The notes under the pieces were generated by a model. The model was not told the DNA's origin. It worked only from the letters and a program-made list of their open reading frames with translations, and ran no database searches. Below, piece by piece: positions 1-64,000 of a DNA stretch of 64,000 bases. Position 1 is the first letter of the stretch. Each line of letters begins with the position of its first letter. Made by a program: the position numbers and the translations under genes. The stretch comes from Octopus sinensis (lineage: Eukaryota): NCBI RefSeq assembly GCF_006345805.1, contig NC_043025.1, positions 5,518,001 through 5,582,000 on the forward strand, written 5' to 3'.

Positions 1-45
1 GCCGTGTTTTATTCACATAGGTTTTTATTAATTACTAGCAGTATA

Positions 46-455
46 GGTGCAGGAGTGGCTGTGTGGTAAGTAGCTTGCTAAACAACCACATGGTTCCGGG
101 TTCAGTCCCACTGCGTGGCATCTTGGGCAAGTGTCTTCTGCTATAGCCCGGGCCGACCAATGCCTTGTGAGTGGATTTGGTAGACGGAAACTGAAAGAAG
201 CCTGTCGTATATATGTATATATATGTATGTGTGTGTGTTTGTGTGTCTGTGTTTGTCCCCCTAGCATTGCTTGACAACCGATGCTGGTGTGTTTACGTCC
301 CCGTCACTTAGCGGTTCGGCAAAAGAGACTGATAGAATAAGTACTGGGCTTACAAAGAATAAGTCCCGGGGTCGATTTGCTCGACTAAAGGTGGTGCTCC
401 AGCATGGCCGCAGTCAAATGACTGAAACAAGTAAAAGAGAAAAGAGTAAAGAGAG
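46..455 (+). mobile_element. tRNA-derived SINE, family A (full length)
   Basis: A-box-like TGGCTGTGTGG, B-box-like GGTTCAGTCCC, CORE-like CTTGGGCAAGT, internal (TA/TG)n, and AAAAGAG tail. Other copies at about 5761-6125(+), 11083-11496(-), 42765-43155(+), 45457-45868(+), 46506-46915(+), 49001-49409(-), 62035-62346(-). Confidence 0.85.
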
Positions 456-1055
456 AGTATCGCCTGGCGTTGCTCGGGTTTGTAAGGGAAATAACTATAA
501 GCATTTTTAGAGAGTTACTTCCCTTATATAACCCAAGCAAAAATCATTAAAAATGCGGAAAAATGATGGTAAATCTTTTTTTTTAAACGTAGACTCATTG
601 TAGACACGTGCTAATGCCCAGAAGGGCTTGATATGAATGACGACTATAAGATACCTGCTTTTGGTTAAACTGCACCGCAAAATGTGGGAGTAGTTAGGAA
701 TCTAAATCGTAGGAGACAGATGCACAACCTTACTTTTATATATAAAGACTAACAGTATTGCCCGGCGTTGCTCGGGTTTGTAAGGGAAATAACTATATAA
801 GCATTTTTAGAGAGTTACTTCCCTTATTTAATAGCAAAAAAATGCATTAAAAATGGGAAAAAATTATGGCAAATTTTTTTTTAAATCGTAGACTCATTGT
901 AGACGCGTGCTAATACCCAGAAGGGCTCGATATGAATGATGACTATAAGATACCCGCTTTTGGTTAAACTGCACCACAAAATGTGGGAGTAGTTAGGAAT
1001 CTAAATCGGAGGAGACAGAGTCTCACACACACAACTTCAATTTTATATATAAAGA
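456..1055 (-). mobile_element. Two head-to-tail non-autonomous Helitrons
   Basis: Element sense: 5' TCTTTATATAT, 3' CCCGAGCAACGCCGGG hairpin and (C/T)TAG end. Units 456-748 and 749-1055 abut directly. Confidence 0.8.
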
Positions 1056-1070
1056 TAATTAATTTTTTCG

Positions 1071-1322
1071 TGACGTATATTTGCCATGTAAATATGGCTA
1101 ACCCCTAAGGGTGGATGCTACTGTAGTTTGTAGCCCCAGGAAGATATCTCCTCCAGCTGGCTATAGACACACTTTCTGTTCCCTATCAGTGTTTGCAAAA
1201 GGAAGCCCAATACCCAGAAAGTGTGTCTATGGCCAGCTGGAGGAGGTGTCCTCCTGGGGCTACAAACTACAGTAGCATCCACCCTTAGGGGTTAGCCATA
1301 TTTAAATGGCAAATATACGTCA
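1071..1322. repeat. Fold-back element, ~108-bp arms with 36-nt spacer
   Basis: 1071-1178 is the near-perfect reverse complement of 1215-1322. Confidence 0.9.
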
Positions 1323-1386
1323 AGATGTGTTGCAGCTACTGTTTATAACTAGCTCTGAGATTTATAATTAAGTTTTTAAATTACAG

Positions 1387-1484
1387 GAAGTCATTGATGT
1401 TTCTGCCTGTGGTTGTGGAGAGAAGTTCCAGTCTGTGATTGTCTCACCTGAATTTGCTGGTAAATCTTTATTGAGTCAACACAG
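1387..1484 (+). CDS. BOLA2: BolA-like protein 2, internal coding exon (first exon upstream of window)
   Basis: ttacag|GAA...CAC AG|gtgagt. Translates EVIDVSACGCGEKFQSVIVSPEFAGKSLLSQH(R), matching the BolA2 pattern D-x-S-x-GCG-x-KF-x3-IVS-x2-F-x-GK-x-LL-x2-HR. 98 nt, ends in phase 2, compatible with the 9218 exon. Confidence 0.93.
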
Positions 1485-1648
1485 GTGAGTCTGTTTGTCT
1501 CCTGAATTTGCATAATTAACGAAGAGTAGAGCTGAGCCTGTGGAAAAATAGACACATGACCGTTTATCTCCTTTATAGAAGCACACCTTTTTGTCTGCGT
1601 TCTTGTTAACTCTTTCTCTTTCCATCTCTGGCCAGGTAACCAGGTATC

Positions 1649-2304
1649 GGATCTTTTTGGTTTGAACGGCAGTTTTTTAAAATAATTTCCACGCAACTAA
1701 ACACTTTTAAACTTCGTATACTGGTAGAATGTGTTTATAAAACATCTTTTTCTCTTGGCTTTATTGAGAAAATTCTATGGTTTGTAAGATATTTGTTGGG
1801 TTTTTTTTCTTCAATTTCTGCAATTTCAACCAATCACTGATGTCTATTGAGGTGAAAACATTCTGTGCCGTATGAATATGTCCCTCGTTTAAGGAACAGA
1901 GATCTTTTCGGTTTGACCGGCAGTTTTTTAAAATAATTTCCACGTAACTAAAAAATTTTAAACTTCGTATACTGGTAGAATGTGTTTATAAAACATCTTT
2001 TTCTCTTGGCTTTATTGAGAAAATTCTATAGTTTGTAAGATATTTGTTGCTTTTTTTTTCTTCAATTTCTGAAATTTCAACCAATCAATGACGTCTATTG
2101 AGGTGAAAACATTCTGTGCCGTATGAATATGTCCCTCGTTTAAGAAACAGATTGGGTTTATTTACATTTCTAAAGAAAAAAGATACCCTTCCCCCTAACC
2201 CTAAAACATTGAAATGCAATAGATCGATACTAGGGTTATAATTATGGGTAACAATTTCATATGACACCGCTAGGAAAAACTGCCGTTCAAACCGAAAAGA
2301 TCCC
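1649..2304. mobile_element. MITE with GGGATCTTTTCGGTTTGAACGGCAG TIRs (superfamily unassigned)
   Basis: ~30-bp TIRs; left ~260 bp duplicated; flanked by CAGGTATC at 1641-1648 and 2305-2312. Confidence 0.8.
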
Positions 2305-2507
2305 CAGGTATCTCCTCTACAGCAATACACCTGTTTCTGTCTCTCTGTTACACTCTAACCTGTCGCAAGATCACCTCCTCTAATGCCCTTTCCTCTCTCA
2401 AAAAATTCCTTGTCTTGCGAATGACTGAAAAGCGGTTGGCATTAGAAAAGTCATTCAATGTTAGAAACCATACCAAAGCAGGTTTTGGAACATGATGCTG
2501 TCCTCTT

Positions 2508-3520
2508 ATTTCTTTATTACCCACAAGGGGCTAAACACAGAGGGGCCAAACAAGGACAGACAAAGGGATGAAGTCGATTAGATTGAACCCCAGTGCGTAA
2601 CTGGTACTTAATTTATCCACCCCCGAAAGGATGAAAGGCAAAGTTGACATCAACGGAATTTGAACTCAGAACGTAGCAGCAGACGAAATACCTATTTCTT
2701 TACTACCCACAAGGGGCTAAACATAGAGAGGACAAACAAGGACAGACAAAGGGATGAAGTCGATTAGATTGAATCCCAGTGCGTAACTGGTACTTAATTT
2801 ATCCACCCCCGAAAAGATGAAAGGCAAAGTTGACATCAACGGAATTTGAACTCAGAACGTAGCAGCAGACAAAATACCTATTTCTTTACTACCCACAAGG
2901 GGCTAAACATAGAGAGGACAAACAAGGACAGACAAAGGGATTAAGTCGATTAGATTGACCCCCAGTGTGTAACTGGTACTTAATTTATCGACCCCCGAAA
3001 GGATGAAAGGCAAAGTCAACATCAGCGGAATTTGAACTCAGAACGTAGCGGCAGACGAAATACCTATTTCTTTACTACCCACCAGGGGCTAAACATAGAG
3101 AGGACAAACAAGGACAGACAAAGGGATTAAGTCGATTAGATTGACCCCCAGTGTGTAACTGGTACTTATTTAATCGACCCCGAAAGGATGAAAGGCAAAG
3201 TTGGCATCAACGGAATTTGAACTCAGAACGTAGCAGCAGACGAAATACCTATTTCTTTACTACCCACAAGGAGCTAAACATAGAGAGGACAAAGGGACTA
3301 AGTCGATTAGATTGACCCCCAGTGTGTAACTGGTACTTAATTTATCGACCCTGAAAGGATGAAAGGCAAAGTTGACATCAACGGAATTTGAACTCAGAAC
3401 GTAGCAGCAGCGCTATCGATTAGATTGATCCCCAGTGTGTAACTGGTACTTAATTTATTGACCCCGAAAGGATGAAAGGCAAAGTCGACCTTGGCAGAAC
3501 TTGAGCTCAGAACGTAGAGG
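2508..3520 (-). mobile_element. SINE family B tandem array (head-less ~190-bp units)
   Basis: Repeated unit GTATTTCGTCTG...GAGTTCAAATTCC...CCTTTCATCCTTTCGGGGTCGAT...AAAGAAATAG (element sense). Confidence 0.85.
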
Positions 3521-4100
3521 CTTTTAAGCCAGCTCCTGTGGAGGGCTCTTCATTAGGTTTTGGGCCCAACAATGACACTTCATGCATTAAGCACATATTA
3601 AATTTTATTAAACTAATGAAGAGCCCTCCACAGGAGCTGGCTTAAAAGCCTCTACATTCTGAGCTCAAGTTCTGCCAAGGTCGACTTGCCTTTCATCCCT
3701 TCGGGGTCAATAAATTAAGTACCAGTTACACACTGGGGGTCAATCTAATCGATTGTGCAGCTTTTAAGTTGGTGTATAGTTACCTCTTAAGCCTGACTTA
3801 TATTATCTGTCTCTTTTACTGAATTATTCAGTAAACAAACCAACACCGGTTGTCAAGATATGATGAGGGAGACACAGACACACACACACATATAAGATGG
3901 GCTTCCTTCAGTTTCCGTCTATGAAATCCACTCGCAAGGCTTTGGTTGGCCTGAGGTTAGTAGAAAGCACATGCCCAAGGCGCCATGCTGTAGGACTGAA
4001 CCTGGAACCTTGTGGTTGGGAAACAAACTGCTTACCACACAGCCACCCCTGTATATGATTCTGGGTAGAAGGGTTCAAATCATCTCTCAATAAGCATCAC

Positions 4101-4834
4101 TCTCTCTCTTTTACTCGTTTTGACTGCGGCCATGCTGGAGCACTGCCTTTTTAGTAGAGCAAATCGACCCCAGGACTTATTCTTTGTAAGCCTAGTACTT
4201 ATTCTATCGGTCTCTTTTGCCGAACCGCAAAGTAACGGGGACGTAAACACACCAGCATCGGCCGTCAAGTAATGCTAGGGGGACAAAGACAGACACACAA
4301 ACATATACACACATACATATATATATACATATATACGACGGGCTTCTTTCAGTTTCCGTCTACCAAATCCACTCACAGGGCTTTAGTCGGCCTGAGGCTA
4401 TAGTAGAAGACACTTGCCCAAGATGCCACGCAGTGGGACTGAACCCGGAACCATGTGGTTGGTTAGCAAGCTACTTACCACACAGCCACTCCTATATATA
4501 TATACGACGGGCTTCTTTCAGTTTCCGTCTACCAAATCCACTCACAAGGCTTTAGTCGGCCTGAGGCTATAGTAGAAGACACTTGCCCAAGATGCCACGC
4601 AGTGGGACTGAACCCGGAACCGTGTGGTTGGTTAGCAAGCTACTTACCACACAGCCACTCCTATATATATACGACGGGCTTCTTTCAGTTTCCGTCTACC
4701 AAATCCACTCACAAGGCTTTAGTCGGCCTGAGGCTATAGTAGAAGACACTTGCCCAAGATGCCATGCAGTGGGACTGAACCCGGAACCATGTGGTTGGTT
4801 AGCAAGCTACTTACCACACAGCCACTCCTGCGCC
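4101..4834 (-). mobile_element. SINE family A with three tandem heads
   Basis: Three ~170-bp head+(TA)n units followed by one body/tail. Head-only trimers also at 12452-12998(+) and 50700-51226(+). Confidence 0.85.
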
Positions 4835-4939
4835 TGTTGATTTAAGGGTTGGTACGTATATGTATATTTGTGTGTGTTGTTGTTTGTACGCATGCATATA
4901 TTTACATATTTAACTCCCCTTGTGAAGACCTGTTGAGGC

Positions 4940-5742
4940 AAGTGAGATCAAAATCGAAATCGATCAACATTAATGGAAATTTTAGCTGTGATACCAGTGC
5001 CAGTGGCATGTAAGCGAGCCATCCGAACGTGGCTGTTGCCAGCGCCGCCCCGACGGGCCTCCGTGCTGGTGGCACATAAAAAGCACCATCCGATCGTGGC
5101 CGTTGCCAGCCTCTCCTGGCCTCCGTGCCGGTGGCACATAAAAAGCACCATCTGATCGTGGCCATTGCCAGCCTCTCCTGGCCCCCGTGCTGGTGGCACA
5201 TAAAAAAGCACCATCCGATCGTGGCCATTGCCAGCCTCTCCTGGCCCCCGTGCTGGTGGCACATAAAAAAGCACCATCCGATCGCGGTCATTGCCAGCCT
5301 CGTCTGGCCCCCGTGCCGGTGGCACATAAAAAAGCACCATCCGATCGCGGTCATTGCCAGCCTCGCCTGGCCCCCGTGTCGGTGGCACATAAAAAGCACC
5401 ATCCGATCGTGGCCATTGCCAGCCTCTCCTGGCCCCCGTGCCTGTGGCACATAAAAAAGCACCATCCGATCGCGGTCATTGCCAGCCTCGCCTGGCCCCC
5501 GTGCCGGTGGCACATAAAAAAGCACCATCCGATCGCGGTCATTGCCAGCCTCGCCTGGCTCCTGTGCAGGTGGCACATAAAGAGCACCCACTACACTCAC
5601 GGAGTGGTTGGCGTTGGGAAGGGCATCCAGCTGTAGAAACATTGCCAGATCAGACTGGTGCCTGGTGCAGCCTCCTGGCTTCCCAGACCCCAATTGAACC
5701 GTCCAGCCCATGCCAGCATGGAAAGCGGACATTAAATGATGT
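4940..5742 (+). mobile_element. SINE-like family C ((TGA)n tail) carrying a ~63-bp internal tandem array
   Basis: About 9 copies of GGTGGCACATAAAAAGCACCATCCGATCG..., then GGCGTT(A/G)GGAAGGGCATCCAGCTGTAGAAAC body and RTE-like TGATG tail. Other copies at about 14700-14905(-), 16520-16845(+), 31320-31680(+), 46945-47270(+), 58460-58925(-). Confidence 0.75.
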
Positions 5743-6287
5743 ATTTGCAGTATTTTGTCCAGGAGTGGCTGTGTGGTAAGTAGCTTGCTAACCAACCACA
5801 TGGTTCTGGGTTCAGTCCCACTGCGTGGCACCTTGGGCAAGTGTCTTCTGCTTTAACCTCCGGCCGACCAAAACCTTGTGAACGGATTTGGTAGACGGAA
5901 ACTGAAAGAAGCCCGTCATATATATATATATATGTGTGTGTGTCCACCTCCACCACTGACAATCGGTGTTGGTGTGTCTACGTCTCCCCGTAACTTAGCG
6001 GTTCAGCAAAAAGAACCAGTAGAACATGTATCATGATTTTAAAAATAAATAAGTGCCGTCGCCAGTTCATACGGCTAAAAGTCGGTGCTCCAGCATGGCC
6101 GCAGTCTAATTACTGAAACGAAAGATGAAACCGAATTTTTAAATATTTCTGTTGAAATAATCGTTATACTGTAAGAGTTACCTCCCTTGAGCTATTCGCC
6201 AAAGTTCTTAGTTACTCGACAAAGTTAAAACGTGTAATTTGAAGGCCCATCCAAGTATGCTTACGGTGTGAATATTTACTTAAATAA

Positions 6288-7440
6288 ATATTTCTTTACT
6301 CCCCACAAGGGGACAGACAAAGGGATTAAGTCGATTACATCGATCCCCAGCGCGTAACTGGTACTTAATTTATCGACCCCAAAAGGATGAAAGGCAAAGT
6401 CGACCTCGGCGGAATTTGAACTCACAACGTAACGGCAGACGAAATACCTATTTCTTTACTACCCACATGGGGCTAAACATAGAGGAGACAAACAAGGACA
6501 GACAAAGGGACTAAGTCGATTAGATTGATCCCCAGTGTGTAACTGGTACTTAATTTATCGACCCTGAAAGGATGAAAGGCAAAGTCGACCTCAGCGGAAT
6601 TTGAACTCAGAACGTAGCAGCAGACGAAATACCTATTTCTTTACTAGGACAAACAAAGGGATTAAGTCGATTAGATTGAACCCCAGTGTGTGACTGGTAC
6701 TTAATTTATCGACCCTGAAAGGATGAAAGGCAAAGTCGACCTCAGCGGAATTTGAACTCAGAACGTAGCAGCAGACGAAATACCTATTTCTTTACTAGGA
6801 CAAACAAAGGGATTAAGTCGATTAGATTGACCCCCAGTGTGTGACTGGTACTTAATTTATCGACCCTGAAAGGATGAAAGGCAAAGTCGACCTCAGCGGA
6901 ATTTGAACTCAGAACGTAGCAGCAGACGAAATACCTATTTCTTTACTAGGACAAACAAAGGGATTAAGTCGATTAGATTGACCCCCAGTGTGTGACTGGT
7001 ACTTAATTTATCGACCCTGAAAGGATGAAAGGCAAAGTCGACCTCAGCGGAATTTGAACTCAGAACGTAGCAGCAGACGAAATACCTATTTCTTTACTAC
7101 CCAAAAGGGGCTAAACATAGAGGGGACGAACAAGGACAAACAAACAGATTAAGTCGATTACATTGACCCCAGTGTGAAACTGGTACTTTATTTATCGACC
7201 CCGAAAGGATGAAAGGCAAAGCCGACCTCGGTGGAATTTGAACTCAGAACATAGCGGCAGACGAAATACCTATTTCTTTATTATCCACAAGGGGCTAAAC
7301 ACAGAGAGGACAGACATAGGTATTAAGTCGAAAGGATGAAAGGCAAAGTCGACCTCGGTGGAATTTGAACTCAGAACGTAGCGACAGACGAAATACAGCT
7401 AGGCATTCCGCCCGGCGTGCTATCATTTCTGCCAGCTCAC
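6288..7440 (-). mobile_element. SINE family B tandem array with one terminal head
   Basis: About 7 units, some internally deleted. A single GAGCTGGCAGAA head at the 7390-7440 end. Similar arrays at 24773-25262(-) and 49942-50352(-). Confidence 0.85.
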
Positions 7441-7604
7441 CACAGAAGGCCATATCTGGCCAGTTTGAAGATCAAACTGGAAGATTATTTTGGCCAGATA
7501 TGGCTGGGTTAAACTCTAAGGGTGAAGTATATGTGACATCAATAATCTTTATATTATTAGACCTCCTCTTGGAATTTGTCACCCAACAACCATTTCTACA
7601 CCCA

Positions 7605-8410
7605 CCATTATTACCTCTGCCTTAACCCTTTCGTTACCAACCCGGCCAAAACCGGCTCGTAAGTTCTGAATAAAAATCTTCCACTAACCTTAGTCACAAT
7701 TTATGTTCCTAACACCAGCTGAATGATAACAAAGTTATTTTACTAAATTCTTTGTTATATTTAAAATAATTGAAAGAAACACAGAGCATCTCAACAGAAA
7801 TATGGTAACAAAAGGGTTCAAGTCACCATGATATTTTTAACCCTTTTGATACCAACCCGGCTGAAACCACCTCTGGCTTTGTAGTACAAATGTCTTGTTT
7901 TCATAAGTTCTGAATTAAAATCTTGCACCAAACTTTAGTCACAATTTATGTTCCTAACACTAGCTTAATAATAACTAAGTTATTTTACTAAATTCTTTGT
8001 TATATTTCAATTTAATTGAAAGAAACACAGAGCATCTCAAAAAATACAGTAACGAGAGGGTTAATGAAGGCAGTGGTATGGTTTACAGTTGCGTGTGTTT
8101 GTTTGTCCGTAGACAAAATATCTCAAGAACTGCTGGATGGATTCGGATGAAACTTTCAGGGATGTTTGCCCTTGTGACTGGCATGAATTGATTGTATTTT
8201 GGGATCGATCCGGTACTGGACAAAGGTACTGGATTATTTTTCCTGTTTTTTTACTTAATTCTAGAGAGCGGTCAGGTTCATTTTTAGTATTCTCATTTGT
8301 GAGATCAGTCGAGTTTATTTCAGATATTCTCATTTTAAAAATCATCTCTGACTAATCACTGGGAGGACGTTGGTGTTGCCTAGGCAGAGGTTTGCAATCT
8401 CTGGGTGCGC

Positions 8411-8445
<35 letters not shown>

Positions 8446-9175
8446 TCTGCCTTAGCAAGAAGGCAGAGGTATTGTTTTCAGTCATATGTGTTTCTTTGTT
8501 TGTTTGTCCATGGACAAGATATCTCAAGAACCACTGGATGGATTCGGATGAAACTGTCAGGGATGTTTGGCCTCGTGACTGGCACAAACTGATTAGAGTT
8601 TGGTACCGGACAAGGATTCTGGATTATTTTTCCAGTTTCTTTACTTCATTTTTGAGAGCAGTTGGGTTCATTTTAATATTCTCGTTTGTGAGATCAGTCG
8701 AGTTTATTTCAGATATTCTCATTTTAAAGATCATCTCTGGCTAATCATTGAGAAGATGTTGGTGATGCCTTGGCAGAGGTTTATGCTCTCTGACTACTCT
8801 TGTTATCTCTGCCTTAGTGAGAAGGCGAAGGTATTGTTTTCAGTCACATTTGTTTGTTTGTTTGTCTGTGGACAAGATATCTCAAGAACCGCTGGATGGA
8901 TTCAGATGAAACTTTCAGGGATGTTTGGCCTTGTGACTGACACAAACTGATTAGATTTTGGGACCAATCCGGTACCGGACAAGGATTCTGGATTATTTTT
9001 CCTGTCTTTTACTTAATTTTTGAGAGCAGTTGGGTTCACTTTTAGTATTCTCGTTTGTGAGAGCAATCCAGTTTATTTCAGATATTCTCATTTCAAAAAT
9101 CATCTCTGGCTAATCGGTAAGAGGACGTTGGTGTTGCCTAGGCAGAGGTTTGTGCTCTCTGAGTGCTCTTCTTCT
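7605..9175 (+). mobile_element. Three tandem DINE-1/HINE-like (Helentron-associated) elements
   Basis: 5' TACCTCTGCC...GGCAGAGGTA palindrome, (GTTT/GTCT) microsatellite, and 3' GGCAGAGGT plus short stem-loop. First unit is interrupted at 7622-8064. Confidence 0.6.
7626..8060. mobile_element. Dimer of piggyBac-like MITEs
   Basis: TTAA|CCCTTT(C/T)G(T/A)TACC ... GGTAAC(A/G)AAAGGG|TTAA termini; TTAA at 7622-7625 and 8061-8064. Confidence 0.75.
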
Positions 9176-9217
9176 TATTATTAATTTTATTGTTTCTGTT
9201 CCTCTTTTTCTTTCCAG

Positions 9218-9332
9218 ATTGGTTAATTCTATTCTGAAAGAAGAACTGAAAATAATCCATGCCTTCCAAATGAAAACCATGACACCTGAACAGTGGGACC
9301 AGAAGCAAAATGAGGTGTCTGCAACTAGTTGA
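9218..9332 (+). CDS. BOLA2: BolA-like protein 2, last coding exon
   Basis: Polypyrimidine tract + tttccag|A TTG GTT... gives (R)LVNSILKEELKIIHAFQMKTMTPEQWDQKQNEVSATS*. Matches the BolA2 C-terminus LVN-x2-L-x-EEL-x2-IHAF-x2-KT-x-TP-x-QW, including the Fe-S ligand His. Confidence 0.95.
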
Positions 9333-9339
9333 GATTATG

Positions 9340-9384
9340 ATATACATATATATATGTATATACTACATATATAATATATATATC

Positions 9385-9471
<87 letters not shown>

Positions 9472-9790
9472 CGCACACACACACTATATATATACATACA
9501 AATATATATATATATATACACACACACAATATATATATATATATATAAAAACACAATTTATATTATATATATATACACACACACACAATATATATATATA
9601 CACACACAATATATATTATATATATAATATAGATATATATATACACACACACACAATATATATATACACACACAATATATATATATATATACACACACAA
9701 TATATATATATATATAAAAACACAATTTATATATATAATATATATACACACACATACAATATATATATATATATTATATATATACAACAC

Positions 9791-9837
<47 letters not shown>

Positions 9838-9869
9838 TCAATATATATATATATATTTATACACACACG

Positions 9870-9933
<64 letters not shown>

Positions 9934-9965
9934 TATATATACACACACACACACATATTTATGTA
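9340..9965. repeat. Compound (TA)n/(CA)n microsatellite directly after the BOLA2 stop
   Basis: Direct reading. Confidence 0.95.
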
Positions 9966-10095
9966 TGTATATTGCACTTGTAACTATGTTTGTACCACAT
10001 GTAGATTGCTGTGTTCAGGTTCCTGGATAATGGCATGAAACTATGACACAAAAGTACTTATAGGTCTCAGATGATTATAAAAATACTTTCTACAA

Positions 10096-10414
10096 TACGA
10101 GGTGTGGTCAAAAAGTATCCAACCTTTGGCCAAAAAACAAAATGGCGGTGCCCCAGCATGGCCACAGCTCGTGAGCTGCAACTAGATCAAATGAAATGAA
10201 AAATTTTGATTTCGTCTCCTTCAAAGTATTCGCCTTGGGAGGTCTACTCAACGGGTCACTGTGAGTGAATGACGCAACCTACAGACCCGAAAATGTTTGC
10301 GCACGCTCAGGAAGGACACAGCCACCTAATACCCATGTAAATTTTGCTCCCGCGTTTTTATTTTGTGCAAAAAAAAAAAAATGAAGGTTGGATGCTTATT
10401 GATTACACCTTTTA
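10096..10414. mobile_element. Mariner-like MITE
   Basis: TA-CGAGGTGTGGTCAAAAAGTATCCAACCTT ... AAGGTTGGATGCTTATTGATTACACCT-TTTA imperfect TIRs. Confidence 0.65.
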
Positions 10415-10554
10415 CTCTCTGGAAATGCATATCAAGAACTTAGCATGTAACTAAAACAAAAAAATATATATACACATTCTTTGCTACACACATACATACA
10501 TGCGCTCACACATACACACACTTATGAATTGGAATTCAGTATTTGAATTTCTTC

Positions 10555-10560
10555 AATAAA
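10555..10560 (+). promoter_or_regulatory. Possible BOLA2 polyadenylation signal
   Basis: First AATAAA I noticed downstream of the BOLA2 stop, followed by T/GT-rich sequence. No transcript evidence. Confidence 0.25.
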
Positions 10561-11286
10561 TATCTAATTTTTAATGCTGTATATTTGTGTTGTTTTATTA
10601 ACTAGCAGTATCGCCTGGCGATGCTTGGGTTTGTTTCGACCCTTTAGAATTGGAATTTTTGAAAAGTAAAAATTTTGCATTATGTAGCTTGTTATTCTCT
10701 TTAGGTGAACATTTTTCTGATTGAAATACACCGAAAAATGGCAACACAGCAGTCAAAAAAATCATTAAAAAATAAGGATTTTCTTAGAAAAAAAGCACCT
10801 TTCTGATGTAAATAATTTTTGGTGTTAACATGGTCCGATTTGAATTTTTTCTTCTACGGAATGAAGAGCAAGCCTTCTTCTATCATACTCTCAATTTTGG
10901 TCAACTTGCGCCGCAGGGTCTCGGAGGAGATAGTGTTAGTTGAAGGCTACCAAACCTGCCACACACAGACAACTTCAGCTTTATATAGAGAGAGAGACTT
11001 GGGGGAAGAAATGTCTTGAAAAACCAATCTTATTTGGTTCATCATAAACTTAGGGTTTCTCTGATCTAAATTAGATTTGCTGTTACTCTTTTACTTGTTT
11101 CAGTCATTTGACTGCAGCCATGCTGGAGCACCGCCTTTAGTTGAGCAAATCGACCCCGGGACTTATTCTTTGTAAGCCCAGTACTTATCCTATCGGTCTC
11201 TTTTGCCGAACCACTAAGTGACGGGGGCGTAAACACACCAGCATCGGTTGTCAATCAATGCTTGGGGGATAAACACAGACACCCAA

Positions 11287-11325
<39 letters not shown>

Positions 11326-11920
11326 CATATATACGACAGGCTTCTTTCAGTTTCCATCTACCAAATCCACTCACAAGGCATTGGTCGGCCCGGGGCTATA
11401 GCAGAAGACACTTGCCCAAGATGCCACGCAGTGGGACTGAACCCGGAACCACGTGGTTGGTTAGCAAGCTTCTTACCACACAGCCACTCCTGCGCCTGTT
11501 GATGTAAGAATTTCATAAGCATTCCAGAGAACGTGCGAGAAGTCAGAGGGATGTAAACACACCAACAGCGGTTGTGAGCTCGGCATTCTAACAACTGAAT
11601 CATGTGCCAATACTTATGATATATCTACCTATCTTTGTGTGTGTGTGTGTTCAAATTCACTTGAAACCTGTGATATTCCAGTCCTTGAAAGTCTGACCCC
11701 ACTCACGCCCTCCCTCCCTCCCCAGTCAAGGACACAGGTTTATAGAACTCATCCTCTTCAACTGACTATGACACAATACTGTAGCCACCACCATTACAAC
11801 CACCTCGGCTGACAGGTTAATGTACTATTGAGAAGTCTTATCTGAAAAATGTCAAGATGTCTGAATCTGTAAGTATAAATAGCATATATTTACATATACA
11901 TACATATATATATATATATA

Positions 11921-12296
11921 TCTTTATAAATAAAATTCAAGTTGTGTGTCTGTCTCGTACGATTTAGATTCCTAACTACTCCCACATTTTGTGGTGCAGT
12001 TTAACCAAAACCGGGTATCTTATAGTCGTGATCCATATCGAGCCCTTCTGGGTATTAGCGCGCGTCTACGATTTAAAAAAAAATTTACCATCATTTTTTC
12101 CATTTTAATGCATTTTTTCGCTATTATATAAGGGAAGTAACTCTCTAAAAATATCTACGATGAGTCAACGATTTAAAAAAAAAATTTACCATCATTTTTT
12201 TTCCATTTTTGATGCATTTTTTGGTTATAACTCTCTAAAAATACTTATATAGTTATTTCCCTTACAAACCCGAGCAATGCCGGGCGATACTGCTAG
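11921..12296 (+). mobile_element. Non-autonomous Helitron
   Basis: A|TC start, CCCG-AGCAATGC-CGGG hairpin, CTAG|T end. Other copies at 60602-60906(-) and a related family at 10602-10990(-). Confidence 0.85.
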
Positions 12297-12330
<34 letters not shown>

Positions 12331-13066
12331 TATGTGTGTGTGTGCCTCCTGTCACAATGAGATCTCATCCGGTATCAAAGATAAAAATTTGTCCAGTTGT
12401 TCTTTGAAGTCCTTTGCAAATCTCTGAGGTTGTTTGGTATAAGGTTGAATAGGCGCAGGAGTGGCTGTGTGGTAAGTAGCTTGCTTACGAACCACGTGGT
12501 TCCGGGTTCAGTCCCACTGTGTGACACCTTGGGCAAATGTCTTCTACTATAGCCTCGGGCCGACCAAAGCCTTGTGAGTGGATTTGGTAGACGGAAACTG
12601 AAAGAAGCCTGTCGTGTATATGTATATATATATATAGGCGTAGGAGTGGCTGTGTGGTAAGTAGCTTGCTTATGAACCACATGGTTCCGGGTTCAGTCCC
12701 ACTGCGTGGCACCTTGGGCAAATGTCTTCTAGTATAGCCTCAGGCCGACCAAAGCCTTGTGAGTGGATTTGGTAGACGGAAACTGAAAGAAGCCTGTCGT
12801 GTATATGTATATATATATATAGGCGTAGTAGTGGCTGTGTGGTAAGTAGCTTGCTAACCAACCACATGGTTTCGGGTTCAGTCCCACTGTGTGACACCTT
12901 GGGCAAATGTCTTCTACTATAGCCTCGGGCCGACCAAAGCCTTGTGAGTGGATTTGGTGGACGGAAACTGAAAGAAGTCCATTGTATATATATATATATG
13001 AATTTTTTGTGTAATGAGATAAAAAAACCAAGGCTGTGTAGATATCAGAGAATTTATAGATAGAAG

Positions 13067-13121
13067 GTCTTACAGCTGTTTCTAGGATATTAATTAATAA
13101 TAATATCCCTTCATCGGAGAC
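13067..13121 (-). ncRNA. Type I hammerhead-like motif, core variant CCGAUGA
   Basis: Minus strand reads GTCT-CCGATGA-AGGGATATTA...TAATATCCTA-GAA-ACAGCTGT-A-AGAC. Stem III is palindromic ACAGCTGT with a GUA cleavage triplet. Confidence 0.55.
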
Positions 13122-13999
13122 GGTGTGAGAGGATAGTTAAGTCTTAGTTAGTTTAGATGTGATAGAAATAGAGAGTGAAGTGGAGGAAAGAAAATAGATG
13201 TAAGATATGTATGGTTATTGAATTCGTAAATCCGTTTTATAGGCATAATGGTATGGTGGTGATGGTGACTCCCTTCGGTCAGACACTGACCATGGGTTTG
13301 CACCTAGAGAGTTACCCTCTGAGGCACAAGTCTGGGCAAGGTTGTTTTATGGAAGACCAGCAGTCGCCCATGTATACCGGCCTCCCCTCTCCATGCCACC
13401 AATGTTATCCAAGGGAAAGGCAAAGGGGCCGATACAGCTTGGCACCTGTGACGTCGCAACTCATTTCTACAGCTGAGTGAACTGGAGCAACGTGAAATAA
13501 AGTGTCTTGCTCAAGAACACCACACAGCCTGGTATGGGAATTGAACCCACTTCCTCATGATTGTAAGTAACCCATACCAGCTTCCACACCACCGATGTTA
13601 TCCAAGGGAAAGGCAAAGGGGCCGATACAGCTTGGTACCTGTGACGTCGCAACTTATTTCTATAGCTGAGTGAACTGGAGCAACGTGAAATAAAGTGTCT
13701 TGCTCAAGAACACAACACGCAGCCCGGTCCGGGATTCGAGCTCACAACCTCACGATCGTAAGCTCGACGCTCTTACCACTGAGCCACACGCCTTCATAAT
13801 GGTATATATGTATATTATTTCAATAACCTTTGAGTAAAATCCCAAAGTCCAACAGAGTTTAATATGAGTCCATCCAAATGTAAAGTTTATAAGCAATGTA
13901 AGATTCTCTCAAAGTTGGTCCTTCCCAGTAGGGAATTTATATAGAATGTATGTGTATAACCAGTAAACAGTTGAAGCTGAATGGTGAAGATTTTAGGCT

Positions 14000-14500
14000 C
14001 ATTGGTATTGCATTGGATTGTTGTTGTTCAAATCTTCTGTAATGACATGCATAAAGATCTGGTCATCAAATCTAAGTAGAGACTTCAAACTTGAAATCTT
14101 CAAAGCCACAGTCGAACCAATTCTACTATATGGCTCAGAAACCTGGACGTTATCAAAGAAGCTTGAGAGGCGGTTGGATGGAACCTACACTCGCCTCCTT
14201 ATGAAAGCTCAAAATCCCTCGTGGAAGCGTCATCCAACCAAAATGCAAATTTATGGGAAACTACCACCTGTGTCATCTCTTGTAAAAGGTAGGAGAGTCC
14301 ACTTTGCTGGACATTGTTGTAAAGCTGAAGCCATCTACTCGCAATACCAGAGGGTGCACACTCTCCTACCCTCATGTAATCTCCAGGGATACAGGCATCC
14401 AGCAACAAGACCTCCATAATGCCATGAGGGACTGTGAAGTCTGGCGTAGCATGGTAAATTCCATTGTCTCGACCACGGTCGAACAATGATGATGATGATT
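14000..14500 (+). mobile_element. RTE-clade LINE 3' fragment
   Basis: ORF 14018-14419 contains IFKATVEPILLYGSETWT and RRVHFAGH, typical of the post-RT region of RTE elements. Ends in (TGA)n. Confidence 0.85.
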
Positions 14501-15409
14501 GTTCAAATGGTTATAATAAGATAACCAACTCTTGTTGCATTGCTTATTGTTGTACGGTTATATTTGGCACCGAGATATATTGTTAGACATATACACATTA
14601 TATATTGTCACTGACGATATAACGGGGTCTTACATAAAACTAGTATTCCATTGGTTACGACGACGAGGGTTTCATTTGATCTGACCAATGGAATGACCTC
14701 ATCATCATCATCGTTTAGTGTCCGCTTTCCATGCTAGCATGGGTTGGAAGGTTCAACTGGGGTCTGGGAAGCCAGAAGGCTGCACCAGGCCCCATCTGAT
14801 CTGGCAATGTTTCTAGAGCTGGATGCCCTTCCTAACACCAACCACTCAATGAGTGTAGTGAGTGCTTTTTACGTGCCACTGGCACGGGGACCAGACGAGG
14901 CTGGCTGCTCATGAAATTAACATGCAAATGGATGAGTACTCCACAGACACTTTATTTCATGTTGCTCCTGTCCACTCAGCTGGCAAAAATGAGTTGTACC
15001 AGTAATTCAAAGGGACCAGCCTTGTCACACTCTGTCATACTGAATCTCCCTTCAAACTACGTTAGGGGTACACGTGTCTGTGGAGTACTCAGCCATATGC
15101 ATGTTAATTCCACAAGCAAGCTGTTCTGTTAATTGGATTAACTGGCAGCCTCATCGTCAAAACCGACTGAGTGCTAATTAGGAATTGCAGAAAAAGATGT
15201 TAAAATACTTTGTGTTCCTTAAAAGTATAAGCAATTTATTGTAGATACATTTTAACAGAAGTCCCGAAAAGACTGTTTGACCAACAGCAACGATGGGATG
15301 GTCGCAGCTGGAATATCTTTTTGTCAATGGTTCGCTGGATCAGAGCCAACAGGTTTCTTAATAAACGACAACCACATTAGAGTTTACCTGTTCAACCCTA
15401 GATCGAATC

Positions 15410-16100
15410 AAGCAGTTCACTCACCAAGTCTTGGCATCACTCACCAAGTCCTTTGTGAGCTGCTCTCCGGCTATCTATCTGAGGCTTTATATAGCTATGG
15501 TGTGGCCTCACCTGGAATTTGCATCACTGGCCTGGAACCCCTATCTTGCCCAGGATATTAATCGTCTGGAAGCCATTCAGCGACAGGCAACCAAGAGAAT
15601 TCTCTCCATCAGGCATTTGCCATATTCTGAACGCCTTACTTCCCTGGGCATGGATACATTGAAACTCCGATGTCTGGCAGCTGACTTGGTAGACACCCAT
15701 AAAATTATCAACCATCTTACAAACAATAACTCTGAGCACCTTTTCAAACTCCACCCATCTAACACCCGTGGACATATTTACAAAGTCAGAAAACAGTACA
15801 GCTCCCATGACTTTCGGAAACAGTTTTTCATGCTAAGAGTTGCTGAAGTATGGAACAAATTGACGGCATCAGTTGTTAGTTGTCGGAGCACTGCATCCTT
15901 CAAAACTTCCATGCTTTCTGAGATTCGCCAACACTACACCTGACTTTCTCCCCTCCATACACACGCAAGCATGTATCTGACTCATACACTGTTCACTTCC
16001 CAGACATTTGTACATTACTGCATATACTTTATACGCACTTTCTGACAAGTTGTGGTGTGCCTGAGCACTGTATACAATAATTTCATTATTATTATTATTA
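15410..16100 (+). mobile_element. CR1/L2-type LINE 3' fragment with (ATT)n tail
   Basis: LYIAMVWPHLEFASLAWNPY...LEAIQRQATK...YSERL...TRGH...FFMLRVAEVWNKL. A second, more decayed copy at about 25440-26185. Confidence 0.9.
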
Positions 16101-17360
16101 CATCTACCATCGCAGCAATTCTAACCAAAACTGCCCTGTAATTTTTTTATTCAGACATTATCTCGGCAACATGGCAAAAGTAAAGAATATGTACCCCCGG
16201 TGTTTACGGTTAGGGTTAAGGTTTTTGTTACGCCGAAAACAGGTAGTGTACGTATTCTTTATCTCCACCGGACAACATTATGTGTCCTTCAAACAAGACA
16301 ATATGAGGGAATTTTGACTGCTACTCTTAGTAGATTTAACGACCATGTACTGGTATTTCGTTGTTGCTGTTTAGCCCTAGGCTAACATTTTCAAGCAGGC
16401 TTATAATCAACGATGTTCCAACAAGTGTCCTGTCTCTGAGAACTGCCCATTTAAAACATTTAATTTTTTTAGTTTCCAGACGTGAGGTCTAGTGACGCTT
16501 ATTTGTTATGTGTATATGATACCTGTGCCGGTGGCACATAAAAAGCACCATCCGAACGTGGCCGTTGCCAGTGCCGCCTCGACTGGCTTCTGTGCCGGTG
16601 GCACATAAAAAGCACCATCCGATCGTGGCCAATGCCAGACCACTCTGGCACCTGTGCAGGTGGCACGTAAAAAGCACCCACTACACTCGTGGAGTGGTTG
16701 GTGTTAGGAAGGGCATCCAGCTGTAGAAACACTGCCAGATCAGACTGGAGCCTGGTGCAGCCTTCGGGCTTGTCAGACCCCGGTCGAACCGTCCAACCCG
16801 TGCTAGCGCGGAAAACGGACGTTAAACGATGATGATGATGATGATATGATGGACTTCCTCACACGTTCATCACCCAAATTCCGCTCATATGGAATTGCTC
16901 CACTCGAAACCTATATTTGAAGACCAATTTGGCCTAGACGCTACGCAACAGAGCGAAGTGGTGGCGAAGCAAGCTTCTTAACTATACAAACACGACAGTG
17001 TATCCTTCCCTTTCTTCTTCAAGACAATACGAGTAACTTGAGAGAAGTTTGGCTGCTAAAATCTAACAAGCTGAACACCAAGGGGCCTCTCTGTGTTGTT
17101 GTTTAGTCCCAGGTTAGCGCTGATTTAGGAGACCTATGATTAAGGGAATTCTTCGATCGCTGTCTTTTTATAGGGAATTATGAATCGAAGACGACTGTTC
17201 AATATATCTGTCGCCAATATTTTTTTTTGAAGAAGGTAGGGTGTGAATCGAAGCCGACTATCTAACATGTGTCTGCAATACCTTTTAAGACGTATCTGGT
17301 CATCAACAATTTTTTTAAAGAGTGCAGGCTGTGAATTGAGGACGATTGTTCAGCGTATCT

Positions 17361-18136
17361 GGGATCTTTTCAGTTTGAACGGCAGTTTTTAACATAATTT
17401 CTAGGTAACTAAAAAATTTTAAACTTCGTATACTGGTGGAATGTGTTTATAAAACATCTTTTTCTCTTGGCTTTATTGAGAAAATTCTATAGTTTGTAAG
17501 ATATTTGTTGTTTTTTTCTTCAATTTCTGCAATTTCAACCAATCGATGACGTCTATTGAGGTAAAAAAAAACATTCTGTGCCGCATGAATATATCCCTCG
17601 TTTAAGAAACAGATTGGGTTTATTTACATTTGTGAAGAAAAAAAGATACCTTTCTTCCCCACCACTACCCCTACCCCTAAAACAGATTGAAATGCAATAG
17701 ATCGATACTAGGGTCATAATTATGTGTGACAATTTCATATGACACAGCTAGAAAAAACTGCTGTTCAAACCGAAAAGATCCCTTAACCCTAACCCTAAAA
17801 CAGATTGAAATGCAATAGATCGATACTAGGGTCATAATTATGTGTGACAATTTCATATGACACAGCTAGAAAAAACTGCCGTTCAAACCGAAAAGATCCC
17901 CTAACCCTAACCTTAAAACAGATTGAAATGCAATAGATCGATACTAGGGTCATAATTATGGGTGACAATTTCATATGACACAGCTAGAAAAAACTGCCGT
18001 TCAAACCGAAAAGTTCCCTTAACCCTAACCCTAAAACAGATTGAAATGCAATAGATCGATACTAGGGTCATAATTATGGGTGACAATTTCATATGACACA
18101 GCTAGAAAAAACTGCCGTTCAAACCGAAAAGATCCC
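17361..18136. mobile_element. Same MITE family, right end repeated four times
   Basis: ~119-bp terminal segment in tandem; flanked by GTATCT at 17355-17360 and 18137-18142. Confidence 0.8.
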
Positions 18137-18325
18137 GTATCTGCCTCTAATATTTTTCTTTTTTCACACGGCAAAGTATGAATCGAAGACGACTGTCCAA
18201 CATATCCGTCTCCAATATAGTTTTAAGACGATAGGATATGAATCAAAGACGACTGCCCGAAGTATCTGTCACCAGAATCTTTTGAAGATGGCAGGGTGTG
18301 AATCGAAAACGACAATCTAACATAT

Positions 18326-18746
18326 CGGCAATCTTTCGTCTCTAGTAGACCTTTCCGTCGATTTCCGTAAACAAATTTTTTTTTTTTACATATGGGCTTG
18401 CGGGAACTTTTGAAGTAATGAGAGCGAAAGAGACTAAGAGAAAGCGATTGTATGACGAGGGAAGTTCTTTTGAAGTTACCGTGCATGGGAAGCATTGATG
18501 TACATGTGTGTGTGTGTGTTTGATGGGGTGTGGGAGACAGACAGTATGTTGTGTAAGTGAAGTGCTTCTGTTAGTGTGTGAAGAGACAGAGTAATGTGTG
18601 AAAGAAAGAGATAACTAAATTTTTTACTCGGTGTATGTGTATATGTATGTATATTACTTCAAAAGTTCCCGCAGGCCCATACGTAAAAAAAAAACTATTT
18701 TTTTACGGAAATCGACGGAAAGGTCTACTAGAGACGAAAGATCGCC
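18326..18746. mobile_element. MITE with ~90-bp TIRs
   Basis: GGCAATCTTTCGTCTCTAGTAGACC...GAAGTAAT versus ATTACTTC...GGTCTACTAGAGACGAAAGATCGCC. A smaller MITE (CTTCGGTATA...TATACCGAAG) lies at 18809-18966. Confidence 0.8.
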
Positions 18747-18970
18747 AACATTATTTTAACGACCGTAGAGGTTGTGAATCGAGGACGACTATCCAATATT
18801 TGGCGATCCTTCGGTATAAGTACCGGAAGTGGCTTTGTTTACATTTCTGAAGATAACAGAAACCCCTTTTCTCCTCCCCCCCCAACCCTAACCCTAACAC
18901 CCCATATATAAAAAAAAATCCCACTTTCTTGAAATGTATCCGGTACTTCCGGTACCTATACCGAAGTTAC

Positions 18971-19161
18971 TTGTTTCAGTCATTTGACTGCGGCCATGCT
19001 GGAACACCGCCTTTAGTCGAGCAAATCGACCCCGGGACTTATTCTTTGTAAGCCCAGTACTTATTCTATCGGTCACTTTTGCCGAACCGCTAAGTAACGG
19101 GGACGTAAACACACCAGCATCGGTTGTCAAGCATTGCTAGGGGGACAAACACAGACATACA

Positions 19162-19192
<31 letters not shown>

Positions 19193-19364
19193 CACATCTA
19201 TACGACAGGCTTCTTTCAGTTTCCGTCTACCAAATCCACTCACAAGGCATTGGTCGGCCCGAGGCTATAGTAGAAGACACTTGCCCAAGGTGCCATGCAG
19301 TGGGACTGAACCCGGAACCATGTGGTTGGTTAGCAAGCTACTTACCACACAGCCACTCCTGCGC
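18971..19364 (-). mobile_element. SINE family A, full length with target-site duplication
   Basis: Flanked by the direct repeat CCTATACCGAAGTTAC at 18955-18970 and 19364-19379. Confidence 0.9.
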
Positions 19365-19664
19365 CTATACCGAAGTTACGCCCAATATTTTATGCCCCCC
19401 CCCCCTCATTTCCCTTATCTTTTACGACGATAGGGTTACAAACAGAGGGAAAAACTTTGGCTGTTATTTCTAGCATGCCTGCCTGCTCAGCGCACAGGCC
19501 CGCAGGAGCGACCTCGTTGTTAGGATCGTCCACGAGGTACGGTAGGTTGTTAATTGTTGGTGAACGAACACCGGTTCATAAGTCCAAACACCGGTTTCGA
19601 GGGGGGGGAAGGTTCATAATTTCTGTGCTGCAACCAACACACGCACCACTCACTCCATTATCAC

Positions 19665-20320
19665 TTATCTCTCTCTCCCTCTCTCTCTCTCTCTTTATAT
19701 TCTATACTTCGTCTCTCTCTTTACATTCTATACTGTCTCTCTCTCTCTTTATATTTTATACTGTCTCTCTCTCTCTCTCTCTTTATATTCTATACTGTCT
19801 CTCTCTCTTTATATTTTATACTGTCTCTCTCTCTCTTTATATTCTATACTGTCTCTCTCTCTTTCTTTATATTCTATACTGTCTCTCTCTTTATATTCTA
19901 TTCTTCGTCTTTCTCTTTCTCTCTCTCTTTATATTCTATACTTCGCCTCTCTCTCTCTCTTTATATTCTATACTTCGCCTCTCTCTCTCTCTTTATAGTC
20001 TATACTTCGCCTCTATCCCCCTCTCTCTCTCTTTATATTCTATACTTCTCCTCTCTCTCTCTTTATAGTCTACAATCGTCCCTCTCTCTCTCCCCCCTCT
20101 CATATATCAGAGCCAGTCCTCTCTCTCTCTCTCCTCCTCTCTCTCTCTTCATAGTCTACACTTCGTCCCTCTCTCTCTCCCCCCTCTCATATATCAGAGC
20201 CAGTCCTCTCTTTCTCTCTCTCTCCTCTTCTCTCTCTCTTCATAGTCTACACTTCGTCCCTCCCTCTCTCTCATATATCAGAGCCACTCCTCTCTCTCTC
20301 TCTCTCTCTCGCTTGCTCTC
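19665..20320. repeat. (CT)n-rich compound minisatellite
   Basis: Repeats of TTTATATTCTATACT + (CT)n. Confidence 0.9.
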
Positions 20321-21229
20321 CCTTTCCATCAACCCCCCTTCCCGACTCCGTTACTCTCTGACTGGCTTCAGATACTTTTCAAAAGCCAAAGCCAGTCCTT
20401 CAACTATCCACCACGCTTTAATTCCTTCTTCGAAGCCGTCTCATCCCGGGATGAATTAACAATTATCATCAATAGCTCTATATCTACTGTCTATCAATCC
20501 ATTTAAAACACATATTCAAACACCTACCTTAACTAGCTACATGTCTATAACAATAATTAGCCTCTTCACGTCTATATATTTACCTATATAAGCTTCTTGG
20601 AGCCCAACACAACAACATATACACTAGGATATATTATATATAATATAATATAATATAGTATAATATCTGTGTATATTATTTATAGGTGTGTCAGCTAATT
20701 TTCTGGCTGTTTCTATCGTTTATTTTTCCCCTTTTCTGTAAATACACAAGAAAAAACGAAATGACAGAAAATTAGAATTCACAACACAGGTCCACATTTA
20801 TTGCCCACTTTCACAACGGTATACGCAACCACATTTCATAGCACAGACACATACATACGCAGTATTGTACATACATGCATACACACGCACTATAACACTT
20901 CAATAATACACACACACACTTTTATACGCATATATACATACATATATACACGTATACACACACACACACACACACACTTATACATAGCTTTCTACACACT
21001 TTTATACGCATATATATACGTACATATATACACGTATATACACATACACGCACACACTTATACATAGCTTTCTACACACACTTTTATACGCATATATACA
21101 TACATATATACACGTATACATACACACACACACTTATACATAGCTTTCTACACACTTTTATACGCATATATATACGTACATATATACACGTATATACACA
21201 TACACGCACACCCAAGCGCGCAAACAGCT

Positions 21230-21370
21230 ATGGACGAACAGCTGGTGTGTCAACGAAGAACGGGTGATGCGGATGACGACGAGGAATCGAAACCGTCCCC
21301 CCAGGACCCCGTTATCAAGAATTGTCTGGAAGACTGGAACGATTTGGAAGAGGAATATGTCGAGCTGGAG
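21230..21370 (+). CDS. TMEM120: TMEM120 (TACAN-family) exon 1
   Basis: ATG to GAG|gtaagg. MDEQLVCQRRTGDADDDEESKPSPQDPVIKNCLEDWNDLEEEYVELE; CLEDWNDL matches TMEM120A CLRDWEDL. 141 nt, phase 0. Confidence 0.9.
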
Positions 21371-23139
21371 GTAAGGACGAAAATTTTCCTTTCTCTTTCT
21401 CTCTTTTTTGCTGTTTTGTTAACCCTCCCCTCCATGTGTGGGGTTGCCAATGTCTACAAATTTCTCTTTCTCCTCTCTTTTCGATTGGTATGTCTTCCTC
21501 TCTTTCCTTTCGCCTTTCTGTCTTTCCCTCTCTTTTCCGCAAACTCTCTCCCCACCCCGTCTGCTTCTCTCTCTCGCTTTCTCTCTCACCCTTTCTCTTT
21601 TCCAATCTCTCCCCCCACGTCTGTCCCACTCTTTCCAATCCCTCTCTCCTCGTTTCTCTCTCTCTCTCTCATCTTCTCTATCGCTCTCTCTTTCTGATAA
21701 CGTGTCTCCCCCCTCTCTCCCTCGCACACTTCTCTCTCTCCATTTCTCTCACTTTCTACAGTCGTCTCTCTTTCCCTTCTCAAGATTCCATTCTTATCAA
21801 CCGAATAATATTCATAACTTATCTATTTCTCTCCGCACACATCGTATCAAACACATACACGATATCAAACACTCACTTATTCCCTAAGTACAACGTAAAC
21901 CTTGCTTGGTATCGAACACATACTCATTGTATAAAACACAGGCAAGTATCATATTTAACACATACATCACATTAAACAGGTTTTATTACATACACATACA
22001 TTATATTAAATATACATGGAATTACATGCATATATTTAACACATACATGGTATTACATATATGTATGTATCATATTATAAACACTTGTTAAGGTTTTCTC
22101 TACAGATATTCTGTAGAAATTATAACCAGCATATACACTATGCTGTATTTTGTGTTACATATATTGCATACACATAGTATTGCATAGTTTTTTAAACATA
22201 CTTGCATTGTATTCCAGAAATGCATCGCATTTAATATGCATCGTATTACACCTTACGAAGTATTCCACATGCGTTGTGCTGCATACATTTTGAATTATAC
22301 GTTTTTATTTTAGCCAGACCTTTGTGTTATACACACATATTGTGTATCCCCGCTTTCTGTCACTCGTCATAATCTTGTTTTAACGTCCGCTTTTCCATGC
22401 TGGTATGGATTGGGCAGAGTTTATCGAGACAGATGTTATCTACAGCTGGACACCCCTTCCTGTTGCCAATCCCACCCCCCACCTGTTTCCAACCAAGATA
22501 ATGTTTCCTCGTGACCAGACGTGTTCCCATGGAATATTAAACATGAATGACACTGCTTGTATGACGGTGACACTCATTTTACAACTATCGTACGATGTTG
22601 TGACAAGGCGACACAAAGAGACAATTACGTCCACACACCCACACATATTTAATATATATATACCCACATCATCATCATTTAGCATCTGCTTTCCATGCTG
22701 GCATGGGTTTGACTAAGGCGGTTTGCTGGCATGGGTTAGACGGTTTGACAAGGCAGCGAGCTGGCAGAAACGTTAGCATGCAGGGCGGCAATGCTTTGCA
22801 GTATTTCGTCTGCCGCTACGTTCTGAGTTCAAATTCTGCTGAGGTCGACTTTGCCTTTCATCCTTTCGGGGTCGATAAATTAAGTACCAGTTACGCACTG
22901 GGATCGATGTAATCGACTTAATACCTATGTCTGTCCTTGTTTGTCCCCTCTGTGTTTAGCCCCTTGTGGGTAATAAAGAAATAGGTTTGACTAACTGGTA
23001 AGCCAGAGAGCTGCACCAGGTTCCAGTCTGATGTTAGCTTGGCTTCTACAGTTGGATGCCCTTCCTAATGTCAACCCCTCCAAGAGTGTAGTGGGTGCTT
23101 TTACGTGTCACCAGCATGGGTGCCTGTAAGATGTCACCT

Positions 23140-23485
23140 TGAGGTTGAGACACTTTTGGAAAACACCTCAGGGTCTGGCTATGGTTCCGGCTTAGAGGTG
23201 TTCAGCCGTTATCGCTCAGAGGCAGCCTGGCACCACCGCTCTATTGAGCGAGCGTGCAAACTGTTGCTCTGATCCTGCAGTTCCTCTCAAAATGGACAGG
23301 ATAGCCGTGGGTGAGTTGATGTTGCTGGTGTCTGCCTAAGGTCAGCAGAAGCGTTGGCAGCAGCGATGGATGACACGCAAGTGTGCTGCTGCCACCATGC
23401 ACCGAACCCCCGACGTGACTCCAGGCTCCACGTACACGCGATGCATTGGTAGGATGAAACTAACCTGTCTCATGACGGTCTAATT
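23140..23485 (-). pseudogene. Decayed 28S rRNA fragment (3' region including the sarcin-ricin loop)
   Basis: Minus strand has, in the same order as eukaryotic 28S: TTAGACCGTCATGAGACAGGTTAGTTTCATCCTAC, then ATCCTG...GAGAGGAACTGCAGG, then GATAACGGCTGAACACCTCTAAG. Substitutions in normally invariant positions indicate decay. Confidence 0.8.
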
Positions 23486-23487
23486 AG

Positions 23488-24680
23488 GGTGCCTGTAACA
23501 TGTTGCTGTCACGGGTACCTGTAACATGTTGCTGTCACCGGTGCCTGTAACAGGTTGCTGTCACCGGTGCCTGTAACATGTTGCTGTCATGGGTGCCTGT
23601 AACAGGTTGCTGTCATGGGTGCCTGTAACATGTTGCTGTCATGGGTGCCTGTAACATGTTGCTGTCATGGGTGCCTGTAACATGTTGCTGTCACCGGTGC
23701 CTGTAACATGTTGCTGTCACGGGTGCCTGTAACATGTTGCTGTCACGGGTGCCTGTAACATGTTGCTGTCACGGGTGCCTGTAACATGTTGCTGTCATGG
23801 GTGCCTGTAACATGTTGCTGTCATGGGTGCCTGTAACATGTTGCTGTCATGGGTGCCTGTAACATGTTGCTGTCACCGGTGCCTGTAACATGTTGCTGTC
23901 ACGGTGCCTGTAACATGTTGCTGTCACGGGTGCCTGTAACATGTTGCTGTCACGGGTGCCTGTAACATGTTGCTGTCACGGGTGCCTGTAACATGTTGCT
24001 GTCATGGGTGCCTGTAACATGTTGCTGTCATGGGTGCCTGTAACATGTTGCTGTCATGGGTGCCTGTAACATGTTGCTGTCATGGGTGCCTGTAACATGT
24101 TGCTGTCACGGGTGCCTGTAACATGTTGCTGTCACGGGTGCCTGTAACATGTGCTGTCATGGGTGCCTGTAACATGTGCTGTCATGGGTGCCTGTACATG
24201 TTGCTGTCATGGTGCCTGTAACATGTTGCTGTCACGGGTGCCTGTAACATGTTGCTGTCACGGGTGCCTGTAACATGTTGCTGTCACGGGTGCCTGTAAC
24301 ATGTTGCTGTCACGGGTGCCTGTAACAGGTTGCTGTCACGGGTGCCTGTAACATGTTGCTGTCACGGGTGCCTGTAACATGTTGCTGTCACGGGTGCCTG
24401 TAACATGTTGCTGTCACGGGTGCCTGTAACATGTTGCTGTCACGGGTGCCTGTAACATGTTGCTGTCACGGTGCCTGTAACATGTTGCTGTCACGGGTGC
24501 CTGTAACATGTTGCTGTCACGGTGCCTGTAACATGTTGCTGTCACGGGTGCCTGTAACATGTTGCTGTCACGGGTGCCTGTAACAGTTGCTGTCACGGGT
24601 GCCTGTAACAGGTTGCTGTCACGGGTGCCTGTAACAGGTTGCTGTCACGGGTGCCTGTAACATGTTGCTGTCACGGGCGC
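23488..24680. repeat. 26-bp minisatellite (~45 copies)
   Basis: Unit GGTGCCTGTAACATGTTGCTGTCA(C/T)G. Confidence 0.97.
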
Positions 24681-25809
24681 CTCTCTCTTTATCATTCTTT
24701 ATCACACACTCATTCTCTCTCTCCTTCTTAGTGGGTAGCCTTGTATCTCCTCTACAGCAACACACCTGTTTCTTATTTCTTTATTGCCCACAAGGGGCTA
24801 AACATATAGGAGACAAACAAGGACAGACAAACGGATTAAGTCGATTGCATCGAACCCCAGTGCGTAACTGGTACTTATTTAATCGACCCCGAAAGGATGA
24901 AAGGCAAAGTCGACCTCGGCGGATTTTGAACTCAGAACGTAGCGACAGACAAAATACCGCTAAGCATTTCGCCCGGCGTTCTAACATTTATTTCTTTATT
25001 GCCCACAAGGGGCTAAACATAGAGGGAACAAACAAGGACAGACAAAGGGATTAAGTTGATTGCATCGACCCCAGTGTGTAACTGGTACTTATTTAATCAA
25101 CCCCGAAAGGATGAAAGGTAAAGTTGACCTCAGCCGAATTTGAACTCAGAATGTAACAACAGACGAAATACCTATTTCTTTACTACCCACAAGGGGCTAA
25201 ACATAGAGGGGACAAGCAAGGACAGACAAAGGGATTAAGTCGATTACATCGACCCCAGTGCGTAGGGTCTTCTTTAGTATTAGAGCTAATCCATCTGACA
25301 CTTAATCTCATTGACCTCATTGGATTTGGACAGTCTTAGAGAACTAGGGGCTTGGAGAACTATGGGAGAACCTTACTCTTAAGATCAGTTCAACAAAATA
25401 CTCTCCCCTCCTCAAAAGCTCAAAGGCCTAATGTTGTTAAGGAATATCATATTCTCTGAATATGATATAGATACACTGAAGCTCCAACGTCTGGCAACTG
25501 ACTTAGTAAACACCTACAAAATTACTAACCATCGTGCCAACAACCACCTTGAACACCTCTTTGAGCTCCATGTGTCTAACACATGTGGGCACACCTACCA
25601 AAGTCAGAAAACAGCACAATTCCCATGACTTTTGGAAGCATTTTTTCACTCTCAGAGTTGCTGAAGCATGCAACAAACTACCTGCATCAGTTCCTAGCTG
25701 CTGAGACATTGCATCCTTTAAAACCTCCATGCTTCCTGAAATTCGCCAACACTACACCTGATATCCACCCACCCCATTCTGCTCCATATAACATGCACAC
25801 ATGTATATC

Positions 25810-26049
25810 TATTTCTATTTCTTTACTACCCACAAGGGGCTAAACACAGAGGGGACAAACAAGGACAGAGAAACGGATTAAGTCGATTAGATCGATCCCA
25901 GTGCGTAACTGGTACTTAATTTATTGACCCCGAAAGGATGAAAGGCAAAGTCAACCTCGGCGGAATTTGAACTCAGAACGTAGCGGCAGACGAAATACGG
26001 CTACACATTTCGCCCGGCGTGCTAAGGTTTCTGCCAGATCACCGCCTAT
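25810..26049 (-). mobile_element. SINE family B monomer with 13-bp TSD, inserted in a CR1 3' end
   Basis: TSD ACACATGTATATC at 25797-25809 and 26050-26062; (AGAAAT)n tail. Other monomers at 22752-22984(+), 31036-31270(-), 32964-33196(-). Confidence 0.9.
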
Positions 26050-26679
26050 ACACATGTATATCATGACTCATACACTGTTCACTTTCCTGACTTGTGTACA
26101 TAATTCTATGTACTATACATGCACCTTTGATGAGTTGTAGTGCACCTGGGAAATATACACAATAATTTCATTATTATTATTATATTGTCCTTTGGTGAAT
26201 TATGGCCCATTTCATCGTTTAGCGTCTGCTTTCCATGCTAGCATGGGTTGGACGGTTCAACTGGGGTCTGGGAAGCCAGAAGGCTGCACCAGGCCCAGTC
26301 TGATCTGGCAATGTTTCTACGGCTGGATGCCCTTCCTAACGCCAACCACTCCATGAGTGTAGTGGGTGCTTTTTACGTGCCACCTTTTCCTGTGCGGGTG
26401 GCACGTAAAAAGCACCCTCTACACTCTCGGAGTGGTTGGCGTTAGGAAGGGCATCCAGCCGTAGAAACATTGCCAGATCAGACTGGGCCTGGTGCAGCCT
26501 TCTGGCTTCTCAGACCCTGGTCGAACCGTCCAACCCATGCTAGCATGGAAAGCGGATGCTAAATGAAGATGATGATGATATATATATACACACACACAAG
26601 CACACTAAATCCTGTTGTACAACCGGATTTATTAAGCAATACTTTGTACAAAATACAGGCTTTTATTTACACCACCACA

Positions 26680-27140
26680 ACTACTATTACTATTACGACA
26701 ACCACCACCGACAACAACAGCACTATCACCACTACTACTGCTATTACTACCACATTCACCACCACCACTACTGCTACCACCACCGACAACAGCAACACTG
26801 TTACCATCGCCACTACTACTGCTATTGCTACCACATCCACCACCACCACTACCACCACCAACAGCACTGTTACCACCACCACCGCCAACAGCACTGTTAC
26901 TACCACCACTACTACTGCTATTACTACCACATCCACCACCACCACTACTATTACTATTACGACAACCACCACCGACAACAACAGCACTATCACCACTACT
27001 ACTGCTGTTACTACCACATTCACCACCACCACTACTACTGCTGTTACTACCACATTCACCACCACCACCACTACTACTACTTCTATTGCTACCACATCCA
27101 CCACCACCAGCAACAATAACACTATTACTACTACTACTAC
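26680..27140. repeat. (CAC/TAC)n trinucleotide-rich repeat
   Basis: Source of the poly-Thr/His/Val/Gly-Ser pseudo-ORFs. Confidence 0.9.
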
Positions 27141-27188
27141 AAGTTATGGGGATGTAAACAAACCAACAATGGTTGTCAAACAGTGGTA

Positions 27189-27228
<40 letters not shown>

Positions 27229-27230
<2 letters not shown>

Positions 27231-28527
27231 CAGATATGTGTGCATAAGACTATTAAATTATTGCACAGGGGTTCCTCGAGCCAGTGGAACGTTTCCTTGG
27301 GGTTCCGCTCCAGCAAAAAGGTTGAAAAGCACTGATATATATATATATTATATATATATATATATATATATCAGTGGTTTTCAACCAGGGTTCCGCCAGT
27401 ACAGTCCAGGGGTTCCGCAAGAAGGTAAAAAACTGCTAAAATCGGCAGTAATTTTTAATTCTCCTGTGCAGATATGTGTGCATAAGACTATTAAATTATT
27501 GCACAGGGGGGTTCCTCAAGCCAGTGGAATGTTTCCTTGGGGTTCCGCTCCAGCAAAAAGTTTGAAAAGCACTGATATATATATATATATATCAGTGGTT
27601 TTCAACCAGAGTTCCGCCAGTACAGTCCAGGGGTTCCGCAAGAAGTTACAAAAATGCTAAAATCGACAGTAATTTTTAATTCTCCTGTGCAGATATGTGT
27701 GCATAAGACTATTAAATTATTGCACAGGGGTTCCTCGAGCCAGTGGAATGTTTCCTTGGGGTTCCGCTCCAGCAAAAAGGTTGAAAAGCACTGCTTTAAA
27801 GCAAGATCTTTGTCTCCTAGAACGAGGGGAAGTCTTGGGTGGCTGCTATCAAAAGGGTTAATATGGTAACTAAATAAATAGATACGCCCTTTTAAAGCTT
27901 AGCCAGGCTCATGGGCCTGGTTTCCCGGTTTCTATGGCGTATGTGTTCCCCAGCTGGACAGGACGCCAGTCCATCGCAGCATTACTCATTTTTGCTTGCT
28001 GAGTGGACTGGAGCAACGTGAAAATGAAGCGTTTTGCTCAAGAACACAACACGTCGCCCTGTCCAGGAATCGAAACCACAATTTTACGATCATGATGCTG
28101 ACACCCTAACCCAGTGCTTTTCAGCCTTTTTGCTGGAGCGGAACCCCAAGAAAACATTCCACTGGCTCGAAGAACCTCTGTGCAATAATTTAAGTCTTAT
28201 GCACACATATCTGCACAGGAGAATTAAAAATTACTGCCGATTTTAGCAGTTTTGTAACATCTTGCGGAACCCCTGGACTGTACTGGCGGAACTCTGGTTG
28301 AAAACCACTGATATATATATATATATCAGTGCTTTTCAAACTTTTTGCTGGAGCGGAACCCCAAGGAAACATTCCACTGGCTCGAGGAACCCCTGTGCAA
28401 TAATTTAATAGTCTTATGCACACATATCTGCACAGGAGAATTAAAAATTACTGTCGATTTTAGCATTTTTGTAATTTCTTGCGGAACCCCTGGACTGTAC
28501 TGGCGGAACCCTGGTTGAAAACCACTA
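27229..28527. mobile_element. hAT (Charlie-like) MITE clusters in inverted orientation
   Basis: CAGTGGTTTTCAAC...TTGAAAAGCACTG ~200-bp units joined by (TA)n. + block 27229-27793, - block 28112-28527. Confidence 0.85.
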
Positions 28528-28599
28528 AGCCATGCACCTCGAATATGGTAACTAAAGGTTTAACTTAATTCATTTTTATATTTTTTGCTGCCCTTCCAG

Positions 28600-28718
28600 A
28601 GTCTTCATCGCACATATCAGAAAAAGCTCACCGAGATGGTCAGCCTACAAGACAAGTGCCTCAAACAAATTGCCCATCACAGATATCGGATGAAAACAAT
28701 TCAGGAAAGTTTAAAACG
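28600..28718 (+). CDS. TMEM120: TMEM120 exon 2
   Basis: ccttccag|AGT...CG|gtgagt. SLHRTYQKKLTEMVSLQDKCLKQIAHHRYRMKTIQESLK(R), coiled-coil region like ETHRLYRLKLEELTKLQ. 119 nt. Confidence 0.92.
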
Positions 28719-28756
28719 GTGAGTATTAATAGTTGTATTAATCCTTTCTACAAAAG

Positions 28757-29907
28757 CAGTGGTTCCCAAACTTTATCGGGCTGCTGCCCGCTTGCCCCTC
28801 AGGCCACATTCCTAGTGCCCCCACCTCAGCTAACCATCACAAACATAGACCCCTTTCTGAAGCAAATTCAAAGAAACTGTATTTCACGAATAAAAATTAA
28901 CCTAATGAACCCGTTATTTTGTTGTTTTTACACGAATTGCTACCCCATTATTGCCCCACTTTTTACATGAATCACTACCCCATTATTGCCCCACTTTTTA
29001 CAGGAATCACTACCCATTATTGCCCCAGTTTTTACACGAATCACACCACCCATTATTGCCCTATTTTTTACAGGAATCACTACCCCATTATTGCCCCACT
29101 TTTTACAGGAATTACTACCCCATTATTGCCCCACTTTTTACAGGAATCACTACCCCATTATTGCCTCACTTTTTACACGAATCACTACCCCATTATTGCC
29201 CCACTTTTTACAGGAATTACTATCCCATTATTGCCCCACTTTTTACACGAATCACTACCCCATTATTGCCCTATTTTTTACAGGAATCACTACCCCATTA
29301 TTGCCCCACTTTTTACAGGAATCACTACCCCATTATTGCCCCACTTTTTACAGGAATCACTACCCCATTATTGCCCCACTTTTTACAGGAATTACTACCC
29401 CATTATTGCCCCACTTTTTACAGGAATTACTACCCCATTATTGCTCCACTTTTTACATGAATCACTACCCATTATTGCCCCACTTTTTACACGAATCACT
29501 ACCCCATTATTGCCCCACTTTTTACATGAATTACTACCCCATTATTGCCCCACTTTTTACATGAATCACTATCCCGTTATTGCCCCACTTTTTACATGAA
29601 TCACTACCCCATTATTACCCCACTTTTTACATGAATCACTACCCCATTGTTACCCCACTTTTTACATGAATCCCTACTCCATTATTACCCCACTTTTTAC
29701 ATGAATTCCTACTCCATTATTACCCCACTTTTTACATGAATCACTACCCCATTATTACCCCACTTTTTACATGAATCACTACCCCATTATTGCCCCACTT
29801 TTTACATGAATTACTACCCGATTATTGCCCCACATTCCTTCAACGTTGCTTTGGAACTTTCAACTGCCCTCAGACAGTGACAATACTGCACACTTTGGGA
29901 ACCACTG
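28757..29907. mobile_element. hAT MITE containing a 35-bp minisatellite (~25 copies)
   Basis: TIRs CAGTGGTTCCCAAA / TTTGGGAACCACTG; 8-bp TSD TACAAAAG / TACAATAG; unit TTTTACAGGAATCACTACCCCATTATTGCCCCACT. Confidence 0.9.
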
Positions 29908-31712
29908 TACAATAGGCATAAGGCCTAAAATTTAGAGAAAGGGTTATGTCAATTATATTGAGCCCAGTACCCAATTGGTACTTAGTTTATCGACCCCGAA
30001 AGGATAAAAGGCAAAGTCAACTTTAGCAGAATTTGAACTCAGAACAGAGCGACGGGTGGTAGGCATAAAGCCTGAAATTTATGGGGAAGTTGGTAGTTGA
30101 TTACATCGACCTCAGTACTTGTTTCATTGGTACTTTGTTGTACTTGTTTCATTTGTACTTCATTGGTTTCATTGGTACCCTGGTACTTACTGCATTCACT
30201 CTGAAAGGATGAAAGGCAAAGGTGACCCCACAGAATTTGCCTTTTACATGGCATTATCACCGGTGCTTTTTAGGAGTATCAAGGACCACATCATCCAGTG
30301 ACCCCTTCCTTTCCAGAGGATAGCATATGCCACTGAATAGGACCAACTTTAGAAGAAGCTGCAAGGAGAATTTCTGAGCTATACAGCCCTTCATACACCT
30401 CTCTGCAAAATCACCAGTGCAGCCTAGGCACAACTGTGGTCAACCAAATCCACACACATGGTTTTGATCGTTCTGCGAGGCTGTAGTAGGAAAAACCTTC
30501 CGAAGGTGCCATGCAGTGGGCCTGAACCTGGAACCATTCAGTTGGGAAGCAAACTTCTTACCACCACAACAGTGCCCTGTTTTAGATAACGCTACATAGA
30601 CTGTAAACCTGAAGTCACTTTGTCCTTATAAGCAGTATCTTTGTGAGCAGGAAAAGAAATATATATATATGTATATGTATATATACATACACTTTATTTA
30701 AAGCAGCAGAAAATTCAACAAAACCTGTTACTCTGAGTTTCCCGTTGCCGTTCATCGGACAGTCAACCGAATCCACACACATGGCTTTGATCATTCTGCG
30801 AGGCTGTTGTAGGAAAAACCTCCCGAAGGTACCAAGCAGTGGGCCTGAACCTGGAACCATTCTAGCAAAAACTGTCCGATGAATGGCAACGGGAAACTCA
30901 GAGTAACAGATTTTGTTGAATTTTCTGCTGCTTTAAATAAAACATATTACTCTACCACTGGTATTTGAGGACTCTTTTTTCCACCTTGTTTCACATTTAT
31001 GTGTTTACTCCGGTATATATATATATATATATATATTTGTTTCTTTACTGCCCACAAGGGGCCAAACATAGAGGGGACAAACAAGGACAGACAAACGGAT
31101 TAAGTCGATTACATTGACCCCAGTGTGTAACTGGTACTTAATTTATCGACCCCGAAAGGATGAAAGGCAAAGTTGACCTCAGCGGAATTTGAACCCAGAA
31201 TGTAATGGCAGACGAAATACAGCTACACATTTCGCCTGGCGTGCTAACGTTTCTGCCAGCTCGCCGCCTTCATATATAGGTCTCCTCTAGCACAGCAAAA
31301 CACCAGATATCTCAGTCCTTTACAGTGCAGTCAGTTTATGCCAGCGCCGCCTCGACTGACTTGCGTGCTGTTGGCACGTAAAAAGCACCATCCAAATCGT
31401 AGCCGAAGCCAGTGCCGCCTCGACTGGCTTCCGTGCCGGTGGCACGTAAAATGCACCAATCCGACCGTGGCCGTTGCCAGCCTCGCCTGGCACCTGTGCA
31501 GGTGGGACGTAAAAAGCACCCACTACACTCACGGAGTGGTTGGCGTTAGGAAGGGCATCCAGCTGTAGAAACATTGCCAGATAAGACTGGAGCCTGGTGC
31601 AGCCTTCTGGCTTCCCAGGTCCCCGGTCGAACTGTCCAACCCATGCTAGTATGGAGAACGGACGTTGAACGATGATGATGATATATATTGTACATATAAT
31701 CTTTAATTTCAG

Positions 31713-31829
31713 AAACACAAAAGACTTATCTGCGGAAGACAAATCGGAGATGAAGTCCCTTCAACAGAAACTCTTAGATAGAAAGGAAGCCTTCCGTGAA
31801 CTTGAAGAGTGTTTGCCTCATCAAAACGG
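31713..31829 (+). CDS. TMEM120: TMEM120 exon 3
   Basis: tttcag|A AAC...GG|gtaag. NTKDLSAEDKSEMKSLQQKLLDRKEAFRELEECLPHQN(G), compare MEAYLPKKNG. 117 nt. Confidence 0.92.
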
Positions 31830-33429
31830 GTAAGAAACCAGTTCTGCACACTTCGTTTACTTATGGTTTTGGCCTTTTAACTTCACTTAGTGTTTAATCT
31901 TTTTTTAGTCATTGGACTGTGGCCATGCTGGGGCACTGCCTCGAAGAAATTTAGCTGAATGGATCAATACCAGTACTTTTTTTTTCAAGCCTGGAACTTA
32001 GAATATTGGTGTCTTTTGTCAAACCACTATTTTACGGGGACGTAAACACACCAACTGGTTGTCAGGTGGTAGGGGAGGGGGACAAACACATACACACGCA
32101 CATGTGTGTGTGTGTGTGTGTGAGGGCACATGGCCTAGTGGTTAGGGCAGGCACGTGCTGTCAGTAATTACTCAGGGTTGGCAATTGGTGACCTGTATTT
32201 AGTAAAACACACAAAAAATAAGCAAAAACACAGGTGCATGACTGAGTTGAAGGCAGATTTACTTCTGCCTTTATAACATGTAAAGAAAAAGTTGTTGTAG
32301 GAGTGTACACAGAATGTGTACTACAGCAATATTGTGCGTAGCTTAAATACTGAGATTGAAAAAGCAGGAGAGAATTATGCCTACCTAGGCTACAAAAAAT
32401 TTTAATATTTTGTACTTTATGCACAGTAATCAGAGTAACCTTCATAATTTTATTGAATTAGGGGCATATTTTGCCATAAAAGGAAAATGTTAATATCGAT
32501 CTATTTTATTCAAGTTAGGCTTTGCCTACCTTGGCGGCACGTCCCTGGGTTAGGGGTGCTCCACTCATGATTGCAAGATCATGATTTCAGTTCCTAGACC
32601 AGGTAGCACGTTGTATTCTTGAGCAAAACTCATCTCGTGTTGCTCTGTGATCACTTCGACACCTGACACGTGGTAGACTTGTGCACCTGTTCAGGCAACA
32701 TCGATTTGATGGAGGGAGTGATCCAACGTACAACACGAATATTTGATCACAGTAAACGAATGATTTGTGAAGGTCATTTGGCAAAAAAACTGAACACTCT
32801 TCAATGGGAGAATCCATCATCATGTACAACAAGCTTCGTTCAGTTTCCATCTGCCAAATTCACTCACAAGGCTTTGGTCGGCCCAAGGCTGCAGTGGAAG
32901 ATATTTCCCATGATGCCATGCTGTGGGACTGAACCCGGAACCATGGGGTCAGGAAGCAAGCTTCTTATTTCTTTATTGCCCACAAGGGGCTAAACATAGA
33001 GGGGACAAACAAGGGCAGACAAATGGATTAAATCGATTACATCGACCCCAGTGCATAACTGGTACTTAATTTATCGACCCCGAAAGGATGAAAGGCAAAG
33101 TTGACCTCGGCAGAGTTTGAACTCAGAATGTAACAGCAGATGAAATACCACGAAGCATTTTGCCCAGCGTACTAACATTTGTCAGGTTGCCGCCTTCCTT
33201 ACCACACAGCCACACCTATGTGTCACCTGGTCAGTTTGAATATAAAACGGGCAGAATATTTAGGCCAAGTACGAATGGTTTAAATGCTAAAGGGATAATC
33301 TCTTAGCATCCAAATTACTCTGAGTTAATCCTGTATCATCTTGTAGCTTCATGATTTTAACAATGTGATTGTTTGTTTGTAGAATGACATTGTAAGGTAG
33401 GTGCGAGAGGCAGGATCTGGCCTTGTTTT

Positions 33430-36400
33430 GAATTAATCATGCATTGTCTCATAGCTTTGAGATTTCAAAGATGTGATTGTTTATTTTTAGAATGACATTG
33501 TAGGGTAGGTGTGAGAGGCTGGATCTGGCCTTGTTTTGAATTAATCATGCATTATCTCATAGCTTTGAGATTTCAAAGATGGGATTGTTTATTTTTAGAA
33601 TGACATTGTAGGGTAGGTGTGAGAGGCTGGATCTGGCCTTGTTTTGAATTAATCATGCATTATCTCATAGCTTTGAGATTTCAATGATGTGATTGTTTAT
33701 TTTTAGAATGACATTGTAGGGTAGGTGCGAGAGGCTGGATCTGGCTTTGTTTTGAATTAGTTAGTTAGTTAGTTAATTTGGCTCAAAAGCAAATAGCAAG
33801 GCCATGTAGGGGGACATGGAGTTAAGTACAGGGTGGTGTTCATGTAAAGAGTTCAGGCCATTTGAGGTCCAGGGAGGCTTTGAACAAAGCGGTCGTCGGC
33901 ATCTTCACCATCTCGTTTGGCAGCTTGTTCCACGGATCCGCAACCCGGACGGAGAAAGCTCCTCTCCTTCAATTGAGATGAAATCGTCGCAGGTAGAGCT
34001 TTTCGGAATGACCCCGCAGCCGACGCTCTGGAGCAGGAGTGAAGAACAGCTCTTTCGAGAGGTTACACTTTCCGCTCATGATGTTGTGGGCGAGAATGAG
34101 ATCACCACGGCGGCGGCGTTTTTCAAGAGAATAAAGGTCGAGCGTCCTCAGCCTTTCTTCGTAGGACAAATTTTTGAGACCATGATCCATGCGGGTAGCC
34201 AGCTTCTGGACTCTTTCGAGATGCTGCATGTCTTTGAGGAGATAAGGAGAAGAGGCTTGAATCCCATACTCCAATATGGGTCTCACCAGCGTGACATAGA
34301 GTGTCATTCCGAATGACCGTCGAATCAAGAACAGAATTCCACGTGCTTTGTTGGCAGCATGGACGCACTGGGCCGAAGGTGAAAAGGAGGAATCCACCAA
34401 GATACCCGGTCCTTTACCTGATCGGTCCTCTCCAGCAGCAGACGACCCGGCTCGAAATCAAGTTGAGTTGCAGGAGTAGAGCCGACAGGCAGATGACAGC
34501 ACTTTGACACTTTGCAATTAATCATGCATTGTCTCATAGCTTTGAGATTTCAATGATGTGATTGTTTATTTTTAGAATGACATTGTAGGGTAGGTGTGAG
34601 AGGCTGGATCTGGCCTTGTTTTGAATTAATCATGCATTATCTCATAGCTTTGAGATTCAAATGATATGATTGTTTATATTTAGAATGACATTGTAGGGTA
34701 GGTGTGAGAGGCTGGATCTGGCCTTGTTTTGAATTAATCATGCTTTATCTCATAGCTTTGAGATTTCAAAGATGTGATTGTTTATTTTTAGAATGACATT
34801 GTAGGGTAGGTGTGAGAGACAGGATCTGGCCTTGTTTTGAATTAATCATGCATTATCTCATAGCTTTGAGATTCCAATGATGTGATTGTTTATTTTTAGA
34901 ATGACATTGTAGGGTAGGTGTGAGAGGCAGGATCTGGCCTTGTTTTGAATTAATCATGCATTATCTCATAGCTTTGAGATTTCAAAGATGTGATTGTTTA
35001 TTTTAGAATGACATTGTAGGGTAGGTGTGAGAGGCAGGATCTGGCTTTTTTGAATTAATCATGCATTATCTCATAGCTTTGAGATTTCAATGATGTGATT
35101 GTTTATTTTTAGAATGACATTGTAGGGTAGGTGTGAGAGGCAGGATCTGGCTTTGTTTTGAATTAATCATGCATTATCTCATAGCTTTGAGATTTCAATG
35201 ATGTGATTGTTTATTTTTAGAATGACATTGTAGGGTAGGTGCGAGAGGCCGGATCTGGCCTTGTTTTGAATTAATCATGCATTATCTTATAGCTTTTGAG
35301 GTTTCAATGATGTGATTGTTTATATTTAGAATGACATTGTAGGGTAGGTGTGAGAGGCTGGATCTGGCCTTGTTTTGAATTAAACATGCATTATCTCATA
35401 GCTTTGAGATTCAAATGATGTGATTGTTTATATTTAGAATGACATTGTAGGGTAGGTGTGAGAGGCTGGATCTGGCCTTGTTTTGAATTAATCATGCTTT
35501 ATCTCATAGCTTTGAGATTTCAAAGATGTGATTGTTTATTTTTAGAATGACATTGTAGGGTAGGTGTGAGAGACAGGATCTGGCCTTGTTTTGAATTAAT
35601 CATGCATTATCTCATAGCTTTGAGATTTCAAAGATGTGATTGTTTATATTTAGAATGATATTGTAGGGTAGGTGTGAGAGGCTGGATCTGGCCTTGTTTT
35701 GAATTAATCATGCATTATCTCATAGCTTTGAGATTCCAATGATGTGATTGTTTATTTTTAGAATGACATTGTAGGGTAGGTGTGAGAGGCAGGATCTGGC
35801 CTTCTTTTGAATTAATCATGCATTATCTCATAGCTTTGAGATTTCAATGATGTGATTGTTTATTTTTAGAATGACATTGTAGGGTAGGTGTGAGAGGCAG
35901 GATCTGGCCTTGTTTTGAATTAATCATGCATTATCTCATAGCTTTGAGATTGCAATGATGTGATTGTTTATTTTTAGAATGACATTGTAGGGTAGGTGCG
36001 AGAGGCCGGATCTGGCCTTGTTTTGAATTAATCATGCATTATCTTATAGCTTTTGAGGTTTCAATGATGTGATTGTTTATATTTAGAATGACATTGTAGG
36101 GTAGGTGTGAGAGGCTGGATCTGGCCTTGTTTTGAATTAATCATGCATTATCTCATAGCTTTGAGATTTCAATGATGTGATTGTTTATTTTTAGAATGAC
36201 ATTGTAGGGTAGGTGTGAGAGGCAGGATCTGGCCTTGTTTTGAATTAATCATGCATTATCTCATAGCTTTGAGATTTCAATGATGTGATTGTTTATATTT
36301 AGAATGACATTGTAGGGTAGGTGTGAGAGGCAGGATCTGGCCTTGTTTTGAATTAATCATGCATTATCTCATAGCTTTGAGATTTCAATGATGTGATTGT

Positions 36401-39400
36401 TTATTTTTAGAATGACATTGTAGGGTAGGTGTGAGAGGCAGGATCTGGCCTTGTTTTGAATTAATCATGCATTATCTCATAGCTTTGAGATTTCAATGAT
36501 GTGATTGTTTATTTTTAGAATGACATTGTAGGGTAGGTGTGAGAGGCAGGATCTGGCCTTGTTTTGACTTAATCATGCATTATCTCATAGCTTTGAGATT
36601 TCAATGATGTGATTGTTTATTTTTAGAATGACATTGTAGGGTAGGTGTGAGAGGCAGGATCTGGCCTTGTTTTGAATTAATCATGCATTATCTCATAGCT
36701 TTGAGATTTCAATGATGTGATTGTTTATTTTTAGAATGACATTGTAGGGTAGGTGTGAGAGGCAGGATCTGGCCTTGTTTTGATTAATCATGCATTATCT
36801 CATAGCTTTGAGATTTCAATGATGTGATTGTTTATTTTTAGAATGACATTGTAGGGTAGGTGTGAGAGGCAGGATCTGGCCTTGTTTTGAATTAATCATG
36901 CATTATCTCATAGCTTTGAGATTTCAATGATGTGATTGTTTTTTTTTAGAATGACATTGTAGGGTAGGTGTGAGAGGCAGGATCTGGCCTTGTTTTGAAT
37001 TAATCATGCATTATCTCATAGCTTTGAGATTTCAATGATGTGATTGTTTATTTTTAGAATGACATTGTAGGGTAGGTGTGAGAGGCAGGATCTGGCCTTG
37101 TTTTGAATTAATCTTGCATTATCTCATAGCTTTGAGATTTCAATGATGTGATTGTTTATTTTTAGAATGACATTGTAGGGTAGGTGTGAAAGGCAGGATC
37201 TGGCCTTGTTTTGAATTAATCATGCATTATCTCATAGCTTTGAGATTTCAATGATGTGATTGTTTATTTTTAGAATGACATTGTAGGGTAGGTGTGAGAG
37301 GCAGGATCTGGCCTTGTTTTGAATTAATCATGCATTATCTCATAGCTTTGAGATTTCAATGATGTGATTGTTTATTTTTAGAATGACATTGTAGGGTAGG
37401 TGTGAGAGGCAGGATCTGGCCTTGTTTTGAATTAATCATGCATTATCTCATAGCTTTGAGATTTCAATGATTTGATTGTTTATTTTTAGAATGACATTGT
37501 AGGGTAGGTGTGAGAGGCAGGATCTGGCCTTCTTTTGAATTAATCATGCATTATCTCATAGCTTTGAGATTTCAATGATGTGATTGTTTATTTTTAGAAT
37601 GACATTGTAGGGTAGGTGTGAGAGGCTGGATCTGGCCTTGTTTTGAATTAATCATGCATTATCTCATAGCTTTGAGATTTCAATGATGTGATTGTTTATT
37701 TTTAGAATGACATTGTAGGGTAGGTGTGAGAGGCTGGATCTGGCCTTGTTTTGAATTAATCATGCATTATCTCATAGCTTTGAGATTTCAATGATGTGAT
37801 TGTTTATTTTTAGAATGTCATTGTAGGGTAGGTGTGAGAGGCAGGATCTGGCCTTGTTTTGAATTAATCATGCATTATCTCATAGCTATGAGATTCAAAT
37901 GATGTGATTGTTTATTTTTAGAATGACATTGTTGGGTAGGTGTGAGAGGCTGGATCTGGCCTTGTTTTGAATTAATCATGCATTATCTCATAGCTTTGAG
38001 ATTTCAATGATGTGATTGTTTATTTTTAGAATGACATTGTAGGGTAGGTGTGAGAGGCTGGATCTGGCCTTGTTTTGAATTAATCATGCATTATCTCATA
38101 GCTTTGAGATTTCAATGATGTGATTGTTTATTTTTAGAATGGCATTGTAGGGTAGGTGTGAGAGGCTGGATCTGGCCTTGTTTTGAATTAATCATGCATT
38201 ATCTCATAGCTTTGAGATTTCAATGATGTGATTGTTTATTTTTAGAATGACATTGTAGGGTAGGTGTGAGAGGCTGGATCTGGCCTTGTTTTGAATTAAT
38301 CATGCATTATCTCATAGCTTTGGATTCAAATGATGTGATTGTTTTATTTAGAATGACATTGTAGGGTAGGTGTGAGAGGCAGGATCTGGCCTTGTTTTGA
38401 ATTAATCATGCATTATCTCATAGCTTTGAGATTTCAATGATGTGATTGTTTATTTTAGAATGACATTGTAGGGTAGGTGTGAGAGGCTGGATCTGGCCTC
38501 GTTTTGAATTAATCATGCATTATCTCATAGCTTTGAGATTCAAATGATGTGATTGTTTATATTTAGAATGACATTGTAGGGTAGGTGTGAGAGGCAGGAT
38601 CTGGCCTTGTTTTGAATTAATCATGCATTATCTCATAGCTTTGAGATTCAAATGATGTGATTGTTTATATTTAGAATGACATTGTAGGGTAGGTGTGAGA
38701 GGCAGGATCTGGCCTCGTTTTGAATTAATCATGCATTATCTCATAGCTTTGAGATTTCAATGATGTGATTGTTTATTTTTAGAATGACATTGTAGGGTAG
38801 GTGTGAGAGGCAGGATCTGGCCTTGTTTTGAATTAATCATGCATTATCTCATAGCTTTGAGATTTCAATGATGTGATTGTTTATATTTAGAATGACATTG
38901 TAGGGTAGGTGTGAGAGGCTGGATCTGGCCTGTATTGAATTAAACATGCATTATCTCATAGCTTTGAGATTCCAATGACGTGATTGTTTATTTTAGAATG
39001 ACATTGTAGGGTAGGTGTGAGAGGCTGGATCTGGCCTTGTTTTGAATTAACATGCATTACCTCATAGCTTTGTGATTTCAATGATGAGATTGCATATTTT
39101 AAGAATGACATTGTAGGGTAGGTGTGAGAGGCAGGATCTGGCCTTGTTTTGAATTAATCATGCATTATCTCATAGCTTTGAGATTCCAATGATGTGATTG
39201 TTTATATTTAGAATGACATTGTAGGGTAGGTGTGAAGAGGCTGGATCTGGCCTTGTTTTGAATTAATCATGCATTATCTCATAGCTTTGAGATTTCAATG
39301 ATGTGATTGTTTATTTTTAGAATGACATTGTAGGGTAGGTGTGAGAGCAGGATCTGGCCTTGTTTTGATTAATCATGCATTATCTCATAGCTTTGAGATT

Positions 39401-42330
39401 TCAATGATGTGATTGTTTATTTTTAGAATGACATTGTAGGGTAGGTGTGAGAGGCAGGATCTGGCCTTGTTTTGAATTAATCATGCATTATCTCATAGCT
39501 TTGAGATTTCAATGATGTGATTGTTTATTTTTAGAATGACATTGTAGGGTAGGTGTGAGAGGCAGGATCTGCCTTGTTTTGAATTAATCCTGCATTATCT
39601 CATAGCTTTGAGATTTCAATGATGTGATTGTTTATTTTTAGAATGACATTGTAGGGTAGGTGTGAGAGGCAGGATCTGGCCTTGTTTTGAATTAATCATG
39701 CATTATCTCATAGCTTTGAGATTTCAATGATGTGATTGTTTATTTTTAGAATGACATTGTAGGGTAGGTGTGAGAGGCAGGATCTGGCCTTGTTTTGACT
39801 TAATCATGCATTATCTCATAGCTTTGAGATTTCAATGATGTGATTGTTTATTTTTAGAATGACATTGTAGGGTAGGTGTGAGAGGCAGGATCTGGCCTTG
39901 TTTTGAATTAATCATGCATTATCTCATAGCTTCGAGATTTCAATGATGTGATTGTTTATTTTTAGAATGACATTGTAGGGTAGGTGTGAGAGGCAGGATC
40001 TGGCCTTGTTTTGAATTATCATGCATTATCTCATAGCTTTGAGATTTCAATGATGTGATTGTTTATTTTTAGAATGACATTGTAGGTAGGTGTGAGAGGC
40101 AGGATCTGGCCTTGTTTTGAATTAATCATGCATTATCTCATAGCTTTGAGATTTCAATGATGTGATTGTTTTTTTTTTAGAATGACATTGTAGGGTAGGT
40201 GTGAGAGGCAGGATCTGGCCTTGTTTTTGAATTAATCATGCATTATCTCATAGCTTTGAGATTTCAATGATGTGATTGTTTTTTTTTTAGAATGACATTG
40301 TAGGGTAGGTGTGAGAGGCAGGATCTGCCTTGTTTTGAATTAATCTTGCATTATCTCATAGCTTTGAGATTTCAATGATGTGATTGTTTATTTTTTTAGA
40401 ATGACATTGTAGGGTAGGTGTGAAGGCAGGATCTGGCCTTGTTTTGATTAATCATGCATTATCTCATAGCTTTGAGATTCAATGATGTGATTGTTTATTT
40501 TTAGAATGACATTGTAGGGTAGGTGTGAGAGGCTGGATCTGGCCTTGTTTTGAATTAATCATGCATTATCTCATAGCTTTGAGATTTCAATGATGTGATT
40601 GTTTATTTTTAGAATGTCATTGTAGGGTAGGTGTGAGAGGCAGGATCTGGCCTTGTTTTGAATTAATCATGCATTATCTCATAGCTATGAGATTCAATGA
40701 TGTGATTGTTTATTTTTAGAATGACATTGTTGGGTAGGTGTGAGAGGCTGGATCTGGCCTTGTTTTGAATTAATCATGCATTATCTCATAGCTTTGAGAT
40801 TTCAATGATGTGATTGTTTATTTTAGAATGACATTGTAGGGTAGGTGTGAGAGGCTGGATCGGCCTTGTTTTGAATTAATCATGCATTATCTCATAGCTT
40901 TGAGATTTCAATGATGTGATTGTTTATTTTTAGAATGGCATTGTAGGGTAGGTGTGAGAGGCTGGATCTGGCCTTGTTTTGAATTAATCATGCATTATCT
41001 CATAGCTTTGAGATTTCAATGATGTGATTGTTTATTTTTAGAATGACATTGTAGGGTAGGTGTGAGAGGCTGGATCTGGCCTTGTTTTGAATTAATCATG
41101 CATTATCTCATAGCTTTGAGATTCAAATGATGTGATTGTTTATTTTTAGAATGACATTGTAGGGTAGGTGTGAGAGGCAGGATCTGGCCTTGTTTTGAAT
41201 TAATCATGCATTATCTCATAGCTTTGAGATTTCAATGATGTGATTGTTTATTTTAGAATGACATTGTAGGGTAGGTGTGAGAGGCTGGATCTGGCCTCGT
41301 TTTGAATTAATCATGCATTATCTCATAGCTTTGAGATTCAAATGATGTGATTGTTTATATTTAGAATGACATTGTAGGGTAGGTGTGAGAGGCAGGATCT
41401 GGCCTTGTTTTGAATTAATCATGCATTATCTCATAGCTTTGAGATTCAAATGATGTGATTGTTTATATTTAGAATGACATTGTAGGGTAGGTGTGAGAGG
41501 CAGGATCTGGCCTTGTTTTGAATTAATCATGCATTATCTCATAGCTTTGAGATTCAAATGATGTGATTGTTTATATTTAGAATGACATTGTAGGGTAGGT
41601 GTGAGAGGCAGGATCTGGCCTCGTTTTGAATTAATCATGCATTATCTCATAGCTTTGAGATTTCAATGATGTGATTGTTATTTTAGAATGACATTGTAGG
41701 GTAGGTGTGAGAGGCAGGATCTGGCCTTGTTTTGAATTAATCATGCATTATCTCATAGCTTTGAGATTTCAATGATGTGATTGTTTATATTTAGAATGAC
41801 ATTGTAGGGTAGGTGTGAGAGGCTGGATCTGGCCTTGTATTGAATTAAACATGCATTATCTCATAGCTTTGAGATTCCAATGACGTGATTGTTTATATTT
41901 AGAATGACATTGTAGGGTAGGTGTGAGAGGCTGGATCTGGCCTTGTTTTGAATTAAACATGCATTACCTCATAGCTTTGTGATTTCAATGATGAGATTGC
42001 ATATTTTAAGAATGACATTGTAGGGTAGGTGTGAGAGGCAGGATCTGGCCTTGTTTTGAATTAATCATGCATTATCTCATAGCTTTGAGATTCCAATGAT
42101 GTGATTGTTTATATTTAGAATGACATTGTAGGGTAGGTGTGAGAGGCTGGATCTGGCCTTGTTTTGAATTAATCATGCATTATCTCATAGCTTTGAGATT
42201 CCAATGATGTGATTGTTTATATTTAGAATGACATTGTAGGGTAGGTGTGAGAGGCAGGATCTGGCCTTGTTTTGAATTAATCATGCATTATCTCATAGCT
42301 TTGAGATTCCAATGATGTGATTGTTTATTT
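33430..42330 (+). repeat. 108-bp satellite array (~75 monomers) in TMEM120 intron 3
   Basis: Period of 108 measured (e.g. 36241 to 36349). Monomer TGAATTAATCATGCATTATCTCATAGCTTTGAGATTTCAATGATGTGATTGTTTATTTTTAGAATGACATTGTAGGGTAGGTGTGAGAGGCAGGATCTGGCCTTGTTT. Confidence 0.98.
33760..34515 (-). mobile_element. CR1/L2-type LINE 3' fragment with (TAAC)n tail, inserted in the 108-bp satellite
   Basis: LYVTLVRPILEYG...LERVQKLATR...SYEERLRTLDLYSLEKRRRRGDLI; frameshifted upstream. Possible AATTA TSD. Confidence 0.92.
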
Positions 42331-43499
42331 ATGTAATCGACTTGACTCCTTTGTCTGTCCTTGTTTGTCCCCTCTATGTTTAGTCCCTTTTGGGCAATAA
42401 AGAAATAAGTATTTTGTCTGTCTTTATGTTCTGAGTTCAAATTCCGCTGAGGTCGACTTTGCCTTTCATCCTTTCGGGGTTGATGAAATAAGTACCAGTT
42501 ATGCACTGGGGTCAATGTAATCGACCCAGATTTCAGGCCTTGTGCCTACAGTAGAATGAAGTGTCTTGTAACTTTGAGCTCCCAGTGAGGCAATTGTTTA
42601 TTTTTAGAATGACATTGTAAGGTCGGTGCAAGAGGTTGGATGTGGCCAGGTTGAACATAAAACAATATTTGGGCCAGATATGGTCAGTTTAAATGCTAAA
42701 AGGTCAATGGGAAAATGTGAAGCCATGCAACATGTTTATCTGGGTCTTTTTGTTACATTTTGGCTGTGTGGTAAGTAGCTTGCTAACCAACCACATGGTT
42801 CCGGGTTCAGTTCCACTGCGTGGCATCTTGAGCAAGTGTCTTCTGCTATAGCCTCGGGCCGACCAATGCCTTGTGAGTGGATTTGGTAGACAGAGACTGA
42901 AAGAAGCCCGTCGTATATATGTATATATATATATATGTGTGTGTTTGTGTGTCTGTGTTTGTCCCCATAGTATTGCTTGACAACCGATGCTGGTGTGTTT
43001 ATGTCCCCGTTACTTAGCGGTTCGGCAAAAGAGACCGATAGAATAAGTACTGGGCTTACAAAGAATAAGTCCCGGGTCGAGTTGCTTGATTAAAGGCGGT
43101 GCTCCAGCATGGCCGCAGTCAAATGACTGAAACAAGTAAAAGAGTAAAGAGTAATTGTTTGCACGTGTTGTCCGTGTGCTTACATATTTGGGTGTTTGTC
43201 TGTGTTCTTGTCAATGGACACCGTTCCTCGTTAGCAACCATATAGATACATGTGGTGCATGGGACTTCATTGTAACATTTCAGTTCCTCTGAATTCAGCA
43301 TTTTTTCTCCCCCTATGAACCCTTTCGATTTCTATTTTACATGGATTGACCTCCATAGCTATTCGATGTTTAAAAAAAAATCGTATAATATATTCATAAT
43401 TAAATATTATTAGGAAGTGTAAAAAAATAATTAAATATTTTGCGTATTGTTGAAGTATAAACAAAATACTTACACATAAGCTTTAACAAGATCTTATAT

Positions 43500-43997
43500 G
43501 GACCCCCAAGAGTCATCTGGACGCCTGAGAGTCGTATGAACCCCCGAGAGTCGTACGAACTCCCGAGAGTCGTACGAACCCCCGAGAGTCGTACGAACCC
43601 CCGAGAGTCGTACGAACCCCCGAGAGTCGTACGAACCCCCGAGAGTCGTACGAACCCCCGAGAGTCGTATGAACCCCCGAGAGTTGTACGAACCCCCGAG
43701 AGTTGTACGAACCCCCGAGAGTCGTACGAAACCCCCCCCCCTCGAGTATTCTATCCCCCCCCCCCGAGAGTCGTACGAACCCCCCCGAGAGTCGTACGAA
43801 CCCCCCTGAGAGTCGTACGAACCCTCCCAAGAGTCGTACAAACCCCCCGAGAGTCGTACGGACACTCCCGAGAGTCGTACGAACCCCCCCCCCCCCCCCG
43901 AGAGTCGTACGACCCCCCCTCCGAGAGTCGTATGGGACCCCGCCGAGAGTCATGCAGACCCTACGAGAGTCGTACGGACCCTGGTTAAGAACCACTA
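43500..43997. repeat. 19-bp minisatellite ending in a hAT-like TIR
   Basis: Unit CGAACCCCCGAGAGTCGTA; ends CCCTGGTTAAGAACCACTA. Second array at 48310-48790 ends TTCAACCACTG. Confidence 0.9.
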
Positions 43998-44503
43998 TTT
44001 TCACTTAATCTGTCACTGATTTGACCCCCATCCCCTCCTACTTAATTCCTTAATTCCTGGGGCATTTAGACTTGGGAATCCTTTCAGCTACAGGAAATCC
44101 AATCAGGTGTTCCTCACAATAAATCATTAAAAAAAAATCATCTAGTTTTGCCAGAGTATTCCAAGTGAGTATCTGTTATCTTGTTTCAATCATTGAACTG
44201 CGACCCTGCTGGGGCACCACCTTGAAGGTTTTCAGTTGAACGAATCAGCCCCACTACTTAAAGGATACATATGCTCATATTCTGAATTCTAATTTTTCCT
44301 GTTTGCATATACATACATACATACACATGTATAAATATATAGGTGCAGGAGTGGCTGTGTGGTAAGAAGCTTGCTTCCCAACCACATGGTTCCGGGTTCA
44401 GTCCTGCTGTGTGGCACCTTGGGCAAGTGTCTTCTACTATAGCCTTGGGCTGATCAGAGCTTTGTGAATGGATTTGGTAGATGGAAACTGAAAGAAGTCT
44501 GTC

Positions 44504-44549
<46 letters not shown>

Positions 44550-44697
44550 GACAGACTTCTCAAGATTAATCAGCCGAAATTACTACGATGATCCGGTTCT
44601 TGACTGAAGACTGAGGGGTTCGAATGTCCTGTCCATGTTTATTGTATCGTCTTCTATGAGTTATACGTTCTTGTCCATGTTGTATTTTTCCACATAC

Positions 44698-44733
<36 letters not shown>

Positions 44734-44829
44734 CGGGAAGGTTTACGAAAATAAACAAAAGACGAAGGCAGGTGGAGTACAAACAAACAAATGTATTAGT
44801 ATAGCGCTCAGGAATAGAAATAGAAAAAG

Positions 44830-44867
44830 TCTTTTACGTTTCGAGCCTACGCTCTTCGACAGAAAGA
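44830..44867 (-). ncRNA. Type I minimal hammerhead-like motif, core variant CUGUCGA
   Basis: Minus strand reads TCTTT-CTGTCGA-A-GAGC(GTAG)GCTC-GAAAC-GTA-AAAGA. Stems I and II are perfect; stem III is palindromic ACGT. Confidence 0.55.
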
Positions 44868-45164
44868 TACACAGAAAAAAAACAAGGAGAGAAAAAAATG
44901 CATGTAGGAGAAAATATATATATATATACACACACACACACATATATATACATACATATAAAAGTGTGTGTACATAAGTGTGTATCTTTTTTCCCCCCAT
45001 CACTCGGCAACCAATGTTTTGTTTATATCCCTGTAACTTAGCAGTTTGTCAAAAGTGACTGATAGAATAAGTACTGAGCTTACAATGAATAAGTCCTGGG
45101 GTCGATTTCTTTGACTAAAAAACCCTTCAAGCTGAAACGTGTAAAAGAATGTACACACTCACAC

Positions 45165-45215
<51 letters not shown>

Positions 45216-47480
45216 GTGCTTCCTTCAGTTTCTGTCAATAAAATCCACTCACAAGGCTTTGGCCAGTCTGGGCTAGTGCCATGCAGTGGGGCTGAACCTG
45301 GAACCATGTGGTTGGTAAGTAATCTTACCACACAACAATGCCAGCACCTTAGTCTCCCCATGCGATGCACTATTTGTGCACAACTGCACTAAAGTGTTGC
45401 AGCACACGTCGGAAAGCATTTCATCGAAGAATATGGTTCTTCTATTAATAAATCAAGGCACAGGAGTGGCTGTGTGGTAAGTAGCTTGCTTACCAACCAC
45501 GTGGTTCTGGGTTCAGTTCCACTGCGTGGCACCTTGGGCAAGTGTCTTCTACTACAGCCTCGGGCCGACCAAAGCCTTGTGAATGGATTTGGTAGACGGA
45601 AACTGAAAGAAGCCCGTCGTATATATGTATGTTTTCTGTATGTATGTGTGTGAGCGTGTATGTTTGTGTGTCTGTGTTTGTCCCCCTAGCATTGCTTGAC
45701 AACCGATGCTGGTATGTGTACGTCCCCGTCACTTAGCGGTTCGGCAAAGGAGACCGATAGAATAAGTACTGGGCTTACAAAGAATAAGTCCCGGAGTCGA
45801 TTTGCTCGACTAAAGGCGGTGCTCCAGCATGGCCGCAGTCGAATGACTGAAACAAGTAAAAGAGTAAAGGATGGTCTTCTCTGGAATGTCTCCTGGATCC
45901 ATTTGATCAGCTCTCACCTGGTGCTAAACAAAAATTGCTCCAGGAAAATCGCTGTCGAACAGGAGACGACAAACAGGGGACGATATTAAAAGGGATTTCA
46001 CTTATAAATTTATATATTTTCAGGAAGCTCTTTACTGCCTTGTCTATACTTCACCTTCCTGCAACACACCCCCTTCTTTTATATTTGAACTTCAGTATAC
46101 CAAGGTAAACTTTATAGCCACATAAAGCTTTCTCAGCCTCTACGCTCCATCCCATCATCCCCTCCTTATTTTATCTTCCATCTTTTTACCTTGCAATTAA
46201 TATATTTCCTCCGCAGTCCTTCTGATATGTTATTACTACTGCATCACTACTGCAGTTTCGATACCGCTGCATTGTTACTGCCACTTTGATACTGCTGCGA
46301 TGTTACCACTGCATTGATACCATTGCATTGTTTCCGCTGTATTACCGCTTATTCGTTACCGCATCCTTGCTGCTTTTACCAAGCTTTTTTTAACCCTTAA
46401 CCCTTTAGCATTTAAACCGGCCATATCCGGCCAAAATATTCTCCCTTGTTTTATGTTCAAATTGGCCAGATCTGGCTTCTCACACCAGCCCTACTATATA
46501 ATTCTTGGCTGTGTGGTAAGTAGCTTGCTTACCAACCACATGTTTCCGGGTTCAGTCCCACTGCATGGCACCTTGGGCAAGTGTCTTCTACTATAGCCTC
46601 GGGCCGACCAATGCCTTGTGAGTGGATTTGGTAGACGGAAACTAAAAGAAGCCTGTCGTATATATGTATATATATATATGTGTATGTGTGTGTGTTTGTG
46701 TGTCTGTGTTTGTTCTCCTAGCATTGCTTGACAACCGATGCTGGTGTGTTTACGTCCCCGTCACTTAGCGGTTCGGCAAAAAGAGACCGATAGAATAAGT
46801 ACTGGGCTTACAAAAAAGAATAAGTCCCGGGGTCAAGTTGCTCGACTAAAGGCGGTGCTCCAGCATGGCTGCAGTCAAATAACTGAAACAAGTAAAAGAG
46901 TAAAAGAGTAAAGAGTATTACTTTTGACAGAATAATGTGAATACACCTTGACTGGCTTCTGTGCTGGTGGCACGTAAAAAGCACCATCCGATCATGGCCG
47001 TCTGCCAGCCTTGCCTGGCCTCCGTGCCGGTGGCACGTAAAAAGCACCAACTGATCGTGGCCATTGCCAGCCTCCCCTGGCACCTGTGCCAGTGGCACGT
47101 AAAAAGCACCCATTACACTCATGGAGTGGTTGGCGTTAGGAAGGGCATCCAGCTGTAGAAACGCTTCCAGATCAGACTGGAGCCTGGTGCAGCCTCCTGG
47201 CTTCCCAGATCCCCGGTCGAACGTCCAACCCATGCTAGCATGGAAAGCGGACGTTAAATGATGATGATGAGGTTCAATGTTAATCAAAGGAAGTCGTAAG
47301 TCTCCTCTTCGACTCATTGCATAATTATTTCGTTGCTTCGTCAGCAATTGCGGCATTGCACCAAATCCTTTGTATAATTTCTTTGGCATTCAGTCGGTTA
47401 TGACGACGAGGGTTCCAGTTGATCCGATCAACGGAACAGCCTGCTTGTGAAAGTAATGTGTAAGCGGTTCAGACATGTGT

Positions 47481-48060
47481 ACCCTTAATGAAATTCTCAG
47501 GGAGATTCAGTGTGACACAGTATGTGACAAGGCTGGCCCGAAGATTCTGGGGCATATGGCGTAGTGGTTAAGAGCGCAAGCTACTAACCCCAAGATTCCG
47601 AGTTCGATTCCAAGTGACCTGAACACTAACAATAATAATATTGAAAAATACCTTAGGAATGAGAGCCCAGGTTTGAAATTTCCCCAAGACACCTGATGAA
47701 GGCTGGAGGGTTTATCAGCCGAAAGGTTGTGTTAACAACAAAACACCCTTAATGAAATTCTCAGGGAGATTCAGGGTGACAAAGTATGTGACAAGGCTGG
47801 CCCCAAGATTCCGGGGTATATGGCGTAGTGGTTAAGAGCACGGGCTACTAACCCCAAGATTCCGAGTTCGATTCCAAGTGACCTGAACACTAACAATAAT
47901 AATATTAATAATGATATTGAAAAATACCTTAGGAATGAGAGCCCAGGTTTGAAATTTCCCGAAGACACCTGATGAAGGATGGAGGGTTTATCAGCCGAAA
48001 GGTTGTGTTAACAACAAACAAGATGAGGACAAATATCCATCGAATGTAAATTATGTAAAT
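47481..48060 (+). mobile_element. Tandem pair of a tRNA-headed element ending in a hammerhead motif (264-bp period)
   Basis: TGGCGTAGTGG (A box) and GAGTTCGATTCC (B box), AT-rich spacer, then GACAC-CTGATGA...GAAA. Duplicated together with part of a flanking SINE. Confidence 0.75.
47688..47733 (+). ncRNA. Type I minimal hammerhead ribozyme motif (stem III mutated)
   Basis: Stem I GACAC/GTGTT, core CTGATGA + extra A, stem II GGCTG/CAGCC, then GAAAG-GTT (canonical GAAAC-GTH). Second copy at 47964-48009. Confidence 0.65.
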
Positions 48061-51060
48061 AATGAACAGTATAGCTTGTTTGCTGGTCAATATTCTCATT
48101 TATCATGTGACCACATGACTGACCAGACTATCAGATGTTGTTACACATTGCTGGTCACAATGCTCTTTGCATTGTTTTAGCCTTTAAACGATGCCACCCA
48201 ACTGGCTAGGTGAGCGGGCCAACATTTCCCCAACTGATTGAAAAGGGGGAAACGGAGCAACTTGATATGAAGTGTTTTGCTCAAGAACACAACACACCGT
48301 ATCTGGATGCCTGGGAGTCGTACGAACTCCCGAGAGTCATGGGAGCCTCCGAGAGTCGTACGAACCCCCGAGAGTCGTACGAACCCCCGAGAGTCGTACG
48401 AACCCCCGAGAGTCGTACGAACCCCCGAGAGTCGTACGAACCCCCGAGAGTCGTACGAACCCCCGAGAGTCGTACGAACCCCCGAGAGTCGTACGAACCC
48501 CCGAGAGTCGTACGAACCCCGAGAGTCGTACGAACCCCCGAGAGTCGTACGAACCCCCGAGAGTCGTACGAACCCCCGAGAGTCGTACGATCCCCCGAGA
48601 GTCGTACGATCCCCCGAGAGTCGTAGGGAGCCTCTGAGGGTGTATCCCCTTGAGAGTCTACGGACCCCCCGAGTATTCTATGCCCCCTCGAGTATTCTAT
48701 GCCCCCTCCCCTGAGAGTCGTATGGGACCCCGCCGAGAGTTATGCAGACCCCCGAGAGTCATACGGACCCTGGTTGGTTTTCAACCACTGACCCATGGTC
48801 AAGCAATCATGAATGTGACTGCCTAGCTACTAGGCCATACACCTTCACATTTTCTTTATTGATATTCAGTTATAATTCCTGTGTTGTGTGGGTCGCTATC
48901 TAGAAAATGTTCAATAGGTTTTTATCTCCTAATCCATTGAAATGAGAAAAGAAAAAGAAATCACTTTTGTTCATGTTGTTGTGTTTGCTCAAATCTGTAT
49001 ACTCTTACTCCTACTTGTTTCAGTCATTTGACTGCGGCCATGCTGGAGCACCGCCTTTAGTCGGGCAAATCGACCCCGGGACTTATTCTTTTGTAAGCCC
49101 AGTACTTATTCTATCGGTCTCTTTTGCCGAACCGCTAAGTGACGGGGACATAAACACACCAGCATTGGTTGTCAAGCAATGCTAGACACACGAACATATA
49201 CACATACACACAGACACACGAACATATACACACACATACATATATACGACAGGCTTCTTTCAGTTTCCGTCTACCAAATCCACTCACAAGGCATTGGTCG
49301 GCCCGAGGCTATAGCAGAAGACACTTGCCCAAGGTGCCATGCAGTGGGACTGAACCCGGAACAATGTGGTTGGTTAGCAAGTTACTTACCACACAGCCAC
49401 TCCTGCGCCTGTATGTTTAGGTTGTTTTATCTTTTACCTGTTTCGGCCATTAGGCTGTGGCCATACTGGGGCACTGCCTTGAAGAATTACATAGTCGAAT
49501 GAATTAAAAGCTTGATATTTACTATATCATTCTCTTTTTGCTGAACCACTAAGTTACTGGGATGTAAACACACCAACACCAGTTGTGAAGGAGGACACAC
49601 AGACACACGTAAAAGACCCCTTCTGTTATGACTGACCATGGAATTGTACCAAGAAAATTCCCTTCTGAGACACTAGTCTGAACAAGGTTGCTTCGTGGAA
49701 GACCAGCAGTCGCCCATGCATACCAGCCTCCCGTCTCTGCCACTGATGTTATCCAAGGGAAAGGCAAAGGGGCCGATACAGCTTGGCACCTGTGAAGTCA
49801 CAACTCATTTCTACACCTGAGCGGACTGGAGTGATATGAAATAAAGTGTCTTGCTCAAGAACACAACACACAGCCCGGTCTGGGATTTGAACTCACTGCT
49901 TCATGATTATAAGCCTGATGTTCTAACCACTGAACCATATACCTATTTCTTTACTACCCACAAGGTGCTAAACACAGAGAGGACAAACAAGGACAGACAG
50001 AGGGATTAAGTCGATAACATCGACCCCAGTGCGTAACTGGTACTTATTTAATCAACCCCGAAAGGATGACAGGCAAAGTCGACCTCGGCGGAATTTGAAC
50101 TCAGAACGTAATGGCAGATGAAATACCTATTTCTTTACTACCCACAAGGGGCTAAACACAGAGAGGACAAACAAGGACAGACAGAGGGATTAAGTCGATT
50201 ACATCGATCCCAGTGCGTAACTGGTACTTATTTAATCAACCCCGAAAGGATGACAGGCAAAGTCGACCTCGGCGGAATTTGAACTCAGAACGTAGCAGCA
50301 GACGGAATACCGCAAAGCATTTCGCCCGACGTGCTAACGTTTCTGCCAGTTTGTGACGGAACCATATACCTTCACACACACACACACACACACACTATGC
50401 TTTTTTCAATTTCCATCTACCAAATCCATGCACATGCCTTTTGTCGGCCCAGGGCTGTGGAAGAAGACACTTGCCCAAGGTGCCACTCAGTGGGACTGAA
50501 CCCAGAACTATGTGGTTGGGAAGCAAGCTTCTTACCACACAGCAATACCTGCGCATTACCAATCTTTCAAAAGATGTTTTTTTTATCTCACAATCCATTG
50601 AAATGAGGGAAAAAGAAACTGTCTTTGTTGTTGTTTTGTGTGTGTGTGTGCTTAGATTTTTGTATTTTTAGGAGTGTTCCTCAAAATATCTCTATATCTT
50701 GGCGCAGGAGTGGCTGTGTGCTAAGTAGCTTGTTTACCAACCACATGGTTCCGGGTTCAGTCCCACTGCGTGGCACCTTGGGCAAGTGTCTTCTACTATA
50801 GCCTCGGGCCGACCAAAGCCTTGTGAGTGGATTTGGTAGACTGAAACTGAAAGAAGCCCGTCGTATATATGTATATATATATATATATATATAGGTGCAG
50901 GAGTGGCTGTGTGCTAAGTAGCTTGTTTACCAACCACATGGTTCCGGGTTCAGTCCCACTGCGTGGCACCTTGGGCAAGTGTTTTCTACTATAGCCTCGG
51001 GCTGACCAAAGCCTGTTGAGTGGATTTGGTAGACAGAAACTGAAAGAAGCCCGTCATATG

Positions 51061-51098
<38 letters not shown>

Positions 51099-51441
51099 CG
51101 CAGGAGTGGCTGTGTGGTAAGTAGCTTGTTTACCAACCACATGGTTCCGGGTTCAGTCCAACTACGTGGCACCTTGGGCAAGTGTCTTCTACTATAGCCT
51201 CGGGCCGACCAAAGCCTTGTGAGTGCTAGATATTAAAAAAAATATGCCATTTGGGGCTAGAAATAAAGGGGTAAAACGTGAAATTCTTTGAGCAGGCATG
51301 TGTCTTATGCGAAATCTGTGATGAGTCCGAGTGATGCTGATGACCTAGAGTCCCCTCTATGTATGTGTATGTATGTATATATGTGTATGTATGTATGTGT
51401 TTGTATATATGAATGTATGTGTGTGTGTGTGTATGTATATA

Positions 51442-51819
51442 CACTTGCGTCAGAAATTAATTAGCACTTCTCAAATTTCTACATTAAATAGGTTAAATCA
51501 ATTAACCTTATGAGCTGTTCAAAACGTCTTACGCGATGAGAAAACTTAGTATGGTGTGATTTCGGTCCTTGCGAGGCGCTACCTATATCTATTAAACAAA
51601 GGAAGATTTGTCTGCATCCGCACTCCAAGTTGTTGCACTGCTATGTCAACATCATAAGGCTGTAGACTCTCAAACTGCTCTGCAAACAAAGTTACGTCAT
51701 CGTTCTGCGCAACAGTGAACTCGCAACAAAGCAATAGTTCGAGATATGGCCACTAGGTGACAGCACATAACTTGAGTGAAGAGCAAATCAAGGGTGCTAA
51801 TTAATTTCTGACGGTAGTG
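51442..51819. mobile_element. Tc1/mariner-like MITE
   Basis: TA|CACTTGCGTCAGAAATTAATTAGCAC ... GTGCTAATTAATTTCTGACGGTAGTG|TA. Confidence 0.85.
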
Positions 51820-51832
51820 TATGTGTTTGTGT

Positions 51833-52170
51833 GAAGGCGCATGGCTCAGTGGTTAAAGCATCAGACTCACAATCACGAGGTTGTGAGTTCGATTCCTGGA
51901 CTGGGCTGTGTGTTGTGTTCTTGAGCAAGACACTTTATTTCACGTTGCTCCAGTTCACTCAGCTGTAGAAATGGGTTGTGACGTCACTGGTGCCAAGCTG
52001 TATCGGCCCCTTTGCCTTTCCCTTGGATAACATCAGTGGCACGGAGAAGTAGGGCCGGTATGCATGGGTGACTGCTGGTCTTCCATAAAGCTTGCCCAGA
52101 CTTGTGCCTCGGAGGAGAGCTTTCTAGGTGCAATCCCATGGTCATTCATGACTGAAGGGGTTCTTTACCC
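51833..52170 (+). mobile_element. tRNA-derived SINE, family D
   Basis: TGGCTCAGTGG A box, GAGTTCGATTCC B box, CTTGAGCAAGACACTT CORE-like segment. Related copies at about 13280-13795(-, partly duplicated) and 49620-49940(-). Confidence 0.75.
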
Positions 52171-52564
52171 CTTTTATATATGTATGTATGTATGTATGTG
52201 TGTGTATGCATGTATGTGTGTGTGTATGCATGTATGCGTGTATATGCTTGAATGCATGTGTGTATGCTTGTATGCATGTATGTGTGTATATGCTTGAATG
52301 CATGTGTGTATGCTTGTATGCACGTGTGTGTATGTGTGTGTGTATGTGTTCTTGTATGCATGTATGTATGTAGGCTTGTACATATGTGAAGGCGCATGGC
52401 TTAGTGGTTAGGGCATTTGGCTCGCGATTGTGAGGTCGTGAGTTCAATTCCCGGTGCGTGTATGTTTGTGAATCTCGGTGTTTGTCTCTACATTCATGAT
52501 AACTGGTGTTGGTTTGTTTATATCCCTGTAACTTAACATTTTGGCAAAAAAAAACCCAGCTCAC

Positions 52565-53077
52565 TAGTTAGTTAGTTAGTTAGTTAATTTGGCTCAAAAG
52601 CAAATAGCAAGGCCATGTAGGGGGACATGGAGTTAAGTACAGGGTGGTGTTCATGTAAAGAGTTCAGGCCACTTGAGGTCAAGGGAGGCTTTGAACAAAG
52701 CGGTCGTCGGCATCTTCACCATCTCGTCTGGCAGCTTGTTCCATGGATCCGCAACCCGGACGGAGAAAGCTCCTCTCCTTCGATTGAGATGAAATCGTCG
52801 CAGGTAGAGCTTTTCGGAATGACCCCGCAGCCGACGCTCTGGAGCAGGAGTGAAGAACAGCTCTTTCGAGAGGTTACACTTTCCGCTTATGATGTTGTGG
52901 GCGAGAATGAGATCACCACGGCGGCGGCGTTTTTCAAGAGAATAAAGGTCGAGCGTCCTCAGCCTTTCTTCGTAGGACAAATTTTTGAGACCATGAACCA
53001 TGCGGGTAGCCAGCTTCTGGACTCTTTCGAGATGCTGTATGTCTTTGAGGAGATAAGGAGAAGAGGCTTGAATCCCA
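52565..53077 (-). mobile_element. Same CR1/L2-type family, shorter 5'-truncated copy
   Basis: I count 8 substitutions versus 33760-34265 over about 510 bp. Flanked by (CA)CTAG duplication. Confidence 0.92.
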
Positions 53078-53301
53078 CTAGAATAAGTACCAAACTTAAA
53101 AAACTAAATACTGGAATTAATTAGATTAATTAACTTCTTCTGGGCAGTACTCCAGCCTGGCCACAGTCCAGTGGTTAAAAACACATAAAAGAACAAGGAT
53201 GTATTTACATGTATGGGTGTGTGTTTGTGTGTATTGTCTGTACGAATATGTTATCATTATTAATATTGATATATATTTATTTTTCTTTATATTTCATTTA
53301 G

Positions 53302-53361
53302 GTTGTACTTGAGTGTCATTCTGGGCCAAGTCAACGTATCGCTGCTCAACAAAGGAGACAA
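53302..53361 (+). CDS. TMEM120: TMEM120 exon 4
   Basis: catttag|G TTG...AA|gtaagt. LYLSVILGQVNVSLLNKGD(K), compare [20 protein letters not shown]. 60 nt. Confidence 0.95.
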
Positions 53362-53664
53362 GTAAGTCAAACCCGTTCTAGCAACGAAAGTATTCTCTAG
53401 ATAAACTATCACACACACACTTATAGATAGGTAAATATGTAGTGTGTAAGTTGGGATATATATAATCCGAGTGTTTACAACATCGAAGAATGGAGTTGGT
53501 GATATTACTTTCACAATTCACATTTTAACCCATCATGTGCCATATTCATTAATATGTTGGTGATTATTGATTTAATCTTATACACTGTGTAAATATTCTT
53601 TCACAATGCATATGGGAATTAAAATTAATTCCTCTAAGCATCACCAAAAACAATGTGTGTGCGC

Positions 53665-53711
<47 letters not shown>

Positions 53712-53901
53712 GAGACAAACAAGGAAAGACTTAATCAATACATAAAATTTTAATAAAAAGTTAAAAAAACCGCCACGACAATCTTCAGGTGGATTTCGAT
53801 TTTCAAATCAGTTTCAATAATATTTTACTATAAAATTGGATTTAATCCTAAATCTGATTTTTTTCCCTGTAAATTTGGATTTATTCCCTAATATTTATTA
53901 T

Positions 53902-53946
<45 letters not shown>

Positions 53947-54295
53947 TAGTTATTGCCAAGCTAATATGGTAGTCTATAAATATAAGACTAAAGCTGCCGC
54001 TGATTAGCTCCAAGAGGCCATCGCCTCTAGCTAGCTATATGACACACGAACCTGCGTCCATTATAGCCTTCGAACAGTGGAGGTCAGCCGCTTCACCTTG
54101 CTGGTCAGACATCTGCAGACATGTTTCAGGGTAGTTGCCCTTTATCAATGCAGAGTAGCCAGACCCAGCAGGTGTCTCTACCGACCGTCTGTTCGAAGGA
54201 TTTATTTACCTAATTTCAGTGGAATACATCCACTTGTTTTCAATAATAGAAATATTAAAATCTCCTTTAGAGAGACTTAGAAATTTTAATATTTC

Positions 54296-54384
<89 letters not shown>

Positions 54385-55765
54385 CATCATCATCATCATT
54401 TAACGTCTGTGTTCTATGCAAGCATGGGTGGAACAGTACCACAAGAGCTGTCCAGGCTGAAGCCTGCACCAGACTTCTGAGACTGTTTTGGCAGGATTTT
54501 ACAGCTGGATGCCCTTCCTAACACCAACCACTCGGGCTCTGATGGATGTGTAATGTCAGTGTGCATACTCGACAGAGTGTAAGTACCTTGAGAGAAAAGT
54601 TGGATCTGAGAAGCATCAGATGTGGTGTGCAAGAGAGACAACTGCACTGATATGGTACAGGTGAGGTCAGCTTTGGCAAGGTTTTTACAGCTGGATACCC
54701 TTTTGAACACCAACCACTTTACAATGTGGACTGGGTGCTTTTAAGTGGCACCTGCACTGACAGGGTCACCAAGTACTTGCATGACAAGATCTTTTAAAAG
54801 GTGGTGAGGCATTTGAGGAGGTGATGATGAAATGGTTACAGTGAGACAGATACAGGTGTCTTGCTGAAGAGGATGTACAATGTTACCTGGCCAGAGAGAG
54901 GAAGATCAGGAATGAAGACAGAAACAGGTGTGTTACTGCAAAGAAAAGACACAGTTGCCCAACCTAAGGGAAGTGCAGGAGAAGGAGAGAGAGTGGGAGA
55001 CTGCAGGATGGAGATGGTGGCAAGATACTGGACATGCTCACAAGGAATGGGGATCAGAGAATAAATGAGATGGTCGAGTAAAAGAAGAGAGAGATATAGG
55101 TAGTGGTAGGTGCCAGGGCATACCCTTGAGGTTGAAATGCCATAATATAAGTGATAGGACACTGCAAAGAGAGTACAATTAAAAATTGTGAGTAAGTGGC
55201 AAAATACCTGGGTATATAAAGTTGGAGGGGTTACTAGATAGCAATGATACAGAGGAACATGGTTATGAGGACAGGATTGGGGAGTGAGAGCCAGGCAGGG
55301 GTTGAGAGCCAGGCAAAGGGTGAGAGGCAGGCAGGGGGTGAGAGGCAGGCAAGGGGTGAGAGGCAGGCAAGGGGTGAGAGCCAGGCAGGGGGTGAGAGCC
55401 AGGCAGGGGGTGAGAGCTAGACATAGTGAATGAAGGAGGAAATGCAAGAAGGAGAAGAGATGATGGCTTGTTGGGGTAGGGTGAGGGAAAAATTTTCTTG
55501 TTAAGTGTAAGTGAAACACCCAGGTCGGGGGGCTGCCAGATGGCAGTAACAGAGTGAAACAAGGCATGTGGGTAGAATGTACAAGTCGGAGGCAAGCAGG
55601 GGGCAATGATACAGTGGCACCAGGCCAAAAGGACAAGATTGAGGAGTGGGAGGTAATCATAATGCATGAAACGGCAATGTGACGCTGTCCCCCCAGCTTT
55701 CCAGCTTTGGTCAAACTGTCCATCCCATGGACAATGGATGTTAAATGATGATGATGATGATGATG

Positions 55766-57135
55766 ATGAGCTGGCAGAAACGTTAGCACACAGGGTGAAA
55801 TGCTAAGCGGTATTTCATCTGTGTTTATGTTCTGAGTTCAAATTCCGCTGAGGTCGACTTTGCCTTTCATCCTTTCGGGGTCGATAAATTAAGTACCAGT
55901 TACGCACTGGGGTCGATGTAATCGACTTAATACCTATGTCTGTCCTTGTTTGTCCCCTCTGTGTTTAGCCCCTTGTGGGTAATAAAGAAATAGGTATTTC
56001 GTCTGTCGTTACGTTCTGAGTTCAAATTCTGCCGAGGTCGACTTTGCCTTTCATCCTTTCAGGGTCGATAAATTAAGTACCAGTTACGCACTGGGGTCGA
56101 TGTAATCGACTTAATACCTATGTCTGTCCTTGTTTGTCCCCTCTGTGTTTAGCCCCTTGTGGGTAATAAAGAAATAGGTATTTCATCTGTGTTTATGTTC
56201 TGAGTTCAAATTCCGCTGAGGTCGACTTTGCCTTTCATCCTTTCGGGGTCGATAAATTAAGTACCAGTTATGCACTGGGGTCGATGTAATCGACTTAATC
56301 CCTTCGTCTGTCCTTGTTTGTCCCCTCTATGTTTAGCCCCTTGTGGGTAACAAAGAAATAGGTACTTATTTAATCGAACCTGAAAGGATGAAAGGCAAAT
56401 TCAACCTCAGCGGAATTTGAACTCAGAATATAAACACAGATGAAATACCTATTTCTTTGTTACCCACAAGGGGCTAAACATAGAGGGGACAAACAAGGAC
56501 AGACAAAGGTATTAAGTTGATTACATCGATCCCAGTGCGTAACTGGTACTTAATTTATTGACCCCGAAAGGATGAAAGGCAAAGTCGACTTCGGCAGAAT
56601 TTGAACTCAGAACGTAACGCAGACGAAATACCGCTAAGCATTTCGCCCAGCGTGCAAACGATTCTGCCAGTTCGCTGCTTAAATAAGTACCAGTTGCGCA
56701 CTGGGGTTGATATAATTGACTTAATCCGTTTGTCTGTCCTTGTTTGTCCCCTCTGTGTTTAGCCCCTTGTGGGTAATAAAGAAATAGGTATTTCGTCTGC
56801 TGCAACGTTCTGAGTTCAAATTCCGCCGAGGTCGACTTTGCCTTTCATCCTTTCAGGGTCGATTAAATAAGTACCAGTTGCGCACTGGGGTCCATATAAT
56901 TGACTTAATCCGTTTGTCCCCTCTGTGTTTAGCCCCTTGTGGGTAGTGAAGAAATAAGTATTTCGTCTGCCGCAACGTTCTGAGTTCAAATTCCGCCGAG
57001 GTCAACTTTGCCTTTCATCCTTTCAGGGTCGATTAAATAAGTACCAGTTACGCACTGGGGTTGATGTAATCGACTTAATCCCTTTGTTTGTCCTTGTTTG
57101 TCGCCTCTATGTTTAGCTCCTTGTGAGCAATAAAG
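55766..57135. mobile_element. SINE family B array with internal inversion
   Basis: + units 55766-56361, - segment 56362-56678, + units 56679-57135. Confidence 0.85.
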
Positions 57136-57225
57136 AGATTGATTTATATCTACTACTACTACTACTACTACTACTAATAATAATAATAATAATAATGATG
57201 TTTATGTAATATTTATTTATTTCAG

Positions 57226-57321
57226 ATTCCAATACAAAAGGGAGTATGAGAGATTCAAACTAGTGGTCAGTTATATCGTAATGTGTCTGTCTTTTGTGCA
57301 GACGTTTTTTGGAAGTTACAG
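57226..57321 (+). CDS. TMEM120: TMEM120 exon 5
   Basis: tttcag|A TTC...AG|gtaagt. FQYKREYERFKLVVSYIVMCLSFVQTFFGSY(R), compare FAYKDEYEKFKL. 96 nt. Confidence 0.95.
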
Positions 57322-57589
57322 GTAAGTGTTAAAAGCATTTTTATATCTCGGCTTCTGTCCCCTAATTTTCCTTTCTGTTCATTATCCTCCGGGAGCTGTC
57401 ACCAGCCACATCTCTCTTTCTAGAAATAGCTAATGATTCAACTACAAGGAGGTGCTGAACAGTTCTTGGTTTTAAGGGTTTCGTGAAAGGCTTGGTTGGA
57501 GGACCAACCTTCCGACTGTTTTTTTACGGGGCTTAGAAAAACTGAAGGACCACTGCAATAAGTGTGTGAATCTGAGTGGAGAATATGTT

Positions 57590-58200
57590 GTGGTGCCACG
57601 TAAAAGGGCCTGTGCAGTGCCACATAAAAGTGCCTGTGTGATACCAGGTATAAGTGCCTCTGCGACACCATGTAAAAGCATCAATGTGACATGGTGTAAA
57701 CGCATCTGTGCGACACCATGTAAAAGCTTCTGTGTGACACCGTATAAAAGCTTCTGTGCGACACCGTGTAAAAGCGTCTGTGTGACACCGTGTAAAAGCA
57801 TCTGTGCGACACCATGTAAGAGCGTCTGTGCGGCGCATTGTAAGAGCGCCTGTGCGACGCATTGTAAGAGCGTCCGTGCGACGCATTGTAAGAGCATCTG
57901 TGCGACGCATTGTAAGAGCGTCCGTGCGACGCATTGTAAGAGCGTCTGTACCACGCATTGTAAGAGCGTCTGTGCGACGCATTGTAAGAGCGTCCGTGCG
58001 ACGCATTGTAAGAGCGTCCGTGCGACGCATTGTAAGAGCGTCCGTGCGACGCATTGTAAGAGCGTCTGTGCGACGCATTGTAAAAGCGTCTGTGCGACGC
58101 ATTGTAAGAGCGTCCGTGCGACGCATTGTAAGAGCGTTCGTGCGACACCGTATTAAAGCGTCCGTGCGACACCGTGTAAGAGCGTCTGTGTGACACCATG
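57590..58200. repeat. 24-bp minisatellite at the 5' side of a family C-like element
   Basis: Unit GTGCGACGCATTGTAAGAGCGTC(C/T); homogeneous centre with diverged edges. Confidence 0.95.
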
Positions 58201-58958
58201 TAAAAGTACCCAGCACTCTCTGTAAAGTGGTTGGTGATAGGAAGAGCATCCAGCTGTAGAAACCAGGTGAGATCAGATTAGAATCTGTAGCGGCTCTGGT
58301 CAAACCGTTCAACCCATGCCAGCACGGACAATAGTCTTTAAATGGTGATTGAGATGGTGATGTCCACCTATTGTAACCCCTCACATCGTCCGACTGTCTG
58401 CCCCTTATTCCCCTTCATTCCATTTGTACTGTTTTACTCTCCCTCATACACACATCATCATCATCATCATCGTTTAGCGTCCGCTTTCCATGCTGGCATG
58501 GGTTGGACGGTTCAACTGGGGTCTGGGAAGCCAGGAGGCTGCACCAGGCTCCAGTCTGATCTAGCAGTGTTTCTACAGCTGGATGCCCTTCCTAACGCCA
58601 ATCATTCCATGAGTGTAGTGGGTGCTTTTTACATGCCTCCAGCACAGGTGCCAGACAAGGCTGGCAAATGACCACAGTTGGATGGTGCTTTTTTTGTGCC
58701 ACCGGCACAGGGGTCAGGCAAGGCTGGCAAACGGCCATGGTCGGATGGTGCTTTTTACATGCCACCGGCACGGGGGTCAGGCAAGGTTGGCAACAGTCAC
58801 GATCGGATGGTGCTTTTTATGTACCACCAGCACGGAGGGGCGGCGCTGGCAACGGCCACGTTTGGATGGTTCGCTTACGTGCCCCCGGCACTGGTATCAC
58901 AGCTACAATTTCCACTGATGCTGATCGATTTAGATAAATTTCTCTATTTATTTTGCAG

Positions 58959-59048
58959 ATGGGTAGATGCAGTCCTTCACTTTCTCCTCGTCTGGTATTA
59001 TTGTACGTTGACCATCAGAGAGAGTATTCTTGTCGTGAATGGATCCAG
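58959..59048 (+). CDS. TMEM120: TMEM120 exon 6
   Basis: ttgcag|A TGG...AG|gtaac. [29 protein letters not shown](R), near-identical to the family motif [17 protein letters not shown]. 90 nt. Confidence 0.97.
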
Positions 59049-59074
59049 GTAACAAAATAACATTATATACCTGC

Positions 59075-60203
59075 TCCGTCAAATGTATTGCTTATTTATC
59101 CACATTCTTTTAAATTAATCGTGCATTATCTCATAGCTTTGAGATTTCAATGATGTGATTGTTTATTTTAAGAATGACATTGTAGGGTAGGTGTGAGAGG
59201 CTGGATCTGGCCTTGTTTTGAATTAATCCTGCATTATCTCACAGCAGGTCTTCACAAGCACAGTTTATTGGTCAATGGTTAAAGGGTACTCTTAAATCGG
59301 CCAGTTATGCTGCACTGGCATAGGCCACGGTTACGGTTTCACTTGACTTGCCGGGTCTTCTCACGCACAGCATATCTCCAAAGGTTTCAATCACTTGTCA
59401 TTGCCTCCGTGAGACCCAACGTTGAGATTTCAAAGATGTGATTGTTTATTTTTAGAATGACATTGTAGGGTAGGTGTGAGAGGCTGGATCTGGCCTTGTT
59501 TTGAATTAATCATGCATTATCTCATAGCTTTGAGATTTCAATGATGTGATTGTTTATTTTTAGAATGACATTGTAGGGTAGGTGTGAGAGGCAGGATCTG
59601 GCCTTGTTTTGAATTAATCCTGCATTATCTCATAGCTTTGAGATTTCAATGATGTGATTGTTTATTTTAAGAATGACATTGTAGGGTAGGTGTGAGAGGC
59701 AGGATCTGGCCTTGTTTTGAATTAATCATACATTGTCTCGTAGCTTTGAGATTACAAAGATGGGATTGCATATTTTTAGAATGACATTGTAGGGTAGGTG
59801 GGAGAAGCAGGGTCTGGCCTTGTTTTGAATTAATCATGCATTATCTCATAGCTTTGAGATTTCAATGATGTGATTGTTTATTTTTAGAATGACATTGTAG
59901 GGTAGGTGTGAGAGGCTGGATCTGGCCTTGTTTTGAATTAATCATGCATTATCTCATTGCTTTGAGATTTCAATGATGTGATTGTTTATTTTTAGAATGA
60001 CATTGTAGGGTAGGTGTGAGAGGAAGGATCTGGCCTCGTTTTGAATTAATCATGCATTATCTCATAGCTTTGAGATTTCAATGATGTGATTGTTTATTTT
60101 TAGAATGACATTGTAAGGTAGGCATGAGGGATCTGGATGGTTCAACATAAAGCATGTAGAATAATTGCGCCAGTTATGGCTAGTTTAAATGCTAAAGGGT
60201 TAA
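59075..60203 (+). repeat. Second 108-bp array (~8 monomers) filling TMEM120 intron 6
   Basis: Same monomer; ends in AAATGCTAAAGGG|TTAA; interrupted by a ~190-bp repeat fragment at about 59245-59420. Confidence 0.95.
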
Positions 60204-60263
60204 GCTCCAAATGTCTACACACTAAACATCACTTATTCAAAGATTTTTCCCCTTCTGTTTCAG

Positions 60264-60329
60264 AATCAAAGGATGGTGGTTGACTCATCATTTCATTTCA
60301 ACAGTTTGTGCGGGGATTTCCTTAATATG
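60264..60329 (+). CDS. TMEM120: TMEM120 exon 7
   Basis: tttcag|A ATC...TG|gtgagg. IKGWWLTHHFISTVCAGISLI(W), keeps the WWxxHH ELOVL-like/CoA-site motif. 66 nt. Confidence 0.96.
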
Positions 60330-61089
60330 GTGAGGTTTTGGTGATTCTTTGTCATAAAAAAGAGATTTGTGATTACCACACTAAATTCTCTCTCTCTCTC
60401 TCCCTCTCTCATATATATATTCCCCACCCCCTCTGTCTGCAAGCATGGCTCTGTTGCTAAGGTGTTTGTCTTATAATCACTTAGCTTTGGGGTTCAATCT
60501 CATTGCATGACATCTTAGAGTTGCTTGTCTGCAACAATGGAATTGGGTTAACCAATGTCTCATGAAAAGAATTTGTGAGATAAAAGTTTGTCAGAAGCAT
60601 ACTAGCAGTATCGCCCGGCGTTGCTCGGGTTTGTAAGGGAAATAACTATATAAGCATTTTTAGAGAGTTACTTCCCTTATATAAGCCGAACAAAAAATGG
60701 ATTAAAAATGCTGAAAAATGATGGTAAATTTCTTTTTAAATCATAGACTCATCATAGACGCGCCCTAATATTCAGAAGGGCTCGATATGAATCACGACTA
60801 TAAGATACCCGCTTTTGGTTACACTGCACCGCAAAATGTGGGAGTGGTTAGGAATCTAAATTGGAGTAGACAGACACACACACAACCTTCATTTTATATA
60901 TAAAGATATATATATTTACATACGTGCACACACACAAACACACACACACATATATATATATATATATTACGGAGATGTACTTACATAGCAAGTGACCTGA
61001 TCTGAGATCATGTGCTGGAACAAAAACAATTGCAGCGTGGAAGGTGTTTATAAGCCATTTAAGAAACACACAAAAACCATTAGATTCAC

Positions 61090-61765
61090 TTCTGTAGTAC
61101 AAATGTCTTGTTCTCATAAATTTTGAATTAAAATCTTCCACCAATCCTTAGTCACAATTTATGTTCCTAACACTAGCTGAATGATAACTAAGTTATTTTA
61201 CTAAATTCTTTGTTATATTTCAAATAATTGAAAGAAACACAGAGCATCTCAACAGAAATATGGTAACAAAAGGGTTAAAGTCACCATGATATTTTTAACC
61301 CTTTTGATACCAACCTGGCTGAAACAGCCTCTGGTTCTGTAGTACAAATGTCTTGTTTTCATAAGTTTTGAATCAAAATCTTCCACCAAACCTTAGTCAC
61401 AATTTATGTTCCTAACACTAGCTGAATGATAACTAAGTTATTTTACTAAATTCTTTGTTATATTTCAAATAATTGAAAGAAACACAGAGCATCTCAACAG
61501 AAATATGGTAACAAAAGGGTTAAAGTCACCATGATATTTTTAACTCTTTTGTTACTAACCCGGCTGAAACCGGCTCTGTAGTACAAATGTCTTGTTTTCC
61601 TAAGTTTTGAATCAAAATCTTCCACCAAACCTTAGTCACAATTTATGTTCCTAACACTAGCTTAATGATAACTAAGTTATTTTACTAAATTCTTTGTTAT
61701 ATTTTATAATTAATTGAAAGAAACACAGAGCATCTCAAAATAAATACGGTAATGAAGGGGTTGAT
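61090..61765. mobile_element. Trimer of the same piggyBac-like MITE
   Basis: Three ~230-bp units separated by the same AGTCACCATGATATTT spacer seen at about 7820-7836. Confidence 0.75.
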
Positions 61766-61845
61766 TTTACTGTTAATATGATGTATTTTCAAAATGGTTT
61801 CAATATGTCTGTGTACATTTATGTTTTCCTCTCTGGTCTTTCCAG

Positions 61846-61907
61846 GCCTGATGGTTGGTCGTATCAAGTTTTCCGCACGAGATATGTCATATTCATTATG
61901 TACCTTA
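61846..61907 (+). CDS. TMEM120: TMEM120 exon 8 (gene continues beyond window)
   Basis: ttccag|G CCT...CTT A|gtaagt. PDGWSYQVFRTRYVIFIMYL, compare PDGLMYQKFRNQFLSFSMYQ. 62 nt. No following exon found before 64000. Confidence 0.92.
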
Positions 61908-62634
61908 GTAAGTATACTAACCATATTTCCACCTATATTGGGTAACAACAACAACAACAACAGCAACAACAACACTAAGCAGATGACTGTCCTGCTGTGT
62001 CACTTTAACACATTCTCTTTTCCTCTTTCTCTTTATACTTGTTTCAGTCATTTTGACTGCGGCCATGCTGGAGCACCGCCTTTTAATCGAGCAACTCGAC
62101 CCCGGGACTTATTCTTTGTAAGCCCAGTACTTATTCTATCGCTTCCTCTTGCCGAACCGCTAAGTGACGGGGACATAAACACACCAGCATCAGTTGTCAA
62201 GCAATGCTAGGGGTACAAACACAGACACACAAACACACACACATACATACATATATATATATACATATATACGATAGGCTTCTTTCAGTTTCCGTCTACC
62301 AAATCCACTCACAAGGCATTGGTCAGCCCGGGGCTATAGCAGAAACTGAAAGAATCCCATCATATACGTGTATGTGTGTGTGTGTGTGTGTCTTTGTGTC
62401 AGTAGTTGACCCCCGCCACTGCTTGACAACTGGTGTTGGTGTGTTTACATCCCCCCTAACACAGCAGTTCAGTAAAACAAACCAATAGAGTAAATATCAG
62501 CCTTAAGAGCAAAAAGGACTGGGTTTGATTTTTTTTTGCAACTAAAATTTCTCATGGCAGTGCTCCAGCATGGCATCAGTCTAAGACAGACACAAGTAAA
62601 AGATAAATGATACTAATTAAACCAGAACTCATTC

Positions 62635-63304
62635 TATGACACACACAAACACACAGACACACACAGACAGACAGCACACACACACACACACACACAGTCA
62701 CACACACATGCACAAACACACACACACAAACACACACACACAAACAACACACACAAACAACACACACAAACAACACACACAAACACAGACATACACAGGC
62801 ACACACACACAGACGCACACATACACAGACGCACACATACACAGACGCACACATACACAGACGCACACATACACAGACGCACACATACACAGACGCACAC
62901 ATACACAGACGCACACATACACAGACGCACACATACACAGACGCACACATACACAGACGCACACATACACAGACGCACACATACACAGACGCACACATAC
63001 ACAGACGCACACATACACAGACGCACACACACACACGCACACACAAACACGCACACACAAACACGCACACACAAACACACAGACACAAACACACAGACAC
63101 AAACACACAGAGAAACACACACACAGAGAAACACACACACACACACACACAGAGAAACACACACACACACACACACAGAGAAACACACACACACACACAC
63201 ACACAGAGAAACACACACACACACACAGACACACACACACACACAGACACACACACACACACACAGACACACACACACACAGACACACACACACACACAG
63301 ACAC

Positions 63305-63337
<33 letters not shown>

Positions 63338-63340
63338 TTC
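62635..63340. repeat. (CA)n compound microsatellite with 20-bp sub-repeat
   Basis: ACATACACAGACGCACAC-type units. Confidence 0.95.
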
Positions 63341-63691
63341 GAGTGTGTGGTTGATAGATAGGATCATCATAAACCTCTGTGTTTCGTAATCTTTCATCTT
63401 TCTTTGACCTGTAACGTCTAAAGTTCTGTGTCTGATAAAATGGTGATAGATATGTCCTCTCTACCCCCGCACACACACACACACACACTCTTACTAAACG
63501 CCTCTCTGTCTCCATTGTATCAAAAATATATCTAGATATATATATCTTGGAAATGTCTGCCTATCAACTCTGGCTCTCACTTTCTTTTTTCTTCTTCGCC
63601 CTCTCTCCCTGCATTCATGCATACATATATGTATGTGTGTGGGTGTGTGTATACGCACACACACACATACATACATACATGTAGGTATATA

Positions 63692-63728
<37 letters not shown>

Positions 63729-63845
63729 TTATATACACATACATATATATATATGATCTGAATGATATGATATATATATATGTAAAAAATGTAATATATA
63801 AATAAATATCTATAAATATAAACCATCCGATCTGATTACCTCATT

Positions 63846-63889
<44 letters not shown>

Positions 63890-63895
63890 TGTGTA

Positions 63896-63951
<56 letters not shown>

Positions 63952-64000
63952 CACATACATACATATATGTATGTGTGTTTGTATATATATATATATATAT

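What the first reader, a model, noticed from the sequence alone, without database searches (positions are those of the whole stretch)
33300..42707. A 9-kb intronic satellite apparently born inside a piggyBac-like MITE
The 108-bp array ends in a non-repeated arm (42590-42707: ...GGCCAG-TTGAACATAAAAC...TTTAAATGCTAAAAGG). The same arm closes the second array at 60203 (AAATGCTAAAGGG|TTAA). It also occurs inverted and array-free at 46397-46494 (TTAA|CCCTTTAGCATTT), a TTAA-CCC terminus typical of piggyBac. A degenerate complementary TTAGCAT start lies at about 33304. The monomer therefore looks like the interior of a small MITE amplified about 75-fold, making up about 40% of TMEM120 intron 3.
Basis: partly seen in the sequence, partly recalled or inferred. 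Interest (0 to 1): 0.72.

Follow-up and report, generated by a model that had tools for sequence, protein, structure and literature searches.

The report
Transposon-borne 108-bp repeat array in TMEM120 introns
A small, probably piggyBac-type, mobile element sitting in two introns of a TMEM120 gene has multiplied its 108-bp interior into arrays of about 78 and 8 copies; this is a clear but ordinary example of a known way that tandem repeats arise.

Summary
A 108-bp tandem array of about 77.6 units lies at 33322-42647. It is broken by a LINE fragment and a SINE-like unit, and it makes up 39% of the 21,472-bp intron 3 of a TMEM120 gene (PF07851, E 7e-81). A second array of 7.9 units fills about 92% of intron 6. 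Both end in the same non-repeated right arm, which stops at ...AAAGGG followed by TTAA. That arm occurs five times in the window. All five flanks are TTAA or one mismatch from it (P about 1e-7). The CCCTTT...AAAGGG plus TTAA signature fits piggyBac-type MITEs and not Kolobok or Helitron.

The left inverted repeat is degenerate and not statistically significant. No complete one-unit element exists in the window, because the only array-free copy with unit sequence is cut by a SINE. No outside copies could be found.

New here: the two arrays have identical consensus units, yet their arms are only 85% identical and their edge units are 78-92% identical to the consensus. So the array interiors are much younger than the insertions, and they share one pool of variants.

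This kind is known (Xenopus Xmix/Xstir, miDNA4, clam DTC84). It is a new member of a known kind, of modest interest.

The parts
7444..7526 (+). Diverged solo right-arm copy (a7). It ends ...CTCTAAGGG at 7522 and has the flank TGAA at 7523-7526. Its inner side abuts a SINE.
   Evidence: nhmmer E 3.9e-23. A 14-bp subterminal hairpin has z = -6.0.
33227..33294 (+). Solo right-arm copy (a33), ending ...GCTAAAGGG. Its inner side abuts the head of a reverse-oriented SINE.
   Evidence: E 2.6e-21
33295..33298 (.). ATAA, a TTAA-like tetranucleotide shared between the end of a33 and the start of element 1 (tail-to-head arrangement).
33299..33321 (+). Left arm of element 1. TCTCTTAGCAT is the candidate left terminus (8 of 11 to CCCTTTAGCAT), followed by CCAAATTACTCT.
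   Evidence: not significant by shuffling. It shares ATCCA.ATT with the left edge of array 2.
33322..33759 (+). Array 1, left part: 4 units. The first (edge) unit is 85% identical to the consensus and the others are 97%.
33760..34510 (-). 5'-truncated LINE fragment inserted into a unit. It has a (TAAC)n-type tail and the target duplication TTTGAATTA / TTTGCAATTA.
   Evidence: A 98.4% identical copy lies at 52571-53077.
34511..42330 (+). Array 1, main part: 72.4 units. The centre (36134-37753) differs from the consensus at 0-2 positions per unit. Multi-unit block duplications occur at lags of 7 and 26/27 units.
42331..42525 (.). SINE-like 184-bp-unit element inserted at unit position 57. Unit positions 58-87 are missing at this point.
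   Evidence: 43 related copies in the window
42526..42647 (+). Old, unhomogenised terminal 1.1 units of array 1 (78% identical to the consensus).
42648..42707 (+). Right arm of element 1, ending ...GCTAAAAGG at 42703, with the flank TCAA at 42704-42707.
46397..46505 (-). Inverted, array-free copy. It reads TTAA (46397-46400), then CCCTTTAGCAT..., then the arm, then 42 nt of unit-like sequence (unit positions 60-101, 81% identity). A SINE starting at 46506 cuts it off.
59088..59104 (+). Approximate left arm of element 2 (TTGCTTATTTATCCACATT), starting about 39 nt after the 5' splice site of intron 6.
   Evidence: The boundary is uncertain by about 10 nt.
59105..59245 (+). Array 2, first 1.3 units.
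59246..59421 (.). Insertion of 176 bp inside a unit. It is unique in the window and has no target duplication.
59422..60136 (+). Array 2, remaining 6.6 units. The last (edge) unit is 92% identical to the consensus.
60137..60203 (+). Right arm of element 2, ending ...GCTAAAGGG at 60199, then TTAA at 60200-60203. It lies 60 nt before exon 7.
31713..31829 (+). TMEM120 exon 3 (upstream border of intron 3).
53302..53361 (+). TMEM120 exon 4 (downstream border of intron 3).
58959..59048 (+). TMEM120 exon 6.
60264..60329 (+). TMEM120 exon 7.

Best explanation
A family of small non-coding DNA transposons that insert at TTAA, most likely piggyBac-type, left at least five copies in this 64-kb stretch. 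With one unit, such an element would be about 190-200 bp: a left arm of about 23 bp, a 108-bp interior and a right arm of about 56-63 bp.

In two copies, in introns 3 and 6 of TMEM120 and both in sense orientation, the 108-bp interior became tandemly repeated. The repeated unit runs from ...TYTRAR|TTAATC at the inner end of the left arm to ...GGATCTGGCC-nn-TTTGAA at the start of the right arm. It was therefore bracketed by a short direct repeat. The first duplication most likely arose by slippage or unequal exchange at that microhomology (inferred).

The arrays then grew by unequal exchange, including duplications of blocks of 7 and about 13 units (shown). Turnover was confined to the interior. 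The outermost units and the arms kept their old, diverged sequence (shown).

The interiors of both arrays carry the same young consensus and share variants. So units were exchanged between the two arrays, or both draw on a common genomic pool (inferred). The arrays are most likely neutral intron filler that splicing tolerates.
For: Same ends at independent loci. The two arrays have the same arms, but their 500-bp flanks are unrelated (best E 0.03).

Termini. There are five right-arm copies. The terminus 21-mer matches 4 times against 0 expected. All five flanks are within one mismatch of TTAA and two are exact, with P about 1e-7. The CCCTTT...AAAGGG termini plus TTAA match the stated piggyBac hallmark (TIR with a CC[C/T]T motif and TTAA duplications) and match coral piggyBac elements and MITEs with CCCTTT/AAAGGG ends (PMC2872659).

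Unit sequence belongs to the element. The array-free copy at 46401-46505 carries unit-like sequence at 81% identity next to its arm. The unit's 3' end pairs with the arm in a subterminal hairpin (a7 z = -6.0, a46 z = -2.1).

Age structure. Edge units are 85%, 78% and 92% identical to the consensus, while central units are 99-100%. At alignment column 98 the three edge units of both arrays have A and all 81 other units have G. The two array consensus sequences are identical over 108 of 108 positions and share polymorphisms. The arms proper are 84.9% identical, with a Kimura two-parameter distance (K2P) of 0.17 and 9 gap positions.

Growth. Block duplications are visible at lags of 7 and 26/27 units.

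Real, older DNA. A LINE insertion with a target duplication and a SINE-like insertion show the array is real and predates those insertions.
Against: - The left terminal inverted repeat is weak. TCTCTTAGCAT matches CCCTTTAGCAT at 8 of 11 positions, and local alignment against shuffles is not significant.
- A second candidate left end, TTAA followed by TCCTGTATCAT at 33325-33339, is equally good.
- Element 2 has no recognisable left terminus.
- Both flanks of element 1 are degenerate (ATAA and TCAA).
- No intact one-unit copy is in the window.
- Two of the five arms (a7, a33) keep only about 10-20 nt of unit-like sequence, and three of the five abut a SINE head on the inner side. This is unexplained.
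- The left edge unit of array 2 is not diverged (97%).
- No autonomous partner and no copies outside the window were available.
Confidence: 0.65

Rival explanations
1. The satellite came first. A pre-existing 108-bp satellite was captured by a MITE, or young array segments were copied into old, pre-existing MITE copies by recombination or by reintegration of circular DNA. On this view the MITE is the carrier or landing pad and not the source of the unit.
For: The arms and edge units are much older than the array interiors. The arms proper are 85% identical, while the two consensus units are identical. Two arms (a7, a33) have almost no unit sequence. Capture of a pre-existing repeat was proposed for the Xenopus element miDNA4 (PMC12628747).
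Against: The edge units are themselves old and contiguous with the arms. The array-free 46401 copy has diverged unit sequence (81%) at the same position relative to the arm. The unit's 3' end is part of the arm's subterminal hairpin. These points indicate that unit sequence belonged to the element from early on.
Confidence: 0.2
2. The ends belong to a TTAA-targeting element that is not piggyBac, such as Kolobok/T2-type or another 4-bp-duplication superfamily. Alternatively they are not transposon ends at all, only conserved sequence that travels with a dispersed repeat.
For: TTAA targeting is shared by Kolobok/T2-MITEs, whose member Xmix gave rise to the Xstir tandem repeats (PMC6004289). The left inverted repeat is not significant. 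No transposase partner was found.
Against: Kolobok termini begin with RR/AGGRR, whereas these begin with CCC. Helitron features (5'-TC, 3'-CTRR, insertion between A and T without a duplication) are absent. The sharp loss of similarity exactly after GGG+TTAA in five copies is what a transposon end looks like.
Confidence: 0.1
3. The two arrays are a segmental duplication, or an assembly artefact of a single array.
For: The consensus units are identical and both arrays are in the same orientation in one gene.
Against: The flanks are unrelated. Array 2 lies between exons 6 and 7 with intact splice sites. It has its own diverged arm and edge unit and a unique 176-bp insertion. Array 1 shows structured variants, and a LINE insertion with a target duplication.
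Confidence: 0.03

Closest known systems
Xenopus Xmix (T2-MITE) and its Xstir tandem repeats (Hikosaka and Kawahara 2000, 2004; as described in PMC6004289 and PMC12628747)
   Same: It is a TTAA-inserting MITE whose internal segment is amplified into tandem arrays. MITE-only, array, and composite MITE-plus-array forms coexist.
   Different: Xmix is assigned to Kolobok (termini AGGRR), whereas here the termini are CCCTTT...AAAGGG (piggyBac type). The host differs: the window looks like a mollusc or cephalopod, but this is unverified. The one-unit form is not seen in the window.
Xenopus miDNA4 (Tc1/mariner MITE carrying a satellite; Scalvenzi and Pollet, as described in PMC12628747)
   Same: The repeat is present as one unit or as a variable number of units inside a MITE. 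The unit is bracketed by short direct repeats, which were proposed to drive expansion by microhomology. Here the bracketing repeat is TYTRAR, about 6 nt.
   Different: The superfamily differs (TA target). There, capture of a pre-existing repeat was proposed.
DTC84 of the clam Donax trunculus, and the pearl-type elements of bivalves (PMC3879986; PMC12628747)
   Same: These are molluscan non-autonomous elements with a central block of a variable number of tandem units between non-repeated arms, and they are linked to satellite DNAs.
   Different: DTC84 carries only up to about five core repeats. Several bivalve elements of this kind are thought to be Helitron-related (from memory). Here there are about 78 units and a TTAA/CCC signature.
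Coral CMITEs and AmiPB piggyBac-like elements (PMC2872659)
   Same: They have TTAA duplications and CCCTTT...AAAGGG termini. One, AmiPB5 (CCCTTAGAG...), matches the a7 terminus CCCTTAGAG. Tandem arrangements there were attributed to replication slippage.
   Different: The coral arrays are tandem copies of whole MITEs, not of an interior unit, and they are short.

Membership tests
piggyBac/TTAA-type MITE | Insertion at TTAA | tested here: met
   The flanks of the five right ends are TTAA, TTAA, ATAA, TCAA and TGAA, with P about 1e-7 from window tetramer frequencies.
piggyBac/TTAA-type MITE | TTAA duplicated on both sides of the same element | tested here: inconclusive
   Element 1 has ATAA on the left and TCAA on the right, both one mismatch from TTAA. 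The left boundary of element 2 is not defined.
piggyBac/TTAA-type MITE | Terminal inverted repeats of 12-19 bp beginning CC[C/T]T (PMC2872659) | tested here: inconclusive
   The right terminus reads CCCTTTAGCAT when reverse-complemented (CCCTTAGAG in a7 and CCTTTTAGCAT in a42). The left terminus matches at only 8 of 11 positions and is not significant against shuffles. Two candidate left ends lie 30 bp apart.
piggyBac/TTAA-type MITE | Small, non-coding, multi-copy | tested here: met
   Element 2 is confined to a 1,215-bp intron and has no ORF. There are five arm copies in 64 kb. A complete one-unit copy was not found in the window.
piggyBac/TTAA-type MITE | Autonomous partner with a piggyBac transposase that shares the termini | not testable with these tools
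   The window has no transposase-sized ORF outside its repeats, and the source genome is not in any collection. piggyBac families are reported in Octopus vulgaris (PMC13282606), but the source organism of the window is unverified.
Kolobok / T2-MITE | TTAA target plus termini beginning RR (AGGRR) (PMC6004289) | tested here: not met
   The TTAA feature is met, but the termini begin CCC and end GGG.
Helitron/Helentron-borne tandem repeats (bivalve type) | 5'-TC and 3'-CTRR ends, a 3' hairpin, and insertion between A and T without a duplication (from established knowledge) | tested here: not met
   The element ends ...AAAGGG and similarity stops exactly before a conserved TTAA in five copies. There is no CTRR end.
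Tandem-repeat-containing MITE (Xmix/Xstir, miDNA4, DTC84 kind) | The same non-repeated arms enclose a variable number of internal units at different loci | tested here: met
   There are 77.6 units at 33322-42647 and 7.9 units at 59105-60136, with homologous right arms, similar left edges and unrelated flanks.
Classical satellite DNA | Long homogeneous arrays that are abundant across the genome | not testable with these tools
   An 8.4-kb array with concerted-evolution features is present, but its genome-wide abundance is unknown.

The most novel reading that the evidence does not exclude
Old MITE copies act as landing pads that are repeatedly re-seeded with the currently dominant variant of the 108-bp unit. 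The route could be gene conversion or unequal exchange between arrays 17 kb apart in two introns of one gene, or reintegration of circular array fragments. The two arrays would then evolve in concert even though their carrier elements are anciently diverged. If so, this locus would be a compact natural system for watching a satellite spread between dispersed sites.
Probability: 0.25. Interest if true: 0.5.

Novelty: new member of a known kind. Interest (0 to 1): 0.3.

Why it matters
- **A clean record of each stage.** The locus shows a tandem array growing out of the interior of a TTAA-type MITE, with the stages still readable: old arms and edge units, a young homogenised core, block duplications, and later retroelement insertions that date it.
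- **Possible taxonomic extension.** If the source is a cephalopod, as the SINE content suggests (from memory, unverified), it would extend the Xenopus and bivalve phenomenon to another repeat-rich lineage, and to the piggyBac type.
- **A question for splicing.** One TMEM120 intron is 39% repeat and another is about 92% transposon. Each unit carries, on the sense strand, an acceptor-like TTGTTTATTTTTAG and donor-like AG|GTGTGAG. So the gene must splice correctly past about 86 decoy pairs.
- **Overall.** None of this changes current understanding. The value is as a well-resolved example and as a marker for copy-number variation.

Tried and rejected
- **Outside copies.** I ran exact-pattern scans with the terminus and with the unit core. 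The viral contig scans found nothing. The metagenome scan gave one hit, which lies in what reads as a bacterial protein-coding region and is a chance match. The bacterial and archaeal genome scans gave no hit for the unit core and 28 hits for a degenerate arm pattern. With the arm HMM, those 28 match only the seeded 20-mer region. No outside copies are available.
- **Orthologous loci.** The protein database returned only short TMEM120 fragments at 88% identity or less, so no orthologous introns could be fetched.
- **More copies in the window.** An nhmmer search with an arm HMM found no copies beyond the five.
- **Left inverted repeat.** Smith-Waterman alignments against shuffles were not significant.
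- **RNA.** The Rfam and tRNA scans were empty. The unit shows no unusual fold (z = -1.6).
- **Autonomous partner.** No transposase-sized ORF lies outside the repeats.
- **LINE fragment.** Pfam gave no hit on it. Calling it CR1/L2-like rests on my recollection of the LVRP.LEY...SLEKRR motif.
- **Source organism.** A literature search for the SINE sequence strings found nothing, so the source organism stays unverified.
- **Exon probe.** I then confirmed them independently by canonical splice sites and a Pfam score on the spliced product.
- **Rejected readings.** Segmental duplication is rejected because the flanks are unrelated. Helitron and Kolobok membership is rejected because the termini do not fit.
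Full report
**What is there**

The window is extremely repeat-rich animal DNA, with 118 TRF rows. It carries a TMEM120 gene on the + strand. I then checked them independently. Eight exons have canonical AG/GT borders and splice into an open 250-codon frame. That product scores E 7.3e-81 against Pfam PF07851 (TMEM120A/B), covering profile positions 2-217 of 324. A 52-residue translation of exons 6-7 also retrieved only PF07851 proteins.

Intron 3 spans 31830-53301 (21,472 bp). Intron 6 spans 59049-60263 (1,215 bp).

**The arrays**

TRF reports a 108-bp array at 33321-33759 (4.1 copies) and 34511-42330 (72.6 copies, 96% matches, score 14425). It reports a second array at 59422-60122. Mapping the consensus unit by blastn adds a degenerate end piece at 42526-42647 and a first piece of the second array at 59105-59245.

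Array 1 holds 8,380 bp of repeat, which is 77.6 units and 39% of intron 3. The whole element 33300-42707 is 43.8% of intron 3. Array 2 holds 7.9 units and, with its arms, fills about 92% of intron 6. About 39 nt of other sequence remain after the 5' splice site and 60 nt before the 3' splice site.

Three later insertions interrupt the arrays:
- **33760-34510:** a 5'-truncated LINE fragment with a (TAAC)n-type tail and the target duplication TTTGAATTA / TTTGCAATTA. A 98.4% identical copy lies at 52571-53077.
- **42331-42525:** a SINE-like 184-bp-unit element.
- **59246-59421:** a unique 176-bp piece.

**The arms**

Both arrays end in a non-repeated right arm of about 56-63 nt that stops at ...GTTTAAATGCTAAAGGG. 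The arm occurs five times in the window: 7444-7522 (+), 33227-33294 (+), 42648-42703 (+), 46401-46505 (-) and 60137-60199 (+). nhmmer E-values range from 1e-31 to 3e-21, and no further copies were found.

The 21-mer TTAACCCTTTAGCATTTAAAC matches four times with up to 3 mismatches, against none in 100 shuffles. Similarity ends exactly after GGG. The next four bases are TTAA, TTAA, ATAA, TCAA and TGAA. Given the tetramer frequencies of the window, five flanks within one mismatch of TTAA with two exact has P about 1e-7.

The copy at 33227-33294 sits tail-to-head against element 1 through a single ATAA (33295-33298). That is what an insertion into the TTAA flanking an existing copy would produce.

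**Which superfamily**

The published hallmark of piggyBac elements and their MITEs is a TTAA duplication plus 12-19-bp inverted repeats with a CC[C/T]T terminal motif. Coral piggyBac elements and MITEs have CCCTTT.../...AAAGGG ends (PMC2872659). The right ends here fit that.

TTAA targeting alone is not diagnostic. Kolobok/T2-MITEs also use TTAA, but their termini begin RR/AGGRR (PMC6004289), which is not met here. Helitron features are absent.

The weak point is the left end. TCTCTTAGCAT at 33299-33309 matches the expected CCCTTTAGCAT at 8 of 11 positions. Local alignments of the left edges against the inverted right arms are not better than shuffles. A second, equally good candidate (TTAA at 33325-33328 followed by TCCTGTATCAT) lies 30 bp further in, at the start of the first unit. 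The left edges of the two arrays do resemble each other (ATCCAAATTACTCTGAGTTAATC against ATCCACATTCTTTTAAATTAATC). So a short common left arm is likely, but its terminus is not established.

**Is the unit part of the element?**

Three observations say yes.
1. The 500-bp flanks of the two arrays are unrelated (best E 0.03). The same ends therefore enclose 78 units at one independent locus and 8 at another.
2. The inverted, array-free copy at 46401-46505 carries 42 nt homologous to unit positions 60-101, at 81% identity, in the same position relative to the arm. A roughly 410-bp SINE then cuts it off at 46506.
3. The last 15 or so nt of the unit form the other half of a subterminal hairpin with the arm (GCCATATCTGGCCAG...TTGGCCAGATATGGC; a7 z = -6.0, a46 z = -2.1).

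However, no complete one-unit element is present in the window. The copies at 7444 and 33227 keep only about 10-20 nt of unit-like sequence before a SINE head begins.

**How the array formed and evolves**

The unit boundary is informative. Inside the array the junction reads GGATCTGGCC-TTGTTTTGAA|TTAATC. The right arms begin GGCC-AGTTTGAA / AATTTGAA / AGGTTGAA and then diverge (CATAAAAC...). The left arms end CTCTGAG or TTTTAAA before TTAATC. nhmmer alignments of units to the arm model run about 17 columns past GGCC.

So the amplified segment was bracketed by a short direct repeat, roughly TYTRAR. The first duplication is best explained by slippage or unequal exchange at that microhomology. 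This is inference. It is the same model proposed for miDNA4, as summarised in PMC12628747.

Later growth by unequal exchange is visible directly:
- A 7-unit block, 34623-35268, recurs at 35377-36025.
- A block of about 13 units, 37861-39258, recurs at 40660-42165, at a lag of 26/27 units.
- The centre, 36134-37753, differs from the consensus at 0-2 positions per unit.

**Age structure (new here)**

- The outermost units are diverged. The first unit of array 1 is 85% identical to the consensus, the last of array 1 is 78%, and the last of array 2 is 92%. Interior units are mostly 95-100%.
- At alignment column 98 (TGTA[G/A]GG) the three edge units of both arrays have A, and all 81 other units have G.
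- The consensus units of the two arrays are identical at 108 of 108 positions and share polymorphisms at about ten columns.
- The arms proper of the same two elements are only 84.9% identical (K2P 0.17, plus 9 gap positions). Arm pairs overall are 70-88% identical.

The insertions are therefore old. The array interiors are young, and both arrays draw on one pool of unit variants. This could be through exchange between the two arrays 17 kb apart or through a genome-wide pool, and the window cannot tell which.

One inconsistency remains: the left edge unit of array 2 is not diverged (97%).

**Comparison with what is known**

Tandem arrays derived from MITE interiors are established:
- Xenopus Xmix/Xstir: a TTAA-type MITE with MITE, array and composite forms (PMC6004289; PMC12628747).
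- Xenopus miDNA4: one to many units inside a Tc1/mariner MITE, with a unit bracketed by short direct repeats (PMC12628747).
- DTC84 and pearl-type elements of bivalves (PMC3879986).
- Tandem coral CMITEs (PMC2872659).

The present case works like these. It differs in its piggyBac-type termini, in the size of the array relative to the carrier, and in its position in two introns of one gene.

A recent Octopus vulgaris repeat annotation lists piggyBac and MITE families but no such satellite (PMC13282606). The window's organism could not be verified, however. No outside copies were obtainable.

**Verdict**

This is a new member of a known kind, of modest interest (0.3). The most novel reading not excluded is concerted re-seeding of old MITE copies with young satellite variants.

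Noticed in passing
7360-7443, 33000-33226, 46506-46915: Three of the five arm copies (a7, a33, a46) abut the 5' head of a SINE on their inner side. The relative orientation is the same in all three, and the breakpoints lie only about 12, 18 and 45 nt inward of the arm. No target duplication or continuation of the MITE is seen beyond the SINE at 46916. This could be a hotspot near the subterminal hairpin or a composite element. It is unexplained.
   Followed up: partly
2507-3410, 4324-4829, 6311-7311, 12449-12999, 49939-50294, 50686-51225, 55809-56364, 56742-57087: SINE-derived sequences repeatedly form short tandem arrays of 2-5 units with periods of 151-193 bp. Turning interspersed elements into tandem repeats therefore seems to be a general habit of this genome, not a peculiarity of the 108-bp unit.
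   Followed up: no
33760-34510 and 52571-53077: Two LINE 3' fragments, 751 and 507 bp long, are 98.4% identical. Both are antisense in intron 3 and share the same (TAAC)n-type end, which points to a young family with variable 5' truncation. The best frame reads ...LVRPILEYGIQASSPYLLKDMQHLERVQ...LYSLEKRRRRGDLI..., which looks CR1/L2-like from memory. Pfam gave no hit.
   Followed up: partly
43496-43981 and 48315-48770: Two arrays of a 19-bp minisatellite (ACCCCCGAGAGTCGTACGA) are about 82% alike. They share a right-edge motif, GGACCCTGGTT..AACCAC, which suggests a second family of element-borne tandem repeats in the same intron.
   Followed up: partly
23487-24682, 28925-29833, 57661-58206, 62639-63337: Further large minisatellites lie in and downstream of the TMEM120 introns: 26 bp x 46, 35 bp x 26 (starting 206 bp after exon 2), 24 bp x 23, and a 16-bp AC-rich unit x 44.
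   Followed up: no
each unit, e.g. 36134-36241 (+ strand): On the sense strand every unit carries an acceptor-like TTGTTTATTTTTAG|AA. Donor-like GG|GTAGGT and AG|GTGTGAG follow 14-18 nt later. That gives about 86 potential decoy micro-exons within two introns. This was judged by eye and not scored.
   Followed up: no
46386-46411: The flank of the inverted copy reads TTTTTTTAACCCTTAACCCTTTAGCAT, so TTAACCC occurs twice in tandem at the terminus. This could be a footprint or a small terminal duplication.
   Followed up: no
19668-21211: The 1.5 kb upstream of the TMEM120 start codon (21230) is almost entirely CT-rich and AC/AT-rich low-complexity repeats, with a strong C-over-G skew (GC skew -0.52 for 20001-22000).
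   Followed up: no
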